From the NCBI RefSeq assembly GCF_046119375.1, contig NW_027362769.1, positions 386,384,001 to 386,448,000 on the forward strand: 64,000 nt of DNA. The letters run 5' to 3'. Below, piece by piece: positions 1 to 64,000 of this stretch. Made by a program: the position numbers and the translations under genes. How positions within the stretch are numbered: position 1 is the stretch's first letter; each line of letters begins with the position of its first letter. The notes below the pieces were generated by a model. That model was not told the origin of the DNA. It did no database searches and saw only the letters and a program-made list of their open reading frames with translations. Source of the stretch: Phyllobates terribilis. Lineage: Eukaryota.

Positions 1-513
1 ACCTGCTCTCAGACATAACATTGCATTACTGTGGAAACCAGACCCCTGGGGTGCCACATTAGCAAATACCTCCAATTAAAAATGTAGTACAGTTCTCCTG
101 ATTAGCTATGTCACTTACCTCATTTGCATTGCATTGCAGTAGCTTAGGTATCCATGGTTACGACCACTCATATAGTGACAATTAGTTGCTAGTGGTCGTG
201 ACCAAGGATACCTAAGCTACTGCAAGGCCATGCAAATGAGGTAAGTGACATAGCTAATGAGGAGAACTATACTATGTCGCTTACCTCATGTGCAGGACAT
301 TCCAGTAGATCAGGTATCCATGGTTACGACCACTAGCAACTGTCAATATATGAGTGGATACCTAAGCTATTGTAATGCTCTGCACATGAGTTAAGCAACA
401 TAGCGAATCAGAAGAACTATACTACTTTTCTATTTTGAGGCATTTTTTTATATTGTTAATTTTACACTTCTACATATTGGGATAGGATCTTAGATATGGG
501 AATACCCCTTTTA
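1..513. mobile_element. Non-autonomous DNA transposon (MITE) remnant, T2/Kolobok-like, with internal inverted repeat
   Basis: Imperfect palindrome at ~92-270 (gttctcctgattagctatgtcacttacctcattt... / ...aaatgaggtaagtgacatagctaatgaggagaac), partial third copy at ~280-425, and a terminus gggaataccccttTTAA typical of TTAA-targeting frog MITEs. Confidence 0.55.
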
Positions 514-1189
514 AACCTGCGATCGGCTGATCGCTATTAGTGAATACAACAGTACTGGAGTATATAGCGTAAATCACAGTCTCCTAGGAGACAGATGTTG
601 AAGCAGAGATGTCCTGGGGTAGCAGGGACTTTTCTATTATATCTACCCCAAAGTGATAAAACATGAGCCGCCCTGTGGGCGCCGGCAGAAAAGTACAAAG
701 GGTTAAGGTTTTTTTTGTTGAGATGAGAATAATGTTAGTGCTGCGCCTGTAATCCGGAATCTGATAATCCAGAGATGAGACAATCCGCCCTGTCACTGCC
801 GGACGACGCGTCTGCTCACAGCGGAGCCTCAGACCATCTGTCAGATGATACTAGATGGAGATTTATGACATGAAAAGCTGTTGCCTGCAGCAACCAATCA
901 CAATGCAGCTTATTTTTTTTATACTGGATTGGTTGCTACGGACCACCTTTAAGACTGTGAGCCCACAGCAACCAATCACAGTGCAGCTCTCATTTCCCGG
1001 AGTGTCCTTGAAAACTGCAGTGTGATTGGTTACCACGGGCACCCTTAGTTTTTTTATGCGAGTCAGTCCGCCATGTTGGTGGTTGTTATTATTATTAGGA
1101 GTCACCAGGAATTAGTCAAGGATTATAAAGGCTTTAGTTTTGTCCCATTTATCACCACAGGACATGACTGCTCTCCGCCATTACTCAGC

Positions 1190-1572
1190 TAACAGCCAAT
1201 AGCGCTTCGAGTCCGCCCTTCCCTGCTCTGACGTCACTAACAGTCACCGCCTCCTTTACCGCCGTGACATTCCACCAATCAACAAGAACTTTCTCTTTGA
1301 CCAATCAGAGCTCAGCTGGGGGGGCGTGTCTTCTTCCCACTTACACGCAACGGAAAGAGGCGTGGTCCGGATAAAAAAAAAAAAAAGTTCGAATTCCTCC
1401 GTCATCCTCAGCCAATCGGATCGGTCGCTTCTACCGGACGCATGCGCGCATCGTGCTCCGCCTCCATTCGGGGAGAGGCCTTGTCGTGCGTGCGGTGACG
1501 TCATTAGCCGGCGAAGCTCGGAACCGGCTGCACACGTGATCGCCTCGCACTGTTGTGGTTCTCACTGTGATC
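1190..1572 (+). promoter_or_regulatory. CpG-rich housekeeping promoter / 5' UTR of ppp1ca
   Basis: Several CCAAT boxes (~1196, 1275, 1301, 1412), two TGACGTCA CRE sites (1229-1236, 1496-1503), GC boxes, NRF1-like GCATGCGC (~1440), directly upstream of the ATG at 1573. Confidence 0.75.
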
Positions 1573-9271
<7,699 letters not shown>

Positions 9272-11654
9272 TGACCCCTTCCCCCTCTCTTCTCTCCCCC
9301 CCCCCCCCCCCGTAGCCCCTTCCCCGTTACTTCCCCCTGACACACTGACATTGACCTCCCTCCAGGACTCTATTCCTCGGAGGAGGAGGACTCTGATGGG
9401 CTGGGAGACTTCATGTTACCTCGCACTGACACCCAGGGGCTCCAGGTGCAGGGATGAAGACCACCTGCCATCGGAGCCGTCTCTGCCTTAACCCATGGAC
9501 GTGGTGGCGGGCAGAGTCCATTCCTCCTCGCGGTGCCTTACTGCAGTGCGGTGACTTACGGCAGATGCAATCTCAGGGCTTTTCTTGCACCCAGACGCCA
9601 TCGCAGCCCCCTCCTCTGTCGGCCTCGTGTCTGCATTCATTTTACGTTGCCTTTTTCTTTTCTTTTTTTTAATGTCTTTGGAAGCTGTGCCCGTCGTGTA
9701 GATCTGCTGTGGAGGTGGGCACCTTGCGGCACTGCCGGTTTTAACCATTTAATGGCCCGGCTTGCAGCTGCTGTCAGGGTCGCAGGGTGCCCTCCTCGTT
9801 ATATCATGTTCCTGGTCAGGATTGCTCATAGCAGCCTCCAGAGCCGAGGCTGGCCTGTAAGACCCCTCTGGCCCGTTCCATTGGTCTACGTTGTGCCCTC
9901 ACTTGTGCCAGGACCCGGGCGACGCCAATCTCTGGAGGTAAAAGTAAAACCACTCTTGCTGGATTGATGTTTCCCCTCAGGTGACCCCCATGTGAGATGT
10001 ATAATGTCTTACCACCGGTGGGCTGGGTGGGCACTTGGGCTCGGAGTCTGTGGCATCATACCCAGGTGTATGGGGGACGAGGGGTGAAGCAACCACTGTA
10101 GTGTATCTTACTGCTGTCATATCTTCTACTTGCGTCTGATTGTACAGATCATGTCATGTCTGGTGTCAGTCTTGTACCCGGAGGCCGGGTGATGGGTGGG
10201 TGACGCCCGCGGTGGCCCTGGGTGTGTGACTGCTGCCAGCCAATGCTGAAGATACACAATCTGTCTACCTGAACTGCTGCAGGGAACTTTATTTTTTATT
10301 TTGGGCACCAGTTGCGCCCTCGGATCGTGGCCTACGGCGAGGAGGGGGTAACTGGCGGAGTTCTGAAATCGCGGCATACGTCAGGGACCAGCCCCGTGAC
10401 TGGAGCGTGGCAAATGGGGTAATGGGCTGTGCCCTCGTATTGTGGTATATGGGGAGGGGTGTCTGGGTGCGGGCTCAGATTGTGGCATGTGTGGGGGCTT
10501 TCTGTGTGCTTGGATTGTGTCATATGGGAGGGTGGCTGCATGCTCAGATCACGGGGGTTTGTCTGTGCGCTTGGATCGTGGCATATGGGAGAGGGGACGG
10601 GACTGGCTGCGTGCATGGATCTTGGCAGGAGGGGCCCGGCTGTGCCGAGGGTGGGATCGGCTGCATGCTTGAATCATTGCGTACGGGGGTCGGCTGCTCG
10701 ATCGCAACATGGCATATAGAAGAGGGGGACACCTGCTGCATGCATGGATCCTAGCAGAAGGGGCCCGGCTGTCCTCTTGAATCATGGGGGCCACGGCTGC
10801 TCAATTGGCTTGCGGCGTCCGGGGGCCACAGCTGCTCGCTCGGCTAGCGGCCTCCGGGGGGCACAGATGTCACTCTTGCAAATGTTTTGGAGGCTGAAGT
10901 GATGACATTTGCTGAGGGTTCTCTTACTTAATCTGTAGACTGTCCGCCATCATCACTGCTCCTGCTGAGATTGATTTCCATGCATTGTGCTCCAGTCACA
11001 CCCAGAGCTGCACTCACAGTCCGACCTCCTATAGGGCAGAACGGTTGACATTTGCCCCTCGCTGAGATCCCATGATGCTTTGCTCTTCCGACTACGAGGC
11101 TGTCTGTAAACACTAAACGCTGGGGTGCAGTGCATGATGGGGGCCATTAACATTGTGGTTGCAGCTCTAGCTGTGAGCGGAGCACAAGTCGGGATGCAGC
11201 TCAGGATTGGTATAAACTAATGACTACGACGTGAACCTACCGCTCAGGGACCAATAGATGCAATGTAGGGATCAGCGGGGGACGGTGACTGTAGATGATG
11301 GGAGGTGTAGTCCTCAGTCTGTGGAGCCGCTCCAGAGTTTACATATCGGTTCCTATAAAGGGATCTACAGGCCAGCGGACGAGTGGGGGTGGGGTAATAC
11401 TGCTGTGTGTCTCTTCCCTATTGAAAAGCTGAATTTTGGCTTTTTAATGAGAACTTTTTATCTTGTCTGAAATGAAATGAATGTAGAAATAATGGCGGCT
11501 CGTGTGGTTCTTTGTATCGGGGGAAGGGAGGATGGTTCATCGAGGGAACAGAAATACAATAATGAACACTGTACTGGTGGTGTGGGGGATGGACACTGCC
11601 TTGAAAAAGTCTTCATACCCTGTGAACTTTTCCATGTTACATCCACAAACTTAA

Positions 11655-12306
11655 CCCCTTCATGACCAGAGCATTTTCCGTTTTTGAGTTTTCATTTTTT
11701 TGCTCCCCCTTGTTCCCAGAGCCATAGCCTTTTTATTTTGAATGGGGCAAAAGGGGGGTGATTAAAACTTATTTTTATATTTTTTGTTTTGTTTTTTTAA
11801 AATATTTTTTAAAACATTTTTTTTTACACTTCTTGCATGTTTCTATAGTCTCCATAGGAGACTAGAAGCAGCACTTGTCTGATCGCCTCTGCTACATAGA
11901 GGTGATCTGCTCATCACCTCTATCTAGCAGAAATGCTCCTGTGCTATGAGCGCCGACCACTAGGTGGCGCTCAGCACATGACAACCACTGGGCTCTGCTG
12001 CAGACCCAGGGTTGTCATGCCCACCCATCAGTGACCCGCGATCACGTGACGGGGTCACCGATGGGCGGAGTAAGTGATGCCCTTCCGGCGCGGCGATGTT
12101 AAATGCCGCTGTCAGAGATTGACAGCGGCATTTAACTAGTTAACAGCCACGGGTGGATCGCGATTTCACCTGCGGCTGTTGCGGGCACATGTCAGCTGTA
12201 GAAATCAGCTGACGTGCCAGGTTCAGTGCGGGCTCACCGCCGGAGCCCTCACTGAATCGGGGCTGATGGCCTGGTGCGTACTATTACTGACCATGTCGGA
12301 AAGGGG
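11655..12306. mobile_element. piggyBac-like MITE (TTAA-CCC...GGG-TTAA)
   Basis: Flanked by TTAA at 11651-11654 and 12307-12310; ends ccccttcatgacc / gtcggaaagggg. A related copy lies in reverse orientation at ~63089-63625. Confidence 0.75.
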
Positions 12307-12310
12307 TTAA

Positions 12311-12867
12311 AAGGGTTTTCCCACGAACAAAATTTGATTTTAATGAGTAGATCTTGGAATAATAATAATTTCCACAATTGGATGTGTTTAAATAAAATGT
12401 TCCTGTGCGGAGATAATCTTCTAAATGTGCCCCTGCTGTGTACTGTGTAATGGCCGTGTCTGACTGTACAGGAACACGGTCTGATCATACCACATCTCCT
12501 GGGCAGGGGAGGAAGAAAAAGAGTATACAGACATTACAGCACAGGATCACAGCTGATTCTTTTTGTGAGCTAAAATATTTCACTGCCTGTTTTTAAACAA
12601 TGTTTTACTTCAAAGAAAGAATCAGCTGTGATCCCGTGCTGTAATGTCTGTATACTCTTTTGCTTCCTCCCCTGCCCAGGAGCTGTGGTATGATCAGACC
12701 GTGTCCCTGTACGGTCAGACACAGCCATTACACAGTACACAGCAGGGGCACATTTATAAGATTATCTCCGCACAGGGACATTTTATTTAATCACATCCAA
12801 TCGTGGAAATTTTTATTATTCAAAGAGCTATTGATTAAAATCAACACTTGTTTGTGGGAAAACCCCT
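12311..12867. mobile_element. T2/Kolobok-type palindromic MITE
   Basis: Ends aagggttttcccac / gtgggaaaacccct, TTAA on both sides; nearly the whole element is an imperfect inverted repeat. Confidence 0.8.
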
Positions 12868-13635
12868 TTAAATGTAATTTATTGGGATTTTCTGTGATCC
12901 CTAAGTACAAGTATATGTGATGTGTAAAGTAATTGTTTAAAAATATATAAATCTTAGAATTGTGAGGTGCATTAGTCTTCAGCCCCGAGTCAGATCTTTG
13001 TCGGACCACGTTTCTCTGCAGTCTTTTGGGGTCTGTCTCTCCAGCTTTGCACATCTAGAAGTGATATTTTTCCCCTTCTTCTTTGCACACTCGCTCTCGC
13101 TCAGTGATCGGATGGAGACATCCGTGATCAGCAATTTTCAGGTCTTGTCACAGATTCTCTGGGATTAGGGTCTGGACTGTGACTGCACCGTTCACACACA
13201 TGACTATGCTCTGATCTAAACCCTCCATTGTAACTCTGGCAGGAGGTTTAGGGTCAGTGTCCTGCTGGAAGGTGACTCTACGCCCCAGTCTCAAGTCTTT
13301 TGCAGCATTTAACAGGTTTTCCTCCAGGATTATCCTGTATTTAGCTCCATCAATCTTCCCATCAACTCTGACCAGCTTCCATGCCCCTGCTGAAGAAAAA
13401 CCTCCCCACAGCATGATGCTGTCCCCACCATGTGTGATGGAGGGGGTGGTGTTTTCATGATGATGTGCAGTGTTGGTTTTCCACCACACACAGCGTTTTA
13501 CATTTAGCCAAAAAGTTGTACTTTGGTCTCTTCTGACCTGAGCACCTTCTTTCACATGCTTACTGTTTCCCTTACATGGCTTTTTGCAAACTTTTAACTG
13601 GACTTCTTATGGCTTTCTTCTTGTTATTCTTCCAT

Positions 13636-13803
13636 AAAGGCCAGAGCCCCACTATCAGTATTTTTTCTCAGGAGTGGGTGATAAATGCAGAATTGGTGAC
13701 TTGTTTCTATTATACCTTTTCTCTGATTCTTCCTCACCTGGTTTTGGCTCCCACTCTTGAGGAAAATATACTGACCGAATATGGATAGTGGGGTCAAGGC
13801 CTA
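13636..13803. mobile_element. PIF/Harbinger-like MITE (short copy)
   Basis: ggccagagccccactatcagt...gatagtggggtcaaggcc with TAA-like flanks; same family as 22764-22980. Confidence 0.65.
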
Positions 13804-14701
13804 ACAGTCGTCCTGTGCCCAGATTCTCCCCCCTGAGCTGTGGATCTCTGCAGCTCCTCCAGTGATCATGGGCCTCCTGGTTGCTTCTCTAATTAGTGCT
13901 CTTGCTTAGGATGTCAGGTTAGGTGGATGGCCAGGTCTTGGTAGGTTTGCAGTTGTTCCATACTCCTTCCATTTTTGGATGATGCAATGAACAGCGCTCC
14001 ATGAGATGTTCAGAGCTTGGGCTATTTTTTTTTATAACCTAACCCAGCTGTCCTCTTCTTCTTTTTATCACTGACCTGTCCTGTGGGTTCCTTGGTTTTC
14101 ATGAAGCTGTTTGATCCCTAATGTTCTCAAACCTCTGAGGCCTTCACAGAACAGCTTTAGTGGCCATAATGTACTAATGTGACTTCTAAAGACAATTGAT
14201 TACTCAGGATTTTATTTAGGGGGATCAGACTACAGGGGGCTGAATACAATTACACAGAACACTTTGCAAATGTATATTTTTTTTTAAATAATTTGTAAAC
14301 CTTGTATCACTTCCTTTACACTTCACAATCACTTGCCACTTTGTGTTGGCATTACATAAAATCCCCCATAAAATATATTTACTTTTGTGGATGTAACGTG
14401 AAATAAATTCAGAAAAGTTCCAGGGGTAGGAATACTTTTTTCAAGGCACTGTGTATATATAGATATTATCCCACTCAAAAAAAGAGACCGCCGCCTGGTG
14501 GGGGCTGCAGGGAGTGCTTTGTAGGTTGGAGCAGGTGGCGCTGATCTCTGGGATTTCGGAGGATTCTGCAGATAAAACTGAGAAATAACATTTAAATACA
14601 AAAATACTTTATTAAGAAAATTCCCATGACATATGCAAACAGTGTCAACACTCCAGCACCCTCCGGTGCCACTGGTGAAGGTTCCCAGATGTCATTAGTG
14701 C

Positions 14702-17700
14702 TCAGCTGGTCGCCCTGAAGCGAGGGTCCGGGCCGCGTCTCGTCAGGTCGGTGAAGGTGACCCGCGTCTGGAGAGCGGATGTGTCCCGACACTGCAGAAA
14801 GGAAATGGTCGTCAGTATCGGGCTCCACCGCCCGGGGGTCGCACCGCCAAACACTGCTCCACCGGCTGCAGACACTCACCTGGACAAGCTGACACCTGAA
14901 GACAAAGCGAGCCCCGATAACCTGGGATTGAGGATTGGACTGCAGGCCAGCCCTCGCCCACAGGATCTGCATGTGCAGGGAGGTGGGGATGAGACAGGCG
15001 GAGGCGCAGTCACCCTAAGGATGGAGGAGCGGCGTCAGGATCATACACTACTCCAGTCACAGCCAGAGCTGCAACGCCTGGCATCACCGAGGTGCATGGT
15101 GGGAGATGTAACATTCCTTTCTATAAATGATCGCTGTTCTGGCACCACAACTCTCAGCACACCCTGCATGCTGGGACTTGTGGTTAGCAGCAGTTATGTA
15201 TGAGGGGGTCACCTGGAGGCTGCAGTTCTGGTAGATGATGGGCGTCCGGTCCCCGTCCAGTCCTGCGGTGACGTTGCCGAGCATGGCCAGGCTCCCCGGT
15301 GCTTGTCCCCCGAGCAGCAGCTGATATGCCCGGGCATGGAGCTCGCTGCACGTCTCCGCGTCTCCTCCTCTGTGGAGGAGCGACACTGGTTACTACTTCA
15401 TTACACATCGGGCAGGAACATGCAGGAAGGAGCACTCACCGGATGGCACAGCCGCTCAGAGAGTTCACCCCGAACTGTGTATCGCTGCGGCTGCAAGAAT
15501 CGCCCGTCAGAGACCGCAACATGGAGAGCTGCAGGGGTCAGGAGTAATAACGGCATGAGTACAGCGGGGGGAGCAGGCACTATCTATGGCGGCGCAGGGA
15601 TGGGAAGCTGGGATAGGGCAGGACCCAGGTACACACATGCCGCTGGGCTATTGAAGGATACGCGGCCGATGTCGCTCAGCACAGGGCGTCCAACCAGGTA
15701 CCCCGGGTTCCCGCTCCTGGACCAGGCAGGACCCTGCGACGCTGAAGCAGCCGGCTGTGGAGGAGAGCGAGACGTCACAACACGCAGCAGGAGGAGGAGA
15801 GCAGCAACATGGCCGACACAGCTGTCATCTCCACCCTGAGGCACCACTACAAGTCCCAGCATGACTGTTCTGTACCCACTGAGCAGGACGCACCTTATAC
15901 ACCATGGAGAAGGTCTGGCTGAGGCGTGCGCTCCCTGCGGACATGTTGCTGAGGGTGAAGGCTGCGCTCACGCCCGTGATGCCCTGCGTGCCATTGTACA
16001 GCACCGTGTAGATCACCTGCCACGGGAACAAAGAAGATCAGGACCCTGGGGGCCACACGGCCACCATTACCGCCCCTTGCAGACAGGTCAGGCTGACCCT
16101 CAGCCTATAATGGTGCAGTCACCTGGGTAACCACGTTACTACAGACATCTCCTCGCAGGACGGGGGTCTCTGTCACATCGCTGGTGATGGGGACCTGCGG
16201 ACAGAGCAGAGCGGTGAGAAGGGTCTCCACAGCACAACCCTCATCCTCCCAGCAGCCCCTTCTCTTACCCTTATAGCGTTCTGATCCGTCGCGTCCGCCG
16301 GGACCCTCAGTACGGCTGTGTCCTGGTAATAGAATGACGGTGACAAGGAGAGGTCGGTCTCACAGGCGGCGGCCACATTGCTGAGCGCACGGACACAGGA
16401 AGTCGTGTCACCCTGCAGGAACTCTGGGAAATAAATGCACGCGGTATTATACAAGGACAGGACACAAACCAGGTGTGGCAGGAGGAGAAGCTGCAGGGAG
16501 AACACGACGGTGGATCCTCTCTGCAGCCTCCGGTTACTGCAGTGAGTGCGCTGTAATCACTGCTGAGGAGATGCAGAACAGCTGTGCCGTCTGCCCCGCG
16601 GTCTCGTGGACGGGCCGTCTGTCCCGCGGTCGGGCCATCTGTCTCGTGGACGGGCCGTCTGTCTCGTGGACGGGCCGTCTGTCTCGTGGACGGGCCGTCT
16701 GTCCCGCGGTCGGGCCATCTGTCTCGTGGACGGGCCATCTGTCATGCGGTCTTGTGGACGGGCTGTCTGTCCCGCGGTCTCGTGGACGGGCTGTCTGTCC
16801 GGGACACATCATCACTGGCAGCTCTGGTGGTGACAGGCCCAGAGCTGGCCACTTACTGTCACTTACTTGCAGGGTTGCCATCTGCACACAGACTCTGACC
16901 CCCCAGGGCCGCCGGCTGCCTCAATGCTCCCAACACCCCGGATGTGGAGACGGTAAGAACGGGATCACCGGCCTTAGAGGAGACAACGGGAAATGAGAGC
17001 GCCAATTGCACCCCAAGATGGCAGACTGCGGCAGTTCCAGACTCTCACCCGGTAGAAGGTGGAGAACGCGGGCGTGGAGGCGGAGGCCGGAGAGAATGAC
17101 GCCCCTCTGAACGGGTCACTGACGGAGGCAAAGTTCTCTGCATCCACCCTCCGAGGGGTCACAAAGTAATTCACCGAGGCTGAAAACAGAGAGAAGGTCA
17201 CAGCGGGCGGCCGATGCCGGAGGGCGGGAGGGGGGTCGGTACCAGTGGACACCGGACCGGTTCCTTACCATCAGCCGAGGAGACGCAGAACAGCTGTGCG
17301 GGGGCTGCGCCCAGGAGGGTGGATGGGTACGGGGTGTTATTCCGAAAGATCAACCAGTTATAGAGACACGTCCAGCGCTCCGCCCTGCAGAGGAATCACT
17401 GGTGACAGTGAGGACAGCGACTGCTCTCAGTTATCAGTTACATCAGATGAGGTCGACACTAGGACCGGTGAGGACAAACTACTGCTCCCTGGTATCAGCC
17501 AGGTCAGTAGATGAGGTCGACACCAGGAGCGGTGGAGATTGGGGGCAGGGGCCCTTTAATACGTTTTGTGGGGTCTCCTTACTTGGTGCTTCCAGGTAAA
17601 CAGAAGGAGAAGACGTTTGTGGGGTCCCCGGACGTGCAGTCGGGGTCACAGCAGCAGTCGATGTCACAGCTCCCAGGTGACAGGTCACACGTGCAGATCG

Positions 17701-18188
17701 TCACGCCTGACGGAAAAGAAGAAACTTGTATTTGTTTGGTATCAGGTCCCTTTAAGAGATGATGTCATGCAGACACTTTCCCTTTAAGAGATTGTCATAG
17801 ACTTTTGCTTTAAGAGATGACGTCAGTAGACACTTAAAGGCCTAGTCTCTGCATTACATGGCCTCAGGGTTGCTTCATCCCCTTAAAGGGATAACGTCAT
17901 CCTTTTATCTTCTCTTAAAGTGGTTAAATCATGAAGACACGATCCCTATAAGAGTGATGGAGTCTAGACACTATCCCTTTAAGTTATGACCTCATGCAGA
18001 AGCTTTCTCTTTCCACACTAGAGGTTACATCACTCTTCCCTTCTAACATGACGTCATGCAGACACTCTTCCTTCGGAGATGACGTCACTTCCTCCCCTGC
18101 CCCGCCTCTTACCGGTCTCTGTTCCCCTGCAGCAATGTGCGGCCATGAGGAGCAATAAAGCGACCGTCCCTGCCATCTCCCGCGCCAT
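14702..18188 (-). CDS. tctn3: Tectonic-3 (ciliary transition-zone protein), 488 aa model
   Basis: Exons (minus strand) 18188-18113, 17706-17583, 17384-17269, 17179-17049, 16972-16867, 16423-16269, 16194-16123, 16016-15894, 15754-15662, 15528-15440, 15369-15213, 15014-14880, 14791-14702; phases are consistent; 1467 nt. Signal peptide [22 protein letters not shown]; tectonic motifs [69 protein letters not shown]. These resemble TCTN3 more than TCTN1/2 as I recall them. AATAAA at 14613-14608. Confidence 0.92.
16585..16800. repeat. Short tandem repeat (tgtctcgtggacgggcc-based) in a tctn3 intron
   Basis: Visible ~20/36-bp periodicity. Confidence 0.85.
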
Positions 18189-18204
18189 CACCAGGCCGAG
18201 GCGT

Positions 18205-18310
18205 CCGGTTGCCACAGAAACCGCTTCAAGTGACGTCACTTCTATGCGCCGGAAGTCTCTTCCCCTGGAACTTCCGTTGTCCGCCCTGTGCATGCCGGGA
18301 AATGTAGTTC
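18205..18310 (-). promoter_or_regulatory. tctn3 promoter: RFX X-box, CRE, ETS and ZNF143 motifs
   Basis: GTTGCCACAGAAAC (18208-18221, X-box-like), TGACGTCA (18231-18238), CCGGAAGT (18249-18256), GGGAAATGTAGT = reverse complement ACTACATTTCCC (18297-18308). X-boxes are the established hallmark of ciliary gene promoters. Confidence 0.65.
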
Positions 18311-18833
18311 CAGAAGTGGTGAATATGTAATCACCAGTGGGGGGCGCTGTGGGATATAACAGCGTAATAATAATAATAATAATAATATCCTGCTCATCAG
18401 TCTCCTCCTAGATCTCAGAGCTGACAGGAATCCACCGCAATATCGGACTTATTGTGGACTTGTGGCAATTTCCAATGCACGGCGCCCTACAGTGTCCGTT
18501 CTTGGTACTGCAGCTTCTATAGGAGCTGAGCCGCAGTGCAGTACCAAGAACGGCCACCACACGGTGTACGGCGCTGTACATTGTGCACCGGAGCTGGTAG
18601 CAGCCGATCCCTGGTGTTGTCCGGTGTCAGACCCCGCCCCAGAAAGTAACGCGTGGCTTTAATAATAACGCCAGGTTAGAGGGATTTTCCTATTTTTTAA
18701 ATAGTTTTTATTGACTTTTTATTCGTTTTTGCTTCATAAAATATTATCAGTATCTAAAACCAATCACATCGGGCTCTTTACAGCAGCCGTAAATCAAGAC
18801 TCTTCCCGCTTTACACTTATCTCTGGCTGTTGT

Positions 18834-18852
18834 GTTGCCATCTAGTGGTCAA
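18834..18852 (-). promoter_or_regulatory. Consensus CTCF motif between tctn3 and the 3' end of cd19
   Basis: Reverse complement reads TTGACCACTAGATGGCAAC, matching the core CCASYAGRKGGCRS. Confidence 0.6.
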
Positions 18853-19120
18853 AGTGAAAACTGCAAGATTTTTGTTTTTTACTTTTTTTTTTTTTTTTAT
18901 GAATAAATCTTGAAAAAAATGCTGAATATATTTGTGGGATGACGATGGCGGTGATGGCGCCTCCTGTCTCTGATGCCGTTCTCATCCCTGACGGTTAAGT
19001 TCAGGGCAGTAAAGTCGCCATCTGCAGCCGGAGACCTCAGTAGTGGACATCTCCATTCTTCTCCATGGACGCAGCACGCAGTCTTGGCGCAGCTTTGTAC
19101 GGAGCGTGGTACTTGTGGTT

Positions 19121-22100
19121 TCAGGTCCAGTCCTGCCCCCCATAGTCTGCATCGATGTCCCTCGTGCTGCTGCGGGGGTCTCGTCTGCTCCTCTCACAGT
19201 CTGTTGGTTTCATAGGAAATGTAAAAATCTCCATCTTTCAAAACCAAAAAAAGCGAGAAGCAGGTAAAAAAGTGTCACAATGACAGAAAATACAGAAAAA
19301 GTGTGGCTACATACCATGCCCATATAATACCGCCATATAGTGCTCAAGTACTAGCACCACCAGTGCACAACAGTATAACCATGCAGTGCACGATAGCAAC
19401 CATATACAGTGCCCATATAATATCACAACAGGGTGCCCAAGTACTAGCACCAGTGTACAATAGTATCTATATTCAAAGCCCATATAATACCGCCATATAG
19501 TGCCCAAGAACTAATACCATACAGTACAAAATAGTACCGATATACTACTACCATGTAATACCACCAAGTACTAGCACCATACTGTGCACCATAGTACCCA
19601 AATACAATGACCATATAATACCTCCATATAGTGCCCTAGTACTAGCACCATACAGTGCACCATAGTACCTATATACAGTGACCATTTCATGCCACTATAT
19701 AGTGCCCAAGAACTAGCACCATAGAGTACACAATTGTGCACATATACAGTGACTGTTATATAGCGCCTAACAGTCCACAAAAACTACACATAATACCGCC
19801 ATAAGGTAGTCAAGAACATCCCCCTCACTGTCCATATAATATTACCCTCACACAGTGACACAGTTCTTAGAGCACGGTATGGCGGTATTATTCAGGTAGT
19901 GGGACAGTTGTTAGAGCAGTGTATGGCGGTATTATTCAGGTAGTGGGACAGTTGTTAGAGCAGTGTATGGCGGTATTATTCAGGTAGCACAGGTGTTAGA
20001 GCAGTGTATGGCGGTATTATTCAGGTAGTAGCACAGTTGTTAGAGCAGTGTATGGCGGTATTATTCAGGTAGTAGCACAGGTGTTAGAGCAGTGTATGGC
20101 GGTATTATTCAGGTAGTAGCACAGGTGTTAGAGCAGTGTATGGCGGTATTATTCAGGTAGTAGCACAGGTGTTAGAGCAGTGTATGGCGGTATTATTCAG
20201 GTAGTAGCACAGATGTTAGAGCAGTGTATGGTGGTATTATTCAGGTAGTAGCACAAGTGTTAGAGCAGTGTATAGCGGTATTATTCATGTAGTAGCACAG
20301 GTGTTAGAGCAGTGTATGGCAGTATTATTCAGGTAGTAGCACAGTTGTTAGAGCAGTGTATGGCAGTATTATTCAGGTAGTAGCACAAGTGTTAGAGCAG
20401 TGTATAGCGGTATTATTCATGTAGTAGCACAGGTGTTAGAGCAGTGTATGGCGGTATTATTCGGTAGTAGCACAGGTGTTAGAGCAGTGTATGACGGTAT
20501 TATTCAGGTAGTAGCACAGATGTTAGAGCAGTGTATGGTGGTATTATTCAGGTAGTAGCACAAGTGTTAGAGCAGTATATAGCGGTATTATTCATGTAGT
20601 AGCACAGGTGTTAGAGCAGTGTATGGCGGTATTATTCAGGTAGTAGCACAGGTGTTAGAGCAGTGTATGGCGGGATTATTCAGGTAGTGGCACAGGTGTT
20701 AGAGCAGTGTATGGTGGTATTATTCAGGTAGTAGCACAGGTGTTAGAGCAGTGTATGGCGGTATTATTCAGGTAGTAGCACAGGTGTTAGAGCAGTGTAT
20801 GGCGGGATTATTCAGGTAGTGGCACAGGTGTTAGAGCAGTGTATGGCGGTATTATTCAGGTAGTAGCACAGGTGTTAGAGCAGTGTATGGCGGTATTATT
20901 CAGGTAGTAGCACAGGTGTTAGAGCAGTGTATGGCGGTATTATTCAGGTAGTGGGACAGTTGTTAGAGCAGTGTATGGCGGTATTATTCAGGTAGCACAG
21001 GTGTTAGAGCAGTGTATGGCAGTATTATTCAGGTAGTAGCACAGTTGTTAGAGCAGTGTATGGCGGTATTATTCAGGTAGTAGCACAGATGTTAGAGCAG
21101 TGTATGGTGGTATTATTCAGGTAGTAGCACAAGTGTTAGAGCAGTGTATAGCGGTATTATTCATGTAGTAGCACAGGTGTTAGAGCAGTGTATGGCGGGA
21201 TTATTCAGGTAGTGGCACAGGTGTTAGAGCAGTGTATGGCGGTATTATTCAGGTAGTAGCACAGGTGTTAGAGCAGTGTATGGTGGTATTATTCAGGTAG
21301 TAGCACAGGTGTTAGAGCAGTGTATGGCGGTATTATTCAGGTAGTAGCACAGGTTTTAGAGCAGTGTATGGCGGTATTATGTAGGTGCTACATGGTGTGA
21401 TTTCCCATCCCAGAGGAGGACACCTACTTTGTTCCTGCAGTCCCGTGGACACTTTCTGTGGCAGTCCCGTGGACACTTTCTGTGGCTGGTGGGTAGCGGG
21501 TTCTGACAGATTCCCCTTCGTGCCCTCGGTCTGGTCCTCGGAGGATTTGTGTGGGGGGTGAAGGACCCAGTTTGGTTGGGAGTACAGAGGCGTCTGCATG
21601 TTCTCGTAGGAATCTGCATCTGCTATTAAGAGAAATGGCCGTGGCTGGAGTAGCGGTGACACACCTGTATGGGGCGGTGATATTTACTGTGCGGGCGGAT
21701 GGTCTGATGGGGGGATGTGATTACACACGTCACATGATCTCTTCTCCTTTGGTCACAGAGTCTCCCCGGCTTCACGGGATCACATAGCCCCTGCTGACTC
21801 CTCCCCTTTTTTCTTTCTGACTCCGCCCATCAGCTGTTACCAGTGAGCAGTGCATTGTGGGAGCTGTCAGGACACTCTCAGGCACGCTGGGCTGTAATAC
21901 CACATGCCTGACAGCAGGTGGCGCTACACAGGGGACAGCAGCTCTCGCTGTGACTGGAGTGATGGCTTCTCACCTTCGTCTTGTGTCGTCCCCTCGTCTG
22001 CAGGACCCTCGGCCTTCGTCCGGACACAGATGGATCCTTTCATGTCTTCATACGACTGGGACCCTGAGACACGAGAAGAACAGAGATGAAGTGACCCCAT

Positions 22101-25100
22101 TCTTATATCACAGCATGGCCGCCCCAGCTCCACGGCACCCAGGTCCTGGGCCGCACCCTCTGAGCCATCTTTAATTTCTTCATTGGTGTTTTCATAGCAG
22201 TCGCCATCTAGAAAACAGAAGTGGGGGCGTCAGCCGCGTAACCGGCACCTCAGGGGGGCGACTAACGCCCGGACAAAACAAGGACTTCACCCCCCGTCCC
22301 CGTCCCATCGTTACATAACAGTACATTATAAAATTACACATTCATGTTTGTTTTACTATATTCTTTTTTTTATTATGTAAATATTTTATTACCCTAAACC
22401 TAAACCCGACACTAGTACTATCCCTCGTCAGACCTAATCCATGTCCCACACCAAAATCCTAATCCTAAATCGAGTCCTAAATGTAACCCCAGTCCTAGCC
22501 TTCATCAGAACCCTAAGTGTAGTACTAACACTAACCCTAGTCTAAAATCTAACCCTACTCCTAACACCGTAGTCAGAACCCTAGCCCCAGTCCTAATCCT
22601 AGTCCTAGCCCAAACCAAAGTCTTAATCCTAAACCTAGTCCTAACTTTAACCCTAGTCCTGGTCCTAACTCTAACTCTAGTCTTAATCCTAACCCTACTT
22701 CTAATGGTAGTCAGTACTATAATTCCAGTCCTAACGCTAACCCTAGTCCTAATCCAAGTTCTGAGGCCACGGCCCCACTATCAGTATTTGATCAGTATTC
22801 GGTCAGTATTTTTTCTCAGGAGTGGGAGCCAAAACCAGGTGAGGAACAATCAGAGAAAAGGTATAATAGAAACAAGTCACCAATTCTGCATTTATCACCC
22901 ACTCCTGGTTTTGGCTCCCACTCCTGAGAAAAAATACTGACCGAATACTGATCAAATACTGATAGTGGGGCCGTGACCTAATAAGAACCCTATTCCTAGT
23001 CCTAATACTAATACTATCCCCAGTCCTAACTCCACTCAAACCCTAACCCCAGTCCTAATCCTAGTCCTTGACCTAACCAAGTCCTAATCCTAAATCTAGT
23101 CCTAACTTTAACCCTACTTCTAACACTAACTATAGTCAGAACCCTAACCTCAGTCCTGACTCTAGCCCTAGTCCTAAATCTAACTCTAATCCTAACCCTA
23201 CTTCAAACACTAATAGTGGTCCGAACCCTAATCCCAGTCCTAGCATTAACCCCAGTCCTAACCCTATTCCTAGCCCTAGGGTTAAAAATACTATGTAAAA
23301 TTAGATTATTGTAAAATTAGGGATTTTGTATGGTTTTATTATTTTTTTTTAAGTATGGGACAGTTCACACATCAGGTCACCGTCTATTCTCTCACAAAAT
23401 TAAAAGTGAGAGTGGAGGTGGGGAGCTGCGAGAGAGCACGGTGCAGCCTCTATCATCTCATTGGCTGCCTATGCAGAGCGCAGCAGTCGGGATGAGTTTG
23501 TCATTGGTTGCTGAGCTCTGCATAGCAAAGCTCACCTCATTATACCGAGAGCTTTGTTATATATGTTACTGACAAAGCAGAGCGCAGAAACCAATGACAA
23601 ACTCATCTCAACTGCTGCGCTCTGCATAGGAACCTGCGGTGCAGAGGCCCTAACCTGGATGTCAGACCATCTCTGGCTGCCTTACTTATCTAGTTCACCT
23701 GGGGGTGGAGGGTAGCCAAAAAATGAAGAAGCCCTAAGGCAACCCTGTGCCCCCAGATATCCTGCCCATCGCTGAGGCCTTGTTACCTATGGAGTCCTCA
23801 GGGTCATCCGGGTCCTCGGTGGGGTCCTCATAGCAGCCGCTTGCTGGTGAGAGAGGGTATTACACGTGTATTTTTGAGGGGCCGAAAAATAGGAAGACAA
23901 ACGGAGGAAGGAGCAAAAATCATAAATGAAACTTTCTCACCATCAGACGCCTGATCCCCTCCTTCAGCCATCGGCTCCAAATAAGAATCACCGCCTGGAA
24001 ATGACACCGTAAAGCAATTAAAGGGGATGTCAGGGGTCCCGAACTTGTGCTGCTGCAGTGTATAGATCACGTGGGATTTTTTTCCAGTCACTGACAGGAA
24101 GCCGAGGTTTTCAAAATAGTTTGGGAATAAAATTGCGTTGGAAAGTTGCAGAACTTTTGCACCGTCCCTTTAATGCGGCTGGTTATTATAATGGTTATAA
24201 AGGTTCCTAACCGAACTCTGGAGATGAACAGAGAAATGTTTTTGAGACAAAGAAATTGGGGAAGCGTGACTCAAAAACAAGAGCAAAAAAGAGAAAAAAA
24301 TGTCATTTCCTCTTCTGTTCTGACTGTTCGGGGAGGACGGGGCTCAAATAAGTTCACTGATGAAATGCAAGTTACTGATACTGGGGGAGGGCGACACCGA
24401 GAAATGGAGGACAGGGGGCTTCAAGGTCTCGTAAATGACCCCAGACATGGAGACAACTGAGTGGACGGGTCCCATGGGCCGGAGACTGCGAGGAGCAGAA
24501 CAAAACTGGGGCCCGGTGTACGAGACACATGCTTCACTGTCATGATGGGGCAAGGAAGGGGCACAAAGAAGCCCCTCAGCCTTCCCACCAGGATATTACA
24601 TACAAAAACATGGCAGCAGACTCTTCTTCCCACCTGGGCCTCTGCCATTTGTCCACCATTCACCAAATATCTCATCAGTCATTCCTTCAATCTGGCTCCA
24701 CACTCAGCCCCATCAGAGACCCCCTATTCCTTGGCCCCCTTAGAACTAGACGATGAGGAGCAACCTGAGAATGAGGCATGTAAACATTCACTGCCCTGGA
24801 TCACCAGGGACTTTACCAATCACCCTCTAATGCTCTGCATTCACTGCCCCTGGACCTCCGGGGACTTTATCATTACCCAATCACCCCCCTGGACCGCCGG
24901 GGACTTTACCATTACCCAATCACCCCCCTGGACTCCCGGGGACTTTATCATTACCCAATCACTCCCCTGGACCCCCGGGGACTTTATCATTACCAGTTCA
25001 CTCCCCTGGACCCCAGAGACTTTATCATTACCCGTTCACTCCCCTGGACCCCAGGGACTTTATCATTACCCGTTCACTCCCCTGCACCCTCAGGGACTTT

Positions 25101-28100
25101 ATCATTACCTGTTCACTCCCTTGGACTCCCAGGGACTTTACCATTACCCGTTCACTCCCCTGGACCCCCAGGGACTTTACCGTTACCTATTAACTCCCCT
25201 GGACCCTCAGGGACTTTATCATTACCCGTTCACTCCCCTGGACCTTAGGGACTTTATCATTACCCGTTCACTCCCCTGGACCCTAGGGACTTTATCATTA
25301 CCCGTTCACTCCCCTGCGCCCTCAGGGACTTTACCATTACCCGTTCACTCCCCTGGACCCCAGGGACTTTATCATTACCCGTTCACTCCCCTGGACCCTA
25401 GGGACTTTATCATTACCCGTTCACTCCCCTGCGCCCTCAGGGACTTTACCATTACCCGTTCACTCCCCTGGACCCCAGGGACTTTATCATTACCCGTTCA
25501 CTCCCCTAGACCCCCAGGGATTTTACCATTACCTATTAACTCCCCTGGACCCTCAGAGACTTTATCATTACCCGTTCACTCCCCTGGACCGCAGGGACTT
25601 TATGGTTACCCGTTCACTCCCCTGGACCCCAGGGACTTTACCATTACCCGTTCACTCCCCTGGACCCCAGGGACTTTATCATTACCCGTTCACTCCCCTG
25701 GACCCCAGGGACTTTACCATTACCCATTCACTCCCATGGACCTCCAGGGACTTTATGGTTACCCGTTCACTCCCCTGGACCCCAGGGACTTTACCATTAC
25801 CCGTTCACTCCCCTGGACCCCCAGGACTTTACCATTACCCGTTCACTCCCCTGGACCCCCAGGACTTTACCATTACCCGTTCACTCCCCTGGACCCCCAG
25901 GTAATTTACCATTACCTATTAACTCCCCTGCACACTCAGGGACTTTATCATTACCCGTTCACTCCCCTGGACCCCCAGGGACTTTACCATTACCCGTTCA
26001 CCCCCCTGGGCCTTCAGTGACTTTATCATAATCCGTTCACTCCCCTGGACCCCCAGGTAATTTACCATTACCTATTAACTTCCCTGCACACTCAGGGACT
26101 TTATCATTACCCGTTCACTCCCCTGGACCCCCAGGGACTTTACCATTACCCGTTCACTCCCCTGGACCCCAGGGACTTTACTATTATCCGTTCACTCTCC
26201 TGGACCCCAGGGACTTTACCATTACCCGTTCACTCCCCTGGGCCTTCAGAGACTTTACCATTACCCGTTCACTCCCCTAGACCCCAGGGACTTTACCATT
26301 ACCCGTTCACTCCCATGGACCCCCAGGGACTTACCATTACCCATTCACTCCCATGGACCCCCAGGGAATTTACCATTACCCAATCACTGCCCTAGATCTC
26401 TAGAGATTTTACGCGTTACTATTTAGGCATTGTATGGCGGTGTTATAGAGATCCTGAATCAGTTTTTTTAGGGGCTTGAATGGCTGTGTTATTTGGGCAC
26501 CATGTGGCGGTATTATTGTTTGTGGTGTGAACAGTATTAAGGTATTAATATCTGTGTATAAGGTACGTATCTAATTCATATATATATACAGTGTGGGCCA
26601 TTTATATGGATACGCCTAAATTAAATGGGAATGGTTGGTGATATCAACTTCCTGTTTGTGGCACATAGGTATATGGGAGGGTGAAAACTTTTCCAGATGG
26701 GTGGTGACCATGGCGGCCATTTTGAAATCGGCTATTTTGGAAACCAACCTTATTTTTTTCAATGGGAAGAGGGTTATGTGACACATCAAACCTATTGAGA
26801 ATTTCATAAGAAAAACACTGGTGTGCTTAGTTTTAATGTAACTTTATTCTTTCATTAGTTTTTTACAAGTTTATGACCACTTATAAAATGTGTTCAAAGT
26901 GCTGCCCATTGTGTTGGATTGTCAATGCCGCCCTCTTCTCCCACTCTTGACACACTGATAGCAACACTGCAGAAGAGACGGTAGCACAGGCTTCCAGGAT
27001 CTGTTGTTTCAGATGCTGCACATCTCGTATCTTCACAGCATAGACAATTGCCTTCAGATGACCCCAAAGATAAAAGTCTAAGGGGGTCAGATCGGGAGAC
27101 CTTGGTGGCCATTCAACTGGCCCACGATGACCAATCCACTTTCCAGGAAACTGTTCATGTAGGAATGCTCGGACCTGACACCCATAATGTGGTGGTGCAC
27201 CATCTTGTTGGAAAAACTCAGGGAACGTGCCATCTTCAGTGCATAAAGAGGGCAACTCATCATCATGGAGCAATTTGAGATATCCAGTGGCACTGAGGTT
27301 TCCATTGATGAAGAATGGCCCCACTATCTTTGTACCCCATATACCACACCATACCATCAAGATACGAGATGTGCAGCATCTGAAACAGCGGATACTGGAA
27401 GCCTGTGCTGGCATTTCTTCTGCGGTGTTGCTATCAGTGTGTCAAGAGTGGGAGAAGAGGGCGGCATTGACAATCCAACACAATGGGCAGCACTTTGAAC
27501 ACATTTTATACGTGGTCATAAACTTGTAAAAAACTCATGAAAGAATAAAGTTACGCTAAAACCAAGCACACCATTGTTTTTCTTATGAAATTCTCAATAA
27601 GTTTGATGTGTCACATGACCCTCTTCCCATTGAAAAAAATAAGGTTGGTTTCCAAAATGGCCGATTTCAAAATGGCCGCCATGGTCACCACCCATCTGGA
27701 AAAGTTTTCCCCCTCCCATATACTAATGTGCCACAAACAGGAAGTTGATATCACCAACCATTCCCATTTAATTTAGGCGTATCCATATAAAGGGCCCACC
27801 CTGTATATTGGTATGATGAAAATGACCCAATAATGAGCAGTCCCTTGTTACTTGCTCCCAGAATTACATTTTCTATACAACCGCCATCTGGCTGCTTTCC
27901 GCGAGTTGTAATATCCATTTATGTAAAGTAGTCTGCTCAAAATAACTTGAGGCGGTCAATGTATAAAAGGCCTGAAGAACCGGACAGGAGGAAACCAGAG
28001 GTGAGACCTGAAGAAACGGAAAGGAAAAGACCAGAGGTGAGACCTGAAGAACCGGACAGGAGGAGACCAGAGGTGAGGCATGAAGGACTGGACAGGAGGA

Positions 28101-31100
28101 GACCAGAGGTGAGGCCTGAAGAACCGGACAGTAGGAGACCAGAGGTGAGACCTGAAGAACCGGACAGGAGGAGACCAGAGATGAGACCTGAAGAACCGGA
28201 CAGGAGGAGACCAGAGGTGAGACCTGAAGAACCGGACAGGAGGAGACCAGAGGTGAGACCTGAAGAACCGGACAGGAGGAGACCAGAGGTGAGACCTGAA
28301 GAACTGGACAGGAAGAGACCAGAGGTGAGGCATGAAGAATTAGACAGGAGGAGACCAGAGGTGAGGCATGAAGAATTAGACAGGAGGAGACCAGAGGTGA
28401 GGCATGAAGAATTAGACAGGAGGAGACCAGAGGTGAGGCATGAAGAATTAGACAGGAGGAGACCAGAGGTGAGACCTGAAGAACCGGACAGGAGGAGACC
28501 AGAGGTGAGGCCTGAAGGACCGGACAGGAGGAGACCAGAGGTGAGGCTTGAAGAACCGGACAGGAGGAGACCAGAGGTGAGGCCTGAAGGACCGGACAGG
28601 AGAAGACCAGAGGTGAGGCCTGAAGAACCGGACAGGAGAAGACCAGAGGTGAGGCATGAAGAATTAGACAGGAGGAGACCAGAGGTGAGGCCTGAAGGAC
28701 CGGACAGGAGGGGAGACCAGAGGTGAGGCCTGAAGGACCGGACAGGAGGAGACCAGAGGTGAGGCCTGAAGAACCGGACAGGAGGAGACCAGAGGTGAGA
28801 CCTGAAGAACCGGACAGGAGGAGACCAGAGGTGAGACCTGAAGAACCGGACAGGAGGAGACCAGAGGTGAGACCTGAAGAACCGGACAGGAGGAGACCAG
28901 AGGTGAGACCTGAAGAACCGGACAGGAGGAGACCAGAGGTGAGACCTGAAGAACTGGACAGGAAGAGACCAGAGGTGAGGCATGAAGAATTAGACAGGAG
29001 GAGACCAGAGGTGAGGCATGAAGAATTAGACAGGAGGAGACCAGAGGTGAGGCATGAAGAATTAGACAGGAGGAGACCAGAGGTGAGGCATGAAGAATTA
29101 GACAGGAGGAGACCAGAGGTGAGACCTGAAGAACCGGACAGGAGGAGACCAGAGGTGAGGCCTGAAGGACCGGACAGGAGGAGACCAGAGGTGAGGCTTG
29201 AAGAACCGGACAGGAGGAGACCAGAGGTGAGGCCTGAAGGACCGGACAGGAGAAGACCAGAGGTGAGGCCTGAAGAACCGGACAGGAGAAGACCAGAGGT
29301 GAGGCATGAAGAATTAGACAGGAGGAGACCAGAGGTGAGGCCTGAAGGACCGGACAGGAGGAGACCAGAGGTGAGGCCTGAAGGACCGGACAGGAGGAGA
29401 CCAGAGGTGAGGCCTGAAGAACCGGACAGGAGGAGACCAGAGGTGAGACCTGAAGAACCGGACAGGTGGAAACCAGAGGTGAGGCTTGAAGAATTGGACA
29501 GGAGGAGACCAGAGGTGAGGCCTGAAGAGGCAGCGGTGCTCTGTAGAGCTCCCAGTAACCCATTCCCTGCTTCTCAGGGGTTAGAGCGCCACCTGGGATC
29601 TCTGACATATAATGAGACCGCGCCGCACTCACCCAGAGACAGGAAGGAGCCCTTGTCCGAGTAATAATCATCACCAACGACTTTAGATGGAGACACGTTC
29701 TGGTAGGTGAAGTCCTGATCCTTGTGGGCAACATCTGATCGGTGGAGGCACAAAGAATAAAAAGATTATTGATGTCATCATCACGAGAAAAAAAGGATGG
29801 GAAATAAAAATAGGGAAAATAAGAAAAAAGAAAAATAGGAGAAAAAGAAGATGGGAAATAAAAAAAAGGAAAAATGTGAGGAAGGAAAAGAGGAAGATGG
29901 AAATAAAAAAAGGAAAATATGAAGAAAGATAAAAAGGAGAATAAGAAATCGGTAAGTAAGGAAAGTACAAGGAAAAGACGATAGGAAATTTAAAAAAAAG
30001 GTAAAATATGAAGAAGGAAAAAAGGAGAAAAAGAAGACGAAAAGTAAAATGAAAATATACAAATATGGGGAAAAAAAAGGAAAGAAAGAAGACAGGAAAT
30101 TTAAAAAAAAATGGAAAATCCGAAAAAGAAGAAACAAAGAAAAATAAGATTGGAAATAAAAAAGGAAAGTATGAAGAAGAAAAAAATTAGAAAAGGAAGA
30201 CAAGAAATAAGAAAAGGAGAATACAAAGAAGGAAAAATAGGAGAAAAACAAAACGAGAAAAAAAAGGGAAATTCAAAGAAAAGAAGACAGAAAATGATAA
30301 AAAAAAGGGAAATATGTAGAAGGAAAAAAGGAAGAGAAGGAGGAGGGATTAGGAGGAGACGCGGGGTCTCCCGCACGTGGTGGTACCTGTCTCGGGGCTG
30401 ATGGATTCTGTGTAGAGATTCCTGGCGGCTGAGCTCATCTTGAAGAAACTGATAAGGAGAGAACGTTATATAAACCCGAGGACATTACAGAGAGAGGAGG
30501 ACATGGCCCATAGATGGCGCCGTACCAGGGCACAATTCGATGCCGCCTCCCCTGTGTCCGGTGCGCCTCACCGCTGCCGTCCCTGACCCCACACCTTGAT
30601 AGAAGCTCAGTATTTCTATCAAAAGGGAAAATGGAGTTTTCCCGCACAGATCTCTCCTGAGGCGACACGCGGGCACAGGATGGCGGACGTAGCGGCACAG
30701 CTGATAGACGCAGGGTCCTGTCTGTGGCGGCGGCACTCACCTGCTCTTGGCGCGTCTCCTCACTCTCCTTCCTGTAATGAGACATGGAGTATAACGGTCA
30801 CTCAGCTTCCTCGGGTTGTGAGTGATAAATCTGACTCTTTGTGAATCGCCACCATTATTGCGCCACTAAGCACATTTGTCATTTAGGGGCCCAGGAGAGT
30901 GGAGGGACAACTTTTATGGGAAATATGGCAGCCATTTTCGTTGTCACAAAAGCAAATCATTAATAATTCTGAATATAATCTCTTAGACGCTGTTCACACC
31001 GAGTTTTTGTTAAAGTAAAAAATCCATTTCGAAATCACTTGGAAAACTCTTATTATTCATTTCTATGGGAAATGGGAAATCCCTTTTGCCATTCAAATGA

Positions 31101-34100
31101 GGAATTTTTGAGTTTTGGTTTTTCTTTTACCCGAAGAGGTGCTGAAAAAAAAAACGGATGTTAAAATAAAAAAGTGCAGGTCATTTCTTGGAAGTGGAAT
31201 CTGATGGAATCCGCTCCAAACTGGGCATTGTCCAATTAAAAGGCTGCAAAAAAAAGGAAAACAAAATACTCCGGAAATGAAAAATTGCTCCAAAAATTCC
31301 ACACAAAAAAAAAAACGATTAAAAAAACGTATAATTTTTGAACACTTCAAAAATCTTCCGTGTGAACATAGCCTTAGAATGCTCTACAACAGTGATCACA
31401 TATCATCCGACACAGAAGAAAATGCACCGATACACTGTAGCAAACCCTATACTTATGCAAGCAAGACACGATCGAGATTGGTTTCGAAGCCCTTACAGTT
31501 ATATGAAAAAGTTTGTGCACCCCTATTAATCTTAAGCTTAATGTTTTATAAAAATTGGTGTTTTTGCAGCAGCTATTTCAGTTTGATATATGTAATAACT
31601 GTTGGACACAGTAATGTTTCTGCCTTGAAATGAGGTTTATTGTACTAACAGAAAATGTGCAATCTGCATTCAAACAAAATTTGACAGGTGCATAAGTATG
31701 GGCACCCGTATCATTTTCTTGTTTTAAATACTCCTACCTACTTTTTACTGACTTACTAAAGCACTTTTTTTTTGTTTTGTAACCTCATTGAGCCTTGAAC
31801 TTCATAGCCTGGTGTATACAATCATGAGAAAAGCTACTTAAAGTGGCCACTTGCAAGTTGTTCTCCTGTTTGAATCTCCTCTGAAGAGTGGCATCATGGG
31901 CTCCTCAAAACAACTGTCAAATGATCTGAAAACAAAGATTATTCAACATAGTTGTTCAGGGGAAGGATACAAAAAGCTGTCTCAGCGATTTAACCTGTCA
32001 GTTTACACTGTGAGGAACATAGTAAGGAAATGGAAGACCACGGGGACAGTTCTTGTTAAGGCCAGAAGTGGCAGGCCAAGAAAAACATCAGAAAGGCAGA
32101 GAAGAAGAATGGTGAGATCAGTCAAGGACAATCCTCAGACCACCTCCAGAGAGCTGCAGCATCAACTTGCTGCAGATGGTGTCACTGTGCATCGGTCAAC
32201 TATACAACGCACTTTGCACAAGGAGAAGCTGTATGGGAGAGTGATGCGAAAGAAGACGTTTCTGCAAGCACGCCACAAACAGAGTCGGCTGAGGTATGCA
32301 AAAGCACATTTGGAGAAGCCAATTTCTTTTTGGAAGAAGGTCCTGTGGACTGATGAAACCAAGATTGAGTTGTTTGGTCATACAAAAAGGCGTTATGCAT
32401 GGCGGCAAAAAAACACAGCATTCCAAGAAAAACACTTGCTACCCACAGTAAAATTTGGTGGAGGTTCCATCATGCTTTGGGGCTGTGTGGCCAATGCCGG
32501 CACCGGGAATCTTGTTAAAGTTGAGGGACACATGGATTCCACTCAGTATCAGCAGATTCTTGACAATAATGTTCAAGAATCAGTGACAAAGTTGAAGTTA
32601 CGCAGGGGATGGATCTTTCAGCAAGACAATGATCCAAAACACCGCTCCAAATCTACTCAGGCATTCATGCAGAGGAACAATTACAATGTTCTGGAATGGC
32701 CATCCCAGTCCCCAGACCTGAATATCATTGAACATCTGTGGGATCATTTGAAGAGGGCTGTCCATGCTCGGCGACCATCAAACTTAACTGAACTGGAATT
32801 GTTTTGTAAAGAGTAATGGTCAAAAATACCTTCATCCAAGATCCAGGAACTCATTAAAAGCTACAGGAAGCGACTAGAGGCCGTTATTTTTGCAAAAGGA
32901 GGATCTACTAAATATTAATGTCACCTTTCTGGTGAGGTGCCCATACTTATGCACCTGTCAAATTTTGTTTGAATGCAGATTGCACATTTTCTGTTTGTAC
33001 AATAAACCTCATTTCAAGGCAGAAACATTACTGTGTCCAACAGTTATTACATATATCAAACTGAAATAGCTGTTGCAAAAACACCAATTTTTATAAAACA
33101 TTAAGCTTAAGATTAATAGGGGTGCCCAAACTTTTTCATATAACTGTAAGCGCAGACACTGTTTCCGTTCACTGATGGCCAGCAGAGATGTTGAAAATGG
33201 GGAAGAATTGAAGCACAAAGCCGACTAGAAAGTTACAGAACTTTTGTGAATATTTTTGGCTGTGGGGTCTTGATAAAATAAAGTGACACGCACTGCGTTT
33301 TATGCTTACGAAGCCGCCCACGAGCAGCAGGCAGAGCAGCGCTGAGGACAACGCCACCACCACGATGATCCAGTATCGCCCCTCCAGGAACAGCTGCCAT
33401 CCTGCCAGGAGGAAACAAGGCACTAGTCAGCGAGCTTCTGGGCTCTCTACTGTCGTATTCCATAAGTATGGTTTATGACAGTCATCAAGTGAGGCCAGGA
33501 AGCGGAGCCGGTCGGCCCCCATGGCCAGCCCTGTACCACACAGCAGCCCCATCCTTCCAGTTCTCTCACCTGTCGCGTTGCCGTGCGGAGGCGACCACTG
33601 ACATGTAGCGTTTAACACCTTTATCGTTCTGTTATTATGGCAGCAGGCACCCCCAGAATCCTTATTAATGATGGAGGTGATGATGAATGATGGCCCCTGC
33701 CTCATCACCTTGACGTTTAGCTGAGCCCTCGCTCTGTGCGCCATCGCAATCACCTCATTACCTCTGGACCACTGCATCTTGGTCCAGTTCATCGGGGCAC
33801 GGCAGGTGATCCACTCCTTCACCACATCATTCAGTTCTGTGGGGAAGAAAGAAGAGTTGTGGGGAGGACTAAGTGCCGGGGCTGAGAATCAGAGACATCA
33901 GCGATGGAAGAAAGAAGAGTTGTGGGGAGGAATAAGTGCCGGGACCAGGAATCTGTGACATCAGCGATGGAAGAAAGAAGAGTTTTGGAGAGGACTAAGT
34001 GCCTGGACCGGAAATCAGAGATTTCACCAATGGAAGAAAGAAGAGTTGTGGGAAGAACTAAATGTCGGGGGCCAGGACATCAGAGACATCAGTGATGGAA

Positions 34101-37100
34101 GAAAGAAGAGTTGTGGGGAGGAATAAGTGCTGGGGTCGGGAATCAGTGACATCAGCGATGGAAGAAAGAAAAGTTGTGGGGAGGAATAAGTGCTGGGGTC
34201 GGGAATCAGAGACATCAGCGATGGAAGAAAGAAGAGTTGTAGAGAGGATTAAGTGCTGGGGCCTGAAATCAGAGACATCAGCGATGGAAGAAAGAAGAGT
34301 TGTGGAGAGGAATAAGTGCTGGGGTCGGGAATCAGTGACATCAGCGATGGAAGAAAGAAGAGTTGTGGGGAGGAATAATTGCTGGGGCCAGAAATCAGAG
34401 ACATCAGCGATGGAAGAAAGAAGAGTTGTGGGGAGGACTAAATGTCGGGGCCGGTAATCAGTGACATCAGCGATGGAAGAAAGAAGAGTTGTGAGGACGA
34501 TTAAGTGCCGGGACCGGAAATCAGATATCAGCTTTGGAAGAAAGATGTGTTGTGGGGAGGACTAAGTGCCAGGACCGGGAATCAGAAACATCAGCGATGG
34601 AAGAAAGAAGAGTTGTGGGGAGGACTAAGTGCCGGGGCCTGGAATCAGTGACATCAGCGATTACATCACCGAAGAGGCAACCTGTTGTCATCACTAGGCA
34701 ACAATGTCTAAGACAAGGGGAAAGGCCCCCAGTTCTTATGGACCATAGCAATGTCCCCCGCTCCCACTACCCCCAACAACTTAAACAATAAGACTTTCCT
34801 CCATCACTCTAACCAAAGGCCCCCACATACAGAGGGACTCAAAACACAGAGATATTGGCAGGAGCATCCCACCGGCTGTTGTGTATAGGGTCCCCCGACA
34901 CTCCTCCAACAGGCGATGTCAGGGGCAAGGAGGACCAGGTCGAAGATTTCAACACCCGGTCATTTTGTTGTCATGGAGGATTAGCCCCTGTCAGAGAAGT
35001 CTCCAGGGGACAGAGGAGAATGGAAAGGACAGAGAAGTCTGAAGGGTACAGAGGAAAATGTTGTGAACAGAGGAGTCTTGGGGGACAGAGAAATCTGTAG
35101 GGAATAGAAGCAAATGGAGGGAACAGAGTAGTCTCGAGGGGACAGAGGAAAATGGAGTGAATGGAGGAGTTTAATGGGAACAGAGGAGTCTAATGGGAAC
35201 AGAGGAAAATGTAGGGAGCAGAAGTAAATGGAGAGGACAGAGGACACCGCCGTCCGGTCACTTTTTGCTTTACCAGAATTTGGGGAGGTGAAAATCATGG
35301 ATTATAGATCTGTAACCTCCCAACCTAAAAAGAACTCCACGCGTCGAAAAGACGGACAAAACTATGATTTTAATGTCAAAGTGCGCGCCCATAGTCCGGG
35401 TGACAACCAATAAAGCGCTAATACGGTAATGCGCTCGCAGATGTCACACAGCTTTTCCCGACTCCCGAGTGACAGATCTGCATATGATTTTATGGCGGCT
35501 GTCCATTCACGATAATGGATCAGAGCTGCAATACCAGACAAAACCTGAGGACACTGGTGGCGCTGTTTCTGGAAAAAAAGTAGATGTTTTATTGGAAAGC
35601 AAACACTTTAAGAGGTCGTAGTTGGTGCTGGGTTCGCTCCCGATGGCGGTCACGGGGATTGCTACCATCTGGAGTCCTACCTGATAGGTGAGCATCATCC
35701 ACGGAGCAGGAGTAATTGCCGGACGTGTTGTCAGGAGCGAGCTGTAGAGTCAAGTTGTTGGTATCTAACATCAGAATGATGGGAGTCATCGCCACCACCA
35801 CCCACGAGTGGTTGCTGTGCTCCTCCATCTTCAGCTTCAGCACCAGCGGGACGGGATCGGAGGAGCGATGTCTGCAGGGCAGAGAGGTGGAACCTGACAG
35901 AGATGGGAAAAGATCGCTCAGAGGCTTCGGTAATAACTGCACAATTACACACCGATAATTCCGACAAGAACTTGTACTTGCAGCTTCGGATGTGAGCGGA
36001 GGATAAAAAATAATGGAACTCGAGATATGTACAAGCAAAGCAAAAACACGTCCATTATACGACGCCATATTCTGTGTGGGGACTTATTCATAAACGTATT
36101 TCTTACATTTTAAATAGGGAAACCATCAGCAAGTTGGATATTGAATTTAGGTTCTTATTCCAGCTGTGACCTGTAGAAAGTCCCAGAAGAGCCCAGCTCG
36201 TGTTAAAGGGTCGGGGACAACACACTTATCTCTGGGGGACCCCCAGCAATCTGGAGAATGGGGCTCGGGGTCCTGCATGATCGACCTCCGCTCCATTCAT
36301 GGGGCTGCTGGAAGTAGCGGAGCAATGCTATAGAAGGGCCTCCAGGATCCAGGGCCCCATTTTCCGGATCGCTGGGGGTCTGCATGTAGCCCCCCCCCCC
36401 ATACTATCTATATTGGATAACCTTTTATTAATGGCATATCCCTTTGAGATACAAGTAGACAAATCTTCTGACTACCATCCCAGCACAGGACACTTATGTG
36501 TAAGGTCCACATGATTCTGCCCGGACTATCAGCTCATCAGATCCACATCCATTCTGTCAGCAACAGATCCGTCAGCACCAGCTTGCTGATGGTTTCCACT
36601 TTTTCCAACATTACACAAAGTAAAACAAAGTTATAGAAAACCAGGAGGCAAATGAAGATGTTACGACAAGAAGAACATTTTTTTTTAATGCTAATAAAAA
36701 ACTTATCACATAAAAAAATATGACCTTAGCCAGGTCACCCCAAAATACCAGGATAGGGATCATGGTAGGGATCGTTAGAAAAGTGATGTCAGTAATAGTT
36801 CTAGATTATGGAGAGTAGGGATCATCCCAGCATATCATAGAGAGAGAGAGACAGGATAGGGATCATGGTAGGGATCGGTAGGAAGGTGATCTAATAGTTT
36901 TTATTTTGGAGAGTAGGGATCAATACAGAATAACAAACTGAGCATAACGGCATAGGGATCACCGGAGGGGTCACTAGGCAGGTTCCACATTATGGAGAGT
37001 AGGGATCATCACAGATTACCACAGAGAACATGATAAGATAAGGATTGTTAATCAGATGATGCCAGGAATAGTTTTAGGTTATAGAGAGTAGGGATCATCA

Positions 37101-40062
37101 CAGAATAAAAGCATGACAAGGTAAGAATTACTACAGGGACCATTAGACAGCTGGGTACAGAGAGTAGGGACCATTAGACAGCTGAGTACAGAGAGTAGGG
37201 ACCATTAGACAGCAGAAGTCACTGAGTACAGAGAGTATGGGTCATTAGACAGCTGAGTACAGAAAGTAGGGACCATTAGACAGCTGAGTACAGAGAGTAG
37301 GGGCCATTAGACAGCTGAGTACAGAGAGTGGGGACCATCAGACAGTTTAAGTCACTGAGTACAGAGAGTAGGGATCATTAAACAGCTGAGTACAGATAGT
37401 AGGGATCATTAGACAGCTGAAGTCACTGAGTACAGAGAGTAGGGATCATTAGACAGCTGAGTACAGAAAGTAGGGACCAATAGACAGCTGAAGTCACTGA
37501 GTACAGAGAGAAGGGATCATATACACCTGAGTATAGAGAGTAGGGACCATTAGACAGCTGAGTACAGAGAGTAGGGATCATTAGACAGCTGAGTACAGAG
37601 AGTAGGGATCATTAGACAGCTGAAGTCACCGAGTACAGAGAGTAGGGGTCATTAGACAGCTGAGTACAGAAAGTAGGGACAATTAGACAGCTGAGTACAG
37701 AGAGTAGGGGCCATTAGACAGCTGAGTACAGAGAGTAGGGACCATTAGACAGCAGAAGTCACTGAGTACAGAGAGTATGGGTCATTAGACAGCTGAGTAC
37801 AGAAAGTAGGGACCATTAGACAGCTGAGTACAGAGAGTAGGGGCCATTAGACAGCTGAGTACAGAGAGTGGGGACCATCAGACAGTTTAAGTCACTGAGT
37901 ACAGAGAGTAGGGATCATTAAACAGCTGAGTACAGATAGTAGGGATCATTAGACAGCTGAAGTCACTGAGTACAGAGAGTAGGGATCATTAGACAGCTGA
38001 GTACAGAAAGTAGGGACCATTAGACAGCTGAAGTCACTGAGTACAGAGAGAAGGGATCATATACACCTGAGTATAGAGAGTAGGGACCATTAGACAGCTG
38101 AGTACAGAGAGTAGGGATCATTAGACAGCTGAAGTCACCGAGTACAGAGAGTAGGGGTCATTAGACAGCTGAGTACAGAAAGTAGGGACAATTAGACAGC
38201 TGAGTACAGAGAGTAGGGGCCATTAGACAGCTGAGTACAGAGAGTAGGGACCATTAGACAGCTAAAGTCACTGAGTACAGAGAGTAGGGATCATCCCAGC
38301 ATACCATAGAAAGCAAGACAGGATAGGAATCGTTGTAGGGATCGGTAAGGTGATGTAATAGTTTTTTAGTTTGGAGAGTAGGGATCATTACAGAATGCCA
38401 CACTTAGCATGACAGCATATGGATCATTAGAGGGATCACTAGGTAGATGATGACAGTAAGAGTTCTAGATTATGCAGAGTAGGGATCATCCCAGCATACC
38501 ATAGAAAGCAAGATAGGATATCTTTGTGGGGATCAGTAAGAACTTAGGTGATGTAATATTATTTTTTATTTTGGAGAGTAGGGATCGTCACAGAATAAAA
38601 GCATGCCAATGTAAGAATTACTACATGGATCATTAGACAACTGCAAAAAAATAGAGTAGGGACCATCCCAGCATACTATAGAAAGCAAGACAGGATAGGG
38701 ATCGTTGTAGGGATCGGTAAGAAGGTGATGTAATAGTTTTTTTTTTTATTTGTAATAGTCTTTTTTTTTATTTTTGGAGAGTAGGGATCATCACAGTAAA
38801 AACAGATCTTTAAAATAACAAGAAAGTGAATAATATATTCTGTACACAGAATAGGGATCATAGGGTGGACAGATAAAAAGGATCCAGATTTTGTAGGAAG
38901 AGTAGGGATCACTGTAGGAAATACATCACATAGGGTTTTATAGAAACTAACAGTCTGGAAAGAGCTGGAATCATAGAGTAGATAGAAAAAAGGGATCATG
39001 ATAAAGTGGGAAGAGTAGGGAACGCTGTAGGGAATACATCACAGGTTTATCTCTGCATATTTCTACAGCTTATCAAAGTGTAGGAAGAGTAGGGATCATC
39101 GCAGCACTCGAAGTGCACAGAATGGATCATTTTAGAATACAGAACAAAAAGAGAATAATAATTTTGAAATTCTTATAGAAAGTAGGGATCATCATAGGTT
39201 ACAGAAAGGGAAGGGATCATCATCACGGAGAGATCTTCATAGGTTACAGAAAGAGAAGGGATCATCATCACATGGGGACAGTAGGGATCATCATAGGTTA
39301 CAAAAAGGGAAGGGATTATCATCACGTAGGGACAGTAGGGATCATCATTGGTTACAGAAAGAGAAGGGATCATTATGTAGGGACAGTAGGGATCATCATA
39401 GGTTACAGAAAGAGAAGGGATCATGATCATGTAGGGGCAGTAGGGATCATCAAAGGTTAAAAAAACTGATGGGATCATCATCATGTAGGGACAGTAGGGA
39501 TCATCATAGGTTACAGAAAGGGATGAGATCATCATCACGTAGGGACAGTAGGGTCATCATAGGGCCCACATCACATAGGCATATTACATGTAGACGAAAT
39601 GAGAGGGCATCATATTTTATAGGCCAGGGATCCTATTAGTGTGGGAGAGTAGGGATCATCATTGCGGAGTGGGGAAGGATCATTGTGGAATACAGATAAG
39701 GAATTATTGTGGGTTACCCACACAGTTATTATGGGGACATAGGGATTATGACAATGTAACTAGAGTAGGGATTATTATATTATTATTAGAGTAGGGATCG
39801 TCATAGATTGTTGAATATAAGACCATGATTGGATCTATAGGACACAGGAAAGTTTTTTCTAGAATATCGAGGGCTGATTAATATAAAATGGAAAATAGTG
39901 AAAACCATAGTAGGGATGATGAAGGTGTAGGAAGAGTAGGGATCATCACTGACAGATTGGGGCACATTTCTTACCTTCTGCAGTTACCGGGATAATCCTG
40001 CTGTAATCTGGATTTTTGGCTGAGCAGGTGATCCCCAGGTAGAGGACAAGGAGAAGCAGCAT
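19121..40062 (-). CDS. cd19: CD19 B-lymphocyte co-receptor orthologue (diverged), ~464 aa model
   Basis: Exons (minus strand) 40062-39975 (gccaccATG, signal peptide [15 protein letters not shown]), 35893-35681 (GSTSLPC...SGNYSC, Ig-like), 33836-33570 (WITC...W...[12 protein letters not shown], Ig-like), 33401-33294 ([25 protein letters not shown]), 30771-30741 ([10 protein letters not shown]), 30448-30387 (FFK..RNLY), 29734-29633 (YQNV), 23994-23941 (YLEP), 23843-23787 (YEDP), 22207-22157 (YENT), 22063-21974 ([10 protein letters not shown]), 21619-21428 (DADSYENMQ), 19200-19121 (..YGGQDWT*). All phases are compatible. GSQSYEDM and DADSYENM match the human CD19 tail, and the gene is head-to-head with rabep2 as in human. 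Confidence 0.88.
19300..19860. repeat. Degenerate repeat cluster (ataataccgccata / gtactagcacca motifs)
   Basis: Recurrent motifs that are the reverse complement of the adjacent 44-bp array. Confidence 0.7.
19866..21377. repeat. 44-bp minisatellite, ~34 copies
   Basis: gttagagcagtgtatggcggtattattcaggtagtagcacaggt repeated. Confidence 0.95.
22400..23290 (-). repeat. Degenerate telomere-like (CCCTAA/CCCTAG/TCCTAA) tract
   Basis: Hexamer-based C-rich repeats such as ctaaccctagtcctaatcctag; interrupted by a MITE. Confidence 0.75.
22764..22980. mobile_element. PIF/Harbinger-like palindromic MITE
   Basis: ggccacggccccactatcagtatttgatcagtattcggtcag ... ctgaccgaatactgatcaaatactgatagtggggccgtgacc; long, near-perfect inverted arms. 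Confidence 0.75.
23428..23632. mobile_element. Palindromic MITE-like element
   Basis: ctatgcagagcgcagcagt..gatgagtttgtcattggtt versus aaccaatgacaaactcatc..actgctgcgctctgcatag. Confidence 0.55.
24790..26390. repeat. 38-39-bp minisatellite
   Basis: gggactttatcattacccgttcactcccctggacccca repeated; source of the spurious 519-aa ORF. Confidence 0.95.
26589..27803. mobile_element. Tc1/mariner-superfamily deletion derivative with ~445-bp inverted arms
   Basis: TA-flanked; arms 26589-27032 and 27359-27803 are reverse complements; centre retains transposase remnant [10 protein letters not shown]...[17 protein letters not shown] on the minus strand. Confidence 0.88.
27960..29525. repeat. 33-bp minisatellite with a 650-bp higher-order duplication
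   Basis: ccagaggtgagacctgaagaaccggacaggaggaga repeated; identical variant blocks at 28291 and 28941. Confidence 0.95.
29780..30350. repeat. A/G-rich low-complexity tract
   Basis: Poly-purine aaag/gaaa runs. Confidence 0.85.
30983..31377. mobile_element. Harbinger-like MITE
   Basis: Inverted ends ttagacgctgttcacaccg / cgtgtgaacatagccttag. Confidence 0.55.
31496..33146 (+). mobile_element. Full-length Tc1 (DD34E) transposon with ~210-bp TIRs and TA target duplication
   Basis: TA|cagttatatgaaaaagttt... and ...aaactttttcatataactg|TA; inverted repeats ~31496-31707 and ~32938-33146 are nearly identical. Confidence 0.95.
31896..32918 (+). pseudogene. Tc1 transposase, 340-codon frame with a single premature stop (TAA at 32814-32816)
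   Basis: MGSSKQLS...GRPRK...WTDETK...FQQDNDPKH...[15 protein letters not shown]...CKE*WSKIP...KGGSTKY*. The frame continues past the stop to the canonical C-terminus. Confidence 0.92.
33838..34665. repeat. 63-bp minisatellite, ~13 copies, abutting a cd19 acceptor
   Basis: agcgatggaagaaagaagagttgtggggagga..aagtgc...aatcag.gacatc repeated. Confidence 0.92.
34990..35245. repeat. Degenerate ~30-bp purine-rich repeat
   Basis: Recurrent gggacagaggaaaatg / acagaggagt motifs. Confidence 0.65.
36203..36431. mobile_element. T2/Kolobok-like MITE remnant
   Basis: Starts TTAAaggg, has an internal inverted segment and ends ggataacctttt..ttaa. Confidence 0.5.
36740..39950. repeat. gagtagggatcat-based satellite with a homogeneous 31/41-bp core (37130-38290) and 540-bp higher-order repeat
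   Basis: gagtacagagagtagggaccattagacagct units; identical blocks start at 37201 and 37741. Confidence 0.9.
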
Positions 40063-40139
40063 GGTGGCCACAGACCTGACAGGGAGTAACTGATGGCACC
40101 GATCAGTGAGCCAGAAGCACAAAGTCAAATTCTCAACAG

Positions 40140-40215
40140 CTGGGTCCCCTGGGAGGAGCGGCTGCACCTGCAGGGTGGGTGTACGGGGGGGCGCAGGCGC
40201 ATTTGCCTGCAGGAA
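40140..40215 (-). promoter_or_regulatory. Putative B-cell promoter of cd19: EBF1 site and E2A E-box
   Basis: TCCCCTGGGA (40145-40154) fits the EBF consensus TCCCNNGGGA; GCACCTGC (40164-40171) fits an E2A CAGGTG box; both lie ~80-110 bp upstream of the ATG. Confidence 0.55.
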
Positions 40216-40448
40216 GAACGAAAGGCGTCCTTATAAGTCTGAAGATCTCTCGTGTCAGATTCTCAGCAAACAACGAAACGAGAAGTTCTGGGAAGTTTAG
40301 TCAAATCTAAAGAAGAAGACAAATAACGGGAACATCACACGTTAATAATAATCATGGCCGGCAGTTTTCACACTGATCGCTGAGCGCTAAATTATCATTT
40401 TATATGTTACTTCTTATCAACAGTGAGGATACAATAAAAGAGATTATA

Positions 40449-42499
40449 CACTGCTCAAAAAAATAAAGGGAACACTTAAACTACAGAATATAACTCCAAG
40501 TGAATCAAAGTTCAGTGAAATCAAACTGTCCACTTAGGAAGCAACACTGATTGACAATCAATTTCACATGCTGTTGTGCAAATGGAATAGACAATAGATG
40601 GAAATTATTGGCAATTATCAAGACACCCTCAATAAAGGAGAGGCTCTGCAGGTGGGGACCACAGACCACATCTCAGTACCAATGCTTTCTGGCTGATGTT
40701 TTGGTCACTTTTGTATGTTGGTTGTGCTTTCACACTCGTGGTAGCATGAGACGGACTCTACAACCCACAGAAGTTGCTCAGGTAGTGCAGCTCATCCAGG
40801 ATGGCACATCAATGCGAGCTGTGGCAAGAAGGTTTGCTGTGTCTGTCAGCGTAGTGTCCAGAGGCTGGAGGCGCTACCAGGAGACAGGCCAGTACACCAG
40901 GAGACATGGAGGGGGCCGTAGGAGGGCAACAACCCAGCAGCAGGACCGCTACCTCCCCCTTTGTGCAAGGAGGAACAGGAGGAGCACTGCCAGAGCCCTG
41001 CAAAATGACCTCCAGCAGGCCACAAATGTGCATGTGTCTGCACAAACGGTTAGAAACCGACTCCATGAGGGAGGTATGAGGGCCCGACGACCACAGATGG
41101 GGGTTGTGCTCACAGCCCAACACCGTGCAGGACGCTTGGCATTTGCCACAGAACACCAGGATTGGCAAAGTCGCCACTGGCGCCCTGTGCTCTTCACAGA
41201 TGAAAGCAGGTTCACACTGAGCACATGTGACAGATGTGACAGAGTCTGAAGATGTCGTGGAGAGCGATCTGCTGCCTGCAACATCCTTCAGCATGACCGG
41301 TTTGGCAGTGGGTCAGTAATGGTGTGGGGTGGCATTTCTTTGGAGGGCCGCACAGCCCTCCATGTGCTCGCCAGCGGTAGCCTGACTGCCATTAGGTACC
41401 GAGATGAGATGAGATGAGATGTTCCTGCAAGATGAAGGCATTGAAGCTATGGACTGGCCCGCCCGTTCCCCAGACCTGAATCCGGTTGAGCACATCATGT
41501 CTCGCTCCATCCACCAACGTCAAGTTGCACCACAGACTGTCCAGGAGTTGGCGGATGCTTTAGTCCAGGTCTGGAAGGAGATCCCACAGGAGACCATCCG
41601 CAACCTCATCAGGAGCATGCCCAGGCGTTGTAGGGAGGTCATACAGGCACGTGGAGGCCACACACAATACTGAGCCTCATCAGGAGCATGCCCAGGCGTT
41701 GTAGGGAGGTCATACAGGCACGAGGAGGCCACACACAATACTCAGCCTCATCAGGAGCATGCCCAGGCGTTGTAGGGAGGTCATACAGGCACGTGGAGGC
41801 CACACACAATACTCAGCCTCATCAGGAGCATGCCCAGGCATTGTAGGGAGGTCATACAGGCACGTGGAGGCCACACACAATACTGAGCCTCATCAGGAGC
41901 ATGCCCAGGCGTTGTAGGGAGGTCATACAGGCACGAGGAGGCCACACACAATACTCAGCCTCATCAGGAGCATGCCCAGGTGTTGTAGGGAGGTCATACA
42001 GGCACGTGGAGGCCACACACAATACTCAGCCTCATCAGGAGCATGCCCAGGCGTTGTAGGGAGGTCATACAGGCACATGGAGGCCACACACAATACTCAG
42101 CCTCATCAGGAGCATGCCCAGGCGTTGTAGGGAGGTCATACAGGCACGTGGAGGCCACACACAATACTCAGCCTCATCAGGAGCATGCCCAGGCGTTGTA
42201 GGGAGGTCATACAGGCACGTGGAGGCCACACACAATACTGAGACTCATTTTGACTTGTTTTAAGGACATTACATCAAAGTTGGATCAGCCTGTAGTGTGT
42301 TTTTCCCCTTTAATTTTGGGGGTGACTCCAAATCCAGGCCTCCATTGGTTAATAAATGTGATTTCCATTGATGATTTTTGTGTGATTTTATTGTCAGCAC
42401 ATTCAACTTTGTACAGAACAAAGTATTCAATGAGAAGATTTCATTCATTCAGATCTAGGATGTGTTATTTCAGTGTTCCCTTTATTTTTTTGAGCAGTG
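40449..42499 (+). mobile_element. Tc1 element with broken transposase and internal 71-bp tandem expansion
   Basis: TA|cactgctcaaaaaaataaagggaacac ... gtgttccctttatttttttgagcagtg|TA. Transposase from ATG 40746 ([10 protein letters not shown]...FTDESRF), stop at 41247-41249, internal deletion, C-terminal WPARSPDLNPVEH...RGGHTQY*. Confidence 0.92.
41603..42243 (+). repeat. 71-bp tandem repeat, ~9 copies, derived from the transposase 3' end
   Basis: cctcatcaggagcatgcccaggcgttgtagggaggtcatacaggcacgtggaggccacacacaatactgag repeated. Confidence 0.95.
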
Positions 42500-42549
42500 T
42501 ATATATAGATAATGCAGGATCCACCAATCACAAAAGGCGATGTCCCAGC

Positions 42550-45500
42550 TGCCTCCTCCCCCTCTCTGCACAGTGGTCTCCGCACAGCTCACCTCCTCCC
42601 CTCTCTGTATAATGATCTCTGCACAGCTCACCTCCTCCCACTCTCTGTATAATGATCTCTGCACAGGTCACCTCCTCCCACTCTCTTCACAGTGATTTCT
42701 GCACAGCTCACCTCGTCCCACTCTCTGTATAATGATCTCTGCACAGTTCATCTCCTCCCACTCTCCGTATAATGATCTCTGCACAGCTCACTTCCTCCCA
42801 CTCTCTGTATAATGATCTCTGCACAACTCAACTCCTCCCACTCTCTGTATAATGATCTCTGCACAGCTCACCTCCTCCCACTCTCTGTATAATGATCTCT
42901 GCACAGCTCACCTCCTCCCACTCTCTGTATAATGATCTCTGCACAGCTCACCTCCTCCCACTCTCTGTATAATGATATCTGCCCAGCTCACCTCCTCCTA
43001 CTCTCTGTATAATGATCTCTGCACAGCTCACCTCCTCCCACTTTCTGTATAATGATCTCTTTACACCTCACCTCCTCCCCCTCTCTGCACAGCTCATCTC
43101 CTCCCTCTCTCTGTATAATGATCTCTGCACAGCTCACTTCCTCCCACTCTCTGTATAATGATCTCTGCACAGCTCACCTCTTCCTCTGTAAACATTGATA
43201 TCCGCACAGCTCACCTCCTCCCACTCTCTGCACAATAATCTGTGCACAGCTCACCTCCTCCCCCTCTCTGTATAATGATCTCTGCACAGCTCACCTCCTC
43301 CCCTCTCTGTATAATGATCTCTGCACTGCTCCCCTCCTCCTCCTCTGTATAATGATCTCTGCACAGCTCACCTCCCCCTCTCTGTATAATGATCTCTGCA
43401 CTGCTCCCCTCCTCCTCCTGTGTATAATGAGCTCTGCACTGCTCCCCTCCTCCTCCTCTGTATAATGATCTCTGCACAGCTCACCTCCCCCCCTCTCTGT
43501 ATAATGATCTCTGCACAGCTCACCTCCTCCTCCTCTGTATAATGATCTCTGCACAGCTCACCTCCTCCCCCTCTCTGTATAATGATCTCTGCACACCTCA
43601 CCTCCTCCCCCTCTCTGCACAGTGATCTCTGCAGAGCTCATCTCCTCCCCCTCTCTGTATAATGATCTCTGCATAGCTCACCTCTTCCTCTGTAAACATT
43701 GACATCCACACAGCTCACCTCCTCCCACTCTCTGCACAATAATCTGTGCACAGCTCACCTCCTCCCCCTCTCTGTATAATGATCTCTGCACGGCTCACCT
43801 CCTCCCCTCTCTGTATAATGATCTCTGCACAGCTCACCTCCTCCCCCTCTCTGTATAATGATCTCTGCACTGCTCCCCTCCTCCTCCTCTGTATAATGAT
43901 CTCTGCACAGCTCACCTCCCCCTCTCTGTATAATGATCTCTGCATAGCTCACCTCTTCCTCTGTAAACATTGACATCCACACAGCTCACCTCCTCCCACT
44001 CTCTGCACAATAATCTGTGTACAGCTCACCTCCTCCCCCTCTCTGTATAATGATCTCTGCACGGCTCACCTCCTCCCCTCTCTGTATAATGATCTCTGCA
44101 CAGCTCACCTCCTCCCCCTCTCTGTATAATGATCTCTGCACTGCTCCCCTCCTCCTCCTCTGTATAATGATCTCTGCACAGCTCACCTCCCCCTCTCTGT
44201 ATAATGATCTCTGCACTGCTCCCCTCCTCCTCCTCTGTATAATGAGATCTGCACTGCTCCCATCCTCCTCCTCTGTATAATGATCTCTGCACAGCTCACC
44301 TCCCCCCCGCTCTGTATAATGATCTCTGCACAGCTCACCTCCTCCTCCTCTGTATAATGATCTCTGCACAGCTCACCTCCTCCCCCTCTCTGTATAATGA
44401 TCTCTGCACAGCTCACCTCCTCCCCTCTCTGTATAATGATCTCTGCACAGCTCATCTCCTCCTCTGTATAATGATCTCTGCACAGCTCACCTCCTCCCCC
44501 TCTCTGTATAATGATCTCTGCACAGCTCACCTCCTCCCCCTCTCTGTATAATGATCTCTGCACAGCTCACCTCCTCCTCTGTATAATGATCTCTGCACAG
44601 CTCACCTCCTCCCCCTCTCTGTATAATGATCTCTGCACAGCTCACCTCCTCCCCCTCTCTGTATAATGATCTCTGCACAGCTCACCTCCTCCTCCTCCTC
44701 TGTATAATGATCTCGGCACAGCTCACCTCCTCCCCCTCTCTGTATAATGATCTCTGCACAGCTCACCTCCTCCTCCTCTGTATAATGATCTCGGCACAGC
44801 TCACTTCCTCCTCCTCTGTATAATGATCTCTGCACAGCTCACCTCCTCCTCTGTATAATGATCTCTGCACAGCTCACCTCCTCCCCCTCTCTGTATAATG
44901 ATCTCTGCACTGCTCCCCTCCTCCTCCTCTGTATAATGATCTCTGCACAGCTCACCTCCCCCTCTCTGTATAATGATCTCTGCACTGCTCCCCTCCTCCT
45001 CCTCTGTATAATGAGATCTGCACTGCTCCCATCCTCCTCCTCTGTATAATGATCTCTGCACAGCTCACCTCCCCCCCGCTCTGTACAATGATCTCTGCAC
45101 AGCTCACCTCCTCCTCCTCTGTATAATGATCTCTGCACAGCTCACCTCCTCCCCCTCTCTGTATAATGATCTCTGCACAGCTCACCTCCTCCCCTCTCTG
45201 TATAATGATCTCTGCACAGCTCACCTCCTCCTCTGTATAATGATCTCTGCACAGCTCACCTCCTCCCCCTCTCTGTATAATGATCTCTGCACAGCTCACC
45301 TCCTCCCCCTCTCTGTATAATGATCTCTGCACAGCTCACCTCCTCCTCTGTATAATGATCTCTGCACAGCTCACCTCCTCCCCCTCTCTGTATAATGATC
45401 TCTGCACAGCTCACCTCCTCCCCCTCTCTGTATAATGATCTCTGCACAGCTCACCTCCTCCTCCTCTGTATAATGATCTCGGCACAGCTCACCTCCTCCC

Positions 45501-45830
45501 CCTCTCTGTATAATGATCTCTGCACAGCTCAACTCCTCCTCCTCTGTATAATGATCTCGGCACAGCTCACTTCCTCCTCCTCTGTATAATGATCTCTGCA
45601 CAGCTCACCTCCTCCTCTGTATAATGATCTCTGCACAGCTCACCTCCTCCCCCTTTCTGTATAATGATCTCTGCACAGCTCACTTCCTCCTCCTCTGTAT
45701 AATGATCTCTGCACAGCTCACTTCCTCCTCCTTTGTATAATGATCTCTGCACAGCTCACCTCCTCCTCTGTATAATGATCTCTGCACAGCTTACCTCCTC
45801 CCCCTCTCTGTATAATGATCTCTGCACAGA
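42550..45830. repeat. ~36-40-bp pyrimidine-rich minisatellite with 271-bp and 769-bp higher-order blocks
   Basis: ctctgtataatgatctctgcacagctcacctcctcccc repeated; near-identical ORFs at 44183/44952 and 43715/43986 offsets. Confidence 0.95.
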
Positions 45831-46489
45831 CATGCCCACAACACTATCCCACTGAAGTCAGTGAACATTTCCAGACTATGCACCTAGACTTGTTTGCTGG
45901 GACATTATTATTCTCTCGCTGATGTTTGTATACTTTTGTATTTTTCCTCCGCACATTATTATAGTTTCGATGACTTTACTACTATTTTTGTGATTTGTTT
46001 GAGGATTTTTTTTTATCTTTTTTCATTGTTTTACCCTTCACACTTTACCTTTTTGGCTTGTAAAAGTGATGTGATTCTTATGTGCTATTTTTCGTCGGTT
46101 TATTTTATTCAATTCTTTTTGATTGTTTTTCTTTCATGTTTATTTTTTAATGTTTTATTAGGAAGTAAAAGCGCCCTCCCGTAATGCTGGTGTGTAAGAC
46201 CACTAAAAATAAAACAGAAGGAAGAGGAGGCCGCGACGGGCGAACAACAAGAAGCGGCTTTTTTCTTCAATGAACTAAACCACCTCAGACGATCCCGGTT
46301 TATTCTTCTTCTTTTTACGACCGCAGTAGAAGCTGATAATGATAAATATTCCTTTTATGGAGACAATTACATATGGATGTGAATTTCTGACCTTTTTAAT
46401 TTTTACATTTTAATTCGAAATAAAACCAACCTTCTTTACAGCAGTCAAAGCTCAAATTTTGTGATACAGAATTCCAAAACATCTGCATT

Positions 46490-49400
46490 GAGTCACCACT
46501 AGGAGGAGCTCCCTGTATCCAGAAATAGATGATAATGTTCTGTCTGCAGCCACCACTAGGGGGAGCTCCCTGTATACAGAAATAGATGATAATGTTCTGT
46601 CTGCAGCCACCACTAGGGGAAGCTCCCTGTATACAAAAATAGATGATAAGATTCTGTCTGCAGCCACCGCTAGGGGAAGCTCCCTGTATATAGAAATAGA
46701 TGATAATGTTCTGCCTGCAGCAACCACTAGGGGGAGCTCCCTGTATACAGAAATAGATGATAATGTTCTGTCTGCAGCCACCACTAGGGGGACATCCCTG
46801 TATACAGAAATAGATGATAATGTTCTGTCTGCAGCCACCACTAGGGGGAGCTCCCTGTATACAGAAAGAGATGATAATGTTCTGTCTGCAGCCACCACTA
46901 GGGGGAGCTCCCTGTATACAGAGACACATGATAAGATTCTCTCTGCAGCCACCACTAGAGGGAGCTCCCTGTACACAGAGATACATGATAAGATTCTGTC
47001 TGCAGCCACCACTAGGGGAAGCTCCTGGTATACAGAGATGCACGATAAGATTCTGTCTGCAACCACAACTAGGGGGAGCTCCCTGTATACAGAGATACAT
47101 GATAAGATCCTGTCTGCAACCACCACTAGGGGAGCTCACTGTATACAGAGATACATGATAAGATCCTGTCTGCAGCCACCACTAGGGGGAGCTCCCTGTA
47201 TACAGAGATACATGATAAGATCCTGTCTGCAACCACCACTAGGGGAGCTCATTGTATACAGAGATACATGATAAGATCCTGTCTGCAGCCACCACTAGGG
47301 GGAGCTCTCTGTATACAGAGATACATCATAAGATCCTGTCTGCAGCCACCACTAGGGGGAGCGCCCTGTATACAGAGATAAATGAGAAGATCCTGTCTGC
47401 AGCCACCACTAGGGGGAGCGCCCTGTATACAGAGATAAATGAGAAGATCCTGTCTGCAGCCACCACTAGGGGGAGTGCCCTGTATAGAGAGATACATGAT
47501 AAGATTCTGTCTGCAGCCACCACTAGGGGGAGCAACCTGTATACAGAGATACATGATAAGATTCTGCCTGCTGCCACCACTAGGGGGGAGCTCCCTGTAT
47601 ACAGAGATACATGATAAGACCCTGTCTGCAGTCACCACTAGGGGGAGCTCCCTGTATACAGAGATACATGATAACATTCTGTCTGCAGCCACCACTAGGG
47701 GGAGCTCCCTGTATACAGAGATACATGATAAGATCCTGTCTGCAACCACCACTAGGGGAGCTCATTGTATACAGAGATAAATGATAAGATCCTGTATGCA
47801 GCCACCACTAGGGGGAGCACCCTGTATACAGAGATACATGAGAAGATCCTGTCTGCAGCCACCACTAGGGGGAGTGCCCTGTATACAGAGATGCATGATA
47901 AGATCCTGTCTACAGTCACCACTAGGGAGAGCTCACTGTATAGAGATACATGATAAGATGCTGTCTGCAACCACTCTAGGGGGAGCACCCTGTATACAGA
48001 GATACATGAGAAGATCCTGTCTGCAGCCACCACTAGGGGGAGTGCCCTGTATACAAAGATACATGATAAGATCCTGTCTACAGCCACCACTAGGGGCAGC
48101 TCACTGTATACTGAGATACATGATAAGATTCTGTCTGCAGCCACTAATAGGGGGAGCTCCCTCTATACAGAGATACATGAGAAGATCCTGTCTGCAGCCA
48201 CCACTAGGGGGAGTGCCCTGTATACAGAGATACATGATAAGATCCTGTCTGTAGCCACCACTAGGGGGGAGCTCGCTGTATACGAGATACATGATAAGAA
48301 CATGTCTGCAGTCATCACTAGGGGGAGCTCACTGTATACAGAGATACGCGGTAAGATCCGGTCTGTAGTCACCACTAGAGGGAGCTCTCTGTATACAGAG
48401 ATACATGATAAGATTCTGTCTACAGCCACCACTAGGGGGAGCTCCCTGTATACAGAGATACATAATAAGATTCGATCTGCAGTCACCACTAGGGGGAGCT
48501 CCCTGTATACAGAGATAAATGATAAGATTCTGTCTACAGCCACCACTAGGGGGAGCTCCCTGTATACAGAGATACATAATAAGATTCGATCTGCAGTCAC
48601 CACTAGGGGGAGCTCCCTGTATACAGAGATACATGATAAGATTCTGCCTGCTGCCACCACTAGGGGGGAGCTCCCTGTATACAGAGATACATGATAAGAC
48701 CCTGTCTGCAGCCACCACTAGGGGGAGCTCCCTGTATACAGAGATACATGATAACATTCTGTCTGCAGCCACCACTAGGGGGAGCTCCTTGTATACAGAG
48801 ACACATGGTAAGACCCTGTCTGCAGCCAACACTAGGGGGAGCTCCCTTTATACAGAGATACATGATATGATCCTGTCTGCAGCCACCACTAGGGGGAGCT
48901 CCCTATATACAGAGATACATGATAAGATCCGGTCTGCAGTCACCACTAGAGGGAACTCCGTGTATACAGAGATACATTATAAGATTCTGTCTGCATTCAC
49001 CACTAGGGGGAGCTCCCTGTATACAGATACATGATAAGATCCTGTCTGCAGACACCACTAGGGGGAGCTCCCTGTATACAGAGATACATAATAAGATCCT
49101 GTCTGCAGTCACCACTAGGGGGAGCTCCGTGTATACAGAGATACATTATAAGATTCTGTCTGCAGCCACCACTAGGGGGAGCTCCCTGTATACAGAGATA
49201 CATGATAAGATCCTGTCTGCAGTCACCACTAGGGGGAGCTCCCTGTATACAGAGATACATGATAAGATTCTGTCTGCAGTCACCACTAGGGGGAGCTCCC
49301 TGTATACAGAGATACATGATAATATTCTGTCTGCAGCCACCACTAGGGGGAGCTCCCTGTATACAGAGATACATGATAAGATTCTGTCTGCAGTCACCTC

Positions 49401-49880
49401 TAGGGGGAGCTCCCTGTATACAGAGATATATGATAAGATTCTGTCTGCAGCCACCACTAGGGGGAGCTCCCTGTATACAGAGATAAATGATAAGATTCTG
49501 TCTGCAGCCACCACTAGGGTGAGCTCCCTGTATACAGAGATACATGATAATATCCTGTCTGCAGTCACCACTAGGGGGAGCTCCCTGTATACAGTGATAC
49601 ATGATAAGATTCTGTCTGCATTACCACTAGGGGGAGCTCCCTGTATACAGAGATAAATGATAAGATTCTGTCTGCGGTCACCACTAGGGGGAGCTCCCTG
49701 TATACAGAGATGCATGATAAGATCCTGCCGGCAGCCACCACTAGGGGGAGCTCCCTATATACAGAGATACATGATAATATTCTGTCTGCAGCCACCACTA
49801 GGGGGAGCTCCCTGTATACAGAGATACATGATAAGATCCTGTCTGCAGCCACCACTAGGGGGCGCTCCCTGTATACAGAG
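46490..49880 (+). repeat. 57-bp minisatellite, ~60 copies, each carrying a CTCF-like motif
   Basis: gccaccactagggggagctccctgtatacagagatacatgataagattctgtctgca repeated (19-aa period in the ORFs); the last copy has CCACTAGGGGGCGC (49852-49865). Confidence 0.95.
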
Positions 49881-50239
49881 ATACATGATAAGGTTCTGCA
49901 TTAACCCTGTGTGTCCCAGGTTGGAGCTGGTTTCTGTAGAGTTTAGAGAAGACTGTTCGCTGGGCTGGGGGCAGTGGGGTGTGGAGGGTCTTCCTCTCGC
50001 CCGTCGGTCACACCCAGCTGCATCCTGTTTGTCGATCTCACACAGGGAGGATGTGGACTTTTCTTGTCGGTTATTGTAGGAAACACCATAAAACAGACCG
50101 TGCACGAAGCCATATATATATATATAATGACAGTACCATTATATCAGCACTGTACTAATAGTACAGAGAGATAAGCGGCACTGGATTTATCTGGCAGCTG
50201 CTTATCTCCATAAATAAAAGGGTGAGCCTTGCAAAAATG

Positions 50240-50790
50240 TGCAGCCTCCCCTCCTGCAGCCTCCCCTCTCTGCAGCCTCCCCTCTCTGCAGCCTCCCCTC
50301 CTGCAGCCTCCCCTCTCTGCAGCCTCCCTTCCTGCAGCCTCCCCTCCTGCAGCCTCCCTTCCTGCAGCCTCCCCTCTCTGCAGCCTCCCTTCCTGCAGCC
50401 TCCCTTCCTGCAGCCTCCCCTCCTGCAGCCTCCCCTCTCTGCAGCCTCCCCTCCTGCAGCCTCCCCTCTCTGCAGCCTCCCTTCCTGCAGCCTCCCCTCC
50501 TGCAGCCTCCCTTCCTGCAGCCTCCCCTCTCTGCAGCCTCCCCTCCTGCAGCCTCCCCTCTCTGCAGCCTCCCTTCCTGCAGCCTCCCCTCCTGCAGCCT
50601 CCCTTCCTGCAGCCTCCCCTCTCTGCAGCCTCCCTTCCTGCAGCCTCCCTTCCTGCAGCCTCCCCTCCTGCAGCCTCCCCTCCTGCAGCCTCCCCTCTCT
50701 GCAGCCTCCCCTCTCTGCAGCCTCCCTTCCTGCAGCCTCCCTTCCTGCAGCCTCCCTTCCTGCAGCCTCCCCTCTCTGCAGCCTCCCCTC
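50240..50790. repeat. 15/17-bp minisatellite (gcagcctcccctcct / gcagcctcccctctct)
   Basis: Direct periodicity. Confidence 0.95.
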
Positions 50791-50849
50791 TGATGCTGCA
50801 CAATCTTGATAAGATGCTTTATAGAACTGCTGCCTGGAGCTCATATAAA

Positions 50850-51139
50850 GGACTGGTCACCTCTGCCGGAAATTGCCGAACTGTCTGAGCTGAGGCGCCG
50901 GAAAGTCACGAGCAGCCTCCAAGACAATAAGAGACCAGAGGAGCCTGAGCGTTGCCGGAAATTACCGAAGTCACTGGCGTCCTCACAGCCGAGCGCTGAC
51001 GGAGATTCCCGAGCGGATACGGAAACGTGTCCCATGCGGATGCGGATTTGTTCGGGAGGAAAGTTGGAGGTTTGGGAAGGAAAGTAGAAGTGGAGGCGCC
51101 CCCTGAATCTCAGTGCAAGCGGAGAAGGCTGCAGGCAAG
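50850..51139 (+). promoter_or_regulatory. Putative rabep2 promoter and non-coding first exon
   Basis: CpG-rich with three CCGGAA ETS-type sites; strong donor GCAAG|gtaagt at 51139/51140; no ATG-initiated frame reaches the donor in the phase required. Confidence 0.5.
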
Positions 51140-51544
51140 GTAAGTGCAGGGTCTGCCTGTGTTATGTGCAGCAGAGCTGCCGGTACAATGTGTTATGTGC
51201 ACGTGATAGCGAATGCACCTGCATGCTGGGATTTGTAGTCCCTCTCCTCTAGGCAGGAAAGTCTCTGTGCAGGAATTAAATCACAATAATATATAAAGGT
51301 AATACCCAGGCAAGAGCGGCGATCCCAGGAGCTGACGCTCTAATGATGCCAGCAGTGCAGGGGTTAATGTATCTAATCCTGCATGGGGGTGGGGTTTGCG
51401 GATTAATTTTGCATAATTAATTATTACAATCGCACAAACTGAAGATGCTCCAAGGACAAGATTGCGGGAAAATCTGATCGTAAATGCGCAAATATTACCG
51501 CAGATTTATTTGTGTCTTTGCTGCTAAAATGAAAGATAAAAGCC

Positions 51545-51960
51545 GCGACCCCGGGAGGGGGGCGGTCACCAGCGGGACCCCGGGAGGGGGGCGGTCACCA
51601 GCGGGACCCCGGGAGGGGGGCGGTCACCAGCGGGACCCCGGGAGGGGGGCGGTCACCAGCGGGCTCCCGGGGGGGGCGGTCACCAGCGGGATCCCGGGGG
51701 GGGGGGGCCTCACAAGCGGGCTCCCGGGAGGGGCGGTCACCAGCAGGCTCCTGGGGCGGGGGGGGCGGTCACCAGCGGGCTCCCGGGGGGGGGGGCGGTC
51801 ACCAGCGGGCTCCCGGGGGGGGGGGGCGTCACCAGCGGGCTCCCGGGGGGCGGGGGGGCGTCACCAGCGGGATCCCGGGGGGGGCGTCACCAGCGGGATC
51901 CCGGGGGGGGCGTCACCGGCGGGATCCCGGGGGGGGCGTCACCAGCGGGATCCCGGGGCG
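51545..51960. repeat. GC-rich ~30-35-bp minisatellite with G runs
   Basis: ggtcaccagcgggaccccgggagggggc repeated. Confidence 0.9.
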
Positions 51961-52535
51961 TCACAAGCAGGCTCCTTTTTTATGTCTTTATTTTTCTATA
52001 TATTTTTTTTTTTTTTGTCTTTGCTGTAGTTTTGCACTAATTTCTTAAAGAAAAAAAAAAAATGCGCATGGGGTTCATGAAAATCCAAAAACAAATGTAT
52101 TTTTAGGATTTTTTGGGAGAAGAGGACACTTGTGCAAAAATTCTGCCACTTTTTAAAAAAAAAAAAAAAAAGTATAAAAATAATGAATCGGCCGCAAATA
52201 TATGAAAAATCAGAACCGCAGCCAAAATGGCGAATAAGGAAGAAAACGGGCGAACAAGTATAAAAACAGGAAACCTAAAATGCCATGATGGGTCGGGCCC
52301 AGAGCTGTCACACGTGATAACTGGAGCCTGGGTGAGCTAGATGTTGGCGTTCAGTCATGACGTGTCGTCAGCGCTGCAGCCAGTCATGGTCGGCAGTGGT
52401 CACGTGACCTCCCGGCTGGATACAGTGGAGCAGAGGCACGCGGCCGGCCTCTCCATTACCCTTGATATTTGGTTTCCGTTCCCATTACTCTGTCCTATTA
52501 TCCAATCTCATTCTCCAGGAAACCTCTGTGTGTCG

Positions 52536-55045
52536 ATGTCAGAGTCAGAAGATGGCAGCTTTGGGCAGGACCCCCTCACGTCCTCTCTTGAGGGCCCCTG
52601 TGATGACCACGAGCTCCTGGCCACGACCGAGGCCTTTGCACGAGGCTTCGATTGCGTCTCCATTTCCTCTTTTCCGGGGGAGAGGCTGATCCAGGGCCAG
52701 GAGGACACGGCCTCCATTATCTCTACAGCCACCCTGGTCCCCGAGTGCATTTACATCCCTCCGGCGGGCTACCAGCTGCTGTCCGAGCAGGAGGTAACGG
52801 GGGCCAGGCTTCTGCCAGCCCCTCTGGTTCATTGTGTCTCTGGGTAGAAAAAAAAAAAAAGCTCATCTAAAATAAAAATATGAATCTATGCAAAAATCCT
52901 ATATAGATCTGTTTCCATAGCAACAGACTACAAACAAGCCCTGCGTAGTCAGATAGTGCCGCCACATTCCCACCCATGCGTGCCCTCCTTCACTACTTTC
53001 TTTAGCAAGACTTATGATTATATTTTTTGGATGGAAGTCATGTGACTGATCAGACTACACATGGCTTGTTTGTAGTCTGTTACTAAGGCAACACATCTGT
53101 ATACAGCTTCTCTACAGCCCTACATCCTTCCCTGGCAACAGACTACGAGCAAACCCTGCGTAGTTGGATCCTGCAGTCCAAAAAAAACTGGGCAAGAAGG
53201 AAGGAACGTGACAGGTCAGACTACACAGGACTTGTTTGTAGTCTGTTACCAAGGAAACGCATAGATCTGTATGGAATCTGTATAAAGATCTGTGTTGCCT
53301 TAGTAACAGACTACAAACAAGCCCTGTGTAGTCACATTTCTTCCTTAGTATTTTGGAAAGACGTATGACTGCAGGATCTGACTACAGTGTTTGCTCGTAG
53401 TCTGTTACCATGGAGACGTATAGGAGCTGTATGCAGAAAGACAATAGTTTGTGATGTTTCTATAAGTTGCTTCACTTTACAGATGCGTTAAGGCAATAAA
53501 TACAAGAGGCGTGTGGAGTGGTAGTGATCATGGGGGGCACCAGTAGTAACATTTCTGTGTTTTGGGGCAGTGGGTGCAGCAGAGAGCGGCACTGCAGAGC
53601 ACCGCGGAGCGGCTGGAGAAGGTGACGCAGGAGAAGGAGGCGCTGCAGGACGCCCTGAGGTGCAGCTCGGAGGACTGTGCTAACCAGGCAAGTCATTGTA
53701 TAGATGTATGGCGCATGTATATGTGTCACAGTATGGACTCATCGGCTGCCCGGTCTCCTGCAGGTGAAGCAGTTACTGGAGCAGATAAAGAGCTCCGAGG
53801 AAATCCTGCAAGGTCTGCAGAAAACCCTGTCTGACACCCAGCAGAAGACCTCACAGAAAATGGTGAGATCCGCTCCAGGCTGTGGACGTTTTATACCTCA
53901 CTCTGACCGCTCTGGTCTCCTCCTCGCCTAACCTGATGCTTTACGCTAGCTGCCTGGCATTGAGCCGACCATCCGGATCGGAGCATTTCTAGGTTTCAAT
54001 GTCCGATAATCAGGATCTATTCTGATAATTGAGCAGTGGAACAACAGGGATCACCACTAATGTCCCCTCCTTGCATCCTGGTTTATGCTTTTTATTTTTC
54101 TTCTGTGTTTTCCATCCAGGCCGCCCTGACGGCCTCCTTCAGCCGCATGTGTCAGGAGGTGAACTGTCTGGATGATGAGAACGAGAAGCTGAGGACACTA
54201 AGTGTAGAAGCACCCCCTGCTGGGCAGAACGCGCAGCTCTCATCCCCGCAGGTATTACAGTGTGCACAGCGTCAGTCAGCAGCTGCTAAAGCCTGCGAGA
54301 TATAAGGTCCAGGCACAGACTCTCCTGGCGTAAATATGGCGCCACGGGTGCCCTAAACTACACTGATTGGGCGTATTACTCAGTGTTTTTGTAGTATCTT
54401 ATGCTGTTGTTTTCCAGAGAGCGGCGCAGCACAGACAGGAGCGGTTGTGTATAGAGATCGTCTCTCTGCAAGAGGAGCTGAAAGCTGAACAAGTGGCAAA
54501 GCAAGAGGTGGAGGAGCAGCTGAGGAGGGCAGCGGACACCCACACCGAGGAGAGGGGTGAATGGGCTCAGTCTGTGGGGTGGGCACCCGTCTATCCCTGT
54601 AGGCCGCACATGGACTGACCAGTCACTGCCCATATTGGATGTCGCCGTGATGCCCAGATCAGCTCTGCCAGTGACTGGGGTTGTTTTTTCCCTGGTGCTC
54701 CCAACCCCCCGGATGCCCCATACATGCTGACAAACCCAATTTTGTTAGGACATTGCCACAACCGTCCCACGGCCATGTGCGTTTTGGTGGCTTTCCATGG
54801 CATTTTGGGAACCATCCTGGAGTGGGGCTTAAATGACCCAAATTTTGCCCCAGTCATAATAGAAAATGGTAAAATAAATAAAATGGATCCTGCCTCCCCA
54901 GAAGTCGTTTTTTGTGGCCTCATGGAGTTAAATATTTACCCAAAAATGTATTAAATAAATAAATAAAATCCGGCATTAAGTAAAATAATTAGATCCGTCG
55001 CTCGAGCCACCCCGAAATCTTATGACTAGTTTTAGTCCAAATGTA

Positions 55046-55076
<31 letters not shown>

Positions 55077-57358
55077 TATATTAATTCTTTGTACACATTA
55101 CACTTAATAAAATGGATAATTGGTTTCATAAAAAGGGCATGGGTTTTAAAAATAAAGTATCACCGCTTTATGACATGCGGTTTATTTCCAGTGTATTACT
55201 GACTTTTTTTTTTTTCCTCCTCTTCATTGTGACGTCCTGATCGCGGTGTTACAGAGATTATGGAAGGTAGGTGGATATATCTATCTATCTATCTATCTCT
55301 ATCTTTGGGTGGGGGCAGGGCTCGGTTCGGCTCTTGCCCCTCACTACTTGCCTCTGCTCTTGCAGCCACGCTCTCCAGCCTGAGGACAGAGATGGAGCGG
55401 ATACAGCAGGACAGGAAGCAGGTGAGATAAGAGAAGCCCCTTCATCCTCTGCCATCTCCTCGGCCTCCTCAGTCACAGATTTTTCCCGCCAGTGGGACTT
55501 GAGCCTGGCGACCACCAAGTAGTGAAGGGTTAACAGATTACTTATTTCTATGGGATCTTTTTGACCGATTCATCACACTATGAGCAGTTGAGAAATATTT
55601 TCAGCTCTTTTTGCTTTGCTCATCCTCCATGCTTTAAACTGCAGCTTTTATGACCACAGGCAATTTCCGTTCCTCTAATAATGAAAAGCTGTGACTTCAG
55701 CTCAGCTGCATGATTTCGGGATGATGCAGACTGTTTCTGTGACCCTCCCCAGTGCTTTACACTGCAGCTCTGCTTCTTCAGACATTGGGTGCTCTCTGTG
55801 CAGGAACCTAGAGATTTACAGTAAATGATGATTTGCTGGATGTTTTTTTTTTAGGCTNNNNNNNNNNNNNNNNNNNNNNNNNNNNNNNNNNNNNNNNNNN
55901 NNNNNNNNNNNNNNNNNNNNNNNNNNNNNNNNNNNNNNNNNNNNNNNNNNNNNNNNNNNNNNNNNNNNNNNNNNNNNNNNNNNNNNNNNNNNNNNNNNNN
56001 NNNNNNNNNNNNNNNNNNNNNNNNNNNACTGAGGATCTGCCAGTGAGCTGTACTGATGGAGTTTTGTCTGGCTTTTTCTGTGTCGCTTTATGATTAGATC
56101 ATTCATGTGATCCTAAATCAACTGAGTTGAGAAGATAAAAAAAAAAAAAAAAATGTTACAAACTCTCTTACAGAATGAGCTCACTGATAGATTCATTGTT
56201 AATTCATTCTGCTGCCAGGAAAGGGCAAGGGGGAAAAAAGGTCCAATAAAGGCAAATGGGAGCAAAATATTTAAAGAATATGCACTAAAGTTAAAAAAAT
56301 AATAATTCCCCAAAAGTGTTCATGTCCTTTTTTAAGGAGTTGTCAACTTTTGAGGACACTTTTTGTTACGTAAATACATGTATTTTGGGCTAAAAAAATA
56401 TACATTTTTTGGAACTGGGGGGGTTCATTTAGAAATTTTGCACCATTTTACTTTCTATATCTTCTGTATTGCACAATCTATTGCAGGCTGCACAATGAGT
56501 TAACTGAGAATCTGTCAGTGAGCTCTTTTTGAAAGTCTGATTTTTTTTTTTTTTTTTTTTTTTTTAAAGAATAAAAAATCTGTCTTTTCCGGGGTTCAGT
56601 TCAGCTGATTTATGACCACAGACCATATCAAAGTTGAATGTGCAAGAAATGAAGCCTGTAACAGCCAAATGCTGCATATTTTTTTTAATTCATCCCAATT
56701 GCAAAAAAAATATTTTTAACCTGAAATGATTGTGTTTTAATTTAAAGGGGTGGTCTACTTTTTTTTTTTTTTTTTTTTAAGGATAAAGTGATGTATGCGC
56801 TTCTTTCCCTCCAGGCGGAGTTGCAGCTGCAGGAGTTGGAGGGTCAGGTGCAGAAGCTCTGGGAGTCTCTCGGGGACCAGGAGAAGGTTCTGCAGCAGGA
56901 GAAGGAGGAGAAGGTACCGGACGCCCCCGCTCGGTGTCCGCGCGGCACTCCGCGTCTTCTCATCTTGTCTCTGTCCGCAGACGTCTCTGGATCTTGCTCT
57001 CGGTGATGAACGGAACAAGGTGTCCAGGCTGCAGACGGAGCTGAGGACCAGCGAGGAGGTGCAGAGGGACTTTGTGCGCCTGTCACAGAAGCTGCAGGTG
57101 ATCTGCTGTCCGGACCCCCCATACAGCTAATAATGCACAACGTCCCTGTGATAACACTGCCTAAGCTCATGACCGGAAGTGTTGTCATAGGGAAATATGG
57201 TATACAGCTTTAATCTTTTGTGTCTCACTTTTTAACGACCTCTGATCACCCGACAGGTCAGCCTGGAGAAAATCCGACAAGCGACTTCCATGGAGGACGT
57301 CCACGACATCTTGGAGGGGACGCGTTTCACAGACGTCAGCCAACTGAGCGACGCCTGA
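52536..57358 (+). CDS. rabep2: Rab GTPase-binding effector protein 2 (rabaptin-5beta), 372 aa model lacking the N-terminal coiled coil
   Basis: Exons 52519/52536-52793, 53571-53687 (GC donor), 53764-53862, 54120-54251, 54418-54556, 55366-55421, 56815-56913, 56981-57097, 57257-57358; phases are consistent. Motifs DTASIISTATLVPECIYIPPAGYQL, LSSLRTEMERIQQ and LQTELRTSEEVQRDFVRLSQKLQVSLEKIRQA match RABEP2. The start codon is uncertain. Confidence 0.9.
52880..53420. mobile_element. MITE-like element(s) with repeated inverted cagactac/gtagtctg modules
   Basis: cagactacaaacaagccctg.gtagtc modules occur in both orientations inside the rabep2 intron. Confidence 0.5.
55858..56027. other. Assembly gap (N run)
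   Basis: Run of N. Confidence 1.
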
Positions 57359-57828
57359 GTCACGGGACTGCGGAGACTATGGGATGAGGCCGCACGCTGT
57401 ATACCGTGTATATAGGGTGCAATATATGCTCTAATAACCGTGTCCTGCCACCAGGGTGCGCATTCTCTAATATTAATGATCCGCCTGTGGGAAAACTGGA
57501 ATGAAACCCATAGAGAGCGGAGGATTATGTGACTACTAACGACCACTAACTGCTGTTACACTTTATTAAAGGCTCTTTTATATCACATGTGTCTGTAATG
57601 CATAAATCAAACACTGTAACATCCCTTTAAGCTGCAGGTTTCTTGTGACTATTGAAATGTAATTTTTATTTTTATTTTTTTCTGTGTGAATCTCCACCAC
57701 AATGCTTTCCTCAGGGAAAATGTATCAACTGTAACACGGTCAAAAGTCGCTCAAAGGTTTCAACTACAGGAAAACATCAAGGTCTTGGCACCTGGCGTGT
57801 ATTGGTAGTGGTGTAGCTCAGACACTTA

Positions 57829-60800
57829 GGGTTGGCCTAGGGTAGAGGTGGTAGTAGGGTTGGGTTAGGATTAGGGCTAGGGTAGAGGTGGTACTAGGGT
57901 TGGGTTAGGATTAGGGCTAGGGTAGAGGTGGTACTAGGGTTGGGTTAGGATTACGGCTAGGGTAGAGGTGGTACTAGGGTTGGGTTAGGATTAGGGCTAG
58001 GGTAGAGGTGGTACTAGGGTTGGATTAGGGCTAGGGTAGAGGTGCTACTAGGTTTGGATTAGGGCTAGGGTAGAGGTGGTACTAGGGTTGGATTAGGGCT
58101 AGGGTAGAGGTGGTACTAGGGTTGGATTAGGATTAGAGGTGGTACTAGGGTTGGATTAGGATTAGAGCTAGGGTAGAGGTGGTACTAGGGTTGGATTAGG
58201 ATTAGAGCTAGGGTAGAGGTGGTACTAGGGTTGGGATAGGATTAGATCTAGGGTAGAGGTGGTACTAGGGTTGGGATAGGATTAGAGCTAGGGTAGAGGT
58301 GGTACTAGGGTTGGATTAGGGCTAGGGTAGAGGTGGTACTAGGGTTTGATTAGGATTAGAGGTGGTACTAGGGTTGGATTAGGGCTAGAGCTAGGGTAGA
58401 GGTGGTACTAGGGTTGGATTAGGGCTAGAGCTAGGGTAGAGGTGGTACTAGGGTTGGATTAGGGCTAGGGTAGAGGCGGTACTAGGGTTGGATTAGGATT
58501 AGAGCTAGGGTAGAGGTGGTACGAGGGTTGGATTAGGGCTAGGGTAGAGGTGGTACTAGGGTTGGATTAGGATTAGAGGTGGTACTAGGGTTGGATTAGG
58601 ATTAGAGCTAGGGTAGAGGTATGAGGGTTGGATTAGGGCTAGGGTAGAGGTGGTACTAGGGTTGGATTAGGATTAGAGGTGGTACTAGGGTTGGATTAGG
58701 ATTAGAGGTGGTACTAGGGTTGGATTAGGGCTAGAGCTAGGGTAGAGGTGGTACTAGGGTTGGATTAGGATTAGGGCTAGGGTAGAGGCGGTACTAGGGT
58801 TGGATTAGGATTAGAGCTAGGGTAGAGGTGGTACGAGGGTTGGATTAGGATTAGGGCTAGGGTAGAGGCGGTACTAGGGTTGGATTAGGATTAGAGCTAG
58901 GGTAGAGGTGGTACGAGGGTTGGATTAGGGCTAGGGTAGAGGTGGTACTAGGGTTGGATTAGGATTAGAGGTGGTACTAGGGTTGGATTAGGATTAGAGC
59001 TAGGGTAGAGGTGGTACGAGGGTTGGATTAGGGCTAGGGTAGAGGTGGTACTAGGGTTGGATTAGGATTAGAGGTGGTACTAGGGTTGGATTAGGATTAG
59101 AGCTAGGGTAGAGGTGGTACTAGGGTTGGATTAGGGCTAGAGCTAGGGTAGAGGTGGTACTAGGGTTGGATTAGGATTAGGGCTAGGGTAGAGGCGGTAC
59201 TACGGTTGGATTAGGATTAGAGCTAGGGTAGAGGTGGTACGAGGGTTGGATTAGGGCTAGGGTAGAGGTGGTACTAGGATTGGATTAGGGCTAGAGCTAG
59301 GGTAGAGGTGGTACTAGGATTGGATTAGGGCTAGAGCTAGGGTAGAGGTGGTACTAGGGTTGGATTAGGATTAGAGCTAGGGTAGAGGTGGTACTAGGGT
59401 TGGATTAGGGCTAGGGTAGAGGTGGTACTAGGATTGGATTAGGATTAGAGCTAGGGTAGAGGTGGTACTAGGGTTGGATTAGGATTAGAGCTAGGGTAGA
59501 GGTGGTACTAGGGTTGGATTAGGATTAGAGCTAGGGTAGAGGTGGTACTAGGGTTGGATTAGGGCTAGGGTAGAGGTGGTACTAGGGTTGGATTAGGGCT
59601 AGGGTAGAGGTGGTACTAGGGTTGGATTAGGGCTAGAGCTAGGGTAGAGGTGGTACTAGGGTTGGATTAGGGCTAGGGTAGAGGCGGTACTAGGGTTGGA
59701 TTAGGATTAGAGCTAGGGTAGAGGTGGTACGAGGGTTGGATTAGGGCTAGGGTAGAGGTGGTACTAGGGTTGGATTAGGATTAGAGGTGGTACTAGGGTT
59801 GGATTAGGATTAGAGCTAGGGTAGAGGTGGTACGAGGGTTGGATTAGGGCTAGGGTAGAGGTGGTACTAGGGTTGGATTAGGATTAGAGGTGGTACTAGG
59901 GTTGGATTAGGATTAGAGCTAGGGTAGAGGTGGTACTAGGGTTGGATTAGGGCTAGAGCTAGGGTAGAGGTGGTACTAGGGTTGGATTAGGGCTAGGGTA
60001 GAGGCGGTACTAGGGTTGGATTAGGATTAGAGCTAGGGTAGAGGTGGTACTAGGGTTGGATTAGGGCTAGGGTAGAGGCGGTAGTAGGGTTGGATTAGGA
60101 TTAGAGCTAGGGTAGAGGTGGTACGAGGGTTGGATTAGGGCTAGGGTAGAGGTGGTACTAGGGTTGGATTAGGATTAGAGGTGGTACTAGGGTTGGATTA
60201 GGATTAGAGCTAGGGTAGAGGTGGTACGAGGGTTGGATTAGGGCTAGGGTAGAGGTGGTACTAGGGTTGGATTAGGATTAGAGGTGGTACTAGGGTTGGA
60301 TTAGGATTAGAGCTAGGGTAGAGGTGGTACTAGGGTTGGATTAGGGCTAGAGCTAGGGTAGAGGTGGTACTAGGGTTGGATTAGGATTAGGGCTAGGGTA
60401 GAGGCGGTACTAGGGTTGGATTAGGATTAGAGCTAGGGTAGAGGTGGTACGAGGGTTGGATTAGGGCTAGGGTAGAGGTGGTACTAGGATTGGATTAGGG
60501 CTAGAGCTAGGGTAGAGGTGGTACTAGGATTGGATTAGGGCTAGAGCTAGGGTAGAGGTGGTACTAGGGTTGGATTAGGATTAGGGCTAGGGTAGAGGCG
60601 GTACTAGGGTTGGATTAGGATTAGAGCTAGGGTAGAGGTGGTACGAGGGTTGGATTAGGGCTAGGGTAGAGGTGGTACTAGGATTGGATTAGGGCTAGAG
60701 CTAGGGTAGAGGTGGTACTAGGGTTGGATTAGGATTAGAGCTAGGGTAGAGGTGGTACTAGGGTTGGATTAGGATTAGAGCTAGGGTAGAGGTGGTACTA

Positions 60801-61475
60801 GGGTTGGATTAGGGCTAGGGTAGAGGTGGTACTAGGGTTGGATTAGGATTAGAGCTAGGGTAGAGGTGGTACTAGGGTTGGATTAGGATTAGAGCTAGGG
60901 TAGAGGTGGTACTAGGGTTGGATTAGGATTAGAGCTAGGGTAGAGGTGGTACTAGGGTTGGATTAGGGCTAGGGTAGAGGTGGTACTAGGGTTGGATTAG
61001 GGCTAGGGTAGAGGTGGTACTAGGGTTGGATTAGGGCTAGGGTAGAGGTGGTACTAGGGTTGGATTAGGGCTAGGGTAGAGGTGGTACTAGGGTTGGATT
61101 AGGGCTAGGGTAGAGGTGGTACTAGGGTTGGATTAGGGCTAGGGTAGAGGCGGTACTAGGGTTGGATTAGGATTAGAGCTAGGGTAGAGGTGGTACGAGG
61201 GTTGGATTAGGGCTAGGGTAGAGGTGGTACTAGGATTGGATTAGGGCTAGAGCTAGGGTAGAGGTGGTACTAGGGTTGGATTAGGATTAGAGCTAGGGTA
61301 GAGGTGGTACTAGGGTTGGATTAGGATTAGAGCTAGGGTAGAGGTGGTACTAGGGTTGGATTAGGGCTAGGGTAGAGGTGGTACTAGGGTTGGATTAGGA
61401 TTAGAGCTAGGGTAGAGGTGGTACTAGGGTTGGATTAGGATTAGAGCTAGGGTAGAGGTGGTACTAGGGTTGGGG
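57829..61475 (+). repeat. Telomere-like G-rich satellite (34/40-bp units containing TTAGGG, CTAGGG, TTAGGA, TTAGAG)
   Basis: ctagggtagaggtggtactagggttggattaggg and variants repeated over ~3.6 kb. Confidence 0.95.
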
Positions 61476-62157
61476 TACAGTGTGCTTTTAGGGGTAGGGT
61501 TGGTGGTGGCATACAGTTAGCTCTATAGTTGGAGTAATAAAATATATACATCCATGTGTAACTTTTGTCTAATTGCAGCAAAATTCAGAATAACCTAAAA
61601 CCCCATAGAGTAAAGTGTAATCACTACAGGATTTTCTTAAGCTACACTCCATGTGCTTGGGCTATAAGGGGTTCAATACTGGACCGGTGAAGGGTACTCG
61701 GAGCACTATTGATTAGGGAAAACATAATTGTCCTGCCACAGACCTGATAATCCATGCTATCCTACTAGTGACAGATTAGCAAACAGTAAAAGTTTTCATC
61801 ACCATGCAATACCCCAAATGTATATAGTGAAATAAAATCTGAAAATATTTCAGTCAACTTAATTTACGTCTGGTATTGCACTTCAACTCCATTGAGATAA
61901 ACTAATCTGAGCAGCAATTCCATACACAACCTTTAGACAGGGGTGGCGCTGTTTTTGAAAGGAGGACCAAAGCCCGGGGACATGGCACAGTAAGCACCGT
62001 GTCTGAATTATGACGTTTCCCCTTTAAATGTATGATCCTGCCCTGAATGCTCTCAGCTGATCTCTTTTCTGCCCTCTGTCCAAAGTTACTTTCACTTTGT
62101 GTTGGAGCAGCTGCAGTTTTCCAGACCATGTATTGTGTGGAGAGCAGGGGTTTCAAG

Positions 62158-62482
62158 ATGGCGACTGCTTCTTCATCACAGCAGCAGAGGATTATTGAAT
62201 ACTATCCGGGTTCCACTTTGGGGAACATCAACCATGGGGTGCAGAGAGTCGTCCTGCAGATGTTTGGGATGCTCGGTCACGGGAAGTCGTCGCTCATTAA
62301 TTCTTGCCTGTGTGTAATGAATGGCGGAGGATACAACAACACGGCGCCTTCTGGATCGAATTTTGGAGGAATGACCATGGAGAGAAGGGAATTTGAACTG
62401 ACGAGGAAATTAGTGATGATCGATAACCGGGGGTTCAACAAGCTGAAGCCAACAGAGGTGCTGGAGGCGCGCGCCCAGTTCA
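62158..62482 (+). CDS. First coding exon of a P-loop NTPase / IFI44-like protein (partial; the gene continues beyond this exon)
   Basis: MATASSSQQQRIIEYYP...VVLQMFGMLGHGKSSLINS...GGMTMERREF..LVMIDNRGF: Walker A GxxGxGKS, a conserved Thr and a DxxG motif; donor CA|gtgagt at 62482/62483 (phase 1). Confidence 0.75.
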
Positions 62483-62519
62483 GTGAGTATCCAGACAGAA
62501 CACCTTAAAGGGGTTGTCC

Positions 62520-63040
62520 GGCACCGCACACTTCTACATCTGGAGGTGAGCAGCATGGATCATGTCACATGTATAACTGGCAGGTATGTGCAGACCTGAT
62601 GTCATCGGCACCGCACACTTCTACATCTGGAGGTGAGCAGCACAGATCATGTCACATGTATAACTGGCAGGTATGTGCAGTTGTGATGTCATCGGCACTG
62701 CACACTTCTACATCTGGAGGTGAGCAGCACAGATCATGTCACATGTATAACTGGCAGGTATGTGCAGACCTGATGTCATCGGCACCGCACACTTCTACAT
62801 CTGTAGGTGAGTAGCACGGATCATGTCACATGTATAACTGGCAGGTATGTGCAGATGTGATGTCATCGGCACTGCACACTTCTACATCTGTAGGTGAGTA
62901 GCACGGATCATGTCACATGTATAACTGGCAGGTATGTGCAGATGTGATGTCATCGGCACCGCACACTTCTACATCTGTAGGTGAGCAGCACGGATCATGT
63001 CACATGTATAACTGGCAGGTATGTGCAGACCTGATGTTGT
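62520..63040. repeat. 87-bp tandem repeat, ~6 copies, starting right after a TTAAaggggttgtcc MITE-type end
   Basis: ggcaccgcacacttctacatctg..ggtgag.agca.ggatcatgtcacatgtataactggcaggtatgtgcag..gatgtcatc repeated. Confidence 0.92.
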
Positions 63041-63088
63041 GGAGGTTTCACCAATTTAAGATACACTAGGTAACTGCTCTCCTCCAAA

Positions 63089-63625
63089 TTAACCCCTTTC
63101 CAACCCATGACGTCTTAGTACACACATTTGTGTACCCCCCGTTCAGTGAGGGCTGCTGCGCTGAGCCCTCACTGAACCGAGCACATGTCAGCTGTGAGAA
63201 TCAGCTGACATGTGCCCGCAACAGCCGCGGGTGGAATCGCGATCCACCCGCGGCTGTTAACATGTTAAATGCCGCTGTCAATCTCCGACAGCGACATTTA
63301 ACGCGCGCTTCCGGGTTGCGCGTCATAAGCCCCGCCCATCGGCGACCCCGTCACGTGATCGCGGGTCACCGATGGGCGTGCATGACAACCCAGGGTCTGC
63401 AGCAGACGCCTGTGGTTGTCATGATCTGGTCGCTATGAGCGCCACCTAGTGGTGGGCGCTCATAGCACAGGACCATTTCTGCTGCATGCTGGGGATCTGC
63501 TCGTCCCCTGTATGTAGCAGAGACGATCAGACAACTGCTGCGTCTAGTCTCCTATGGAGACTATAGAAGCATGCAGTAAGTGCAAAAAAAATGTTTTTAA
63601 AAATATAAAAAAAATCTAAAAGTTT
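63089..63625. mobile_element. piggyBac-like MITE, same family as 11655-12306, opposite orientation
   Basis: Starts TTAAcccctt; shares gatcgcgggtcaccgatgggc, gagcgccacctagtgg and ctcctatggagactatagaa segments in reverse complement. Confidence 0.7.
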
Positions 63626-64000
63626 AAGGCTGTGTGCCCACGTAGCATTTTTCAAGCGTATATGCTGTGGAATTTCCGCAGCGTAAACGCTTGAAAAACG
63701 CATGTATATCCGCACCCCATGGTCCCCAATGGGATTCCGCAAGTTCTATGCACATGCTGCGGATTTTTCCGCAGCGTTTATGCCGCGTTCAAAAATCCGC
63801 AGCATGTCATTTAATTTTGCGTTTCCGCAAGCGGAATTGCCTTTGTCCAATGCATAAAAAACGCAAGGCAATTCCGCATGTGGAAAATGCGTGATAAACG
63901 CGCGAAAAATGCGCGATAAACGCGTGCGGAATTCCGCATGCGTTTTTCCGGGAGAGGACTTGTATTTATGCAGCAGAAATTTTCTGCTTCATAAATGCAA
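63625..64000. mobile_element. Harbinger-like MITE (partial, runs off the window)
   Basis: ttaaggctgtgtgcccacg start with repeated ccgca/tgcgg palindromic modules. Confidence 0.5.

Follow-up and report, generated by a model that had tools for sequence, protein, structure and literature searches.

The CD19 gene of Phyllobates terribilis, a 13-exon locus already annotated by NCBI, compared with CD19 of other tetrapods

Known amphibian CD19 and the annotated locus

CD19 has been described as present from amphibians on and missing in fishes, in a 2022 report according to which CD21 is seemingly missing in Xenopus (PMC9141580). In a scRNA-seq paper, CD19 was said to have "began to emerge in mouse" (PMC10770119); this statement reflects the orthologue tables of that paper and not an absence of the gene. 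Our literature searches found no functional work on amphibian CD19. In the public databases, the name is widespread. A search with the CD19 protein of Anomaloglossus baeobatrachus returned about 20 amphibian proteins named CD19. The name is carried in Dendrobates, Ranitomeya, Hyla, Engystomops, Dendropsophus, Eleutherodactylus, Ascaphus, Discoglossus, Bombina, Lithobates, Mantella, Spea and Pyxicephalus, and in three caecilians. Xenopus tropicalis has two CD19 records, XP_002941751.3 and XP_031749122.1. Intronless Logan contigs of other frogs (SRR5149407 and SRR13447504) carry complete orthologous open reading frames, showing that spliced orthologous mRNAs exist in those frogs.

The locus described here lies in a window of 64,000 nucleotides of Phyllobates terribilis DNA, to which all positions below refer. 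Positions 9121–50062 of the window are identical, with 0 mismatches, to GCA_046119375.1 JBJBSG010000009.1:386393121-386434062. The gene called on JBJBSG010000009.1 spans 20,942 nt and coincides exactly with 19121–40062 of the window. Its RefSeq products are B-lymphocyte antigen CD19 isoforms X1–X4 (XP_073504739.1 to XP_073504742.1), and the P. terribilis CD19 proteins match the exons in the window at 100%. An initial annotation, made from the letters of the window, had proposed that this span holds a diverged CD19 orthologue, which automated pipelines might have missed or fragmented. The reading as CD19 was correct, and the expectation about the pipelines was not, as NCBI annotates the exact span as CD19 with four isoforms. 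The gene is thus already known, being named CD19 in this genome and in about 20 other amphibians, and no discovery is involved. Since CD19 is already annotated in anurans, the novelty that the initial annotation had tied to the lack of such records falls away. A CD19 gene model is useful in amphibian immunology as a candidate B-cell marker, and the public annotation already offers one; because that annotation covers P. terribilis and many other frogs, nothing new is added for amphibian B-cell markers.

Exhaustive phmmer with the 89-residue second Ig exon returned a 452-aa protein from A. baeobatrachus named "B-lymphocyte antigen CD19" (66% identity) and a 445-aa "uncharacterized protein" from Mixophyes fleayi. 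The orthologues in M. fleayi and Bufo gargarizans are both annotated, but labelled "uncharacterized protein", and could be renamed.

Exon structure and predicted isoforms

Reading of the DNA combined with a codon walk gave 13 exons with GT-AG borders on the minus strand, running from 40062 down to 19194 or 19121. The exons were joined by an in-script codon walk and compared with the database proteins, and the full-length analyses were carried out on the X2 and X1 database sequences. Walked codon by codon, the 13 intervals reproduced isoform X2 (452 aa; label P0011) exactly; with 19200–19121 as the last exon, they reproduced isoform X1 (465 aa; label P0032), also exactly. The splice sites are canonical GT-AG at all 12 introns, and the 452-codon frame is fully open. 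The exons are as follows, all on the minus strand.

Exon 1: 39975–40062, minus strand; 88 nt with the start codon at 40062, encoding the signal peptide (hydrophobic leader) and the first residues of the mature protein; donor GTAAGA
Exon 2: 35681–35893, minus strand; first Ig-like exon, 213 nt, phase 1-1
Exon 3: 33570–33836, minus strand; second Ig-like exon, 267 nt, phase 1-1, 89 residues
Exon 4: 33294–33401, minus strand; stalk and transmembrane helix, followed by the first part of the basic stop-transfer sequence (…VSIKR)
Exon 5: 30741–30771, minus strand; 31-nt polybasic micro-exon
Exon 6: 30387–30448, minus strand; conserved FFK juxtamembrane box
Exon 7: 29633–29734, minus strand; YQNV exon (Y267)
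Exon 8: 23941–23994, minus strand; SYLEP exon (Y295), aligning to the mammalian AYEEP motif
Exon 9: 23787–23843, minus strand; CYEDP exon (Y313)
Exon 10: 22157–22207, minus strand; CYENT exon (Y332)
Exon 11: 21974–22063, minus strand; first YxxM motif (Y349), in the context GSQSYEDM
Exon 12: 21428–21622, minus strand; second YxxM motif (Y380), DADSYENM
Exon 13, isoform X2 form: 19194–19234, minus strand; C-terminus of the NGDFYxSYExNxL type, then stop
Exon 13, alternative acceptor (X1, X3 and X4): 19121–19200, minus strand; ends in …DWT, then stop

The encoded parts are a signal peptide, two Ig-like exons, a transmembrane helix, a polybasic stretch and a tyrosine-bearing tail. This agrees with the 13 phase-compatible exons of the initial annotation, whose order of signal peptide, Ig-like exons and transmembrane segment is borne out by the exact reproduction of X1 and X2. 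The Ig-like exons, both of phase 1-1, contain Cys pairs, and the tail exons are small, acidic and bordered by AG and GT. The six tail motifs that had been listed (YQNV, YLEP, YEDP, YENT, YEDM and YENM) are all present on the minus strand, in the order given. The polybasic juxtamembrane segment was likewise found, divided between exon 4 and the 31-nt micro-exon 5, the latter located by a phase-constrained scan with the help of a homologue. A placement of this micro-exon near 31145 was rejected on account of incompatible phases, its actual position being 30771–30741.

The predicted isoforms differ at three places. The X1 acceptor (19200) lies 34 nt further on than the X2 acceptor (19234). Isoform X3 skips exon 10, which carries the YENT motif. 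In isoform X4, splicing from a GT donor at 33762, inside exon 3, removes most of the second Ig-like exon. The X2 C-terminus is kept in 15 of the 18 aligned amphibian proteins, the exceptions being the X. tropicalis and the two caecilian sequences. The X1 C-terminus shows no conservation. The pyrimidine tract is also better at 19234 than at 19200. Because the C-terminus is conserved in most of the aligned anurans and the acceptor has the better tract, X2, with 19234–19194 as its last exon, is probably the main product, judging from sequence. The span of 19121–40062 in the initial annotation equals the annotated gene and isoform X1, but the main coding sequence therefore probably ends at 19194 and not at 19121.

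Identity of the encoded protein

A profile built from 18 amphibian sequences retrieved turtle, lizard and gerbil CD19 at 128–163 bits (E 1e-31 to 2e-42). LRIG2 followed at 45 bits, so that amniote CD19 stands at least 80 bits ahead of every protein that is not CD19. In BLASTP, the frog protein matched Meriones CD19 with an E-value of 5e-14, and the alignment was collinear over the transmembrane segment, the FFK box and the YxxM motifs, including DADSYENM. In a set of 31 tetrapod sequences (amphibians, reptiles and a mammal), the residues Y267, Y332-E-N, S346, Y349-E and M352 were invariant, as were D376, D378, S and Y380-E-N-M. The contexts of both YxxM motifs, GSQSYEDM and DADSYENM, are invariant in all 31 sequences, from frogs to the mammal. 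Y295 and P298 of SYLEP are at least 90% conserved in the 31-sequence alignment. SYLEP aligns to AYEEP of the gerbil protein, CYEDP to YEDP, and CYENT to YENA. The sequences form a graded series from frogs through caecilians and reptiles to the mammal, and identity to other dendrobatid proteins is 76–78% by BLASTP. The proposed CD19 orthology thus held up in the 128–163 bits for amniote CD19 against 45 for LRIG2, in the conserved YxxM motifs and in a head-to-head rabaptin gene (below). The profile comparison with other Ig-superfamily proteins that had been suggested as a check came out for CD19 by at least 80 bits. Almost certainly, then, this 13-exon, 20.9-kb minus-strand gene is the single-copy CD19 gene of P. 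terribilis that NCBI has already annotated.

We considered the possibility that the locus encodes a different Ig-superfamily signalling receptor that shares only YxxM and YxN motifs with CD19, its NCBI name being an automatic mislabel. The Ig similarity is indeed generic. In exon-wise Pfam scans, exon 2 matched ig/Ig_3 below threshold (E 0.004–0.007), and exon 3 and the tail gave no match. Exon-wise phmmer against the PDB gave no CD19 match, and the second Ig open reading frame, used for a word search, had no match within the length window, the full-length relatives lying outside it. That the ectodomain would be hard to recognize by similarity had been foreseen, and these exon-wise Pfam, phmmer–PDB and word searches, all without CD19, agree with it. 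In a profile search of the PDB, human CD19 came third, after LRIG1 and titin. The frog ectodomain is, moreover, about 100 residues shorter than the mammalian one. Against a different receptor stand the gap of at least 80 bits, the graded series that joins frogs, caecilians, reptiles and the mammal, and an alignment that is collinear over the transmembrane segment, the FFK box and the six tail motifs, and not restricted to isolated motifs.

Structure prediction bears on the same question. In the AF2 models, the ectodomain was confidently predicted as beta-rich, and residues 199–243 formed a helix; the model of the ectodomain on its own had a pLDDT of 80 and a pTM of 0.77. For both the full-length and the ectodomain model, the human CD19 chains 7urv_C and 7jic_A ranked first in an unbiased search among 48,161 PDB chains, but with Z-scores of only 5.0–5.2, statistically tied with unrelated entries. 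Three of the four weak CD19 matches (Z about 5) covered 107–117 residues at an rmsd of 3.6–3.8 Å, and the fourth, 7jic_A against the ectodomain model, covered 124 residues at 12.9 Å. Foldseek found no significant match in the PDB with either model. Human CD19 as the top structural match speaks against a different receptor, and the predicted resemblance in fold is weakly supportive of the CD19 identity at best.

The neighbourhood on the side of the CD19 start codon is as follows.

Rabaptin (RABEP2-like) coding exons: 52341–57400, plus strand; from ORF reading, transcribed away from CD19
Rab5-bind domain exon: within 56792–57127, plus strand; PF09311, 44.4 bits (cutoff 33.6), a Pfam match that cannot separate RABEP2 from RABEP1

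CD19, on the minus strand from 40062, and the rabaptin-like gene, on the plus strand, diverge from each other in a head-to-head arrangement. In human, CD19 and RABEP2 diverge in the same manner. On its other side, the frog gene is flanked by a tectonic gene and a PP1 gene, and only the RABEP2 flank matches the human neighbourhood. The synteny invoked by the initial annotation therefore stands for the head-to-head rabaptin-like gene and does not extend to the tectonic and PP1 side, which is unlike human. These downstream neighbours would fit a different receptor, whereas the conserved adjacency and orientation of RABEP2 argue against one. Taking all of this together, we regard a mislabelled receptor as very improbable and retain the identification as CD19.

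The introns of the CD19 gene are rich in repeats, in agreement with the initial description of exons scattered among satellites and transposons.

Tc1/mariner (Sleeping Beauty-like) transposase ORF: 31851–32816, plus strand; stop-free, 321 aa, in CD19 intron 4
Satellite of 44 bp x35: 19859–21380, intronic
Satellite of 39 bp x40: 24840–26393, intronic
Satellite of 36 bp x43: 27968–29528, intronic
Satellite of 63 bp x13: 33843–34661, intronic
Further arrays: 37135–38263 and 39181–39563, intronic

Introns so full of satellites, together with a transposase that may be active, could be expected of a gene copy that looks intact but is silent or decaying after invasion by repeats, and the predicted isoforms X4, which loses most of the second Ig-like exon, and X3, which skips the YENT exon, might be taken in the same sense. 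However, the repeats are confined to the introns. All 452 codons are open, all 12 introns have GT-AG borders, every residue that is invariant in the 31 tetrapod sequences is retained, and the protein keeps its 76–78% identity to the other dendrobatid proteins. We therefore regard a silent or decaying copy as very improbable too. Least of all can the locus be held to be a hidden amphibian CD19 that the pipelines missed, a reading with practically no remaining chance: exon-level searches were blind to the gene, its exons of 31–267 nt lie among satellites and a Tc1 element, the orthologue is unnamed in B. gargarizans and M. fleayi, and PMC10770119 dates the emergence of CD19 to the mouse, but the reading is already refuted by the four CD19 isoforms annotated on the exact span in the same assembly, by the name being carried in about 20 amphibian genomes, including X. 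tropicalis, and by the amphibian CD19 reported in PMC9141580.

Putative function and comparison with CD19 of other tetrapods

A functional scheme for the frog protein can be drawn by analogy with the biology of mammalian CD19. The product is a type I membrane protein, whose short ectodomain of two Ig-like exons would be placed on B cells beside the antigen receptor. A CD19 would further be expected to show pan-B-cell expression dependent on PAX5, and to join CD81 and CD21 in a surface complex. Upon engagement of the receptor, Src-family kinases would phosphorylate the tyrosines of the tail. Once phosphorylated, SYEDM and SYENM may bind PI3K p85 through its SH2 domains, and SYLEP, as the equivalent of mammalian YEEP, may recruit Vav. 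The YxN sites (YQNV, YENT and YENM) are candidate Grb2-type docks. The joint effect would be a lower threshold for B-cell activation.

The closest system is the RefSeq CD19 of P. terribilis itself, which has the same locus, DNA, coding span and residues and shows no difference; the model of the initial annotation is its isoform X1. In common with mammalian CD19 (Meriones unguiculatus, label P0045; human, 7JIC and 7URV), the frog protein has a type I topology, a transmembrane segment with flanking W, a basic stop-transfer sequence, the FFK box and the same order of tail tyrosines. There are differences as well. Identity to the gerbil protein is about 27% over 304 aligned residues. The frog ectodomain, encoded by two exons, has about 180 residues compared to about 266 in gerbil, and is without the middle segment. 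The frog tail is shorter and lacks the extra YEND-type site of mammals. The terminal exon of the frog gene, for GDFYxSYExNxL, is additional to those of mammalian CD19. The downstream neighbours also differ between the frog and the human locus.

The CD19 proteins of X. tropicalis (P0029/P0035), caecilians (P0030/P0031/P0041) and turtles (P0042/P0046) have the same tail motifs, transmembrane segment and name. Unlike Phyllobates and the other non-pipid frogs that were aligned, which are without it, they contain a further Ig domain in the middle, about 100 residues long, which shows a Cys…Trp…Cys pattern of its own and matches Pfam Ig families. It is possible, although we lean slightly against it, that the non-pipid frogs lost the middle Ig domain, which is a long, non-Ig-looking segment in mammals, and gained a terminal micro-exon for the conserved di-tyrosine C-terminus GDFYxSYExNxL, which is absent in amniotes. 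If this were true, it would suggest an ancestral CD19 with three Ig domains, and the coupling of the outside of the cell to the inside by the co-receptor would have changed in a lineage-specific manner. The distinction between ectodomains of two Ig-like exons and those of three Ig domains matters for raising antibodies and for comparing the structure of the co-receptor between the non-pipid frogs on one side and Xenopus, caecilians and turtles on the other.

CD19 in other amphibians and the ancestral ectodomain

Two pairs of frog proteins that RefSeq still names "uncharacterized protein", P0020 and P0036 from Bufo gargarizans (XP_044160908.1 and XP_044160907.1) and P0002 and P0010 from Mixophyes fleayi (XP_075035172.1 and XP_075035171.1), were 47–64% identical to Phyllobates CD19 and had every tail motif present. 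Judged by their sequences, they are clearly CD19 orthologues.

The motif GDFYxSYExNxL, which is encoded by a terminal micro-exon (window 19194–19234, minus strand; columns 780–795 of alignment A1), was kept in 15 of the 18 aligned amphibian CD19 proteins; neither the Xenopus tropicalis model nor the caecilian and amniote sequences carry it.

The ectodomains were compared across tetrapods in alignment A4, with Phyllobates isoform X2 (P0011) set against CD19 from Xenopus tropicalis (P0029), caecilians (P0030, P0031 and P0041) and turtles (P0042 and P0046). The latter proteins contained an additional Ig domain in the middle, roughly 100 residues long, which was absent from CD19 of Phyllobates and the other aligned non-pipid frogs. 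This distribution, in which Xenopus, caecilians and turtles carry the domain and the aligned non-pipid frogs do not, suggests that the ancestral CD19 would have had three Ig domains. At the corresponding position, gerbil CD19 differs in having a long segment with no Ig pattern.

RefSeq isoform X4 splices at a GT within the second Ig exon (window 33762, minus strand) and so lacks 64 residues, among them the second cysteine of that Ig domain. As a splice form, X4 appears to be either minor or spurious.

Transposons in and near CD19

Two Tc1/mariner-related sequences were found:
31851–32816, plus strand: transposase ORF of 321 aa without stops, in CD19 intron 4
40551–42260, plus strand: second, Tc1-like transposase remnant, upstream of CD19 and ≈0.5 kb from its start codon

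The intron-4 ORF matched the Pfam families Sleeping Beauty HTH, HTH_Tnp_Tc3_2 and DDE_3, and the element is bounded by inverted flanks near 31277–31633 and 33009–33218 with near-identical ORF text; this copy may have been active recently. The 3′ part of the upstream remnant has expanded into a tandem array of nine 71-bp units (41604–42248).

Genomic surroundings

Most of the 12 kb separating the CD19 start from the first recognisable rabaptin exon consists of two large satellite arrays:
42552–45829: 40-bp unit, 85 copies
46494–49898: 57-bp unit, 60 copies

No N-terminal rabaptin exons were recognised from the CD19 start up to 52.3 kb. Within 50100–52500 (plus strand), a GC-rich and CpG-rich segment with low-complexity repeats and a CpG observed/expected ratio of 0.7–0.9 at 51.0–52.5 kb may contain the RABEP2 promoter and first exon.

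Further coding features lie on either side:
62047–62505, plus strand: 153-aa ORF with the P-loop GHGKSSLINS, downstream of the rabaptin gene
17582–17764, minus strand: tectonic-family gene (Pfam DUF1619_N, TCTN_DUF1619), downstream of CD19 on the same strand
7700–9270, plus strand: PP1 catalytic-subunit gene (Pfam Metallophos, STPPase_N), beyond the tectonic-family gene and on the opposite strand to CD19

GTPase Pfam matches to the 153-aa ORF were weak (MMR_HSR1, E 0.006). The downstream neighbourhood of human CD19 is unlike this arrangement of a tectonic-family gene followed by a PP1 catalytic-subunit gene in Phyllobates.

What the first reader, a model, noticed from the sequence alone, without database searches (positions are those of the whole stretch)
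46490..49880. Tandem array of ~60 same-orientation CTCF-like motifs between the divergent cd19 and rabep2 promoters
Seen: each 57-bp unit carries GCCACCACTAGGGGGAGCTC, which matches the CTCF core CCASYAGRKGGCRS at all but one position (A for C); the last unit is a perfect CCACTAGGGGGCGC. The A variant removes the CpG, so binding could be methylation-insensitive. The array lies ~1 kb upstream of the putative rabep2 promoter and ~6.5 kb upstream of B-cell-specific cd19. Established: clustered CTCF sites in tandem repeats (e.g. DXZ4, Firre) form strong boundaries or loop anchors. Inference: a satellite-built super-insulator separating a lineage-restricted gene from a housekeeping gene, with copy number as a possible tuning variable. 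If the unit is dispersed genome-wide, it may be a repeat-driven way of seeding boundaries in frogs.
Basis: partly seen in the sequence, partly recalled or inferred. Interest (0 to 1): 0.75.

Follow-up and report, generated by a model that had tools for sequence, protein, structure and literature searches.

The report
CTCF-motif satellite array beside rabep2 promoter
A 3.4-kb run of 60 copies of a 57-letter repeat, each carrying a strong same-direction match to the docking site of the genome-folding protein CTCF, lies just upstream of a frog rabep2 gene. The repeat is one local block of a very abundant satellite shared by several frog species, so it is not shown to be a purpose-built insulator.

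Summary
TRF finds a 57-bp array of 59.9 units at 46494-49898. The last unit is a perfect core.

- **Gene context.** A spliced RNA contig puts rabep2 exon 1 at or before 50761 to 51139. The array therefore ends 0.2-0.9 kb upstream of that promoter. The cd19 identity was not verified.
- **Abundance.** The monomer is not local. DNA runs of three other frog organisms laid 6,700-27,000 contigs on the array. Summed depth was 10^3-10^5 times the single-copy level. About 96% of those contigs lie wholly within it, and they spell the same A-variant motif.
- **Local setting.** Tandem repeats cover 41% of the window.
- **Constraint.** Within the array the motif is no better conserved than the rest of the unit.

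Best reading: this is one locus of an abundant satellite family whose monomer carries a CTCF-type site. It grew in place by unequal exchange, and co-orientation follows automatically from tandem copying. CTCF binding and insulation are plausible but untested. The scan had already noted several other CTCF-motif minisatellites in this genome. I file it as a new member of a known kind, of moderate interest.

The parts
46494..49898 (+). 57-bp satellite array of 59.9 units. Each unit carries a CTCF-type motif on the + strand, consensus CCACCACTAGGGGGAGCTC.
   Evidence: TRF; matrix scan; pattern count; unit table
46494..46892 (+). First seven units form a 5' sub-family (…GAAATAGATGATAATGTT…) distinct from the main body of the array.
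   Evidence: Unit table; best-partner analysis
47803..48312 (+). Stretch with a local three-unit (171-bp) higher-order pattern. Units 20-21 and 39-40 are also near-identical, a 19-unit long-range duplication.
   Evidence: Identity at lag 3 is 0.899 against 0.869 at lags 1-2; units 20/39 are 100% identical
49849..49867 (+). Last unit's motif CCACCACTAGGGGGCGCTC. It is the only unit that meets the strict core, and its motif contains a CpG.
   Evidence: 21.5 bits, p 2.6e-8
50240..50790 (+). 15-bp minisatellite (TGCAGCCTCCCCTCC). Its 3' end is inside rabep2 exon 1. The RNA sample has one extra unit.
   Evidence: TRF; RNA contig with a 15-nt insertion behind 50775
50761..51139 (+). rabep2 exon 1, minimum extent. 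It is non-coding: an in-frame stop lies at 51085-51087.
   Evidence: Spliced contig X12 record 13, joint 51137>52517 with GT..AG; sequence
51140..52518 (+). rabep2 intron 1. It is CpG-island-like and holds a 29-bp CpG-rich minisatellite at 51550-51957.
52519..52793 (+). rabep2 exon 2, with the ATG at 52536 (MSESEDG…).
42552..45829 (+). Neighbouring 40-bp minisatellite of 85 units. It has no CTCF motif and shares only a 10-11-bp word with the 57-mer.
   Evidence: TRF; alignment against shuffles
40551..41246 (+). Tc1/mariner transposase remnant between the Ig-type gene and the arrays.
   Evidence: Pfam HTH_Tnp_Tc3_2, E 7.6e-23

Best explanation
The array is one local block of a very abundant, tandemly organised 57-bp satellite family shared by several related frog species.

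**How it got here.** It sits in a promoter-proximal interval saturated with minisatellites. It grew there by unequal exchange or replication slippage, as duplications of 3 and of 19 units show.

**The motif.** The high-scoring, CpG-free CTCF-type motif belongs to the family's monomer. The 55-60 co-oriented copies follow automatically from tandem duplication and are not a device built to separate cd19 from rabep2.

**What is shown.** The array, the motif scores, the abundance and tandem state of the family in other species, and the position 0.2-0.9 kb upstream of the rabep2 start.

**What is inferred.** CTCF could bind such units wherever chromatin is open. Forward motifs would then stall cohesin arriving from the rabep2 side. 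Any such effect here would be a by-product of the satellite, and it is untested.
For: **Family abundance.**
- 27,099, 18,632 and 6,734 contigs of organisms B, C and E lie on the array at 88% identity or better.
- Summed depth on the array is 2e3-4.7e5, against about 8 on the single-copy rabep2 exon and 0 on the flank 49901-50100.
- Only about 4-15% of those contigs lie partly on the stretch. The share that runs on into unlike sequence is 0.
- One organism E contig spans 2.6 units.
- Loose ends in all three organisms spell CACTAGGGGGAGCTC.
- The 15-bp and 29-bp arrays beside it do not show such depth, which serves as an internal control.

**Cross-species divergence.** The rabep2 exon contigs of C and E are only 88-90% identical to the window, so these are different species.

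**Local setting.** Tandem repeats cover 41% of the window, with 12 arrays of 500 bp or more. Only this array carries the motif.

**No constraint on the motif.** Variability is 0.052 in the motif against 0.075 elsewhere (P 0.14). Observed substitutions are not milder than random ones (P 0.16).

**Growth by duplication.** A three-unit higher-order pattern and a 19-unit duplication are present.

**Published background.** Frog minisatellites expand in recombination-rich regions, and frogs lack PRDM9 (PMC10794172).

**Earlier scan notes.** They list several other CTCF-motif arrays of about 56-57 bp in this genome. These are unchecked.
Against: - **Motif strength.** At p of about 3e-7 per unit, the chance that a given satellite monomer holds such a site is only about 3e-5. 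A top-abundance satellite carrying one may not be accidental.
- **Conservation across species.** A third of organism B contigs are 99% or more identical to units here, although a coding exon differs by about 10%. That could reflect constraint, though satellites often behave this way.
- **Location.** The array abuts an active CpG-island promoter, where chromatin is likely to be open.
- **CpG-free motif.** DNA methylation could not block binding directly.
- **Limits of the depth figures.** The tool warns that depth summed over contigs is not a copy number.
Confidence: 0.6

Rival explanations
1. Working multi-CTCF boundary at this locus. CTCF occupies many of the 55 forward sites in vivo. Its N-terminus faces the 3' side of the motif (established for convergent loop anchors), so the array would stall cohesin extruding from the rabep2 side. 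It would anchor loops to reverse sites downstream (for example 54208 or 63437) and shield the B-cell gene from the rabep2 CpG-island promoter.
For: - 55 of 60 units reach p<=1e-4 and 33 reach p<=1e-6, all on the + strand.
- The motif has no CpG.
- The array ends 0.2-0.9 kb from a transcribed CpG-island promoter.
- Strong reverse motifs lie downstream at 54208 and 63437.
- CTCF and convergent motifs organise domains in Xenopus (PMC8270788).
- Tandem CTCF arrays act as anchors in mammals: DXZ4 (PMC3491370) and gamma-satellite.
Against: - There are no occupancy or contact data.
- The family numbers roughly 10^5-10^6 units per genome. That is more than the tens of thousands of sites usually occupied in vertebrate cells (my knowledge), so most copies cannot all be bound.
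- The motif shows no extra conservation within the array.
- A 57-bp spacing leaves little room for both CTCF and nucleosomes.
- The other minisatellites in the same interval have no motif.
Confidence: 0.25
2. Genome-wide seeding. The satellite family as a whole spreads clusters of CTCF sites, preferentially next to promoters. It would reshape domain borders in these giant genomes, as SINE B2 waves did in rodents but with arrays in place of single sites.
For: - The family is abundant, tandem and carries the same motif in at least three other organisms.
- Earlier scan notes place other CTCF-motif arrays of about 56-57 bp at KDM5A/CCDC77, NOL7, TERF2, a CpG island and the uricase gene. These are unchecked, and I could not confirm they are the same monomer.
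Against: - Those notes are biased towards genes, and I did not compare their sequences.
- The look-up by sequence was blank.
- No mobile-element hallmarks were found around the array.
- No binding data exist.
Confidence: 0.1
3. The motif is irrelevant and structure drives the repeat. The two 10-bp palindromes in the unit (GGGAGCTCCC and CTGTATACAG) would form hairpins that favour slippage and expansion, or would bind some dimeric factor other than CTCF.
For: Both palindromes are in the consensus unit. A two-unit DNA fold gives -16.7 kcal/mol, z -1.78.
Against: The fold is not clearly better than shuffles: 6 of 200 do as well. The palindromes do not explain the good match of the non-palindromic part CCACCACTAGG to the CTCF matrix.
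Confidence: 0.05

Closest known systems
DXZ4 / FIRRE-type CTCF-binding tandem repeats of mammals (PMC3491370)
   Same: A tandem array in which every unit carries a CTCF site in one orientation. Such arrays are proposed or shown to act as strong loop anchors.
   Different: Those are macrosatellites with kilobase units at one or a few loci, and CTCF binding is demonstrated. Here the unit is 57 bp, the family is dispersed and hugely abundant, and binding is untested.
Human gamma-satellite and other CTCF-motif-rich satellites (bioRxiv 10.64898/2026.07.18.739380)
   Same: A satellite family whose monomers are enriched in CTCF motifs, conserved across related species and proposed to act as a barrier.
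   Different: Gamma-satellite is GC-rich and pericentromeric, with monomers of about 215 bp and methylation-dependent sites. The frog monomer is 48% GC, free of CpG and, at least here, lies in gene-rich DNA next to a promoter.
SINE B2-type waves of transposon-borne CTCF sites (from my own knowledge: Bourque 2008, Schmidt 2012)
   Same: A lineage-specific repeat that carries a CTCF motif in its consensus and multiplies it across the genome.
   Different: Those are single sites on retrotransposons. Here the sites are in tandem arrays, and no transposon hallmarks were found.
Frog recombination-driven minisatellites of extended subtelomeres (PMC10794172)
   Same: A dense mix of unrelated minisatellites in GC-richer, gene-bearing DNA. 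They expand by unequal crossing-over, and some arise from pieces of mobile elements.
   Different: That paper does not describe a CTCF-motif monomer. I could not test whether this window is subtelomeric.
Helitron minisatellites as 'mechanical' insulators in C. elegans (bioRxiv 10.64898/2026.08.08.743475)
   Same: The idea that dispersed minisatellites from selfish DNA can become chromatin boundaries.
   Different: That mechanism rests on 10-bp helical periodicity of the DNA and involves no insulator protein. Here the candidate mechanism is a protein-binding motif.

Membership tests
CTCF-binding tandem-repeat boundary (DXZ4/FIRRE type) | Tandem array with a CTCF motif in most units, co-oriented | tested here: met
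   55 of 60 units at p<=1e-4, all on the + strand
CTCF-binding tandem-repeat boundary (DXZ4/FIRRE type) | CTCF (and cohesin) occupancy in vivo | not testable with these tools
   No ChIP or CUT&RUN data could be reached. All runs found were DNA or RNA contigs.
CTCF-binding tandem-repeat boundary (DXZ4/FIRRE type) | Boundary or loop anchor in contact maps | not testable with these tools
   No Hi-C data available
CTCF-binding tandem-repeat boundary (DXZ4/FIRRE type) | Macrosatellite confined to one or a few loci | tested here: not met
   The unit is 57 bp. Thousands of contigs and a 10^3-10^5-fold depth excess in three other organisms.
Abundant tandem satellite / minisatellite family | Head-to-tail units with higher-order structure | tested here: met
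   TRF: 59.9 units, 0% indels. Three-unit pattern and 19-unit duplication.
Abundant tandem satellite / minisatellite family | High copy number beyond this locus, also tandem elsewhere | tested here: met
   6,734-27,099 contigs laid, share running on into unlike sequence 0, one contig spanning 2.6 units.
Abundant tandem satellite / minisatellite family | Shared by related species | tested here: met
   Organisms B, C and E hold it. Their rabep2 exon is 88-90% identical to the window.
Transposon-borne CTCF sites (SINE B2 type) | Motif in the consensus of a dispersed repeat | tested here: met
   Loose ends spell CACTAGGGGGAGCTC in three organisms
Transposon-borne CTCF sites (SINE B2 type) | The repeat is a mobile element (terminal repeats, target duplication, tRNA-type head) | tested here: inconclusive
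   - The flanks are unique within the window.
- No Rfam or tRNA match.
- Likeness to the 480-bp element at 11792-12262 / 63137-63613 beyond the motif is weak (P 0.23 and 0.014).
Frog extended-subtelomere minisatellite landscape | High density of unrelated minisatellites | tested here: met
   41% of the window, 12 arrays of 500 bp or more
Frog extended-subtelomere minisatellite landscape | Position within the terminal tens of Mb of a chromosome | not testable with these tools
   The window's chromosomal position is not given

The most novel reading that the evidence does not exclude
A satellite of 10^5-10^6 copies, conserved across poison-frog species, carries a CpG-free and therefore methylation-proof high-affinity CTCF site in every 57-bp monomer. 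It has planted multi-site CTCF arrays next to many promoters. Repeat expansion, not single-site turnover, would then set domain borders in these giant genomes. This array would be the directional border of the rabep2 domain.
Probability: 0.12. Interest if true: 0.75.

Novelty: new member of a known kind. Interest (0 to 1): 0.45.

Why it matters
If CTCF really binds this monomer, poison frogs would offer a natural case of boundaries built and resized by satellite expansion. Arrays of different copy number at many promoters would make a ready-made dose series for loop-extrusion blocking. It would also raise the question of how a cell copes with far more strong CTCF motifs than it has CTCF to fill. 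If CTCF does not bind, the case is a caution: in genomes that are 40% minisatellite, striking arrays of transcription-factor motifs arise from repeat dynamics alone.

Tried and rejected
- **Common origin with the neighbouring 40-bp array.** Only a 10-11-bp shared word; 0-4 of 200 shuffles do as well. Too weak to claim.
- **Origin from the 480-bp dispersed element with a perfect CTCF motif.** The alignment is co-linear, but with the motif held fixed P is 0.23 and 0.014. Inconclusive.
- **Other copies of the unit in the window.** None.
- **Purifying selection on the motif within the array.** Not significant in two tests.
- **Hairpin-driven explanation.** Fold z is only -1.78.
- **Finding other copies in public data.**
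  - An exact 30-mer scan of metagenome contigs found 0.
  - A protein word search with an array ORF scored nothing.
  - An exact-product look-up of the array/flank ORF found nothing.
  - The look-up of earlier findings by sequence was blank.
- **tRNA/SINE or known RNA origin.** No Rfam or tRNA hit.
- **Verifying cd19.** Pfam gave only a weak Ig hit, and the PDB sequence search found nothing.
- **Transcription of the array.** RNA-run contigs do lie on it. With a family this abundant, and intronic background at depth 3-7, they may come from other loci or from DNA carry-over. I draw no conclusion.
- **Poison-frog genome papers.** They do not mention satellites or CTCF.
Full report

Yes. Tandem Repeats Finder reports one array at 46494-49898 with period 57, 59.9 copies, 90% matches and no indels. 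The sequence reads as described.

The quoted 20-mer GCCACCACTAGGGGGAGCTC is exact in 16 units, within one mismatch in 35 and within two in 51. Every match is on the + strand and inside the array, and 100 dinucleotide shuffles gave none.

The strict core CCASYAGRKGGCRS is met only by the last unit (49852). Two unrelated sites, 11957 (+) and 63439 (-), also meet it. With A allowed at core position 12, 36 units match.

Its column sums and its consensus TGGCCACCAGGGGGCGCTA look right, but it is not a downloaded file.
- 55 of 60 units reach p<=1e-4, 43 reach p<=1e-5 and 33 reach p<=1e-6, all on the + strand.
- The consensus unit scores 18.7-19.4 of a possible 25.9 bits, and the last unit scores 21.5.
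- The A at the position that is usually C costs about 2.8 bits.

The array is nearly free of CpG, with 17 seen against 199 expected.

The 60 motifs are not 60 independent events. They are one motif copied. By my arithmetic, the chance that a 57-bp monomer holds a site this good on either strand is about 3e-5.

**2. Surroundings**

The window is saturated with minisatellites. About 26 separate arrays cover 41% of it, and 12 are 500 bp or longer. None of the others has a CTCF-type monomer.

Downstream on the + strand lies a rabaptin-type gene. Rab5-bind (PF09311) matches three ORFs co-linearly, with best E 1.9e-11.

An RNA contig of the window's species (run X12, 697 nt, depth 104) joins 50761-51137 to 52517-52793 with GT..AG ends. 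Reading the sequence gives this structure:
- Exon 1 ends at 51139.
- Intron 1 is 51140-52518.
- Exon 2 starts at 52519.
- The first ATG after an in-frame stop (51085-51087) is at 52536 (MSESEDG…).

Exon 1 reaches back at least to 50761, inside a 15-bp minisatellite. RNA depth is 0 at 49901-50100. The rabep2 start site therefore lies 0.2-0.9 kb beyond the end of the 57-bp array. The region 50800-52800 has CpG observed/expected of 0.63-0.98, which is island-like.

On the other side there are Ig-like ORFs on the - strand (weak Pfam ig, E 0.005) and a signal-peptide-like ORF near 40060. A PDB sequence search gave nothing. I could not verify that this gene is cd19. That name rests on synteny recalled from the human map, where RABEP2 and CD19 are head-to-head neighbours.

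A Tc1/mariner remnant (40551-41246) and an 85-unit 40-bp array (42552-45829) lie between that gene and the 57-bp array.

**3. The new fact: the monomer is a very abundant satellite shared between species**

The run search found the stretch in DNA runs of the window's organism and, at about 0.2 of the sampled words, in four other organisms. I laid contigs of one RNA run of the same organism and of DNA runs of organisms B, C and E on 46901-52900 at 88% identity or better. The single-copy rabep2 exon contigs of C and E differ from the window by 10-11%, so these are other species.

| Measure | Organism B | Organism C | Organism E |
|---|---|---|---|
| Contigs laid on the stretch | 27,099 | 18,632 | 6,734 |
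| Contigs lying only partly on it | 1,090 | 1,171 | 1,021 |
| Share running on into unlike sequence | 0 | 0 | 0 |

- Summed word depth per bin on the array is 2e3-4.7e5. It is about 8 on the single-copy exon and 0 on the unique flank 49901-50100.
- The neighbouring 15-bp and 29-bp arrays show nothing comparable, which serves as an internal control.
- One organism E contig spans 2.6 units.
- Loose ends in all three organisms spell CACTAGGGGGAGCTC with full agreement. The family therefore carries the same A-variant motif and is itself tandem.
- Other loose ends show a sub-family with a 5-bp insertion (…ATTCTGGCTAC|CTGCAGCC…).

Dividing summed depth by single-copy depth gives roughly 15-57 Mb, or 10^5-10^6 units, per genome. 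This is my arithmetic. The tool warns that summed contig depth is not a copy number, so it is an order of magnitude only.

Earlier notes of this scan list several other CTCF-motif arrays in this genome whose length divided by motif count gives 56-57 bp. They name KDM5A/CCDC77, TERF2, uricase and a site beside a CpG island. They also call the genome a golden poison frog. I could not compare those sequences or check the species name.

**4. Is the motif under constraint here?**

Not detectably.
- Across the 60 aligned units, mean variability is 0.052 in the 19-bp motif and 0.075 elsewhere (Mann-Whitney P 0.14; 14-bp core P 0.08).
- The 25 kinds of substitution seen in the motif are not significantly milder for the matrix than random ones matched for transitions and transversions (P 0.16).

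The array shows ordinary satellite dynamics. It has a distinct sub-family in the first seven units, a local three-unit (171-bp) pattern and a 19-unit long-range duplication.

**5. Origin**

The origin is unknown.
- The flanks are unique in the window.
- There is no tRNA or Rfam match.
- The 40-bp neighbour shares only a 10-11-bp word.
- A 480-bp dispersed element has two copies, 11792-12262 and 63137-63613, inverted and 82% identical. It carries a perfect CTCF motif similar to the unit's. Likeness beyond the motif is weak (P 0.23 and 0.014).

**6. Most likely explanation**

This is one locus of an abundant satellite family. It expanded in place by unequal exchange in a recombination-prone, promoter-proximal interval. 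That fits what is published for frogs: minisatellites track recombination, and PRDM9 is absent (PMC10794172). The motif belongs to the family, and co-orientation is automatic.

If CTCF binds, the geometry is clear from established loop-extrusion rules. Forward motifs stall cohesin coming from the 3' side. The array would then be a left anchor for the rabep2 side, with candidate partners at the reverse motifs 54208 and 63437. Xenopus work shows CTCF and convergent motifs organise frog domains (PMC8270788), so applying the mammalian matrix is reasonable.

With 10^5-10^6 motif copies per genome, most cannot be occupied at once. Occupancy would be decided by chromatin state. This array's position next to an active CpG island makes it one of the more likely copies to be open. 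All of that is inference.

**7. Comparison with what is known**

Tandem arrays of CTCF sites are known as anchors in DXZ4 (PMC3491370). CTCF-motif-rich satellites are known in primates: gamma-satellite, rDNA and some alpha-satellite arrays (bioRxiv 10.64898/2026.07.18.739380). Repeat-borne spread of CTCF sites is known from SINE B2 (my knowledge).

The frog family combines these traits as a dispersed, abundant minisatellite with one strong CpG-free site per 57 bp. It fails the macrosatellite, single-locus criterion of the DXZ4 type. The two poison-frog genome papers I checked do not mention satellites or CTCF.

**8. Verdict**

- The super-insulator reading is untested and is weakened as a locus-specific design.
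- The scan had already found this kind of array on other DNA of the same genome.
- I file it as a new member of a known kind, with interest 0.45.

Exons were searched one by one and never joined.

Noticed in passing
window 11792-12262 (+) and 63137-63613 (-): Two copies, 82% identical, of a dispersed element of about 480 bp with internal palindromes. Each carries a near-perfect CTCF motif (CGACCACTAGGTGGCGCTC, p 9e-9; CCACCACTAGGTGGCGCTC, p 4e-8). This may be a transposon-borne CTCF site family.
   Followed up: partly
window 50761-51139, 52519-52793: The rabep2 transcript seen has a non-coding first exon that begins inside a 15-bp minisatellite, and its ATG is at 52536. The N-terminal coiled-coil of about 200 residues that human RABEP2 has (from memory) is not encoded between the Ig-type gene and this exon. 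This may be a short isoform, or the gene may be truncated in this lineage.
   Followed up: partly
window 50775: The RNA sample carries one extra 15-bp unit (CTGCAGCCTCCCCTC) in the 5'UTR minisatellite. That is a length difference between individuals inside an exon.
   Followed up: no
window 1-64000: Tandem repeats cover 41% of the window, with about 26 arrays and 12 of 500 bp or more. These include a 4.6-kb GGCTG-rich array at 1646-6279 and a 3.6-kb telomere-like (TTAGGG-related) 40-bp array at 57826-61473.
   Followed up: partly
window 46396-50105: The 57-bp unit is 19 codons long and mostly free of stops. The array therefore yields ORFs of 100-247 aa on both strands, which could be miscalled as genes.
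   Followed up: no
window 51901-52100: This bin shows high summed depth in all four runs (336-8,095). Another multi-copy or low-complexity element lies in rabep2 intron 1. A 34-bp match to the edge of the 480-bp element is at 52151-52183.
   Followed up: no
window 40551-41246 and 31842-32813 (+): Tc1/mariner transposase remnants: HTH_Tnp_Tc3_2 at E 7.6e-23 and 1.7e-20. The second also has DDE_3 and a Sleeping-Beauty-type HTH.
   Followed up: yes
window 46901-49900, RNA run X12: 642 RNA-run contigs lie on the satellite, with summed depth up to 1.8e4 against 104 for rabep2 exons. Either satellite-containing RNA is abundant, or this is carry-over of genomic DNA or pre-mRNA. The two cannot be told apart from contigs.
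   Followed up: no
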